From Chiloscyllium plagiosum (Eukaryota), in assembly GCF_004010195.1 (NCBI RefSeq), contig NC_057753.1:14514191-14569826 (forward strand): a DNA stretch of 55,636 bases, written 5' to 3'. Made by a program: the position numbers and the translations under genes. This document shows positions 1 through 55,636 of the stretch, piece after piece (positions within the stretch are counted from its first letter, which is position 1; every line of letters starts with the position of its first letter). A model generated the notes under the pieces. The model searched no databases. It saw nothing but the letters and a program-made list of their open reading frames with translations, and was not told where the DNA came from.

Positions 1-175
1 TACATGCTTGGTGCCTGCATTTCATTCTCCCAACAACTGCTAGAAACAGTTGGATGGCAGTTTCATGCGTGGCAAGTTTGGTTTCCTCTCGGTGTCTATC
101 TAAGCTCCTGAAAGCACATAGTAACTTCCCAAGACTCGGCAAAGGGCCCAATAAATCAACTTACGGTCTCAAGGC

Positions 176-214
176 AGTTCTTGTAAGGGGAAGATACTGT
201 TTATCATCACTGTG
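176..214 (-). other. 23-RSS of V1
   Basis: Minus strand reads CACAGTG, 23 nt spacer, ACAAGAACT. Confidence 0.93.
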
Positions 215-665
215 CCCCTGATAGCACAGTAATACATGGCTGTGTCAGTCAGCTCTAGTCTGATGATCGTCAGACTGATGGATGTTCTCCAGGTCTGAAG
301 CCCTGCAGAGAAGCGACTTTGAGCAAAATCTGCTTTATCCGTACCACCACCATTAGTTTTCAAGAGTATGTATTCGGGCCGTGAGCCTGGGTGCTGTCGG
401 TACCAGTATAATGTATAGCTGGTCCATGACGTGTCATAGGTACAGCTTAGAGACGCCACACTTCCATCTTTCTGAACAACTGAGGAGTGTGACTGAGTGA
501 CAGAATCTCCAAGACTCAGCTCTGAAAGGGAACATAGACATCATATGTAAAGTGTCACGCTGGGCTGCTTACATTATGATTTGTTGAAGAAATTTGAATT
601 GCACTTCCTCCACACTTACCTGTTAGAATTGCTCCGCACACAACCCAGATGCTGAGTAGCTGCAT
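215..665 (-). CDS. TCR alpha/delta V gene segment 1 (leader exon 620-665, V exon 215-521), apparently functional, inverted relative to D-J-C
   Basis: Leader MQLLSIWVVCGAILT with a phase-1 GTAAG donor. CAG acceptor, then V exon LSLGDSVTQSHSS...LSCTYDT...LYWYRQ...RFS...LELTDTAMYYCAIRG, with canonical Cys/Trp/Cys and no stops. Confidence 0.95.
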
Positions 666-714
666 TATCGACTTCCCCTGTGTGTCAGGGCATTCAGATA
701 CTTGAAGACACCCA

Positions 715-755
715 TTCCATAAACCCCGCCCCCTCAGTAAACTGCTGACGTGTCT
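715..755 (-). promoter_or_regulatory. V1 proximal promoter: GC box and CRE-like motif
   Basis: CCCCGCCCC and TGACGTGT lie about 60-90 nt upstream of the ATG. The block is conserved upstream of V2 (about 2985-3015). Confidence 0.45.
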
Positions 756-1526
756 CTGGATGTCCTCACCTCACCGCCATGTGTGGGCAGTGATGCACAG
801 AGAGTAGGAGGAAGAGTGCAGACTCTTTGATTTGTCACATCCAGAGCCGGGATGCAGTCACTGCACTTAAAATGGAGAACTGAGATTTCAGATAGATTGA
901 CCTCAATCCACGATAATCAATTCCCCAGATCCATCGTATATTTTTCTTGGAATTATCTCTTCGTTTTCCGTCCAATTTCTTCAATTGACCCCATTTCCTG
1001 CTCTTTGCCATTAAAGGCGTCCCCTAAATTTGCCTACATGACTCTGAGATTTCCGCCACTTCACGTAATCCATAAATTGTCACCACTCAATTCCACTCAC
1101 AGTATTCCATCACTCAACTCAATCGCAACCTCTGATATCACTTTCACCAGATTCTCCTTTATTCTGTTCCTCTATTGGTGTTTCCCTGGCCTCGGGCTCA
1201 AAATTATCTTTCTCTCTCTGTTCGTTCTTTTCAACAGTCGCCACTGAGCTCAGTCTTCCCTTCCTCCCAGCATTTTCTGACTCACTGAACACAGAGTCCT
1301 CATAAAACAGGATCCATTACACGTCTGACTGATAATACAGAAGCTATCTTCGGTGCCAGCACCCTGGGAGATGGATGGATAGGGAGAGAGACAGACAGAG
1401 AAAGAGAGAGGGGGAAATGTTCAAATCCTCTCTTCGTTGGTAGTCACCTTGTGTTGATTTGATACAGTGTCCTCCTCTTCTTGAGACCTGAAACTACCAC
1501 ACTTGCGCAGAGCAAAAATATCCGGG

Positions 1527-1772
1527 AAATCAGTCAAAGGAAGAGGAACGGCAGCCACCTAAATTCAATATGACAGCAGCATCAACACACACACAGGTTA
1601 AATGTGGAAATTAGACATGGCGTGTCTGAAGAGTATATAGGGGTCAGTGTGGTGAAAACAGACGTGGTCAGTGCGTGTATTACAGATTCACGTTATTAAA
1701 CCCTCTCAGGTTCTTTTATGTTATGTCATATTGAATTTAGGTGGCTGCCGTTCCTCTTCCTTTGACTGATTT
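1527..1772. repeat. Perfect 49-bp inverted repeat (1527-1575 / 1724-1772)
   Basis: AAATCAGTCAAAGGAAGAGGAACGGCAGCCACCTAAATTCAATATGACA is present together with its exact reverse complement. Confidence 0.9.
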
Positions 1773-2435
1773 TATGTTATATTTCACAGCTGACTCTTGC
1801 AAATTCTAGAGTAGACAAGCCCAGATTATCTCGCCTTTCTATGTCTACCTCACATTTAGGCATGTTTAGCTCACGTTTCCGTGTCTGTTCTGTCAGGCTG
1901 ACATCTCACACCTTTGGATTATGTGGGACTTCAATGTCTGCCTCCTGACTCAGGTAGGGACGCTACCACAACGTCACAAGAACCCTCCATGCTGCTCGCT
2001 TCTACACTGATGAATAATTCTGATGTGGATGAACACAATCTATTTTTGCTCACGTTCAATTCTCTGCAGACGTCCAGACCTGGAGTAACACAAATTAATG
2101 TTGTTGCACGTTCATTGGGTCCTAATGTGAATGGTCAGACACATGAGGGTCCAGAATTGGAGATGAATGCCTGTTTATTAATTGTCACGAGCAAATCAAG
2201 ACATTACGCTCGTTTTCCAGCATTGGGAACACAGCTGATGTGCAACACAAAACGCTGACGTGATTCCGTTCTGCGTCTTTGTGCATGTCCTGACACAGTA
2301 AAACAGCTGAGTGACAGTTTGATGCGAGGTTATTTTGGTTTCCTCTCAGTGTGTGTTTAATCTCCTGAAAGCACAAGTAACCTCCAGAGATTCTGCGAAT
2401 GCCCAAGTAGATACATCAACCTATGGTCCAAAGGT

Positions 2436-2473
2436 AGTTTTTGTACGGGGCAAAACTGTTTATCGTCACTGTG
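2436..2473 (-). other. RSS of V2 (22-nt spacer)
   Basis: Minus strand reads CACAGTG, 22 nt spacer, ACAAAAACT. Confidence 0.9.
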
Positions 2474-2928
2474 TGGTTCCGGAGAGCACAATAATATATT
2501 GCAGCGTCAGTCAGTTCTAGCTCAGTGATTGTCAAATTGATGAATTTGTTCGAGGTCTGAAGTTCTGCAAAGAAACGACTTTTCGCAAAATCTGCTTTAT
2601 CCTCACTGCCAGTAATATATTTTGACACTATGTACTCCGGCTGAGTGTCTAGGTACTGTCGGTACCAGTATAATGTGTAGTAGCTCGATGTGGTATCATA
2701 GGTACAGTTTAGAATCACCGCCTCTCCTTCCCTCTGGACATCTGAGGAGAATAATTGGGTGACTGAATCTCCATGACTCAGGTCTGAAAGGGAAAAGAGT
2801 CATCAATGTTTAAGCGTCAGTCTGTGCTCAGTTAAACTATGATTTCAAAAATGCATATAAATTGGTTTTCTTCGACATTCACCTGCCATAATTGTTCCCC
2901 ATGCCATCCAGATGCTGAGTAGCCGCAT
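2474..2928 (-). CDS. TCR alpha/delta V gene segment 2 (leader 2883-2928, V exon 2474-2783), apparently functional, same family as V1
   Basis: Leader MRLLSIWMAWGTIMA with a GT donor. V exon LSHGDSVTQLFSS...LNCTYDT...LYWYRQ...LELTDAAIYYCALRN, open frame. Confidence 0.95.
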
Positions 2929-3918
2929 TGTCGCTGTCCTCTGTGTGACAGGGAGCTCCGAGATTTGAAGACACCTATTCCAATACCCCGCCCCTCAGTA
3001 AACCGCTGATGTGTTTCTGGAGGTTCCAACTTTCCTGCCTTGTGGGGGCGGTAATGCTGTATGTGGTGAAGCAAGAGAGCAGACTCTCAGTGAATTGACA
3101 TTGCAACACATCCAGAGCTGTGGTGTAGTGACTGCACTTAAATGGAACACTGAGAACTTAGACAATTTGCCTCCATCCCCAGATTTACTGCGTCCTTTAT
3201 CCTCAAGACTCTGCTCCTCTTTTTTTGCCCAACTTCCTGAACTGACAACTTGCTTTTTGTTTTTAAGCCAATCAATGTGGCCGCCAAATTGCCCACATGG
3301 CCCCCAAGATTTCCAATCAGCCGATGGCCCTTGCAGCCCCACAAACTGCCACCTCTCAAATTACGGTCCCACTTTCCACATCATTGGACTCAATCTTAAC
3401 CATATCCGACAGTATCTCTGATGTCACCAGATTCTCCTTTATTATGGTCCTCAATTGCTGTTTGTCTCCAGGCTCAAGATTATTACATTCTCCGTCCGTT
3501 AGTTCATCTCAGCATTCTTCACTGAGCTCAGTCTCACCTTCTTTCCTCCCCTCTATGGGTGTCTTCCTCCCTTGCTGAACACAGAGGCCTCACAGAATAG
3601 AACCTACTGCACATCTGAATAATGTTAGAGGAGCTATCTTCGGCTCCAAATACCTGTTTGTTTGTACGTGTATGTGCATACACGCGCTTGTGTGGCTGTG
3701 CATGAGTCCAAGTGTCAGCACTTCACTGGAAGCAATGGGAGATAATTGTCAAGACTTTAACTGAATTCAAAAGTGTCAAAGCCTCTCCGTGTTGTAATTC
3801 AATCTGTGTTGAAAGCGATACAATGCCGGCCTCTATTGGTGACCTGAAGTTATTACAACTGGTATCACAAAAATCGCCCAGGAATAAGTCAGAGGAAGCA
3901 CAGCAGCATTCAATCTGA

Positions 3919-4079
3919 NNNNNNNNNNNNNNNNNNNNNNNNNNNNNNNNNNNNNNNNNNNNNNNNNNNNNNNNNNNNNNNNNNNNNNNNNNNNNNNNNN
4001 NNNNNNNNNNNNNNNNNNNNNNNNNNNNNNNNNNNNNNNNNNNNNNNNNNNNNNNNNNNNNNNNNNNNNNNNNNNNNNN
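3919..4079. other. Assembly gap (N run)
   Basis: 161 consecutive N. Confidence 1.
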
Positions 4080-4619
4080 CGAATTGGGCAGTGTGAAAAT
4101 TATGGAAGGACCAGGGTGTGGATTTTAGAGATGGTCAGTGTGTTGAAAACAATTGAAGTCAGCGCACCGAAACAAGTTCACTAGGATTATATATGTTACA
4201 ATTCAATCATGTCTGTCTGTCTGTTGTAACCTCCAGAGGACACAAGCCCAGGATATCTAATAGTTCCATATCTGTCTCACACTTGAAAATATTTGGCATC
4301 GAGACTGTAATAAATACATCCACAGATTATTTTTCCTCTGAAAGAAGAAATGACTCCTCATCTCTAACTTCAATGAGTGACTTCTTATATTGAGATTACG
4401 CTGTCTGATGTTAGATTTTCCAATAGGTGAAAACAACTTTTCTAGTCCGTCCTATTTAATTTTATTTACATACCTCGACAGTATAGGTGAATTGAACATG
4501 TGCTGCCGCACTCAAAGGCAGGGGCATTACCGCAATGCAAAAAGACCACTCACGCTGGTTGGTTACATACTGGCAATATTCTGAAGTTGAGGAACATAAA
4601 GTATGTTTGCTCAAGTTCA

Positions 4620-4830
4620 TTTCTCTGCAGACTGGAATAAACTCAGAAGTCACACAACATCAGGTTATGGTCCAAAAGGTTTAATTGCAATCACGTTGCT
4701 TTCAGAGCAGTGTTTTTTCATCAGATTAAGTTATTGGGATTTCAAACAGACCTGTTGGGAAAATAACCTGGTGTCATGTGAGTTCTGACTTTGTCCATCA
4801 AGACCAACACTGGCAACACCAAATCATAGC
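4620..4830. mobile_element. Short Penelope-like element fragment with inverted halves
   Basis: TCACACAACATCAGGTTATGGTCCAAAAGG is inverted against ...CCTGTTGG...AACCTGGTGTCATGTGAG. It carries a degenerate TTCATCAG core and belongs to the same family as 54040-54230. Confidence 0.55.
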
Positions 4831-5139
4831 CCTAGAATAGCACGAACTAATTTTATGTTATGCTAGTGGCGTTCAAAATGAAATGATTCCACACTTGAAC
4901 CTCCAGCAGTGCAGTTGAATATCTGGTCTGTTAATTGTCAATAAAAATCAATAAATTATACACGTTTTCCAATGTTTGGAAACAGCTGAATTACAACCCG
5001 CCATTGTAGAGAATCTAACTTCGACTCTGCTTGAAAAATCATTTTCATTTCATTTTGAGAGCTGTCCTTGTGTGCAAACATGGACAGCTGAAACTCACAC
5101 TGAGTAAACACGTCCTTTTGATAAACTGTAGAACGTCAG

Positions 5140-7385
5140 GTTCCAAGCAATCGATTGTGGTCGGGGACTCTCGAGTCAGAGGCAAGACAAACGTTGCTGT
5201 GGCCGGAAGCAAGAAATCAGAATGGCGTGTTGCCTTCCTGGTGCCAGGATCAAGGATATCTTGGAGAGAGTGAAGAATAATCTCAAAGCGGAGAGGGACC
5301 AGCAGGAGGTCATTGTACACATTGCAACTAACGATATAGGAAGGGGAAAGGATGGGAATCTGAAGGGATAATATAGAAAGCTAGGCAGCAATTTGAAAAG
5401 GAGGTCCTCGGGGGTAGCAATCTCTGGCGCGATGAGCTAGTGAAGGTAGAAATAGAATGATAGAGCAGATGAATACGTGGTTATGGAACTGGTGCAGGGG
5501 AGAAGGGCTCACAGTTTTGAATCATTGGAATCTCTTCTGGGGTTGGAGCGACCTGTATAAGAAGGACGTATGTTCCTGAATTGGAAGGGTCCAAATATAC
5601 TGGCAGGGGGATTTACTAAATCTGCTCAGATGGATTTAAACTAGTAAGGTGGAGGTGTTGGGGTGGGACCCAGCGAGATAGTGAGGAGAGAGAGCAGTCT
5701 GACACTGGTACAGTTGGGAAAAGGAGCAAGTCAAAAAGTCAGGAACTAAACAGAACGAGCTAGGACTGATTAATTAAACTGCGATTATTTAATGCAAGAG
5801 GCCTCACAGCGAAGGCAGATGAGCTCAGAGTATGGTCAGGAACATGAAAGACATGGAAGATACAGAATATGGGGAAATAGACAGTGACATCTTGAAAATG
5901 CCCATATTACAGAGGAGGAGGAGGTGCTGGATGTCTTAAAATGCATAGAGGAATATAAATCCACAGTACCTGATCAACTGTAACCTAGAATCTGTGGGAA
6001 GCTCGGGAAGTGATTGCTCGTCCCCTTGCTGAGCTATTGATGTCATCAATAGTCGCCAGAAGACTGGAGGTTGGCTAAAACGGGACCACTTTTTAAGAAA
6101 GGTGGTAAGGAAAATCCAGGAAACTCGACACCAGTGAGACTGACATTGGTGGTGGGAAAGTTGTTGGAGGGAATCCCGAAGGATAGGATTTACATGTATT
6201 TGGAAAGGCGAGGACTGATTAGGGATAGTCAACTTGGCTTGGAGTATGGGAAATCATGTCTCACTAACGATTGAGTTTTTTGAAAAAGCAATGATGAACA
6301 TTGATGAGGGCAGAGTGATGGACTTATCTATATGGACGACAGAAGGCGTTCAACCAGGTTTCTGGTGGTAGACTGGTTACCAAGGTGAGGAAACATGGGA
6401 CACATGGAGAACTAGCCATTCGGATATAGAACTGGTTCGAAAGTTGAAGACAGAGGAAGGTGGTGGTGGGTTCCTTTTCAGACTGAAGACCTGTGACCAA
6501 CGGTGTGCCACACGGATCGGTTCTGGGTCCTGTGTTTATTGTCATTTGTATAAAAGATTTGGATGTGAACATTAGAGGTATCGTTAGTAAGTTTGCAGTT
6601 GATACCAAAATTGGAGGTGTAGCAGACAGCGAAGAAGATAACCTCAGAGTACAATGGGGCCTTGGTCAGATGTGCGAATGAGCTGAGGAGTGGCAGATTG
6701 AATTTAGTTTAGATACATTTGAGGTGCTGCATTTTGGAAAGACAAATCAGAACAGTAATTATACACTAAGTGGTTCTGGGAAATGATGCTGAACAAAGAG
6801 ATCTTGGAGTGCAGGTTCATAGTTCTTTGAAAATGGAGTCACAGGTAGATAGGATAGTGAAGACGGCGTTTGGTATGCTTTCCTTTATTGGTCAGAGCAT
6901 CGAGTATAAGAGTTGGCAGGTCATGCTGTGGCTGTACAGGGCATTGGTTAGGCTAAAGGAATGTTGGAATATTGTGTATAATTCTAGTCTCCCTCTTATC
7001 AGAAGGATGCTGTGAAACTTGAAATGATTCAGAAAAAGATTTACAAGGATTTTGCCAGTGTTGGGAGGGGTTGAGCTATAGGGAGTGACTGAATAGGCTA
7101 GAGCTGTTTCTGTGGCGTCCGATGCTGAGGGGTGATCTTACAGAGGTTTATAAAATCATCAGAGGCATGGACATGGTAAATACACAAGGTATTTTCACTG
7201 GGTTAGTAGAGTCCAGGACTAGAGAGCAGAGCTTTATGGTGAGAAGGGAAAGATTTAAAAGGAGCCTGATCGCCAAGAGCTGGTAAAGAGGACGAGATTA
7301 GTTTAGACTATCTGATCAGCAAGGAGGAGTTGGATCAAAGTGTCTGTTTCCATGCTGTACATCTCGATGACTCTGTGATTCTATG
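5140..7385 (+). mobile_element. Decayed CR1-clade LINE (ORF1 esterase remnant, internally deleted ORF2, RT, 3' tail)
   Basis: ORF1 VVGDSRVRG and VHIATND motifs. RT motifs PLFKKG, RDSQLG, GVPHGSVLGP, SKFAVDTK, RDLGVQV. Many stops and frameshifts. Confidence 0.9.
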
Positions 7386-7945
7386 TTGTTGTGCTGAAAA
7401 AGCTTGACCTACCTCTTATGCAGTAATAAATATCTGCCGGCAGAGGGAGGCATCGCATTGCATAGATGGGAAGGGAATGAAGCATGGAAACAGATTGAGA
7501 TTTTTTTTAACCATTTCATTAATTCTCATCCCCCAGTCGAAAATAGCGACAGTCAGCTGCTTCTGAGGTGACGTTAGACCTGTGAGACGATGCTCGACTT
7601 GAACGTCTCTAATTTATTCAGCATGTTCATCATCAGTCATTGAGACAGTCAGAATACTACACAGCAAAACACATTGCCATACACACGAAATGACCTCAAA
7701 ACAAATACACACAACAAACATTTTAAATACACAAACATGCACGCACGCACATACACATACACACTCATTCTCATTAACATCGGCGAGCACAGATGGAAAC
7801 GTTTGGAGACCCAGGTCATTGTTTTTTTGTGTGTGTGGGGGTGGAAGTTATCATGTGGGTGGATGTATATCATCAGCACTTCCTAGTCTGATCTATAAAC
7901 AAGAGAGCTGCCATTCATTTCAGTGCTGCACTTCGAACATAGGAC

Positions 7946-9038
7946 ATGAAAACGGAGGGGCGATTAATGTTGATCATCCTCAGGCTGAATGCAATCATCC
8001 CAGGTGAGTTGCACTTTAGATTCTCACCATAATCATCATGCGATCTTTTTCACGTCACCGTTTTGAGACAGCATTATGACTCGACTTGTTAAAGCTGCCC
8101 TTTATTATTGAGTGCTGGAGGTAAGCACAAAAAAAGGCAGCACCTTCCAAACCAACGACCATATCCTACTCGAAGGACAGGGCAGCTGATACATGGAACG
8201 CCATTAGTGGCAAGTAGCCCTCTAAGTCACTCACCACCCTGACCCTATGGTGTCACTGGGTCAATATCCTGCACTCCTCTCTCTAACGGCTCCCTGGGCC
8301 TACCTCCATAACAAGTGCTATAGCTGTTTTAAAAGGCAGCTCACCATCTTTTCCATGGGTATTGGGGGTAGTAAACAAACGCTATGCCAGCCAGCAACGC
8401 ACACAACTCTTCAGGCATCCAATCACCCAGTAGCTAATAGCATATTGGGGCATCAGGTCGAGACATTTCCTCAGAGTGAATGTTGAGAAGCAAAGACTCT
8501 GACATAAGGACGGATAACGTGAATGCTGTAAATGTCTCTTTTTTAAAAAACTACCAGACTGTGAAACACAGGGATGGGAAGAGAAAAGACTTTATTTAAA
8601 ATAGTTTGAGAAGAAACAGGGAATGTGAGTATATACCCATTGGAATAAATGACCAGTTTCCTGTTGGGAAATGCAATGCGTTTCCAGGAGACTTGATGCT
8701 TGCACTGTTATCGCCTCTCATCATTTCTCCCATGGAGATTGATTCTATGTTACAGAGCTCCTGGCCAATGAGCAGATCGCACAGTCTCCCCTGGCACTGG
8801 AAGCTGTGGAAGGCTCCACAGTGACAATGCACTGCAGCACCAATGCTTTGCTCAGCTTCGTGAAGTGGTATCAATGGCGGGGTGGACGGGATCTGAAACT
8901 TCTAATCGTCGCCTCGGGCAGCCTGGTCACAGCTGGGAAGGTTCAGGCCACTCTTGACCGGGAACAGAAACGCAGCACCTTGACCATCAGCGACATCGGG
9001 AGGGATGATGCTGCCATCTACCTCTGCGGGGTGATCAC
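7946..9038 (+). CDS. Divergent TCR V gene segment 3 (V exon 8756-9038; best leader candidate 7946-8003), same orientation as D-J-C
   Basis: TTACAG acceptor, then LLANEQIAQSPLALEAVEGSTVTMHCSTNALLSFVKWYQW...ATLDREQKRSTLTISDIGRDDAAIYLCGVI. A phase-1 leader MKTEGRLMLIILRLNAIIP/GTGAGT lies downstream of TATAAA (7894-7899). The leader assignment is less certain than the V exon. Confidence 0.85.
8125..8430 (+). mobile_element. Old LINE 3' fragment in the V3 intron
   Basis: Similar to the reverse complement of the 31085-31375 and 36195-36560 repeat (GGCAGCTCACCA...CTT, GATACATGGAAC). Confidence 0.6.
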
Positions 9039-9077
9039 CACCGTGATGCAATCCCATGAGCATGCAGTACAGAAACC
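9039..9077 (+). other. 23-RSS of V3
   Basis: CACCGTG, 23 nt spacer, ACAGAAACC. Confidence 0.88.
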
Positions 9078-9187
9078 CCAGGGAGAGAAGAGCTATATCG
9101 ACAGCCTCACCAGCTCAAGGTTGCGGAGTAGCAGCGATAACTGATTGAAAATGAAACTTGTGGAGCTCCTGTGTGCAATCTGGAATA

Positions 9188-9809
9188 TGTGACGATGCTG
9201 TGGCTTTAAGGGGTTACTTTGTCCCGGTATCTTTTAACAAGACGAGTAGAGCTGGCTATTGAAGACCACTTAACTAAAAAGCTGAGGAGGCCTTGGCATT
9301 GTTTTATGGCCTCAATAGAATGTTGCCTGTTCTTACAGGTCAGGATTTCTGGGGTTTGGATTTTCCAGTAGCATCAGAAGCTGTTGGGGTCTCAGCAGAG
9401 TTGAAAACTTCAGTAGATGTCTCCTAACTGCTCCTCTCCGAATTTTCTCCTGACGACTTTTTCCACTTGGATTGGAAAACCGCATGTGGTAATCTGTGTC
9501 TGAATTGGCCGTTTTGCCAAGGAGAACATGTACGCGATGTTACTACACTGGAACAGTTAATTAGTAACAGTCACTGTGTGCATTATTCTGTGAGTTTTCT
9601 TTTGGAGTCAATTCATTTAAAAATGCTTTTTTTTTGTTTTTATGGTAAGTAATGTTCAAATAAATTGCGTTTGCATCACATCGATTACTTTGACCGGTTA
9701 AATTGCACCTCCAACACAGCAGGCTATTTCTGCCTTTAAAATAATAAAAAGTTAGGTTCTAGACTACGTTCTTCAAATAATTTGAGTGGTTCTGAACTGA
9801 TCCATAACA
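9188..9809 (+). mobile_element. Probable solo LTR
   Basis: Begins TGTGACGAT and ends CCATAACA. Internal AATAAA. Flanked by GAATA/AAATA, an imperfect target duplication. Confidence 0.6.
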
Positions 9810-9989
9810 AAATATCACTGAAATCTTACTCGATGTGAATCTAGAGTGCATGCATTTTCTAAACAATCTTTATCAGACATGTTGCACAAACATCTAGACT
9901 AGGTGAGGCTAGAAACTATTTGTTCTAAGGGCGCGACAATGCCAGTGCACACAACTAACCCTAAGATTCTCAAGTGTAACTCACCTGGA

Positions 9990-10404
9990 TTGATTTTATT
10001 CAGGAGAAAGTGAGGACTGCAGATGCTGGAGATCAGAGTCAAAATGTGTGTCCCGGAAAAAGCACAGCAGGTCAGGCAACATCCGAGGAGCAAGAGAGTT
10101 GACGTTTCAGGCATAAGCCCTTCATCAGGAATTTCCGATGAGGAATGTTGGTCCTGATGGAGTATGTTGCTGAAAAAAAGAGACCTTGGAATACAGATTC
10201 ATAGTTCCTTGAAAGTAGAGTCGAAGGTAGATAGGGTAGTGAAAGGCCATTTGGTATGCTTTCCATTATTGGTCAGAGCATCAAGTGTAGGAGTTGGGAG
10301 GTTGGAATTCCTGATGAAGGGCTTATGCCTGAATTGTCGACTCTGCTGCTCCTCGGATGTTGCCTGGCCTGCTGTGCTTTACCAGCGGCACACTTGATTT
10401 TATT
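9990..10404. mobile_element. Inverted pair of Penelope-like termini enclosing a CR1 fragment
   Basis: About 10050-10135 is the reverse complement of about 10303-10393. The interior 10135-10300 is CR1 RT sequence (RDLGIQIHSSLK). TTGATTTTATT is a direct repeat at both edges. Confidence 0.7.
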
Positions 10405-10444
10405 ATATACAATGAGGATAATCAATTGTCAATAATCATAGAAA

Positions 10445-10980
10445 CACATACATCCTGATAGGACTGGGCAGGCTAGATGTGGGAAGAATGTTCCCGAATG
10501 TTGGGTAAGTCCAGAAGTAGGGGTCACAGTCTAAGAAGAAAGTGCAAGTTATTTAAGACCTCTATCCCTCTAATTCCTAATCATGTAAACCATACAGATG
10601 CCTTTTAAATATTGCAATTGAGCAAGCCTCCACCACTTCCTCTAGCAGCTCGTTCCACACATGTGACACTCTGCGCGAAAAAGTTGCCTCTTCGGTCCCT
10701 TTTAAATTTTTTCCCCTCTCATCCTAAACCTATGAATTCTAGTTCTGGACTCCCCCAACCCAGGCAAAAGACCTCATCTATTTACCTGATCTATGACCCT
10801 TATGATTTTGTAAACATATATGAGATCAGCATTCAATGGTCCAGGGAAAACAACGACAGACTACTCAGCTCTCCCGATAGCTCAAAGACTCCAAGCCTGG
10901 TAATATCCTAGCAAATCTTTTCTGAACCCTTTCAAATTTCACCAACATCCATCTTATAGGAGTGAAATCAGAATTGCACT
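10445..10980. mobile_element. CR1 LINE 3' fragments (short plus piece, then minus piece)
   Basis: Minus-strand translation KFERVQKRFARILPGL, plus typical CR1 3' end sequence. Confidence 0.75.
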
Positions 10981-11305
10981 CATCATGCAGTCCATGGATT
11001 GTAAGGAGAGTATATTTGATCAAGGTAAGCTTCAGGATCCGAGATTTGTTTTTGCACTCTTGGACCTGCATCACAGCGTTAATAAAGCTGATCTTTACTA
11101 TCCTGTCACACGCCTGTGCAGTGGTGTTTATCTACCAGCAGAGAGTGGCAGTATGTCACTTTAAACACAAAAGGGAAACGGAGAGGATTTGAGACTTTAT
11201 CATTCATTCATTCCCTGGAAGAAATATCTCGCACTCTATGGAGAGGTGGATATGCACACATATAGATATACATGGAGAGATTGCACAAACTTTTAATACA
11301 CACAG

Positions 11306-14300
11306 TGTTTTGAAGGTGTAGGTGTGTACTGTACCTTTAAGGGAGACTGGAAGCTGGCACTGTCTTAGAAAGGCACCGAACATACTGAAAGAATTTAAAC
11401 TGTAACATTTGACTATGAAACGAGTGGATTTATCATGATTTAGAAACAAATTCAAATTCGCCAAACGATTTAAATTATGCCCCTGGATATCAAAATCCAT
11501 TCAAATTTGAATTTAGCATTTTCAAAATATTAAAACCAATCAAATGATGTGATGTTTTGAGACATAAAACTGGACATTTTGAACAGTGAAGGGGAGAACT
11601 GCCAAGCCACCAACAAGTACAGACTGCCAGCAGAACAGTTCTCTGGAAGGTACGTGTCTATAAGACGTTTGTTCAGGAGAACATCGAAAAGATGACAGAG
11701 GAAAATCTGCAGAGGAAGATACAAAGAGAAGATTGGACAACTGACCAATTTTGAAAAATGATTTTTTTTTGTAAATCTTTATTGGATTTTTTTATCGGGC
11801 TAGTACTGTAGAGTGGGAGGTTAAAAAATAGGTTAAAAAAAAGGAGTTGCAAGTGGTTGTTGATTTTCATATTCTCTCTAGGACTTAAAGAATAAAGCTG
11901 TTAATTTTTACTTTAAATAGTGACCGCCAGAATCGTTCCTTGCCTCTCGAATTTTAGTAGGTTACAGCACGGGGTGAATCTTTTCTATGTTGCTAGTTTA
12001 AATTAACAGAGTGGTTTACTCCATGTCATAATAGTTGTGGGATTTCATCCACGAAACGCAGTTTAGACAAATCCACTCTGAGATTAGGATAGATTTCAAT
12101 ATATTTGGGGTCCGTAAAAGCCCAGTCGAGTTAAACACTTGCAGGTAAGAGTTCTAGGTATTTAAATAAAACGTAGGTGAGACAATTTGTTTAATCTCGG
12201 TGACTTCTGGTTGGTGAACTTAAAAGTGAGAGAAATGGCTCATAAAATTGCTCAAGTGGTTCTGGGATTTGAAGATGATTCTCAAATTTGCCAAAGAAGT
12301 TTAAAAGGAAATAGAAAGGCCATTCTTTTAGAATAAGCAAACAAGTTAGACTTGGGTTTAGCCAAGGACAAATGTAAAATTGAATTTGTAAGGGAATGAC
12401 TCAAACAGTTAGGTGTATCAGAGACACAGACAAGTGCAATAGAGCTAGAAAAGCCTAAATGACAATTGAGGAAAATGGAATTAGAAGATAAACAAAGCGA
12501 GAGAGAAAGAGAAAGAGAGAGACGAAAAGAGAAATAGAGAGAGAAGAGAGGGAGGTGGCAAAAGAGAGTGAGAGAAGTTTCTTAGCTGGGCACAGAGGGA
12601 AAGAAGAAAGGGACAGGAAGAGGGAGAGAGGGAAAAAAATGAAGCAAAGGTTCTTAGCTGAGCAAAAAGAGAGAGAATTTGAGCTTGAGACGCTGTGACT
12701 TAGTCAGCAAAGTCAAGTTAACAGGATGGAGATTGAAATAGAAAGTAGTCATATCTACAAATGTCAAAACTCTGCCACATTTTGATGGGAAAGATGTTGA
12801 AGCCTTCTTTGTTCCATTGGAAACATTCGCTAGGCAGATGGAGTGGTCCAAGGATTTATGGGTAATGCTAGTTCACGTTAAACTGGTAGGTGACCTAATG
12901 AGGTATTTGCCACGCTGTCAGATGAGGGGTCAAGTGATTATGAAGTGGTCACACTGATTATTTTAAGTGGTTATGAATTGGTACCAGAACCATATAGAAA
13001 GCAGTTCAGAAACATAAAGAAGGAACCATGTCAGACTTATGATGCATTCAAAAGAATCAAACATAGTCATTTTGATAGATGGGTGGGGAGGCTTTTAAGA
13101 TAGATAAGACCGATGAGGCTCTAAGAGAGATTATTCTGCTGGAGGAGTTTAAAAACTCACTTCCGGAAATGAACAGAATTCACGTCGAAGAACAGAAAGT
13201 TCGGGAAGTGAGAAGGGCAGCAGAATGAGCAGATGAATACATGTTGGTGCATAAGACAAGCTTCCGGCCAGAACTTCGTCCTGTGAGGGATAGACGTTGG
13301 GAGAAGGGGAGATCCTACACATCGAAACAGAGTAGGGAACACTGGTAAGTGTTTACCACAGGTTAAAAAAGAAGCCAGGAGGGAGGAAACTAGGTGAAAG
13401 GCCTCAGATGTTTCCATTATGGCAACTTGGGACACGTAAAGTCACAGTGCTGATCGTTAAAGAAAGGCACTGTGGGAAAGGACGTGGTCAAAGAAGCTGA
13501 GCCAGTGGTATTAGTGAAAGTAGTAAAGGAAACCTAAAGATGAGCCAAGGAGTTACAGGAGAGTGCACAACCTAGGCAGGGGCTGGGTATGGAGTTAGTA
13601 CCTGATCTCCGCAAAGAATTTTCCTCTGTGGGTAAAGTTTACTCAGAAGAACGGGGGAGACGTACAACACGTTATAATTTTGAGAGATACATGATCTAAC
13701 CAGCCCTTGACAATAAGAGATCGGCGAATTTACAGACTTTCTGATCTGTTACCCGCGAGTGTGGCAATTTGTGGGACAGATGAGCAGAAATCTAAAGTGC
13801 CCTGTGTAAGATCTGGTTGGAGAGGCAAATTAAGACTGGGGAAGTTACAATGGGAGTAATTGACAGAGTTTCACTTTCAGGAATCGAGATTGTTCTTGGA
13901 AATTACTCAGCAGATCTAAGGTGGGAGTGACACCCTGTGTTGTGGAGAAGCCCGAGGAAGACCAGAAACTGAGGAGTTAAAACCGAAATATCCTTGTATT
14001 TTCCCACTCTGTTTAGTAAGAAGATCCCACTGTCATACGTCACAGCACGAAATAAACACTAGAGAGAAAAATGAAGGAGTTGAGCCCAACTTCGCAGACA
14101 CCCTGTTTTACGAAAAACCTGCACAGGTACAGGGTCAGACAGAGGTGTTTCGTCCTGAAAGGCTAAGGGTCTTGCAATAGAAAGACAAGGCAATTAAAAA
14201 TTGATATGTGGGTGCATACTCTGACAAGGAGGCAATGAATGTTCCTGAGGGTTATTATCTGAAAGATAGAGTCCTAAGACGGAAATGGAGACCACAGCAG

Positions 14301-17300
14301 GTTAGTGTAGAGGAGAAATGTGCTGAAGTGCATCAGATTGTGTTGCCAATGGCACACAGACAGGAGGTGTTACGGGTAGCACATAAGCTTGGGGTTCGAA
14401 AGATGCAGACTAAGGTTTTTTTAGATTAGATTACTTACAGTATGGAAACAGGCCCTTTGGCCCAACAAGTCCACACCAACCTGCCTAAGCGCAACCCACT
14501 CAGACCCATTCCCCTACGTTTACCCCTTCACTTAACACTACGGGCAATTTAGCGTGGCCGATTCACCTAAGATGCACATTTTTGGACTGTGGGAGGAAAC
14601 CCACGCAGACACGGGGAGAATGTGCAAACTCCACTCAGTCAGTCGCCTGAGGTGGGAATTGAACCCGGGTCTCAGGCGCTGCGAGGCATCAGTGCTAACC
14701 ACTCTGCCACCGTGCTGCCCATTTACAAACGCATTTTCATTGGCCTGGAATGCACAAGGATGTGGTTAACCTTTGCCATACGTGTTTACATGTCAAATGG
14801 GAGGTAAGCCACAGGCGGTATTAGTCGGTCACTTCCCAGGAATAAAAATGCGGAACCAGTATTTGTTAACCAGAATTGATGTGTTTAACAAATTTCTGAA
14901 GGCAATTCCATTATAGAGTCTTCAAGCAAAAATGTTGGGAGAGGAGTTAGTAGCTCTCTTCACGCAGTATGGGCTACACAGAGAGACTCAGTTGGACCAA
15001 AGGATAGGCTGTTTAATGAGGTCATGGATCGATGAGGTATACAGCACTTTACATCCATTGCAGATCATCCTGAATACCAAGGAGCTTTAAAAAGGTGGCA
15101 TCAGACCTTGAAGACAATATTGAGAGCAGGCTGTCAGGATTACCTGAATGATTGGGATACCTTTATCCCCATTTGTATTGTTTGCCATTAGAGATGTCCC
15201 AAATCGATTCAGTTCACTCCCTTCGAGTTAATATTCGTGCATGAAGTGAGAGGCCCTTTGAAACTAATTCAGTAAAAATTGACAGGACCAAAGTCAGAGA
15301 TCTCACACTTCGATTATTCATCGGAGGTGAGGGACAGATGAGATCGAATAGGTGGGTTACCTAAACAGCACCTAAAGAGGGCACAACGTAGAATGAAGCA
15401 GGTGGCAGATAAAAGCTTCGAGACTCGAACGGTTTCCCGAGGGGATGACGTATTAGTATTATTACCAGTGATAGGACATCCCTTCAAAGCAAGTTTTAGT
15501 GGTCCTGAACAAATTAAGAAAACGTTGAGTCAGTTGAACTATCTAGTAAAGATGCCATGTAGAAAAAAAAAGTATCAGGTATGTCATGTGAACATGTTGA
15601 AACCATTTTTTCGAGAGGAAGATCTGGAGAAACATGTGTTAGTTACTGTTGTGCAAAGTGTGGAATCAAATCCAGATGGGGTGGATTTTGATGTGCCTCA
15701 AAATATATCTAAAAAATGAAGAAGTCCTTGAGGAATTCGATAGGTTAGTCAAATATCTGTATTAGGAGCATCGAACAGACTTGAATGGTTTGTAACTGTA
15801 GTGTAAGGACTCATGTAAGTAATAGATAGAGAGGACTAATGCCTTTGTACATGAAGTAAACATAGGAAATACTATAGAACAACACTCCTATTGGCTTAAT
15901 CCGTTCAAAGCCAGACAGGTCCAGAAGAGGTGGAGGCCATCCTCAATAAGTATATCATTCAACAAAGCCACAGCAAGTGGAGTTCATCGATTGTCTTAGT
16001 TCCCAAACCTGATGGGGCTCAAGAATTTTGCATGGATTATGGGAAGGTCAATGTCATTACAAAATCGGACTCAGACCCAAGAACTAGATTGGAGGACAGT
16101 ATCCAGAAAGTTGGCGAAGCCAGTTACATCACCAAGTTGGACTTCCTGCGTGGTTACTGGCATGTACCTTTATCAGAGACAGCGAAAGAGCTTTCTGCGT
16201 TTGTATCCCCAAATGGGCTGTATCAATTTAAAGTGATGCCCTTTGGAATGAAGGATGCGCCTGCCACATTCCAAAGACTCATGAACAGTGTTGTGGTTAG
16301 GTTATCAAACTGTGTAGTCTATTTGGACGATGTAATTATCTTTAGTAAATCCTGGAAGCATCACAGGGTACAGTTGGCAGAGCTCTTCGAACAACTATGA
16401 GAAGCAAAACTGGAAATAAACTTGACAAAAGCTGTGTTCGCAAAAGCAGAGGTGACCTTCTTGGGACATTATATCAATCATGAAAGTTTGACTCTATGGA
16501 ATACAAAGACGAAGGCTATCGAAGATTTTCCACGACCAGCCTCGAAGAAAGAGGTGCTTAGATTCTTGGGACTAAGCGGATTCTATCGGAAGTCTGTTCC
16601 AAACGTCAGCAGTGCAGTGGCACCATGAACCAATTTGCTGAAGACGAACACAATGTTTCGGTGGACAAAACTATGCCAGGAGGCTTTCGACCGTTTGAAA
16701 GCAACATTAACCACCCCTCCACTTTTAGCTCCACCAAACTTTTCAAAAACTTTTAAAGTTGCCAACGATGCTAGTGACATCGGAGTTGGAGTTGTACTGC
16801 TACAGGAAGATGATAATGGGACTGAACTGCCAGTTGGTTACTTTTCAAAGAAACCCAGCATCCACCAATGGAAATACTCCATGATCAAAAAATAACTATT
16901 GCATTTGGTACTGGCCTTACACCTTTTTAAGGCATACATCACAAACAATGTCCTGGAGACGGTTGTGTACCCGGATCACAACCCTCTTATATTCTTCGAA
17001 CGCTGTAAAGACAAGATTATGTGACTATTTTGTTAGAGTCTTATGTTACAGACTTTCAATTTACATATCGTACATGTTGCAAGTCCTAAGAATGTAATCA
17101 CAGATGCGTTATCATGGATTTAACTGATAAAGTATCGATAACATTGGCATCTATTCAATGTTTTATATATAAATATATATATGTGTGGGAAGATGTTAAT
17201 ACAAACTCAAATTAAAGTCATATGTCTGCCATGGTATTGTGGTTAAGGTACAAAGACAAAAAAAAACTTAAGCCATCATTTCATTATGATGTTTCATTTT

Positions 17301-18032
17301 TTCCTCAGGGAGTAGGTGTTATAAAGGTGTAAGTGTGCACTGCACCTTTAAGAGAGACTGGAAGCTGGCATGGCCATAGAGATGACAGAGCGTATTGAAA
17401 GAACTTCAAAAGTAAAATTTGACTGTCAAACCAATAGTGCAGTTGAGTTACCATGTAACAAAAACAAATTCATATTCTGCCAATCTGTTTAAATTATGCC
17501 CCAAGATACCAAAATCCAATCAAATTTCAATTCAGTATTTTCATAATATTAAAACCAATGAAATGATGCGATGTTTTAGGGTATAAAACAAACATTTTGA
17601 ACAGTTAGGGGGAGAGTTGCCAAGCCAATAACAAGTACAGACTGCCAGCAGAACAGATATCTGAAAGGTATCTGTCTATAAAAATTTAGCACAGCAGAAC
17701 ATCGAAAAGACAACAGAGGAAAATCTTCAGAGGAAGAGGCAGTTTGAAAGCTGACCGGTTTTGAAAGTTGAATTTTTTTGTAAATCTCAATCCGGATTTT
17801 TTTATCGGAGGAGGTAAAAAAAAGATAGGTTCAAGAGACCAGAGTTATAAGTATTTGTTGGTTTCCATATTCTCTGTTGGACTTAAAGAATAAAGTTGTT
17901 AACTTGTACTTTAATTAGTGACCACTGGGATAATTACTTGCCTCTCGAATATTAACAGATTACACCGTGGGGTGATTTTTTTTCTGTGTTGCTAGTTTAA
18001 ATTAACAGAGGGATTTACCCTGCGTCATAATA
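11306..18032 (+). mobile_element. Decayed Gmr1-like Ty3/gypsy LTR retrotransposon A (LTRs 11306-12033 and 17317-18032)
   Basis: TG...ATA(CA) LTRs of about 720 bp with a polypurine tract before the 3' LTR. Remnants of gag, protease, integrase (14.3-15.7 kb), then RT (WSSSIVLVPKPDG, YLDD at about 16320) and RNase H (DASDIGVG). Confidence 0.9.
14418..14720 (-). mobile_element. HE1/V-SINE-type tRNA-derived SINE inserted in element A
   Basis: Minus strand reads GGGCAGCACGGTGGCAGAGTGGTTAGCAC (A box), GGTTCAATTCC (B box), V-domain-like TTTGCACATTCTCCCCGTGTCTGCGTGGGTTTCCTC, and a (TCTAA)n tail. Confidence 0.85.
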
Positions 18033-21000
18033 TTTTGGTGCTTCCTTCTTCAATTTGAACACGTTTAGCCAGACCCACTCTGAGATTTGGACATGTTTGA
18101 ATAAGTTTGGGGTACGAAAAAGCCCAGTAGAGTCAAACACTTGCAAGTTAGTGCCCTAGATCTTTAAATAAAACGTATGTGAGACAGATTTCTTTAATCT
18201 CGGTGACTTCTGTTTGGTTAAGTTGAAAGTGAGATAAATGGCTCTTAAAGTTTGTGAAGAGGTTCTGGGATTTGAAGATGATTCTCAAATTGACCAAGCA
18301 AGGTTTGAATGTAAGAAAAAAGCCATAATTTTAGAATCCGCAAAGATGTTCAATCCGCAAAAGAAAAATTGAAATTGTCAGGGAATTACTCAAACACTTA
18401 GGTATCTCAGAGAAACAGACAAGTGCAGTCGAGGTAGAAAAACTTGAAACTTGAAATACAATTAAGAAAAGTGGAGTTTACTCAGCGAGTCGTGAGTTCA
18501 TGGAATGCCCTGCCAGTAGCAGTGGTGGACTCTCCCTCTTTATGGGCATTTAAGCGGGCATTGGATAGGCATATGGAGGATAGTGGGCTAGTGTAGGTTA
18601 GGTGGGCTTGGATCGGCGCAACATCGAGGGCCAAAGGGCCTTTACTGCGCTGTATTTTTCTATGTTCTATGTTCTATGTTCTATAAACAGAGGGAGAGAG
18701 GGAGAGAAAGAGAGAGAGAGAAGAAAGAGAACAAGAGAGAAGAAAGTGAAAGAGGAAAAAGAAAGAGAGAGAAGGTTCGATGCTGAGCAAAAAGAGAGAG
18801 AATTTGAACGTGAGAAGTTGCTTAGTCAGCAAAGACACGTTAACAGGATGGAGATTAAACAGAAGGCAGTGATATATACAAATATGTCAAAACTCTGCCA
18901 CATTTTGATCAAAAAGATGTTGAAGCCTTCTTTATTTCATTGGAACAATTGACTCGGCAAATGCAATGGTCCAAGGATTTATGAGTAATGCTAGTTCAGG
19001 CTAAACTGGGAGGGAGAGCTGGTGAGCCGCACTGTCAGATGAGAGGTCAAGAGATTATGAAGAGGTCAAACAGGCTATTTTAAAAGCTTATGAGTTGGTA
19101 CCAGAAGCATATAGACAGTGGTTCAGAAACATAAAGAAGGTACCAGGGTCAGACTTATGTCGAGTTTGAAAGAATTAAACATAGTCATGCTGATGGAACT
19201 TTAACGATGGATAGGACCTATGAAGCTCTAAGAGAGATTATTCGGCTGGATGAGTTTATAAAATCGCTTCCAAAGATTATAAGATTTCACGTGGATGAAT
19301 AGAAAGTTCAGGAAGTGAGAAGGGCTGCAGAATTAGCAGATGAGTACACGTTGGTACATAGAGAAACGTCCAGGCAGAATTTTGTCCTGAGAGGGATAGA
19401 AGCTGGGAAAGGGGGAGATCCTACACTTCGCAACAAAGATTGGAGAACACTGGCAAGAGTTTACCACAGGTTAAAAAAGAAGCCCAAGAGGGTAGAAAGG
19501 AGGTAAAAGGCCTCAGGTATTTCCACTGTGGTAAAGTGGGACATTTAAAGTTACTGTGCTGATCTTTAACGAAAGGCACTGTGAGAAAAGATGTGGAAAA
19601 GAAGCTAAGCCAGTGGCATTAGCGAAAATAGTAAAGGAAACCCCAAGAAGAGCCGAGGAGCTGCAGGGGAGTGCACAGCCTAGGCAGGAGTTGGGTATGG
19701 AGTTAGTACAGAATTCCCCTCTGTGTTAAAGTTTACTCAGAAAGAAAAGGGGAGAAGGAGAAGAAGTTGTAAGTTTGTGAGATACAAAGTCTAACCAGTC
19801 GCTGATAGTAAGAGATGAGCAAATTTGCACTCCTTCTGCTCTGTTACCCGAAAGTGTGGTAATTTGTGGGATAGATGGACAAATATTCAGTGTTCCCCTA
19901 TGTAAGATCTGGTTGGAGTGCCAACTCCAGACTGGGGAAGTTACAGTGGGAGTGATTGACAGTGTTAGTTCCAGGAATTCAGTTTGTTCTTGGGAATGGT
20001 TGAGCAGGATCCAAGGTGGGAGTGACACCCCTTGTTGTGGAAAAGCCAAAGGAAGACCAAGAAACTGAGGAGGTGACACAGAAGTGTTCTGGTATTTTCC
20101 CAGACTGTGTAGTAACCAGATCCCACTATCATAAGTCACAGCATGAAGCAAAACCTAAATAGAAAGATGAAGGAGTTGAAGTTTAGTTAACAGACACCCT
20201 GTTTAACATAATGGTACAGGAAGACCTGAACAGAGAGAGTGTTTAGTCTTGAAAGGCTAAGGGACTTGCAATGGAAACACGAGATGATTTTTTAAAATGT
20301 GGATGTGTACTCTGAAATGTAGGCAGAGAATATTCCGGAGGGTTATTATCTGAAAGATAGAATCCTAGGATGGAAATTGAGACCATGGCCGGTTAGTGCA
20401 GAGGAGAAATGGGTGGAAGAGCACCAGATTATGTTGTTGGTAGCATACAGGTCGGAGGTGTTACAGGTAGCACATGAACTACCTGTAGGAGGTCACTTTG
20501 GGGTACGAAAGACTCAGGCTAAGGTTCAAATCATTTTTATTGACCTGGAATGCACAAGGGTGTGGTTGACTTTGGCCAAATGATAGGTAAGCCACGGGTG
20601 GTAAGAAAACCAGCACATTTGCTGCCAATTCCCGCAGTTGAAGAATCTTGCATGCGGGTTTTATTTGTTTGTGTAGGATCCCTCCCGGAAACGGAAAATG
20701 GGAACCAGTATTTGTAACACAAAATGAATGTGCCTACCAGATTTCAAGCGGCAATTCCATTACGGAGTATCAAGGCAAAAAGGAGTGCAGAAGAATTATT
20801 AGCTTTCTTCACGTAGTATAGGCTACCTGGAGAGATTTAGTCGGACCAAAGGTCAAGTTTTACTGCCAGGCTGTTTAAGGAGGTAATGTGGAAAGCTTAG
20901 GGAGACAGCAATTTAAATCCAATGCGTATCATCTGAATCCCAGGGAGGTTTAGAAAAGTGGCATCAGACCTTGAAGACCATGTTGAGAGCTTACAGTCAG

Positions 21001-23551
21001 GATTACCAGAATGATCGGGATAAAGGTGTCCCATTCATATCATTTGCCATGAGAGATGCCACAAACGAACCTACTCAGTTTACTCCCTTTGAGTTAATAT
21101 TCGTTCATGAACTGAGAGGCCCTTTGAAATTAATTAAGTAAAACTTGACCAGACCAAAGTCGGAGATGTCACACTTAGGTTATGTATGGAAGGTGAAGGA
21201 GAGATTGAATTGAGTAGATGAGTGTACTAAACAGCACCAAAATAGGGCGCAGCATAGGATGAAGCAGGTGGCAATAAAAGCTTTGAGACTCAGACTTCTT
21301 CCCGAGGGGATAACATATTAGTATTGTTACCAGTGATAGGACATCCCTTCAAAGCCAGGATTAGTGGTTCCTATCAAATTGAGAAAAAGTTGAGTCAGAT
21401 CAACTATCTAGTAAAGATGACAGATAGAAAAAAAAAGTATCAGGTATGTCATGTGAACATGTTGAAACCGTATTATGGGAGAGGGAAAGAACTGGAGAAA
21501 CACGTGTGAGTTACTGCCATGCAGAGTGAGGAATCAAATCCAGAATGTGTGGATTTTGATGTGCCTCAAAATATGCTAAAAAATAGAAGTCCTTGAGGAG
21601 TGTGAAGGTTTCGCAAGCTATCAGTCTCAGAAGCATAGAACGCAGTTAAAGATTTGTTCCTGCAGTATAAGGACATAAATAAGAATCAGTTGGGAGGTCT
21701 AATGCTATTGTACATGAAGTAGATGAAGGAAGTACTACTCCAATAAAACAACAAGTCTATCACCTTAATCATTTCAAAGCCAGACAGGCCCAGAAGGAGG
21801 TGGCAGTCATGCTGGAGGATATTATTGAACCAATTCAGAGTGAATGGTGTTCACTGATCATCTTAGTTCCCAAACCAGATGGGACTCAATCATTTAACAT
21901 GCATTATCAGAAGGTCAACGCCGTTATAAAATCAGACTCATACCCAATACCGAGATCAAAGGGTTAAATCCAGGAAGTTGGACAAGCTAGTTACATCACC
22001 AAGTTGGACTTATTGCGTGGTTATGGGCAGGTACGTTTATCAGAGAAGGTGAAAAAAAACTTTTGCGTTTGTAACCCCAAGTGGGCTGTATCCATTCAAA
22101 GTGATGCCCTCTGGAATGAAGAACACGCCATCCACGTTCCAAAGACTCATGAACAGGGTTGTGGCTCGACTAACAAACTGTGTAGTCTGTTTGGATGATG
22201 TAGTGATCTTTAGTAAGTGTGCACATGGTACAGTTGGCAGAGCTCTTTAAATGACTACGAGAATCAAAACTGATAATGAACTTGAACAAAGCTGAATTCG
22301 CGAAAGCAGAGGTGATGTTCTTAGAACATAACATCGTTCATGTAAGGTTGACCCCACAGAACTCAAAGACAAAGACCGTCGAGGAATTTCCATGACCAAC
22401 CTCGAAGAAAGAGGTGCTTCGATTCTTGGGACTAAATGGACTCTATCGCAAGTTTGGTCCAAACTTCATCAATTTAATGGCACTGTTAACTGATTTGCTG
22501 AAGAAGAACACAAAGTTTCGGTGGGCAGAACAGTGCCAGGAGGCATTCGACCATTTGCAAGCAATATTAATCACCGCACCAGTTTTAGCTACACCAAACT
22601 TTACAAAACCTTTTTAAATTGCCATCGATGCTGGTGACGTAGGTGTTGAAGCTGTACTGCTGCAGGAAAATAATGATGGGATTGAACTGGCAGTTTTGAA
22701 GAAATTCAGCATCCACTAGAGGAAATACTCCATGATCGAAACAAAACTATTAATTTTGGTACTGGCCTTGCAAGATTTTAAGTTGTATGTCATGAACAAT
22801 TTGTCAGAGACTGTCATGTGTATGGATCACAATCCTCTTGCATTCTTGGAACGCTGTCAACACAAGAATATGCCACCATTTTGTTGGAATCCCACTTTTA
22901 ATTTACATATCATGCATGTTGCAGGTCATAAAAATGTAATCACAGATGATTTATTGCAAATTTAACTGATAAAGTATACAAAAGATTAATATCTATTCAA
23001 TGTCATATTTGTGTGGGAAGAAGTTCATATGAACGCAGATTAAAGTCATATGGATGTCATGGTATCGTCCTTAAGGTATAGAGACAAAAAAACTCAAGAC
23101 ATCATTTCATTATGATAGTTCATTTTTCTTAAGGAGGGAGGTGTTATGAAGGTGTAGGTATGTACTGTATTTTAAGGGACACTGGAAGCGGGCACGGTCT
23201 CGGAGAGGCACATGCGAAAAGAACTTAAAATGTAACATTTGATTGTGAAATCAATGGTGCAGATGACTAGCCATGATACAAAAACAAATTCAAATTCTGC
23301 CAATCAGTTTACATTATGCCCCAAAGATACCAAAATCCAAACAAACTTGAAACTTTATTTGATAGTAATAGAACCAATGAAAAGAGCTAATGTTTTGGGG
23401 TATAAAACCAGGCATTTTGAAACGTTAGGGGAAGAACTGCCAATCCCCAGCAAGTACAGACCACCAGCAGAACAGCTCTTTGAAATGCACCTGTCTATAA
23501 GACGTTTGTGCAGCAGAACATCGAAAAGACGACAGAGGAAAATCTGGATAG
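17317..23551 (+). mobile_element. Decayed Gmr1-like LTR retrotransposon B; shares its 5' LTR with A; 3' LTR split into 23142-23551 and 29713-about 29897
   Basis: Colinear homology with A throughout gag-PR-INT-RT-RH (HELPVGGHFG, LRFLGLNGLYRKF). PPT AAGGAGGGAGG precedes TGTTATG. Confidence 0.9.
18478..18683 (+). mobile_element. Young CR1 3' end inserted in gag of element B
   Basis: TGGAATGCCCTGCC... ending in a (TATGTTC)n tail. It interrupts sequence that is contiguous in elements A and C. Confidence 0.8.
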
Positions 23552-26500
23552 TGTGATGAAGATGAGGGTGCATTGTACCTTTAAGAGAGTTAAAAGCAAC
23601 AGAACTGCCTCACAGAACCAAGTGTTCTGAAAAAAGTTATAATGGAACCTTTTGGTCAGCAGTTAGTGTAGCTGGTTGCCTGGAGACAAAACAGAATTCG
23701 ACTTCTGCCGATCAGTTCAAATTATGCCCCCCAAAAAATCAAATTCCAATCAAGTTTGAATTTCAGGTATTAGCAATCTTAAAAGCCGATAACAAAATCC
23801 GATGCTTTGGCAGTATAAGACCAGGGAAAATTGAACAGTTGGGAGGAGAATTGCCAAGGCAGCATGTAGAGACTGCCGGGAAAAAAACTCTCTTCAAGGT
23901 ATCTTTATCATCAGTCACCTGTGAAGCAGAATCCCATAGAAGAAGGAAAAAAAACTGGAATGCAGAGGGGAAGAGAAAGCTGCCTGGTTTTGAGAGAAGA
24001 AGTCTTGTTTTGTAAATCTTAATCGGGGGGGGGGGGGGAGGTGTTTATCGGACTAGTATTGTAGACGGGGATGGTAAAAGATGGGCTCGAGGAAGGAGGT
24101 GTAAATAGTTGTTAATTAGTTATTCTCTGTTATACTTCAAGAAATAAAGTTGTTAATTTTCACTTCAAACAGATTGCTGCACGGGGTAAGTCTTTTCTGT
24201 GTTGCTGGTTAAATTAACCAGGAGAGATTACCCGGTGTCATACCAGATTTGGGCGGCTCGTCATCTGGATTTGAACTGGTTTACAGAGATTAGGATAGAT
24301 TTAGGGGGACGAAAATTGCCAGCAGATTTAAACGCTTGCAGGTTAGTGCCCGAGATCTAGAAATAAAAAAAGTAGATAAGACAATTTGTTTAATTTCGGT
24401 GACTTCTGGTTGGTTAAGTTAAATGTGAGACAATTGGTTCTTAAAATTGCTAAAGACGTTCTGGGATTTGAGGATGATTCTCAGATTTGCCAAGTAAGTG
24501 TAGAAAGAAAGAAAAAGGCCATACTTTTTAGAGTAAGCAAACAAATTTAACCGAGGACAAAAGTAAACCTGAAATTGTCAGGGAATTACTCAAACACTTA
24601 GGTGTGCCAGAGAAACAGGTAAGTGCAGTGGAGGTAGAAAACCTTAAATTACAATTCAGCAAAATGGAGTTAGAAGATAAACAAAGAGGGAGAGGGGGAA
24701 AGAGAAAGGGAAAGAGAGAGAAGACAGGAGAGAGGAAAAAGAGAGTGAGAAAAGGTTCTTAGCTGAGCAAAGAGAGAGAGAGAGAAGAGAGGGAGAGAGA
24801 AAAACAGCGAGGGAGGAAAACGAAAGAGAGAAGGTTCGAAGCTGAGCAAAAAGAGGCAGCATTTGAACTTGAGAAGTTGTGACTTACTCAGCAAAGCCAA
24901 GTTAACAGGATGGAGATTAAAATGCAAGGTAGTGATATATATATAAATATGTCAAAATTCTGCAATATTTTAATGAGAAAAATGTTGAAGTCTTCTTTAT
25001 TTCATTGGAAAAATTGGATAAGCAGATGGAGTGTTCCGAGGGTCTATGGGTAATGCTAGTTCAAACTGAATGCGGAGACAGAGCTAGTAAGATGCACTGT
25101 CAGGAGAGGGTGTCAAGAGATTATGAAGAGGTTAAACAGACTATTTTAAGTGCTTACGAATTGGTACCAGAAGCATATAGGCAGTGGTTCAGAAACACAA
25201 AGAAGGAACCAGATCAGATTTATGTTGAGTTTGAAAGATTATAAACATAGTCATTTTGACCGATGGGTGCATGCTTTGAAAATAGATACTACCTTTGAGG
25301 CTCTAAGAGAGATTATTCTGCTGAAGGAGTTTAAAAACTCAATGGTAAGAATTCACGTGGAGGAACAGAAAGTTCAGGAATTGAGAAGGAAAGCAGACTT
25401 AGCAGATCGGTACATGTTGGTGTATAAGACAAGCTTCCTGCCAGAACTTCGTCCTGTGAAAGATAGAAGTTGGGAGAAGAGGAGGTCCTACACTGCGAAA
25501 ACAAGGGCAGAGAGCACTGTTAAGACTTTACCACGGGATAAAACAGAAGCCCACAAGGGTGGAAAAGAGGGAAAAGGCCTCAGGTGTTTCCACTGTGGTA
25601 AAGTGCGAGATGGAAAGTCACAGTGCTGGTCGTTAAAGAAAGGCGCTAAGGGAAAATATGTAGTTATAGAAGCTAAGCCAGTAGAGTTAGTGAAGGTCGT
25701 ATATGAAACCCCAAGAAGACCCAAGGAGCTCCAGGAGAGTGCACAGCCCAGGCAGGGGCTGGGTATGGAGTTAGCACCTGATCTCTACAAAGAATTCACC
25801 TCTGTGGGTAATGTTTACTCAAAAAGAACAGGGGGAGAAGAGCAGGAAGTTATAATTTTGAGAAATACAGGATCTAACCATTCGCTGATAGTAAGGGATG
25901 AGCAAATGCGCACTCTTTCCAATCTGTTATCCGAGAGTGTGGCAATTTATGGGATAGATGGACAGAAATTTAGCGTTCCCCTATGTAAGATCAGGTTGGA
26001 GTGCCACCTCAAGACTGGGCAAGTAGCAGTGGGAGTGATTGACAGAGTGTCAGTTCCGGGAATTCAGTTTGTTCTTGGGAATGATTTGGCAGGTTCCAAG
26101 GTGGGAGTGATACCCTTTGTTGTGGAGACGCCAAGGTCAGACCAAGAAACTGAGGAGTTAGAAACAGAAATATCCTCGCATTTTTCCCAGACTGTGTAGT
26201 AACCAGATCCCACCATCATAAGTCACAGCACGATGTGAAAAGCAAAGAGGATAATGAAGGAGCTGCGATTCTGTTAGCAGACACACTGTTTGACATAATA
26301 GTGCAGGAAAAACCTGAACAGGGAGAGGGTCAGACAGAAGTGTTTAGTCCTGAAAGGCTAAAGGACATGCAACAGCACGACAAGATTAAAAAAAAAAGCT
26401 ATATTTGTGGTACTCTGAAATGGAAGGCAGAGAATATTCCTGAGGGTTATTACCTGAAAGATGGAATCCTGAGATGGAAATGGAGACCACAGCAGGTTAG

Positions 26501-29500
26501 TGCAGAGGAGAAATGGGCCGAAGTGCACCAGATTGTGATGCCAGTAGCAGACAGATAAGAGGTGTTACGCGTAGGTTACGAGCTACCTGTAGGAGGTCAC
26601 CTTGGGGTTCGACAGATTCAGACTAAGGTACAAAAATATTTTTATTGACCTGGAATATGCAAGGATATGGTTAACTTTTGCCGTACGTGGTACACATGAC
26701 AACTGGTAGGTCAGCCACAGGCGGTAATAGTATCAGTACCTTTGTTGCCAATTGCCACATTTGTAGAACCTTTCAGAAGGGTTGTAATTGATTGTGTAGG
26801 TCCCCTCCTGAGAATGTAAATTGGGAACCAGTACTTGTCACCCATAATGGATACGTCCAACAGATGTCAGAGGCAATTCCATTACGGAGTATCAAGGGAA
26901 AAAGGGTGGTAGAGGAGTTAGTAGCTTTCTTCACACGGTATGGGATACCCAGAGAGATTCAGTCGGACCAAGCGTCATATTGCTCGGCTGTTTAGGGAGA
27001 TTATGCATAGCACACGTATAAAGCACATTAAAACCAGTGTGTATCATTCTGAATCCCAGGGAGCTTTAGAAAGGTGGCATCAAACCTTGAAGACCATGCT
27101 GAGAGCATACTATCAGGACAACCGAATGATTGGCATAAACGTATCCCAATCATATTATTTGCCATTAGAGATGCCCCAAATGAATCTACTCAACTCACTC
27201 CCTTTGCGTTAATATTCAGGCATGAAGTGAGAAACCCTTTCAAATTAATTAAAGTAAGATTCACAGGACCAAAGTCGGAGATCTCACACTTAGATTATGT
27301 ATCGGAGGTGAGGGAGAGATCATACAGAGTAGGTGAGTTAGCTAAACAGCACCTAAACAGAGCACAGCATAGAATGAAGCAGGTGGCAAGTAAAAGATCT
27401 GAGACTCGTGCAGGACATCATCCAACCGAGCCAGAACAAATAGAGTTCACTGATTGCCTTTGTTCCCAAATTGAATGGGACTCAATGATTCTGCGTGGAT
27501 TATCGGAAGGTCAAGGCTGTTACACAATCAGACTCATATCTAATTCCTAGTTTGGAGGACTGTATCAAGAAAGTCTGACAAGCCATTTACATCACCAAAC
27601 TGGAATTAATGCGTGGTTACTGGCAGGTACGTTTATCAGAGACAGCAAAAGACACTTCTGTCTTTGTAACCCCAAATGGGCGATATCAATTTAAAGTGAT
27701 GCCCTTTCAAATGACTCATCACGATAACTCATGAATAGAGTTGTGGTTGGGTTAATAAACTTTGCAGTCTATTTAGACGATGTAGTCATCTTTAGTAAGT
27801 CCTGGAAAGATCACATAGTACAGTCGCCAGAGCTCTTTGAATGACTCCGAGAAGCGAAACTAGTGATAAACTTAAATAAGACTGAATTCGCAAAAGCCGA
27901 GGTGACGTTCTTCTGACAGAACATCGGTCATGGAAGGTTTGACCCAACTGAACGCAAAAGTGAAGGCCGTCGAGGAATTTCCATGACCAACCATGAAGAA
28001 TGAGATGCTTCGATTCTTAGAATTCTATCGGAAGTTTGTTCCAAACTATAGCACTGTAGTGGCACCGTTATAGATTTGCTGAAGAAGAGCACAAAGTTTC
28101 GGTGGACAGAACAATGCCAGGAGGCATTCGACCGTTTGAAAGCAATATTAGCCACCAAACCAGTTTTAGGCCACACTAAACGTTTCAAAATCTTTCAAAG
28201 TCGCCATCGATGCTCATGGCATAGGAGTTGGATCTGTACTGCTATGGGAAGATGAGGATGGGATTGAACTGCCAGTTGGTTGCTTTCCGAAGAAGTTCGA
28301 GATCCACCACAGGAAATACTCCACAATCGAGAAGACAGTATTGAGTTTGGTACTGGCCTTACAACATTTTATTGTGTATGTCACGAACAATGTGACGGAG
28401 ATAGTTGTGTACACCAACTACAATTCGCTTAAATTCTTAGAACGCTTTAAAGACAAGAATATGAGACTATTTCGTTGGAGTCTGAGTCACAGACTTTTCA
28501 TTTAAAAATAAAAAAATCAATCTTAAGAATTTAATCACAAATGTGCTATTGCAGATTTAACTGATCGAGCATAGATGAGATTTGTACTTATTTAATGTTG
28601 TATATACACAGATATTTGATTAGATTAGATTACATTAAAGTGTGGAAACAGGCCCTTCGGCCCAACAAGTCCACACCGACCCACAACCCACCCATACCCC
28701 TATATTTACCCCTTTACCTAACACTACGAGCAACTTAGCGTGGCCAATTCACCCTGACCTGCACATCTTTGGACTGTGGGAGGAAACCGGAGCACCCGGA
28801 GGAAACCCCACGCAGACACGAAGGGGAGAACGTGCAAACTCCACACAGCCAGTCGCCTGAGGCGGGGGGAGGGGGAAGGGTGGAGGGGGGGAATAAGTTA
28901 AAATGAACTTATATTAAAGTTACCTGCACGTTAGGGTATTGTGTTTTAAAAAATGGGGGAAAAGCCATCTTTTCATTACGATGATTCTTTGCTTTTTCTT
29001 AGTGGGGGTGTTATGAAGCTGTGTATGTATTGTACCTTTAAGAGATTTTAAAGTAACAGATCTACCTGACAGCATCATGTGTTCTGAAAAAAAGATATAA
29101 TGGAACCTTTTGGCCCAGCAGTTACTATACCTGGTTGCCTGGAGACAAAAGCAGATTCAAATTAGGTCAATCAGTTTAAATTATTTTAAAAACAAACAAA
29201 TTCCAATCAAGTTTGAATTTAATATATTGACGATCTTAAAAGGCAATGACACAACCCAATGCTTTGCGGGTATAAAACAAGGCAAAATGTAATAGTTGGA
29301 AGGAGAACAGCCAAGCCAGCATGGAAAGACTGCCCGAAATAAATCACTCTTAAAGGTACCTTTATCGATCAGTAACCTGGGAAGCAGAATCCCACTGAAG
29401 ATGGGGAAAAAACTGGAATACAGAGAAGAACTGAAAGCTGCCTGGTTTTGAGAGAAGTTTTATTTTGTGAATCTGAATAGGGACTTTTATCGGACTAGTA

Positions 29501-29712
29501 TTGTAGAAGGGGAATGGAAAGAAAAGTTGGAGGAAGGAGTTGTAAATAGTTGTTAGTTAATTTTTCTCTGTTATACTTTAAGAAATAAAGTTGATCATTT
29601 TCCCTTTAAACAGTTCTTGATCTCTCGAATTTTCACAGATTACTGCACGGGATAAATATTTTCTGTGTTGCTGGTTTAAATTAAGCAGGAGAGGTTATCC
29701 CATGTTGCAAAA
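23552..29712 (+). mobile_element. Gmr1-like LTR retrotransposon C nested in the 3' LTR of B (LTRs 23552-24245, 29009-29712)
   Basis: Distinct LTR subtype with a degenerate tRNA-Pro PBS (TGGGCGGCTCGTCATCTGGATTTGAAC). The 349-aa ORF 25150-26199 has a SCAN-like capsid region, a CFHCGK knuckle and ILRNTGS protease. Integrase (IQSDQ, SQGALERWHQTLK) precedes RT. Internal deletion near 27410. TSD ATAG/AGAG. Confidence 0.9.
28615..28865 (-). mobile_element. 5'-truncated HE1/V-SINE-type SINE
   Basis: Highly similar to 14418-14650. Confidence 0.8.
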
Positions 29713-29897
29713 AGAGAAAGATGCAAAGGCAAGATTCGACAGCTGACCGGTTTTAAAAGTTGCATTTTTTTTTTGTAAATCATAATCAGGATTTTTTTTC
29801 TCTCTCGGGCCAGCATTGTAGAGTGGGAGGTAAAAGATAAGTTTCCGAGAAAGGAGTTGGAAATAGTTGTTGGTTTTAATATTTTGTGTTGGACTCA

Positions 29898-30380
29898 ATC
29901 TGTGAGTGTGTGCGTGTGTATATCTCAGTGTATATGTGCGTGCATGTCTCTGTGTATCCAAGTCTATGTGTTTGTGTGTATATCTGTCTGTGTGTATGTT
30001 CACCTCTGCGTGTATCACAGTCTTTGTGTTGTGTCTGTGTGTGAATCTCTGTGTATGTATATCTCAGTCTGTTAATGTGTCACAGTATGTGTATGTCTCT
30101 CTGTGTGTTTGTAACTATGTGTGTGAGCACGACTCTGTTTATCTATGTCTCTGTGTTGGTATCTCTTTTTGTATTGTTATATTTTGTGTATCTATATCGC
30201 TCTGTTTGTATCTAACACACACGCTCACAACTGAGACACACATAAAACGAACTGAGAGGCATACACTCACACATACAAAGCCTGAGGTACACACACACAG
30301 ACTTAGATACAAACATACACGCACACACATACACACACAAAGACTGACATACCAAACTGAGACGGAGATATGTACAGACA
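29898..30380. repeat. Degenerate (TG)n then (CA)n low-complexity tract
   Basis: TG-rich to about 30210, then switches to CA-rich. Confidence 0.85.
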
Positions 30381-30925
30381 GACTTAGATAATGTCATGCA
30401 CGCACACACAGACTTAGATACAGGCATGCATGCACATACAGAATTAGACACAGGGATGCATGCACACAGAGTTAGAAACAGGCATGCACACATACACATA
30501 CAGACAGACTGAGGTACAGGCATGCATGCACATACAGACTTAAATATAGGCATGCATGCACATACAAATTTAGATACAGGCATGCATGCACATACTGACT
30601 TAGATACAGGCATGCACGCAGATATAGACTTAGATATAGGCATGCACGCACATACAGTCTTAGATACAGGCATGCATGCATATACAGAATTAGATGAAGG
30701 CATGTACGCTCATACCGACTTAGATATAGGCATGCACGCTCCTACAGACTTAGATACAGGCATGCACGCATATACAGAATTAGATGAAGGCATGTACACT
30801 CATACCGACTTAGATTTAGGTATGCACGCTCATACAGACTTAGATACAGGCATGCACGCACATACAGAATTAGATGAAGGCATATACACTCATACCGACT
30901 TAGACATAGGCATGCACACACACTC
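30380..30925. repeat. 30-bp minisatellite, about 18 copies
   Basis: Unit GACTTAGATACAGGCATGCACGCACATACA, with a recurring variant GAATTAGATGAAGGCATGTACACTCATACC. Confidence 0.92.
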
Positions 30926-31084
30926 ACAAATATAGATGATCAGAATTTCTCAGAGATGCCCACAGGCATAGATATACACACACAGCCTTAGTTACACAAA
31001 GATGTAGGTGCACACAGATATACGTACACGCATAGAGATATCCACACACAGACTTACACATACACATACTCCGTGTCCCATTCA

Positions 31085-31375
31085 TGTGTTACTGGCTGGG
31101 CCCAGGATTTATTGACCTGTTCTGAATAGCGCCCTTTGAGAAGGTGGTGGTAAGCTGCCTTCCTGAACCGCTTCTATCCAACTGTTGGAGGGTAGACCAA
31201 CAATGTCCCTTGGGGGGGGTGGGGGGGGGGGATCCAGGAAGGAACGGCCAATATATTTCCGAGTCGAGATGGTGAGGGGGATCTTGCAGGGGGTGGTGTT
31301 CCCGTGTATCTGCTGTCCCTTCTCCTTCTGGATGGAAGTGGTCGTGGGATTGGAAGGTGCTGTCTGAGGAACCAC
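31085..31375 (-). mobile_element. Old LINE 3' fragment
   Basis: Similar to 36230-36530 (GAGAAGGTGGTGGTAAGCTGCCTTC). Confidence 0.65.
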
Positions 31376-32221
31376 AGTAAATTAAGTCCGGACAGCTGAG
31401 AGAGAGAGAGAGCGAGAGAGAGAGAGAGAGAGAGTTACCAGTGACCTCAATAAGAGGAGGTGCACAGACACTTCCGCTGTCCTCACTCTCAGTGACCAAG
31501 GTAGATAATGCTAACAGGTGGTTGTCACTCTACCTAGTGTTTGGGTCTGCTATCACTGAGGGAGTTGGGGGCGGCGAGTTGGCGCGGGGGCCAGTCTGCT
31601 TCAGATAAGCAATGTCCACGAGAGTGAATAAATACTCGCACTTAGTCCCAGTGCACTAATGCCTTGCTCCGATGCTCCACATCCTGTCCTACACTTACTC
31701 ACGGCCACTCACAGACCAGCTACAGAAGGGCACTTCGAGGTAGATGTGACTCCATATCACACAGGGAGCTGCCTCTTCCTGAATGAACAGAACAGTGTTC
31801 TGCTCTCTCTGCCAGAGCAGAATCTGCGGCAGGAACTCTTCCCATCTGTCAGTCGTCACCTGTTCCCCACAAGGCGCTGGGAGACTCTGCCATGTCCATT
31901 ACTCAGTCTTAGTCCGAAAACAGGAGCTGAGATTGAAACGCAATTAGCACTCAGGAACCACACCACATCTACACTATATACTCTTCACTGTTCAACAGAG
32001 AGAAGGGGAGAAATAAAGAGAGGAGGGAGGGAGAGACAAGAGACAGAGAGGAAGAAAGACAGGGGGAGAGAAAGTGACAGAGCAAACAAAAGGCAGAAAG
32101 AGAAAGAAAGACACATAGTGTGTGTGAGAGAGAGAGAGAGAAAGAGAGGAAGCCAGCGAGAAAGAAAGAAAAATGGAGACAGTAACAGCGAGAATGCTTT
32201 GACACCTCACTGATCCCTAAC

Positions 32222-32850
32222 TTGTAGAGTTATAGTCTCACATAGAGCAGAAAAAGACCCTTCGGCCCAACTCGTCCAGGCTGACCAGTGTTCCAGATAT
32301 GGCCAATTTGCCTCTACCCCTTCCTATTCCTGTCCCCTCTCAGGTGCTTTTTGGATGTTGTAATTTTACCAGCCTCCACCACTTCCTCTGGCAGCTCATT
32401 CCATACGTGCACCACCCTTTGTGTGAAAATATTGCCTCTCAGGTCCCTTTCAAATCTTTCCCCTCTCACCTTGAACCTATGCCCTCGAGGTTTGGACTCC
32501 CTAACCCCAGGGAAAAAGACCTTGTCTATTTGTATGCCTCTCGTGATTTTATAAACCTCTATATGGTCACCTGTCAGTCCCGTACGCTCCAGGAAAGATT
32601 GTCCCAGTTAATACAGCTTCTCTCTTTCCTCAAACTGTCCAATCTGTAAACATTCTGGAATATTTTCTTTATATGTTTTTCACAAATTAATAACATCGTT
32701 CCTATAGTAGGGTGACACCCGAATTGCACGCAGTATTCCAAACGTTGCTTAACCAATGTTCTGTACGGTCATGGCATGACCTACCAACTCCTGGACTCAA
32801 AGCACTGACCAAAAAAGGCAAACATACCAAACGCCTTCTCAACCAACCTG
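32222..32850 (-). mobile_element. CR1 LINE 3' fragment
   Basis: Minus-strand LEYCVQF motif and CR1 3' end. Confidence 0.8.
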
Positions 32851-33029
32851 AAAATGTTCCTGATTATTGAAAACTTGTGCATTGTATTGTGGTTGTATGT
32901 AAGCGTGTGCGTTTGGAAGTCAAAATTTGTAAATTTCTGCGTGAATATTTGTGCAATTTAGCTACATCTTAATGAGCATTGAGATTTTATTGTTAAATTC
33001 AGTTTCCTCTTTGTGTGTCAGTGAAGTGC

Positions 33030-33715
33030 AACACCTTAAAACCAAACATTCGGAAAAAAACTCTTCTAATCCAGATTTCAGTCTCTGGTCTGACTTGTTT
33101 GGTTATGGCATCCACTAGAATCATAAAAATGGACTGTGGCATAACAGCTCTCACTGATACAGTCATGGGCAGGTATATCTTCAGCTGGCAGGTTGGCGAA
33201 AATGAGGTCAAATATGTTGTTTCCCGCTTAGTGGTTCCCTCACCACCTGGTGATGCAGATCCAGTCTAGCAGTGATGTCCTTGACCAGCTCAATTCAATA
33301 GTGCTCCTGCCGAGCCACTCTTGATGGTAGGCATCAAAATCGCCCACCCAGAATATATTGTGCTATCCCCTGCCTCCCTCAGTACTCCCTCCAACCGGAG
33401 GAGACGTGATTCGTCAGCTGAGGAAGAGCATTACGCGACAATCAGTAGGTTTCCTTGTCCATGAAGTGCGGAGTCAATGTTGTGGACCTGTCGGTGAGAC
33501 AGGTTGTATCTAGGGATGGTGATAGCGGTATCTGGGACATTGTTTTTTTTTCCCGGTATGATTCCATGAGTATAATTTTGTCAGGCTGTTGCTTGAGTGG
33601 TCTGTGAGAAAGTTCTCCCAATTTCAGTAGCAGGCCGCTGATGTTAGTGAAGAGGACTTTGCAGGATTAGCATTTCCTGAGCTCAGGTCGGTTGTGGTCT
33701 GTCTTGTTTCCATCC
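33030..33715 (-). mobile_element. Decayed LINE endonuclease-region fragment
   Basis: Minus strand reads LWVGDFDAYHQEWLG and LDLHHQVV, an APE-type endonuclease GDFN-like motif. Confidence 0.6.
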
Positions 33716-34409
33716 TTAAACTGAAACTTTGTTCACCCTTCCAACATCCTTCGTGGTAGGATGGGGAAAATTCACAGTACCAGAACCATTCCTAAACATA
33801 CATACACAAACACACACGGAAAATTCCTACCCGCGTTACCCAGAGCATTTGTTGCACAGTTAAAGGTTTGCCCACTTGTCTCTGAGTTTCCTGATGATCT
33901 GCTCCTCAATCTCTCTCGACACCCGTCCAGACACCCCAGACAGCTTGACCTTACCTCTTCTTGTTGCAGAGCTCTGACCAAATAGACTTGGTCCTGCCAC
34001 CTACTCTGCAAGGACATCCAACTTTTCCAAGACTTGCAAACCAAGTTCCTGATCAGTGCTGTCACTCCCACCTCCTGTTGGTGCCATCCCTCAACCTTTG
34101 TCACACACTTCCTATCAAGGACCCAGACCTCCTAACTTGGAAGGCTCATTTCCATTCTCCTCATTGTGCTGCATCCCATTATTTGTCCTGGTGCACACAG
34201 GGACCTGCTTAATTCCATTTCCCAGAAGATTCCAGCCATCTATAATGTTGACACCTACAAGCATGGGATGTCATTTTTTTCGTTCTGCCTCTTTACCCAC
34301 TGGAACCCTGATGAAAGAGTGAGGGGTTGGTCGGGGAAGCAGGAAGACGTGATATTTTTGATAGATAATTGGGATGAAAAGTCCATTAGTGCTTGAGTCA
34401 GTTGTCAGT

Positions 34410-35865
34410 TGGAGTTAGATGTCTTGGTGTAAAGACCATAATCTCTCCCTCAATGTTAGCAAACCGAAGGAGCTGGTCCACTTCAGGAAGTTGCGCAGAG
34501 GAAATTCCCCTGTAGTTACCAATGGTAGTGAGAGTTTCAATTTCCCAGGAGTAAATGTCACCAATATCTATTCCGGTCCATCCACTTCAATACTACAATC
34601 TAGAATGCGCACCAACACCGATATTTCATCATAAGGATCCTGGTGAGACCCCACCTGGAGTATTGTGTGCAGTTTTGGTCTCCAAATTTGAGGAAGGATA
34701 TTCTGGCTATTGAGGGAGTGCAGCGTAGGTTCACAAGGTCAGTTCCCAGAATGACGGGAACAATCATGTGTTGAAAGATTGGAGTGACAGGGCTTGCATA
34801 CAATTGAGTTCAGAAGGATGAGAGGAGATCTGATTGAGACGTATAAAATTATTAAAGGATTGGACACTCTGGAGGCAGGAAGCATGTTTCCGCTGAGGGG
34901 TGACTCCAGAACCAGAGGACACAGTTTAAAAATAAGGGGTAGGTCATTTAGAACAGAGTTGAGGAGAAACGTCTTCACCCAGAGAGTGGTGGGTGTGTGG
35001 AATGCTCTGCCCCAGAAGGCTGTGGAGGCCAAGTCTCTGCTTACAGTCAAGAAACAGATGGATAGAGGTCTTAAATATAGTGGAATCAACGGTTATGGGG
35101 AGAAGACAGGAACAGGATACTGATTGTGGATGATCAGCCATGATCATAATGAATGGTAGTGCTGGCTCAAAGGGTCGAATGGCCTACTCCTGCAACTATT
35201 GTCTATTGTCTATTGAAATTCGCCGTGTCCACAATATTACCTTATGCCTCTGTCTAAATCGTTTTTCTTTCTGTACATCCTTGCTTGCTATGATCCGCAA
35301 GTTGTGCTCATACACAAGGTTTTTCGCTGTATTTCGGTACTCTTGACAAGAAATCAAGCAATCGATTACTATGATCGTTTTTTTTTTAATGGTCGCACCA
35401 TAGAAAGCATTTTATCTGGATGCAGTGGTGTGGCATCTTCCCTGCACCACGACCACAGGAAGTGACGAAGAGTTGTGAATGCAGCTCAGCCCATCAGGAT
35501 ACCTGGCTTCCTCCCATTGATTGTATCTATACATCCCTCTGCCTCGGGAAAACAACCAGCATCATCAAAGACCCCTCCTACCCCGGTTACATTCTCTTCC
35601 AATCTCTTCCGCCCATCAGACCATACAAAAGTTAAGCACATGCACCAAATGATTCAAGAACAGCTTCTTCCCCGCTGTCGCTAGACTTCTGGATGGACCT
35701 CTCAAATTTTACATGTATTGTTGACCTCACTCTCTGTGCACCTTCTCTGCAGCGTAACATTGCTTTCCTCCCTCTGTTCTATATCCTCGTGCACTTTGTA
35801 TGGCATGATCTGTCTAAAATGTTCACTGTACCTGGCACACGTGACAATAACAAATCAAACCAAAG
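34410..35865 (+). mobile_element. Rex1-like LINE RT 3' fragment, interrupted by a younger CR1 3' end (about 34630-35215)
   Basis: WCKDHNLSLNVSKPKELV.FRK and TIESILSGC (Rex1-type RT). Nested [23 protein letters not shown] and (TCTATTG)n tail. Confidence 0.75.
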
Positions 35866-36194
35866 ACGGTCTGAGGAACTGCTAACCCTGTTTCACTCAC
35901 GTCCGGTTAAGCTGTTGTGAAATCTCTGCTCCCTAGCCACATCTATCACTAGATCTATTCTGTGGGGTGTTAGCCCACAGTGTTGGTGTTAACCAATACA
36001 GACATTATTGCATGTAAGGTTTACAAAAGTGCTTTAAACCGTGGGCAGTGGTTTCCTTGAATAATTCCTTCATCATTGATAATCCAGGGACGTTCATGTG
36101 CTGTGTTCAGATGTCAGCAAAGTACATGGGATATCAAACGTTGTCTAATTTAAACTGAAAAATGTTTACTTGACTGTAACCATAGTTTCAAACT

Positions 36195-37200
36195 TATTTT
36201 TTATATTTTGTTCACTTGTGGGATGTGGGCATCATTGCCTGGGCCCAATATTTCTTGCCCTGTCCCTAGTTGCGTCCGCCTTGAGAAGGTGGTGGTGAGT
36301 TGCCTTCTTGAACTGTTGCAGTCCATGTGCTTTAGGTCGACCCACGATGTCCCTGAGGGAGGGAATTTCAGGATTCTGACCCAGCCACACCGAAGGAACG
36401 GCTGATATATTTCCAAGTCAGGATGGGGAGTGATTCGGAAGGAACTTGATGGGGTGGTGTTCCCATGTATCTGCTCCCCCTTGTCCTTCTGTGGGAAGTG
36501 GCTGTGGGTTTGGAAAGTGTTGTCTGAGAATCTTTGGTGAATTTCTGCAGTGCATCTTGTAGATGGTAAACAATGCTGCTACTGAGCGTCGGTTGTGGAG
36601 GGATTGGGTGTTTGTTGATGTGGTGCCAATCAAGCGGAGGTTGCTTTGTCCTGGATAATGTCAAGCTTTTCGAGTGTTATTGGAGCTGCCCCCATTCAGA
36701 CAAGTGTGGAGTAATCCATCACACTCCTGACTTTTGCCCTGTCGAGGGTGGACAGGCTGTGGGGAATCGGGAGGTGAGTAACTAGCGGCGGTACTCCTAA
36801 CCTCTGACCTGCTCTTGCAGCCGTTGTGTTTTGTGGTGAGTCCGGTTGAGGTTCTGGTCAATAGTAACCCCCAGGATGTTGATAGTGGGAGCATTAAGTA
36901 ATGTGAACACCATTGAACGTCAAGGGGGCAATGGTCAGATTTTCTCAATGGCAAACCCCAGGATGTTGACAGTGGGAGTATTGAGTAATGGTAACGCCAT
37001 TGAACGTCAAGGGGGCGATGGTTAGATTCTATATCAATGGTAAGCCCCCAGGATGTTGATAGTGGGAGTATTGAGGAATCGTAACACCATTGGGGCGATG
37101 GTTAGATTCTATCTCAATGGTAACCCCCAGGATGTTGTTTACATGTATTCAGTGATGATAAAACCACTGAACATCAAGAGATGAAGATTAGATCCTCTCT
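36195..37200 (-). mobile_element. Old LINE RT 3' fragment ending in about 4 tandem copies of a 60-90 bp internal segment (36865-37200)
   Basis: Minus-strand RRSVAALFTIYKMHC. Repeated AACCCCAGGATGTTGATAGTGGGAGTATTGAG...GGTTAGATT. Confidence 0.7.
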
Positions 37201-37991
37201 TGTTGGAAGGAGTGATTACTGAGGGAGGGGATGTCATGCTTGTGTCAGGGACAGAGGGGGTAATGGCAATGAGTTTAATTTCATTTTATTGCCAGAGACA
37301 GCGAGCTCGTGTTTGAATCATCGAGTACAGAAGAGGACCTTCGGCCGATCGAGTCGATGCTGCCAAAGTTATATTAAATGCCCGCTGGTCCCACTGCATT
37401 CCCTTTGTTCCCTCACACCTTACTGGAGTAATCATCACTCCCTAACCCATACCTTGTGTTTATTTCAGAAGGAAAGGCTTACATTTGTGAAACACATCTT
37501 TTAACAGGGAAACTAAGAAAAGGTCTGGTGACGTGGGTCAAGACAGATTGCTTCATTCCTTCATTCTCAGCCTCAGGCAAGCAAAGATTTAAAAGAGAGA
37601 GAGAGAGGAAGGGAGAGAGAGGGAAGTTACAATTTATGACTTTCTTTCGATAACACAAGAACACAATTCCAAGATGTTTCTCGGAGATGGGGTGAGCAGA
37701 GCCCTTGCCCATCAACGTCCATATGGGATTCTCTCCACGCTGCCAGATCTTGAAGCAGTTAGGAATTATAGCTGTGTGGGAGAGTGAGGCAGGGTTGGAG
37801 GTGAGGTCCAGGTCAAGGCGAGTGAATTGGAATTTCAGCTGGACAAGGGCTCCTGACTCATTCACTCACTCATTGAGGGAACTTCCACCAATCCCCCAAG
37901 GAGTTGGTCTGGGAACAGCACAGATGTTCGTCTCGTCACCTTGAATCAGAGAGGGTGAGATCATCTGATCTGCATGCAGCAGTCAGTGTGC

Positions 37992-38077
37992 AGTTTTTGT
38001 ACTGCTTTGTATCACTGTGGGGATATATACAGCTGGGACACAGTAATACAATCTGCTGCATCGCCCGTACAATAACC
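37992..38077 (+). CDS. TRDD: TCR D-delta segment (coding 38020-38038, GGGATATATACAGCTGGGA) with 5' 12-RSS and 3' 23-RSS
   Basis: AGTTTTTGT, 12 nt, CACTGTG, D, CACAGTA, 23 nt, ACAATAACC. Open in all three frames (GIYTAG, GYIQLG, DIYSW). Confidence 0.95.
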
Positions 38078-38352
38078 TCTCCAACCTCAGAAGCCCCTCT
38101 AAATCCTTTCTAATAACCCTTCTGGCTTACCCAAAGCTTTTGCCTTACACCCTTCCAAACCCCCATCCCTTCCCCTTTTCCATTCTGTGAGTTTTCCCCA
38201 CTTTGAGTCTGTATTGATTCCGGCTGCTGGATTTACATGAAGACATGTCCAGTTGCTTTCTCTCTCTCTTTCGTCCGTACCGACCCTAGAGAAGGGATCC
38301 TGAGTAGATAAGGGGACAGCGAGTGGATTTTGTCCAGGGATTGACCTGCGTG

Positions 38353-38415
38353 TGTCATATGGAGATACCGAGAAGCTCCTATTCGGGAATGGGACCAGGC
38401 TAATCGTGAGACCCA
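38353..38415 (+). CDS. TRDJ: J-delta 1: SYGDTEKLLFGNGTRLIVRP
   Basis: GGATTTTGT-12-CTGCGTG (weak heptamer), FGXG motif, GTGAGT donor. Confidence 0.9.
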
Positions 38416-38855
38416 GTGAGTACGTTGTTCTGAACGAGGCTTTACATTAAGTCTGTTTTATTTTCTCTGTCTCTCTCTCTCTCTCTCTCCATGTGCACAG
38501 AAGCTGCCAAAACTCTTTACTTTCTGTAACAATTTCTCCTTGGCATGCGCGAGCTTGGTTAAGGATCTGACTGCTATCTCTCAAATCTTGCATTTGTTTC
38601 CACCGCAGAACAGGGGGAGTGAGAGGGGATTTGCCATGTTTCATTGGGAATCCGAACTGGAACAATCCAGACAGCTCTGTAGTTTGCCGAGGATCCCGAG
38701 TTGGAGACCCCCTGAAAGAGCTGGGAAGGTCGTGCACTTTCTCAGGGGTTCCAAGCATCTTCTTTTTTGCTTGATGCATATATATATTGAAAGAACTAGT
38801 CACGAAATGCCCCCTTGGCCCGCCTTGGGTTTTCCAATCAGTGCCAAAACAAGTG

Positions 38856-38905
38856 GGTGACCACCTATGAACATTTGGAACCTTAAGAACTGATGTCTGA
38901 CCCAA
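38856..38905 (+). pseudogene. Possible decayed J relic
   Basis: GGTTTTCCA-12-ACAAGTG, then ACA TTT GGA ACC ... GAA CTG ATG TCT GAC CCA A followed by GCAAG instead of GTAAG. Contains a stop and a frameshift. Confidence 0.4.
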
Positions 38906-39011
38906 GCAAGCTATAGACTTGGGTGGTGGGGACATGGTGAACTGCCTCTGTGTCACTGGCTTAATTGGCATGCGCCCTGTTTGAGTTTTGACGTGGAGAA
39001 TTATCATTGTG

Positions 39012-39072
39012 TAAGATATTGCTTACAGACCACTAATATTCGGAGCAGGAACCAAATTGACTGTGGAGCCAA
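39012..39072 (+). CDS. TRDJ: J-delta 2: (stop)DIAYRPLIFGAGTKLTVEP
   Basis: AGTTTTGAC-12-CATTGTG, FGXG, GTAAGT donor. Confidence 0.92.
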
Positions 39073-39528
39073 GTAAGTGTAAACTATTGGTGTCAATTTC
39101 ACATGTTCTCCAGTCCTGGACTGCACAACTTGGAGAACAGGGTGACAAAATATTAATTGGCATTAAGAGAGAGTAATCCTGTACTCAGAAAGGGTTTCCC
39201 CAAAAGGCTAGAGTGTTAATTGCCAAATGTTGGATGCTTCGTAGAGAGTGCAACTCAGTCAGTTGGCAGAAATTTGAACCCAACAGCATCTTCCCGTATT
39301 CCTAATAATTCTGAACCATGGTGTGGCTTGGAAATCACCTTTCCTTGCGCTCCCTCTCAAAGTACCAGACCCTTGCGTTGAAAGCGGACGGCATGGTCAG
39401 TCTAGAGCAGAAAGGTTTCAGCCCAGTGGCCAAACCCACCACTCCTCCCCACCCCCTCAGTTACAGGTCGAATGGGGTTGGAATTTCTGGCGAGTTGGCA
39501 GGTATATGTCAGGCTGGTTATCACTGTG

Positions 39529-39577
39529 TATGATCCACTGATCTTTGGAGCTGGGACCCAAGTGACTGTGGAACCAA
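39529..39577 (+). CDS. TRDJ: J-delta 3: YDPLIFGAGTQVTVEP
   Basis: GGTATATGT-12-CACTGTG, FGXG, GTAAGT donor. Confidence 0.95.
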
Positions 39578-39800
39578 GTAAGTTGAGATGTTTACCTGGG
39601 GTGCTTAGCACTTGTGAAATCCGCACCGTCAGTGCTGGGTAATTCATTGCAGGGGCACGGTGTGTTAATGCTCTGGTGTAAACTATTGAACTATAGCAGG
39701 TTTCAGTGGAGTGGGGACAGGGAATAGAAATGGGCTCCGGGTGACTGAGTGGGTATCATTGGAACAAAGTAAGATTTTTGTCTAGGTGGCTGTCACTGTG

Positions 39801-39857
39801 CAGGTTATAATCTAAAGCTGATTTTCGGCAGCGGTACTAAACTGGAGGTCGTGCCAA
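39801..39857 (+). CDS. TRDJ: J-delta 4: GYNLKLIFGSGTKLEVVP
   Basis: GATTTTTGT-12-CACTGTG, FGXG, GTAAGT donor. Confidence 0.95.
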
Positions 39858-40439
39858 GTAAGTACAAACTGAGCGTCTTTTGTTGCGAGTGAATGCCATT
39901 TCTGAGCTGTGTGGCCCTTGGAGGGACGAACAGAGGATATGTCAGGGAAGCCACCGTCTGGTGCTCAACAGCCCTAGGGCTGTACTGTACTGGGCCTCAG
40001 GCCTGGACTTTCGGCACAGTCGTACAGAACAAAAGGCCCTTTGACCCATTGGGCCTGCCCTTCCCTAGTAGATAGACCATTACCAGCGTGAACAGAAATT
40101 CACCTCAGACTCCCACTAAAACCTCCCCAGTTCTTTCGAATGCTGATGCAAGGGAAAAATAAAGTGAAGGTTTGCAATGGAGTTCAAAGACAAATGATTC
40201 ATGATTATCTCCTCTTTTAAAACAAAACCCATTCCCTCCGATTTTCCCACGTCAATGGTAGATTATTCAAAGGAACCTGGGTGACAGGCTAATCTGACCA
40301 GGAATTGGATGCTAACGGGAATCCCACCAGACAGGAATTTCTGGACTCCCCAAATTAATGTGGAGGAGGGGGAAGATGGTTTAATGAGGGTGGGGAGAGT
40401 GCGGGGTGGAAAATAGTAATTGTCACCTGGGTATCTTAA

Positions 40440-41045
40440 TTCAGACCTTCGAGTATAGGAGTTGGGATGTCATGTTGAGGTTTGTACAGGACATTGGTGA
40501 AGCCTCTTCTGGATTATTGTGCCCAGTTCTGGTCTCCCTGTATTATTAAGGAAGGGTATTATTAAACTGGAGAGGGTTCAGAAGAGATTTACTAGGACGG
40601 TGTTGGGTGTGGAGGGTTTGAGTTAGAAAGAAAGGCTGGATAGGCTGGGACCTTTGCCACTGCAGCATAGAAGGTTGAAGGGGTGACCTTATAGAAATAT
40701 ACAAAATCATTCAGACTATAGATAATGTGCATGGCAAGGGTCAGTTCCCTGGGATGGAGGAGATCAAGACTGGGGATTTTTTTTTTAAGGTGAGAGGAGA
40801 AAGGTTTAAAAAAGGACACAGAGGCGATTGTTTCACCCAGAGAGTGACTCGTAATTGGAGAAACCCGTGGATGCGGGCACAGTTATGGCATTTAACAGTC
40901 ATTTGGATCAGAACATGAACGGAAGAGGTTTAGAAGGATATGAGCCAGGACCAGGGAAGTGGGACTGTATAGTTTGCCAACATCCTCGGCGTGTTCTGGT
41001 CGAACTGAAGGGTCTGTTTCTGGGCCGTATGACGCCATGGCCTGC
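40440..41045 (+). mobile_element. CR1 LINE 3' fragment
   Basis: DYCAQFWSP and LERVQKRFTR motifs, CR1 3' end. Confidence 0.8.
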
Positions 41046-41143
41046 AAATTGAATGTACCCCCCAGCCAAAGGCAAAGGAAAACCCAAGGCATTAGCGTGC
41101 ATGCGGGTTGGAGTCTTTTTTTGTACCATCTGCTAACACTGTG

Positions 41144-41195
41144 TGGACTGAAAAGATGATCTTTGGCAGTGGGACCCAACTCATCGTGGAACCCA
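41144..41195 (+). CDS. TRDJ: J-delta 5: WTEKMIFGSGTQLIVEP
   Basis: TTTTTTTGT-12-CACTGTG, FGXG, GTAAGT donor. Confidence 0.95.
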
Positions 41196-41787
41196 GTAAG
41201 TCTGATGTTTGATTTCTATCTGGATATTGTCAAACAGGAGTCCTCCTTTTTGGTTGATTTTGCTCTTTTTATTTGAGCGGGAGCTGTCACTCAGCAAGGA
41301 CAAGCAAGGGATGGTGGGGGGCAACATTATCTCAGAGCTTGAGCTAACCCCTTGAGTTCCTCCCTTACTGACTACCCTGATGACTGCTGTTTGGGGAAGG
41401 TCATCCCCTTGAATGTCCCCCGCCTGCCCGCGCCCTCAAATCCCTGAATGTCTGCCAGGGGAATCTTTCCTCGCTCATGAAAAGCAAGTCTTCTATCTGT
41501 CCAAAAACGCTAGTACTGAAGCAGCATTGCAATCAGAGAGGGAATTGGGGACCTCAATAATGTTGTCTAATTGCACTGAAGGCAGATCCTAGACCTCTTC
41601 ACTTTTCAGAACTTTGGGAGGGAGAGGGGGTTGGAGATATTTCCAAACTTTATCTCCGGTTTCCCAATCATCCCATCTGACTTAACGCGATGGTATATTG
41701 TTCTTTTGTAATGGTGAAATAAGGAGGAAGCTGAGATTTACCCCCTCCCCACCCTGGAGTGTTTGTGTCTGAGGAGTAATCACTGTG

Positions 41788-41853
41788 ATGCTTATTATAG
41801 CACTACTGAAAAACTCATATTTGGCAGCGGGACACAACTCAAGGTTCTACCAA
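41788..41853 (+). CDS. TRDJ: J-delta 6: AYYSTTEKLIFGSGTQLKVLP
   Basis: TGTTTGTGT-12-CACTGTG, FGXG, GTAAGT donor. Confidence 0.95.
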
Positions 41854-42231
41854 GTAAGTGATTGAAATGTCTCTCCTTTGCCAGAGCTTCTCAGACAGAG
41901 TCGAGGTCGTTTCCATTATTCAGTTGCAAAGGCACAGCGCCAATAAGATGAGATTTAATGGGCCAGGCATTGACGCACAGCTCACATCTCGCCAAGGGGT
42001 ACAGTGGTCAGATGGGGAATGTGAACTGACAAGTGGAATTCTGGATTAGAGAGGAAGTCCCATTCAGAAAAGTTTGGCTGGGTACCAATAATTTGAGTGA
42101 AGGAGGCCTCGTTTTTCGTGTTAAGGGGTTGTTGCTGACAGAGTCCAACAACTTAGAGGTCATTAAGGTGGTCTCAAGGAAGGGATGGGAGAAATATAGA
42201 GCCACATTTCCCCCCTACAGCCCCCAACCCC

Positions 42232-42392
42232 CCCACACACACTCGGACATAGACACACATACACAGACACTCAGGCAGAAACTCAGACACACAAACGCAC
42301 ACACTTAGACATGGACTCACGTACACACACACACAAACACGCACACATACACACACGCATACAGACACACACACATACACACACACACACGG
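42232..42392. repeat. (CA)n-rich microsatellite
   Basis: Imperfect CA repeats. Confidence 0.85.
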
Positions 42393-43023
42393 TTGTGTAG
42401 ACACACGAGCGGTAACAAAGTAGGGATCAAAACATCACCCCTCGCCCACCCTCAGGAATTGTTTTACCAATAAATGTCGCTGCAGAGTTATCAGGAAGGC
42501 AAAAGAAGGTAAATATGGGGCAATTGATTGTCCCATGTGTCTGCTTTCATGTCTAGAACGGGGTCCAGAAAGGTGGGGGGAGGTCACAGTCTGAAACGGG
42601 GGTAGGTCATTTCGGACTGAAGTGAGGAGAAGTGACTTCACCCAGAGGGTGGGGGAGCCTCTGGGTTTCACTGTCGGGGGTCGCAACATTGAATGATTTC
42701 AAAAAGTAACTAGCTATCGGACTATTGGATCAAAGGGTGATGTGGGAGAATAGGATCATGAGATGGATGATCAGATATAATCCCATTGAATGGGGGGGGG
42801 GAATGACGGGGCCGAGCAGCACAGCCCGATGTTTCTGTATTTTCAAACTAGTGAACAGCAAAGAAACTTGGAGGGGGGGGGATGGTTGCATCTGTTTGGG
42901 TGAGCAGATAGAGAAGGAACATGAAGCCAGCAACATGAGGTAATTGTGAGGGAGACTAAACCAAGCTTTGACTGCACTGTGGCTGTGGCTGGGTCTGAAT
43001 TTGTAACAGCTGGTAACACCGTG

Positions 43024-43086
43024 ATAGAGTGTACCGTGCTGAGAAGCTGATTTTTGGAGGAGGGACCAAACTCACGGTGGAACCCA
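43024..43086 (+). CDS. TRDJ: J-delta 7: RVYRAEKLIFGGGTKLTVEP
   Basis: TGAATTTGT-12-CACCGTG, FGXG, GTAAGT donor. Confidence 0.92.
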
Positions 43087-43502
43087 GTAAGTCTTGTGGC
43101 GTATCTTCTCGGGAACGGTGTCGTTAGCCCAGAGAAGGCCCACCAGATTTATAACAGTGATGGCGGGAAGAGAAATACTCCAGGGTCGCAAAGAGTGAAG
43201 GGGAGCAGGCACGGTCGGTTGAGCGATGTACACAGAGCAGGCAGGGAAGGAGAATTCAGTGTAGACAGCAATGGGAAATTAACAAGGTGGAGGGAAGGCT
43301 GAACAGCTTTTAGAGCTCTCCTTACCAATCTTGTGCTTTTCAAATGTGCAAATCTAACAGAATGAGATTCAATGAGGTCCAGGGAGTTTGGGGAGACAAA
43401 TTTGGGACCTGTCCTGACATGTTTTTTTTTGGAGCACTTGAAATCTTAACATTCAAACCAGGGTCAATGTGAATCCTCCCATGACTTGTCCATTTCACTC
43501 GG

Positions 43503-43565
43503 GAACCAACTACAGAGGTAGGAAACTTGCCTTCGGCAGTGGGACCAAACTCACCACCAAACACT
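43503..43565 (+). pseudogene. TRDJ: J-delta 8 pseudogene: TNYRGRKLAFGSGTKLTTKH
   Basis: FGSG is intact, but the heptamer is CACTCGG, no nonamer is recognisable and the donor is a weak GTAAC. Confidence 0.75.
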
Positions 43566-43579
43566 GTAACCCCCATAGC

Positions 43580-43890
43580 TGCTTAGAGGTCTGGACAGAG
43601 TGGACGTGGAAAAGATGTTTCCAAGGGTAAGGTAGCCTCAAGGTGAAGGGCCAACCTTTTGGAATTGAAATGGGGAGGAATTTATTCAGCCAGAGTGTTG
43701 GAGGGAAAACCTATTGCCACACAGAGCTGTGGAGGTCAAGTCACTGAGTGTATTTAAGATAGAGAGGTAGGTTCTTCATTGGTGAAGGGATCGAGGGCTA
43801 CAGGGAGAATGGGATTGAGAGACACCATGATCGAATGATGGAGCAGACTTGACGGGCCAAATGGCCTAATTCTGCTCCTATCCCTTATGG
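43580..43890 (+). mobile_element. CR1 LINE 3' fragment
   Basis: GGCCAAATGGCCTAATTCTGCTCCTAT tail. Confidence 0.7.
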
Positions 43891-44199
43891 TCCAAGCCAT
43901 CCCACCGTTTCAAAGTTTGGTTTGTAGCTAAGCAATCAGCAAGCCTACTCTTATCTATCATCAGACCAAACGGTAGTGCAGATAAAACTGCCTTACAAGC
44001 TTTGGCAAACTTAATCCAGTATGAGTTCTGTCCATAGAGAGCTCCCCCACCACAATCCTCCTGTCTCTGGGAAACAAACACCATCTCAAAATGCCCTGGC
44101 AACAATGAGTCGGTAGAGTCTTTTTTGAATTAAAAAAATAGCGCTCCATTTTTACTTCTGTGGCGGGTGACTGTTTTTCTACCATCTGGCAGCACGATG

Positions 44200-44259
44200 A
44201 CAGCTATGTAAATATAAAGCTGTTCTTAGTCAGTGGAACCAGGCTTATGATGGAAAGCA
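44200..44259 (+). pseudogene. TRDJ: J-delta 9 pseudogene/ORF: SYVNIKLFLVSGTRLMMES
   Basis: TGTTTTTCT-12-CACGATG (coding-proximal GTG lost), FGXG changed to LVSG, GTAAT donor. Confidence 0.7.
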
Positions 44260-44639
44260 GTAATTTCTTAGGACTGACTATCGTCAAACCTACAGAGGAG
44301 AGTAAAAAAAAAAACACCTCTGACCAAGCCTCAAACACTTTCGCACACAGTGCTGGTGGAAGGTCGGGGAGGGTGGGGGAGAGGGTTAGAGAGTACCACT
44401 GCCACTGACAAACCGAAATCCCAGTCAGCCCCACGTATCAGTTCTGGACGACCTCTCGACTCATCCGTCCATTATCTTACAACCCCAGGGATTCGGGAAC
44501 AGAAATGGGTTAATCAGACCCTCCAGACCTGCACCATTATTTCTGGTTGACCTGCGGCCGAAATCCACATGTCTTCCTTGGGTCCATCCCCCTTCATAAC
44601 TGAGCTAAACAAAAAATATATATCTATCGCAGCTTTCTC

Positions 44640-45185
44640 AATAGGTAGACAGGGTGGTGAAAGTGGCGTTCAGCACTCTTGCCTGCATTGCTCAGACCTT
44701 TTTGTATAGGAGTTGGAGACGGCATGTTGAGATTGTAAAGGACATTAGTGAGGCTTCTTCTAGAGTACTGTGCCCGGTTCTAGTCATCCTGCCGTCGGAA
44801 GGATATTATTAAGATGGAGAGGGGTCAGAAACGATTGCCAGGAATGGAGGGTTTGGGTTATAAAAATAGGCTGGGAGCTTCTTCTCTGGAGTTTGAGCCT
44901 TATCGAGGTGGATAAAATCATGAGGGGTATAGATAAGTTGAATGCTGAGGGCCTTCTCCCCAGCTGGGGGATTTCAAGACTAAGGGCACATTTTTAAAGT
45001 GAGAGAAAGATTTAATTAGGGACATGAGGGGCAACTTTTGTTTTAACGCAGGGTGCGGCTCTTGTGTGGAACGAAGTTCCAGAGAAAGCGATTGATACTG
45101 TTACAATTATAATGTTTGAAAGACATTTGGATAGGTTCATGAATAGGAACAGTTTGAAGGGACATGGGCCAAACCCGGAAAATTC
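44640..45185 (+). mobile_element. CR1 LINE 3' fragment
   Basis: LEYCARF and WNEVPEK motifs. Confidence 0.75.
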
Positions 45186-45327
45186 TAAGGAACAATGTCT
45201 GACATGCCAGTTTAGACCCAGAGAGAACCCCCCAACCCCACCCCACCCCAACCGCCTGCCACATAAAGACTTGTGTTCGTCTCCGTTGTGGTGAGGGTGA
45301 ATTTTTGTAGCACCTGGCACCATTGTG

Positions 45328-45381
45328 CTAGCAACTGGAAACTCATCTTCGGCAGAGGCACCAGACTCTCTGTGCAAGCCA
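45328..45381 (+). CDS. TRDJ: J-delta 10: SNWKLIFGRGTRLSVQA
   Basis: AATTTTTGT-12-CATTGTG, FGXG, GTAAGT donor. Confidence 0.93.
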
Positions 45382-45917
45382 GTAAGTGGTTAGAAGTTAC
45401 TGCCTCAGATCTGATTAAGTGTATCTGTCACAGACTGCAATGGGACTGTTAAATACTGAAGTGGGCTGTTGTTTCGTTTTGTTTTATTTTTAATTGAGGA
45501 GGTTACAAGGGGCGATCTGGGGTTAGAGGCTCTGCAGAAGGCATTAATTGTCTCTATCTAGGGGCCAAATCAGTCTCTGCAGAGGATGTGCTAACCAGAG
45601 GCTTAGTGTGAACCGTCCCAGGGATTGACAATGGGAAGGCAGTGATGTATGGCAAAACATTCGGCCCATCGGCCAAAGTCTACAATTTTGCATTTCAGGA
45701 ATATTTACTCAAGTGCCATAGAGACAAGATTAATAGAACTTTACAGTAGAGACAGGCCCTTTGGTCTGTCGAGTCCAATACAAGCTCCCCATCTCATCCT
45801 CATTCTTCAGCCCTGTCTCCTTAGCCCTCCACATTCATCCATTGCAATACATGCCGAGCTCCCTTTAAAACCTTCATTGCTCTGCAGGCTGCTCATTCCG
45901 CATCCCAACATGGTAAG

Positions 45918-46252
45918 TGTTCTCCTAACTTCACGCCGAACTCTCTCACTGACAATCTGGAAGTTGTGACTCCCTGCTAACTGACTGGTGGAAACGAAAA
46001 ATCCTTTCTTCCCTTCTCGAAATTGTTTATCACCTCAATAAAGGTTAGGCCTCAATCGTCTCTGCTCCGTCCCCCATATCTCTCTGTTCTCCTAATTTCA
46101 CGCCGAACTCTCTCACTGACAATCTGGAAGTTGTAGCTCCCTGCTAACTGACTGGTGGAAACGAAAAATCCTTTCTTCCCTTCTCGAAATTGTTTATCAC
46201 CTCAATAAAGGTTAGGCCTCAATCGTCTCTGCTCCGTCCCCCATATCTCTCT
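45918..46252. repeat. Near-perfect tandem duplication of about 166 bp
   Basis: TGTTCTCCTAA(C/T)TTCACGCCGAACTCTCTC...CCCCATATCTCTCT occurs twice in a row. Confidence 0.88.
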
Positions 46253-46596
46253 CTCTCTCTCTCTCTCTCTCTAATCTTCCCTCCTCCCTAGAATCCCTCA
46301 GGCCCCAAGAAATTCTCCAGTGCCCTGAAGAAATTTGGAATGATTCCAACAAAACTCTGGCCTTAGTTTATGGCCAAAACGCAGGCTCGTGTGGTCAGTG
46401 CCAATGGCAATGGCCTGCTTCACTGAGTGGACCACTGGGGAAGGATTTGGCCTGACCTACATGTGACCCCTGACCCCACAGCCCCACAGTTAGAGATGGA
46501 CAATGAATGCCCATACCAATCCAGCGATGTCCGTAGCCCATGAGCGGATGTGAAAGCTATGTTTGGAGGGTTTCTGTCTTGGGCATATTTGCTGTG

Positions 46597-46663
46597 TGAA
46601 ATTACTATAATCGCAAAGAGAAGCTCACATTTGGCAGCGGCACCCAACTGACAGTTAAACCTA
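46597..46663 (+). CDS. TRDJ: J-delta 11: (stop)NYYNRKEKLTFGSGTQLTVKP
   Basis: GGTTTCTGT-12-TGCTGTG, FGXG, GTAAGT donor. Confidence 0.9.
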
Positions 46664-47956
46664 GTAAGTTACAGCTGAGGCTTTTTTTTTTCATTCATTC
46701 TGCTGATGTGCTGTTTATTTTATTTTGTTCAGTGGATCGGATCCTGGTGAAGAGAGTCTGGGCAGAGAGCCAAAGTAGTGCTGCAAAGAGAGAGAGAGAC
46801 AGACAGACAGATTAAAGGAATGGTCATAGATATTTTAGCTGGGAGAGCAATTTGGAGAGAAAGTGTGTGTTCCAATCCTGGTTAAATTCAAGACACTGAG
46901 GCCAGGAATGTCCGAAATTTGGCAGGCACTGAACGGCTGAACTGTCGCGCGGCCAAGATGTTAAAACCCCATCTTGATCGCTCACGGAATCTTTTGATTG
47001 CAAAGAAAGTCTATGGGCTCGTCAGTGCCAACAAATGCTTCTTATTTATCCCTCTAACAGAACCTGCCAGAAAAGTTCTCCCCCGGTTGCAGATATATGT
47101 CCAGCTTTGAAACATCCTGTACAATCCGCCTTCACTGTTCACCAGGGCAGCTCATTCCAAATCCTAACAAGTCCCCAAAGCTCGAGGGTAGGCGGTTTAA
47201 GGTGAGAGGGGAAAGGTTTGAAAGGGACCCCAGGGAAAACATTTTCGCGCAGAAGGTGATGCGTGTGCGGAATGAACTTTCAGAAGAAGTATTGGAGGCT
47301 GGTACATTTAAAGGGCATCTGGATGGGTATATGAATAGGAAGGGTTTGGAGGGATATGGGCCAAATGCTGGTAAATGGGACTGGATTAGTCTAGAATTGG
47401 ACAGAAAGCTCTGTTTCAGTGCTGTACACCTCTATGACCCTGAGTAAAGAGGCATCCCTTCATCACACTCCGAGCTCTGTTGCTGACAGTCCTGATGGTG
47501 TGGCTCCCTGATTACTAACTGGTGGGAGAGAAATATCTATTCTGTCGAAATTGTTCACAGATTTGATCACCTCAGACAGGGTTCGGCCTCGATCTTCTCT
47601 GCCCCATACCTGATCTCTCTCTCTCTCTCTCTCTCTCTCTAATCTTTCCTTGAGTCTGTAATCCCCCGTGCCCGAGGAAATCCCTTATTTCCCGAAGAAA
47701 TTTCGAATGATTCTAACAAAATCCAGGCCTGAGTAGACGGGCCGGGCTCAGACCCACGTGGTCAGTGCCAATTGCAATGGCCTGCTTCAGCAAGTGGTCC
47801 ACTAGGGAAGGACCTGGTCTGACCCACATGTGACTCCTGACCCCACAGCTAGAGACGGGCAATGGAATGCCCGTGCCAATCCAGCGATGCCCGTGCCCTG
47901 TGAATGATTTTGAAAGCTATGTCTGGAAGGTTTTTGCCTTGAGCAAGTTAACTGTG

Positions 47957-48013
47957 TAGATTACAGAGCGAAACTCATATTTGGCGGTGGAACCCAACTG
48001 ACAGTTAAACCGA
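47957..48013 (+). CDS. TRDJ: J-delta 12: DYRAKLIFGGGTQLTVKP
   Basis: GGTTTTTGC-12-AACTGTG, FGXG, GTAAGT donor. Confidence 0.92.
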
Positions 48014-49701
48014 GTAAGTTAGAGCGTGTTTTCTTTTTTGTTTAATTTCATTCTGCTTTTGTGTGGGGTTTTTTTTATTTTGTTCAGTGGAAAGCAGTGT
48101 CTGGGCAGAGAGCCAAGGTAGTGCCACAGAGAGAGAAGGAGCGAGAGAGAGAGAAAGAAACTATTGCAGGCATTTTACCTACAAAACTGTATGTTCCAGT
48201 CCTGCTCCGATTAAAAACATTGAGACCAAGAAGCTAATCTCCTGTTGTCACAAATGTGGCAGGCACTGAAGGGCTGAATCGTGGCGTGGCCCGAGATATT
48301 AAACTCTCTTTTTCAAATGCCCCCTTCCCAGAAACTATTGATTGAACAGAAATTGCATGGTTTGTCAGTGCCACCAAGCCCCTTTTTTTTCAGTCTAACA
48401 GAGCCGTGTGACGGAGTTTTCACTTCCAGCCAGATTGAGGGAGGCGAAACGTAAATTGGTCACGTCCAAATGCGTATCCAGCTGTCCTTTGAATCCCCCC
48501 TGTGGAATCCACCTCCACCCCCCCCCCCGCCTCCCCCAGGCAGCTCACTCCAAATCCTAACGACCCCCTAAAACTGGCTGGCACAAGGTGAGAGGGGAAA
48601 GATTTAAAAGAGTCCTAAGGGGCAACTTTGTCCCACAGAAGGTGGTGTGCGCATGGAATGAGTAAGCGGTGGAGGTCGGTACAATTGCAGTATTCAAAAG
48701 AGGAATAGATAGAGTCAATAGCCAGAGACCTTTCTCCAGGGCAGGATTGACTGATACGATGGGTCAAAGTTTTTAAGATATTAGGAGAAAGGTCAGAGGT
48801 AGGTTGTTTACGCAGAGAGTTGTGAATGTATGGAATGCATTGCCAGAGGTAGTGGTGGAAGCAGAGTCACTAGGGACATTTAAGCGACTGCTAGACATGC
48901 ACATGGATAGCAGTGAGTTGAGGGGTGCATAGGTTAAGTTACTATATTTTACATTAAGATTAAACCTCGGCACAACACCGTGGGCCTCAGGGCCTGTTCT
49001 GTGCTGTACCTTTCTATGTTCTATGTTCTAAAAGGCATCTGCATGACAGAGACATGGGTCAACTGCTGGCGAATGGGACTAGATCAATTTAGGAGATCTG
49101 GTCGGCATGGACGAGTTCGACCGAAGGGTCAGTTTCCATGATGTACAGCTCTATGACTCAATGACACTAATTAAAGGGGTTTATCCTCATTTCACTTCGA
49201 GCTCTCTCGCTAACAATCTTGAACCGGTCACTGCCTAGTTCCTGACTGGTGGCAACAAAATATCCTCCCCTCACCTGTCGAAATTGTTCACAAATTAGAT
49301 CACCCCCATTCCCCCATAAAGGTCACCCCTCAATCTTCTCCACTCCGTGTCCGATCTCTCTCTGTCTCTCTCCCTCTCTCTCTTTCTCCCTCTCTTTCTA
49401 ATCTTCCCTCCTCGCTGAAATCTTTCAGGCCCAAGGAATTCCCTCATTTTCCTATGAAATGTGTCAAGATTCAAACAAAGCTCTGGCCTGAGTTTCTGGC
49501 CAAATCCAGACCCTTCTGATCAGCGACTAGTGCAATGACCTGCTTGACCAAGTGATCCGCTGGTCTGACCTCCATGTGACCCCTGAACCCACGGCTAGAG
49601 ATGGGCAATAAATGCGTCTGCCAATCCAGCGATGCCCGTACCCCGTGAACAAATTTGAAAGCTACGTTTGGGAAGTTTCTGTCTTGGACGTGTTTACTGT
49701 G

Positions 49702-49846
49702 TAGATTACTATGATTATGGTTATGATATCACAGCAAAACTCATATTTGGCAGCGTTATTCCTGATGAAGGGCTTTTGCCCGAAACGTCAATTTTACTGC
49801 TCCTCGGATGCTGCCTGAACTGCTAGCACCACTAATCCAGAACAAA
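49702..49846 (+). pseudogene. TRDJ: J-delta 13 pseudogene: DYYDYGYDITAKLIFGS, 3' end replaced by a Penelope-like fragment (about 49756-49843)
   Basis: AGTTTCTGT-12-TACTGTG is intact. After FGS the sequence switches to ATTCCTGATGAAGGGCTTTTGCCCGAAACGTC. The original GTAAGT donor survives at 49847. Confidence 0.88.
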
Positions 49847-50839
49847 GTAAGTTAGAGCTGAGGCTTGTTTTTTATTTAATTTCATTCTGCTTGTGTGCTG
49901 TTTTAGGGGTTTTTTTTTTCTGTGGAACAGATCCTCTTGAAGAGAGTCTGGGCAGAGAGCCAAGGCAGTACTGCAGAGACAGGGAGAGGGGGGGAGGGGG
50001 AAAGAGAGAGAGAGAGTCAAAGAGAGAGAGAGCAATATAGAAGCGACTGCAGGCATTTTAGTGATGACAGCTGCTTGCTCCAATCCTGCTTCAATTAAAG
50101 TTACTGAGGCCAGGAAACCATCCTCCTGGCGTCTGAAATGTGATGGCCGAATCGTTGTATGGTCAAGATATTAGACTCCATCATTGAAATTTCCCCTCCC
50201 AGAAACTGTTGATTGAAGATGAATTGTTTTGATTTGTCAGGACTTTTTTTTTTATTAGGCGAAAGTGAGGACTGCAGATGCTGGAGATTAGAGTCAGGAT
50301 TAGAGTGGTGCTGGAATAACACAGTAGGTCATGCAGCATCCGAGGAGCAGGAAAATCGACGTTTCGCAGGATTTTTTTTTTATTCTTTTATTTCGGTCAC
50401 CTGCATAAAAGGTTTCACCTCAGCTTGATTGAGGGAGGCAACATTCAAATTGCTCACTTTCAAATATAGGTACACCCTCCTTTGAAATCTCCTGTCGAAT
50501 CTACTTCCACTATCTCACAGGCAGCTCACACTAAATCCTAAGGATTCAAACTTAGGGGGCAACGGTTTAAGGTGAGAGGAGAAAGATTAAAAAGCGACCA
50601 GAGGGGGCGGTTTTGTAATGCAGAGCGTGCTGTGCGTATCGAATGCCCCGCCAGAGGAATTGGTGAGGATTTCGTACAACTGCAAACTTTAAAAGGCATC
50701 TGGATGTTTGGATGAATAGGAATGGTTCAAAGGGCTCTGGGTCAAATGCTGACAAATGGGACTTGATTAATTAAGGCTGTTTGATGTGCATGGATTGGTT
50801 GGGTCTGTTTCCATGCTATTCATCTCCATGACTCTGAGT

Positions 50840-51197
50840 AAATGATCAGAGGATTAGATAGGGTAGACAGCGAAAGTCTTTTTTTACCGTGGATGACGAC
50901 GTCAGCTTGTACGAGGGGTCATAGCTACAAAATTGAGGGGTGATAGATTTAACACAGATGTCAGGGGCAGGTTCTTTACTTAGAGAGTGGTAAGGGTGTG
51001 GAATGGCCTGCCTGACAATGCAGTTAACTCAGCCACATTAGGGAGATTTAAACAATCCTTGGATAAGCACATGGATGATGATGGGATAGCGTAAGGTGGG
51101 GGGGGGGGGGTGTCGGGATTAGATTAGTCCACAGCTCGGCGCAACATTGAGGGCTGAAGGGCCTGTTCTGAGTTGTATTGTTCTACGTTCTATGTTT
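50840..51197 (+). mobile_element. CR1 LINE 3' end
   Basis: TGGAATGGCCTGCC... with a (TATGTTC)-like tail. Confidence 0.75.
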
Positions 51198-52699
51198 GAA
51201 AGAGGTTTCTCCTCATCTCACTCCTCGCTCTTTTGCTGAAAATGTTGGAATTGCAATCCCTCATCTCCCCCACCCAACCCAGGTTACTGATGACAAAACG
51301 TCTCCCATTTCGGTTTGACGTAACTCATGCAGATATGTTTCACTGAACGGGTGATAAAGAAAATTAACTCGTCAGCCCGCAGTCCACGTTTTAGTGGATT
51401 CTTTTTCTCTCCCACCCACTCTCGACTAAAAGTGGAGAAACCCAAAGGCATTAGGCTTCCCCAAGGACGAAGTGTGGTTACATTTTCTGAAACGAAACCA
51501 AGTGAGCAAGAGCTTACTCAAAGCATGTGGGAGAGTCACTGAGGAGCGGTTGCCACATCATCTCGTGTGGTTGGAAAGAGTTGTTTTATGGGTGACACCT
51601 GGTCTCACTGTAACAGCAGAAAAGTGAGTAGCTGACTCTGAGACCCAGAGGATCCTTTCAACACTGTCCTCTCACTCTGACATTTTCCTGAAGTAAACTT
51701 GTTAGTTAGGCATGCCCTGGAACACACAGGAAGTTAAGTATTACCAAAGGCATATATTTCTTGGGGGAGAGTGTTGAGAAATTAAGGCAGTGGGGCTTTG
51801 ACTAGCCACTGAAAATGTGGGGATCAGAATGTCTGAAACGTGCCCACACTGCCAGGGGAACTTCTGCTCTCTCTTGGCTGTGTTCAGAGGGGGGACAGAG
51901 ATGAGTCAGTGACTGCAAAGTGCAGCAGAAAAATAGACCCACAGTGACCCAGTGCAGCCTCTCCGTTCTGCACCGCACCACCTTTCCAAGCAATATTGTC
52001 CCAGCTCCCCTTAACCAGCCTCCACCAGGACCTGGGTCAGTTCACTCAGAGGAGGGCTCCTGCCCTGGACGGTCACCACTGCATGGGATGTTCTTGAAAA
52101 GGAGACAGTCAGACAGTCGGCCATTGTAGGTTTGTTCACGGCAGCCATTTCATGTTATGAGCGCTCTGAAATTGTCTTTACAGACGGGGGGGGGATGGCA
52201 AAAAAGGATGGGAGAGCTTGAGAAGCCTGTCTATTCGGTCTAACAGAACAGTGCGAGACAGGTCTTACTGCGGCTAGAATAAAGGGAGCAAAACTTAAAT
52301 CATCACTTCCAAATTTCTGTTCAGTAATTGCCGATGAAATCCGCCTCCCAGGTGGCTTATTCTTAATCCAAACAATTGGCATGAAGTGAAAGAGTTTTCT
52401 GCTCATCTCACTCCTCGGTCTGTGACTGAAAATCTTGAAATTGTGGAACCCGCCCCCAGATGAGAGAAAATATCTCTCATTGTCCCCTTGCAGTTGGACA
52501 TAACCGGGTCACATCACATACTTGGATGGGTGATAAGGAAAAGTAACTGGCGCCAACCAACTGTCCAGTTTTTAATGGATTATTTGTTTTTTTCAGTTAA
52601 AACTGGAGAAACCCATAGGCTCCCCCCGAGTAGGGAGAGTGGTTGCATCTTCCGTGACCTGACTGTGTGAGCAAGTTCCTTCTCGAAATGCAATGCAAT

Positions 52700-53390
52700 G
52701 CCATAAAGTCATACAGCATGGAAACAGACCCTTCAGTCCAACTATCGTCCCATGCCGACCAGGGTAAATTAATCTAGTCCCGTTTCCCAGTACGTAACCC
52801 ATATCCCTGTTCAAGTCGCCATCCAGATGCCTTTTAAATGTTGCAAATGTTGCTTCCTCTGGCAGCTCATTCCATACACGCACCACCCTCTGTGTGAAAA
52901 AGTTGCCCCTCAGATTGCTTTCCCTTCTCACCCTTAAGCCTATGCCCCTCTAGTTCTGGGTTCCCCCACCCTGGGGAAAGACCTTATTAATTCACCCTAT
53001 CCATGCCCCTCACGATTTTATAAACGTCTGTAAGGTCACCCGTCAGAGCACCGACGCTCCAGGGCAAACAGTCCCAGTCTATCCATCCTCTCCCTATAGC
53101 TCAAACACTCCAACCCTGGCGTGATCCTGGTGCATCTTTTCCGAACCCTTTCGAGTTTTGCAACATCCTTCCTGCAACAGGGAGACCGGAATTGAACACA
53201 GCATTCCAGAAGTGGCCGAAGTAATGTCCTATTTGGCCGCAATTTCACCTCCCAACTCCTGTACTCAATGCCCTGACCGATGAAGGAACCGAAAAGGATG
53301 CAGGGCTTTTGCCCGATATTCGATTTTCCTGCTCCTTGGATGCTGCCTGACCTGCTGTGTTATTCCAGCACCACTCTAATCTTGATGATA
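52700..53390 (-). mobile_element. CR1 LINE 3' fragment followed by a Penelope-like fragment
   Basis: Minus-strand LRPLLECCVQFRSP...LERVRKR. 53298-53385 matches the Penelope-like terminus. Confidence 0.8.
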
Positions 53391-54039
53391 AAGGGATGGT
53401 CTCGCTGTAACAGCCAGGGTTTGAGCAAAGTTCTGCCTGTGAGACCCCCGGGGTCTTTTCAACGTTGTTGTTTCATTCTAACATCAAACTGAAAGACTTA
53501 ACTTGGTACACATGCAAAGGCACAGATAAATATGTAGGGGTGGGGAGAGTGAGTAGGGCAGTGGCATTTAGTTTGTCCACTGAAAATTTGGGGCTCAGCA
53601 ATTCAGCAGTACTCCCACACTCAAATGGGGTATTTCAGCTCTCTCTCAGCTGGGTTTCACAGGTGGCAAAAATATGTCAGTGGCATCGAGATACAGCAGA
53701 AAAATAGACCCACAGTGATCCCGGGGCAGTCTCTCTATACTGCATTGTGCCACCTTGCCAAGTGATATTGTCTCAGCTCCCCTTAACCAGTCTCCACCAG
53801 GATCTGGGTAGATTAGATTAGATTAGATTCCCTACAGTATGGAAGCAGACTAAATGCCACTGCCCTACTCCCTCTCCCCACCCCTACAAACTGTCTCCCA
53901 CTGCCCCATTTCAGTTGGGCGTAACCAGGCCAGATGTGTTTCGCATCGTGTACTCTGAAGGGTGACAAAGAAAATTAATTCACCCACCCACCATCCACTT
54001 TTTAATGGGTTCTTTGTTTCCTCCATTAAAGCCAAGACG

Positions 54040-54230
54040 TGGAGCTGCTGGTGTTGGACGGGGGGGTGGATCAAGTTAAAAATCTCACAACATCAGGTCA
54101 CAGTACAACAGGTTTATTTGGAAACACTAGCTTTCGGAGCGTCGCTCCCTCATCAGGTAGCTAGTGAGCTGTGCTCCGAAAGCTAATACTGCCAAATAAA
54201 CTTTTTGGACTGTAACCTGGTGCTGTGTGT
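54040..54230. mobile_element. Short Penelope-like element with inverted halves and a hammerhead motif
   Basis: 54085-54140 is inverted against 54172-54228. Minus strand reads TACCTGATGAGGGAGCGACGCTCCGAAAGCTAGTG. Confidence 0.65.
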
Positions 54231-54384
54231 GTGTTTTTTTTTTAAGTTTCTCAATTAAAATCAGAGAAACTCCCAGGCACTATCCTTCCCGAGGAGACTC
54301 AGCGGTTACATTTTCTGCGACCCCCATACCCCCCCATCCCCCCCGATTGTGTGAGCAGGTTTGTTCATGAAATGCAATGGAAAG

Positions 54385-54930
54385 TCATACTGCATGGAAG
54401 CAGACCCTTCCGTCCAACTCATCCGTGCCGACCCAGATACCCCTAACCTTATCTATTTCCTGTTTGGCCAGCACTTGGCCCATATCCCTCTGAACCCTTC
54501 CCATTAATGTCCCATCCAGGTGCCTTTTAAATGTTACAATTGTACCAGCCTCCACCACTTCCTCTGGCAGCTCGTTCCATACACGGGCCACCCTCTGTGT
54601 GAAAAAGGTCCCTTTTAAATCTTTTCGCCTCTCATCTTAAACCTATGCCCTCTAGCTCCCAGGGAAAATACTTTGCCTATTTATCTTATCCATGCCCCTC
54701 ACTATTTTATAAATCTCAATGAGTTCTCCCCTCAGCCTCCAACGCTCCAGGCAAAATGGCCCCAGCCTGGAGCTCAAAGCTGTCCACTCTCTTTAGCACC
54801 CTGATAAAGGTCTCTCCCCAGTTTGACCGAATCCTTGCTGGAGTTGGGTGATCGGAATTGTCTCAGGGTATCTCCAGAGATAAATTGAAAAGTTAGGCCA
54901 AGCGGATGAGGTCTTGGTGCAGGATGAGGA
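54385..54930 (-). mobile_element. CR1 LINE 3' fragment
   Basis: Minus-strand WNELPEEVVEAGTIVTFKRHLD. Confidence 0.8.
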
Positions 54931-55104
54931 AATCCTTGACATAGGCTCATGTTGGTGAGGTATTGCTGTGGAGAGTCTTTGGTCTGACTGTAGGTCTCTG
55001 ACAGGCAGTGTCCTGCAGGGACCAACGCGGGGAACCCCTGTGGTTGGGAGTAAATGGACAGGGAAGAGAGATTTGATAACTGCCCCAACTTCTTGGTCTT
55101 TCAG

Positions 55105-55410
55105 AGGAGAAAGATGCCACGGGGCCGAAACTGTCGGTCTTCTACCCGCCAGTCGCGTCCGAACAGGGTCTTGTACCTGCGGCAGTCTGTCTGGCCGATG
55201 ACTTCTTCCCCAAGACCATCCAGCTGTCGCTGAAGGTGGAAGGGCACAACCAAACCACCGTGGCCAGACCCGCCATCGTGACAGACGATGGCTACTACAG
55301 GACGTCCAACTTCCAGCCCGTTCCCAGTGGTCAGAGCAACGTCATCATCTGCGAGGCAAAGCACGAGGGCAGTCACTTCTTCGTCAACGTCACCACAGAG
55401 AATGAGGGCG
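55105..55410 (+). CDS. TRDC: TCR delta constant region exon 1 (Ig C1-set domain); later exons lie outside the window
   Basis: TTTCAG acceptor and GTAAGT donor, both phase 1, 306 nt. (K)EKDATGPKLSVFYPP...AAVCLADDFFPKTIQLSLKV...DGYYRTSNF...VIICEAKHEG. Two Cys, no C-strand Trp (as in TRDC), NQT and NVT sequons. Downstream of a 12/23 D and a J cluster. Confidence 0.9.
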
Positions 55411-55439
55411 GTAAGTGGCAGGGGAGGGGTTTGGAGACA

Positions 55440-55636
55440 TCGCCCCCAGCTCCACACACTCCCCATGTTACCCACTCCACCTCCAGCTCTCCCCCTTCCC
55501 TTATTCCCCATCCCATTGCCTCCCCATCCCCTCACCCTTGTTCCCCATCCCTTCACCCTCCATGCCCTCCCCTTGTTCCCCCATCCACTCCATTCCCTTC
55601 ACCCCCCTCCCCTTGTGTCCCATCCCCTCACCCCTA
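55440..55636. repeat. C-rich degenerate about 21-bp repeat
   Basis: CCCCATCCCCTCACCCTTGTT-like units; G-rich on the minus strand. Confidence 0.75.

What the first reader, a model, noticed from the sequence alone, without database searches (positions are those of the whole stretch)
37992..55410. TCR-delta locus with a single recognisable D but 13-14 J segments
Seen: one 12/23-flanked D, followed by 10 intact J, 3 defective J and 1 relic before C-delta. Established: human and mouse TRD use 2-3 D and 2-4 J, and make long CDR3 through D-D joins. Inference: here diversity appears to have shifted from D-D fusion to an alpha-like J array with long, variable 5' ends. Because V is 23-RSS and J is 12-RSS, direct V-J joins and successive replacement by upstream V to downstream J are also 12/23-legal, i.e. 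possible receptor editing at delta.
Basis: partly seen in the sequence, partly recalled or inferred. Interest (0 to 1): 0.7.

Follow-up and report, generated by a model that had tools for sequence, protein, structure and literature searches.

The report
Shark delta locus: one D, many J
This is the working core of a shark's T-cell receptor delta gene, with one diversity piece and ten intact plus three broken joining pieces; it likely assembles by ordinary V-D-J joining in the manner of a beta-chain gene, and the layout is likely shared with other sharks and rays rather than new to this species.

Summary
Observation holds, with one correction. I find one 12/23-flanked D (38020-38038), 10 intact J, 3 broken J and C-delta; the 14th 'relic' J is unsupported. 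It is the TRD core of a TRA/TRD locus, with 105 J-alpha downstream. No second D appears in 1.2 Mb scanned upstream or in two genome-wide patterns.

The locus is expressed. J1 and J3 splice to C-delta in contigs, and the single junction recovered is V + 2 N + this D + J3, in frame. Contig breaks hint at use of J4-J6.

The 'alpha-like' reading fails. J-delta 5' ends are not longer than J-alpha ends, and they lack the TG start (3/10 vs 94/105) and fixed RSS phase (6/10 vs 101/105) that mark direct V-J joining. 12/23 legality of V-J holds in other TRD loci too. The layout resembles teleost TCR-beta (one D, many J).

C-delta proteins of other sharks and rays carry similar J types, and a secondary source implies one D in nurse shark. 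The primary shark papers were not held. The scan's index showed no earlier report of this point. Real, modestly interesting; delta editing untested.

The parts
37992..38019 (+). 12-spacer RSS 5' of D-delta
   Evidence: profile score 25.8
38020..38038 (+). single D-delta core, 19 nt, open in three frames
   Evidence: 12 nt of it (38026-38037) found in a rearranged contig
38039..38077 (+). 23-spacer RSS 3' of D-delta
   Evidence: score 23.2
38353..38415 (+). J1, intact, weak RSS; spliced to C-delta in contigs that keep the unrearranged DNA upstream of it (germline-type transcript)
39012..39072 (+). J2, intact coding part, weak RSS
39529..39577 (+). J3, intact; spliced to C-delta; used in a V-D-J contig
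39801..39857 (+). J4, intact; one contig enters it 6 nt inside its 5' end after 528 unlaid letters (likely a rearrangement; letters not seen)
   Evidence: table 8
41144..41195 (+). J5, intact; contig break at its coding end
41788..41853 (+). J6, intact; contig break at its coding end
43024..43086 (+). J7, intact coding part, weak RSS
43506..43565 (+). J8 pseudogene (no RSS, degenerate 3' end; start approximate)
44200..44259 (+). J9 pseudogene (FGxG lost, broken heptamer)
45328..45381 (+). J10, intact
46597..46663 (+). J11, intact; first of a three-unit local duplication (J11, J12, J13)
47957..48013 (+). J12, intact
49702..49846 (+). J13 pseudogene; repeat fragment at 49756-49843 replaces its 3' half; RSS and donor kept
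55105..55411 (+). C-delta Ig-domain exon; spliced at both ends in contigs; transmembrane exon lies beyond the window at about 57080-57184
8755..9077 (+). D-proximal V exon (open frame) with 23-RSS at 9039; start approximate

Best explanation
This is the expressed D-J-C core of a shark T-cell receptor delta gene with one D and ten intact J, which likely builds its chains by ordinary two-step V-D-J joining through that one D, as a teleost TCR-beta locus does. Shown: the anatomy, the position in front of a J-alpha array, splicing of J1 and J3 to C-delta, and one in-frame V-N-D-J3 junction that uses an antibody-heavy-like V 295 kb upstream of the D. Inferred: CDR3 variety comes from a long 19-nt D readable in three frames, trimming and N addition on both sides, and the choice among about ten J of different length and phase. 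Also inferred: a germline transcript across D-J1 opens the region, as described for mouse Trdd2, and the many-J state is old in elasmobranchs. Chains from NAR-TCR cassettes or IgH clusters further upstream would use the same D-J-C.
For: Single D: it is the only RSS pair with both sides scoring well in 1.24 Mb upstream, both strands. It is the only match to two genome-wide 12/23 patterns and the only copy of its 141-nt region. One C-delta match among 20 candidates scored. 105 J-alpha lie downstream. Splices 38415->55105 (X7, X8) and 39577->55105 (X8), both GT..AG. The X1 contig reads V end + 2 untemplated letters + 12 nt of D + J3; the V end matches the V whose RSS is at -257486 and the 12-mer occurs once in 1.65 Mb; that V's best solved-structure matches are mostly antibody heavy-chain, scFv and nanobody chains. 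J-delta vs J-alpha: TG start 3/10 vs 94/105, p=7e-5; RSS phase 6/10 vs 101/105, p=0.002; length spread larger, p=0.0005. X7 contigs break within 1 nt of the coding ends of J3, J5 and J6 if the assembly word is 31 letters (3 nodes among the 16 ends of the 8 of 72 records shown; chance about 1e-4, post hoc). Of 14 C-delta-type proteins with a J, 10 matched a J-delta of this locus better than any of 105 J-alpha, spread over six different J-delta (species names). PMC5278385 (passage) attributes nurse shark delta CDR3 spread to N additions at V-D and D-J joints, in contrast with multiple D in mouse and human.
Against: Only one junction was seen, from run X1, whose organism label differs from the majority holder's. 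Direct signs of use exist for J1 and J3 only and indirect ones for J4-J6. 4 of 14 outside J matched a J-alpha better, and margins on 13-16 residues are small; most of those proteins are automated gene models. The assembly is fragmentary (101,977 contigs; 20,994 N in the 1.2 Mb upstream). V segments continue to at least 2.3 Mb upstream, where I scanned only about 160 kb of C44. The genome-wide D patterns found no immunoglobulin or NAR-TCR D, so their sensitivity is not validated. C-alpha was not located.
Confidence: 0.75

Rival explanations
1. One reading: the J array works like J-alpha, with frequent D-less V-to-J joins and successive replacement (editing) of the delta chain.
For: V carry 23-RSS and J carry 12-RSS. 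With one D, any second round could only be D-less. J11 and J12 keep strong RSS. D-less delta joins are reported or proposed in duck (7 clones, PMC5278385) and axolotl (no D at all, PMC12529555).
Against: J-delta lack the J-alpha TG start and phase lock. The one junction seen contains the D. Mouse Trdj1 joins go 99% to Trdd2 although V-J is equally legal there. Signs of use are confined to J1-J6.
Confidence: 0.12
2. There is a second D that the assembly lacks or that has very degenerate signals, so the locus is a usual two-D TRD with an enlarged J set like platypus (2 D, 7 J) or opossum (2 D, 6 J).
For: Fragmentary assembly. 9.1-38 kb is largely decayed retroelement sequence (read by eye) that could have displaced a segment. 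The far V field was not scanned end to end.
Against: There is no N between the proximal V (9039) and C-delta. No candidate scored above shuffles in 9100-37990. The secondary account of nurse shark names only V-D and D-J joints.
Confidence: 0.08
3. The J array is mostly neutral duplication debris: a few 5' J do the work and the rest are dying passengers.
For: 3 of 13 are broken, 3 of 10 intact have weak RSS, J11-J13 arose by local duplication, and direct use was seen only for J1 and J3.
Against: Ten J keep frame, FGxG and donor although they are only 65-84% identical to their nearest delta paralogue. J most like the distal J11 and J12 precede C-delta in skate proteins, including one assembled rearranged chain (P0018 14/16, P0031 11/16).
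Confidence: 0.1

Closest known systems
Nurse shark TCR-delta (Criscitiello 2010; Deiss 2019; Ott 2021; none held, known second-hand from PMC5278385 passages and table, PMC12227049 passages and section 6, PMC5931798 passages and section 5)
   Same: Translocon TRA/TRD locus, IgH-like V joined to delta D-J-C, NAR-TCR cassettes upstream, CDR3 variety ascribed to N additions at V-D and D-J joints.
   Different: I could not see its published D and J counts. I recall, without a call, that the 2010 paper rated shark delta V/J diversity the highest known, which would mean the many-J state is already in print.
Teleost TCR-beta D-J-C (catfish and zebrafish: 1 TRBD, 31 TRBJ; PMC8656973 passages)
   Same: One 12/23-type D followed by a long J array and C. 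The D cores share a GGGA start (catfish GGGACAGGGGGC as printed there).
   Different: Different chain: this C has the TRDC signature and is followed by J-alpha. The D is longer (19 vs 12 nt). The resemblance is one of layout; common descent was not tested.
Platypus and opossum TRD (2 D/7 J, PMC3457774 passages; 2 D/6 J, PMC2275272 table)
   Same: Enlarged J-delta set before one C-delta; VH-like V in platypus.
   Different: Two D and frequent VDDJ in platypus; fewer J.
Human, mouse, salmon and catfish TRD (3D/4J and 2D/2J; 3D/1J; 4D/1J)
   Same: 12/23-flanked D and 12-RSS J; germline transcripts at the J-proximal D in mouse.
   Different: Several D and few J, the reverse of the ratio here.
TCR-alpha J array of cartilaginous and bony fish (PMC10322711 section 7)
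   Same: Many J with 12-RSS.
   Different: TG start and fixed RSS phase are present in this genome's J-alpha but not in its J-delta.

Membership tests
TRD core of a TRA/TRD locus | C exon with TRDC signature CLxxxFxP | tested here: met
   (VCLADDFFP); signature; 84% to a Chiloscyllium punctatum protein, with hits named T cell receptor delta constant
TRD core of a TRA/TRD locus | D with 5' 12-RSS and 3' 23-RSS, J with 12-RSS, upstream of C | tested here: met
TRD core of a TRA/TRD locus | J-alpha array downstream of C-delta | tested here: met
   105 J counted
TRD core of a TRA/TRD locus | C-alpha after the J-alpha array | tested here: inconclusive
   not found by motif or tblastn; N stretches follow the last J
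TRD core of a TRA/TRD locus | V-D-J-C transcripts | tested here: met
   one V-N-D-J3 contig; J-to-C splices
Alpha-type J array (direct V-J joining) | TG at the J coding end | tested here: not met
   3 of 10 vs 94 of 105 J-alpha
Alpha-type J array (direct V-J joining) | RSS position fixed relative to the reading frame | tested here: not met
   6 of 10 vs 101 of 105
Alpha-type J array (direct V-J joining) | D-less junctions and successive rearrangement | tested here: inconclusive
   1 junction seen, with D; repertoire-depth reads not available
Multi-D TRD (human, mouse, teleost) | two or more tandem D able to fuse | tested here: not met
   assembly gaps remain
TRB locus | TRBC constant gene outside the TRA locus | tested here: not met
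   C is delta-type and precedes J-alpha; it works like TRB in layout only

The most novel reading that the evidence does not exclude
Sharks keep an ancestral beta-like 'one D, many J' delta locus, from which the many-D/few-J loci of bony vertebrates derive. Because the single D is spent in the first join, the spare downstream J also let a failed delta chain be replaced by a D-less V-to-J join, which would be receptor editing in gamma-delta T cells.
Probability: 0.12. Interest if true: 0.65.

Novelty: new member of a known kind. Interest (0 to 1): 0.3.

Why it matters
A germline map of all D and J segments of a shark delta locus makes repertoire data assignable. It tests how sharks get broad delta CDR3 lengths without D-D fusion. 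If the layout is general in cartilaginous fish, it bears on whether the first D-containing TCR looked like beta (one D, many J) and whether D multiplication at delta arose later in bony vertebrates. Ten intact J-delta exceeds every published count I saw (at most 7), but the primary shark papers were unavailable and probably already show much of this.

Tried and rejected
Relic 14th J: rejected. D-like pairs with 13-nt spacers upstream are V 3' ends read on the other strand. The tandem 23-RSS behind NAR-TCR supporting V have no convincing facing 12-RSS, so they are not D segments (7 loci).

No RNA holder was listed on record; X7 and X8 are taken as RNA from their GT..AG joints. Single-cell runs gave no test: X14 reads lay on repeats only and X15 laid nothing. 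X7 contigs run unbroken through J2, J7, J10 and J11, and J12 lay outside; contigs drop rare variants, so this is not evidence of non-use. In one search, 246 joints were not shown and repeats crowded the table.

Three protein searches and one representative search (8 of 28 hits looked up by name) returned no protein named as nurse shark, so published CDR3 could not be checked for this D. Patterns for 12/12 and 12/22-23 D missed the NAR-TCR D segments seen and are uninformative. The bacterial promoter scan does not apply to a vertebrate.

Papers not held: PMC3222143, PMC7039070, PMC7909615, PMC1458790. Supplement term searches in PMC3964593 and PMC5931798 found nothing. Table S1 of PMC12227049 showed V gene-model rows and no D or J terms (not read whole). 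Eight of 19 supplement files of PMC10322711 were not searched. My notebook entry overstated that the scan covered the whole V array and passed C-alpha; correct this.
Full report
Observation. RSS and J-motif scans of the window find one D at 38020-38038 between a 12-RSS and a 23-RSS, ten J with intact FGxG, donor and 12-type RSS, and three broken J (no RSS; lost motif; repeat insertion). A J profile puts J8 and J9 far above background and finds no fourteenth segment; J13 is recognised by its RSS, its intact 5' half and alignment with the J11/J12 units. The ten intact J were in the profile's training set, so only the pseudogene scores are independent. The C exon 55105-55411 has the TRDC signature used in PMC10322711 (passage). 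Its closest protein is from Chiloscyllium punctatum (84%, with a J identical to J1 over 16 residues), so the animal is likely a bamboo shark or near relative.

Wider locus. The window lies on G000 C44. I read 1.2 Mb upstream and 0.4 Mb downstream. Downstream are the C-delta transmembrane exon and 105 J-alpha; C-alpha was not found and may lie in N stretches. Upstream are 23-RSS V segments in both orientations, mostly inverted near the D, including antibody-heavy-like V. No other RSS pair has two good sides on either strand, and two genome-wide patterns return only this D. Limits: 20,994 N upstream, and the patterns failed to find other kinds of D. More V and NAR-TCR cassettes lie 1.3-2.3 Mb upstream. 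There I checked 19 stretches (16 on C44, 3 on small contigs). They hold NAR V-D-J units with their own 12/12 D and supporting V with stacked 23-RSS, but no free 12/23 D.

Expression. Contigs of runs X7 and X8 (one study) splice J1 to C-delta, and X8 also splices J3. The J1 contigs keep the unrearranged DNA upstream of J1, in X8 across the D, so they are germline-type transcripts, as described at mouse Trdd2 (PMC4995090 passages). Run X1 (another study and organism label) holds one rearranged contig: the end of the V whose RSS is at -257486, two untemplated letters, 12 nt of this D and J3. By hand it reads in frame. That V is antibody-heavy-like. X7 contigs begin or end within 1 nt of where coding joints at J3, J5 and J6 would branch a 31-letter graph (word size assumed; 8 of 72 records shown), and an X8 contig enters J4 six bases in. 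These are indirect. So 2 of 10 intact J have direct and 3 more have indirect signs of use; the other five are untested.

Is it alpha-like? PMC10322711 (section 7 read) reports that shark J-alpha start with TG and have precisely placed RSS, serving microhomology-guided V-J joining. In this genome 94 of 105 J-alpha start with TG and 101 of 105 share one phase, against 3 of 10 and 6 of 10 J-delta. J-delta 5' ends are no longer than J-alpha ends (24.9 vs 27.4 nt) but more spread. This is what one expects of J that receive a trimmed D with N addition. 12/23 legality of V-J is not special here: PMC12529555 states the same V23/J12 arrangement for other tetrapod TRD loci, while mouse Trdj1 joins go almost wholly to Trdd2. 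D-less delta joins do occur at low level in duck and are inferred for axolotl, so they are not excluded.

Mechanism. Shown: anatomy, splicing, one V-D-J junction. Inferred: RAG joins V to D and D to one of about ten J, by deletion or inversion according to V orientation. The long three-frame D, N addition and J choice supply CDR3 variety. After one join no D remains, so only a D-less join could replace the chain.

Comparison. Counts seen in print: human 3D/4J, mouse 2D/2J, opossum 2D/6J (PMC2275272 table), platypus 2D/7J (PMC3457774 passages), salmon 3D/1J (PMC8559430 passages), catfish 4D/1J with TRB 1D/31J (PMC8656973 passages), duck 2D/2J plus a one-D second locus (PMC5278385 passages), axolotl 0D/2J. 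The layout here is closest to TRB. C-delta-type proteins from whale shark, catshark, smooth-hound, sawshark, sevengill, stingray and skate carry varied J. Ten of 14 match a J-delta here better than any J-alpha and 4 do not; the ten include the near-identical C. punctatum protein. This suggests, weakly, a shared many-J state. PMC5278385 describes nurse shark delta CDR3 as varied by N additions at V-D and D-J joints rather than by multiple D, which implies that the single D was seen in 2010.

Novelty. Ten paper searches listed no genomic D/J map of a shark TRD. The four primary shark papers were not held and may contain one. Also consulted without bearing on the count: PMC6795676 (passages, section 25), PMC13337447 (passages), PMC3964593 (passages, supplement term search), PMC5931798 (passages, section 5), PMC12227049 (passages, section 6, part of Table S1). 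The scan's index had nothing near this place or on this sequence; other sharks were noted there with multiplied delta units (unchecked).

Verdict. A real, expressed, ordinary-working shark TRD with an unusually J-rich, single-D layout. The alpha-like and editing reading is unsupported by the tests available. Interest 0.3.

Noticed in passing
G000:C44:14256401-14256742 (L056:2211-2552; window -257789 to -257448): Intact antibody-heavy-like V with 23-RSS and no D of its own, used in the V-D-J3 contig of run X1; several relatives lie between -268 kb and -162 kb.
   Followed up: yes
G000:C44:13002325-13002505, 12318208-12318268, C95439:11621-11810 and others: NAR-TCR supporting V are followed by head-to-tail 23-RSS copies at about 60-nt period; already noted elsewhere in the scan.
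   Followed up: partly
window 1-3000 and up to -400 kb: Most D-proximal V are inverted relative to D-J-C, so they would join by inversion; only the V at 9039 is co-oriented within the window. My check of collinearity across the N stretch 3919-4079 was not conclusive.
   Followed up: partly
window 37955-38415: Germline D-J1-C transcript. In X7 the contig starts at 38041, inside the D's 3' heptamer, with no laid cover upstream, which may mark a start site or a filtered record.
   Followed up: no
window 77222-81144 (downstream loci L024): The first J-alpha segments resemble the first J-delta segments (for example the J at 78216 and J1 share TEKL-FGNGTRL), hinting at an old duplication of the array start.
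   Followed up: no
window 12000-29000: Several decayed LTR-retroelement-like copies fill the gap between the proximal V and the D (read by eye).
   Followed up: no
window 51200-54800: Three or more diverged repeats of a 1.1-1.7 kb unit without J between J13 and C-delta; short stretches look like acceptor-donor pairs, but no splice to them was listed.
   Followed up: partly
window 55411-77000: No inverted V-delta was found between C-delta and the J-alpha array, unlike mammals; N stretches at 55637-56734 and 58091-62211 could hide one.
   Followed up: partly
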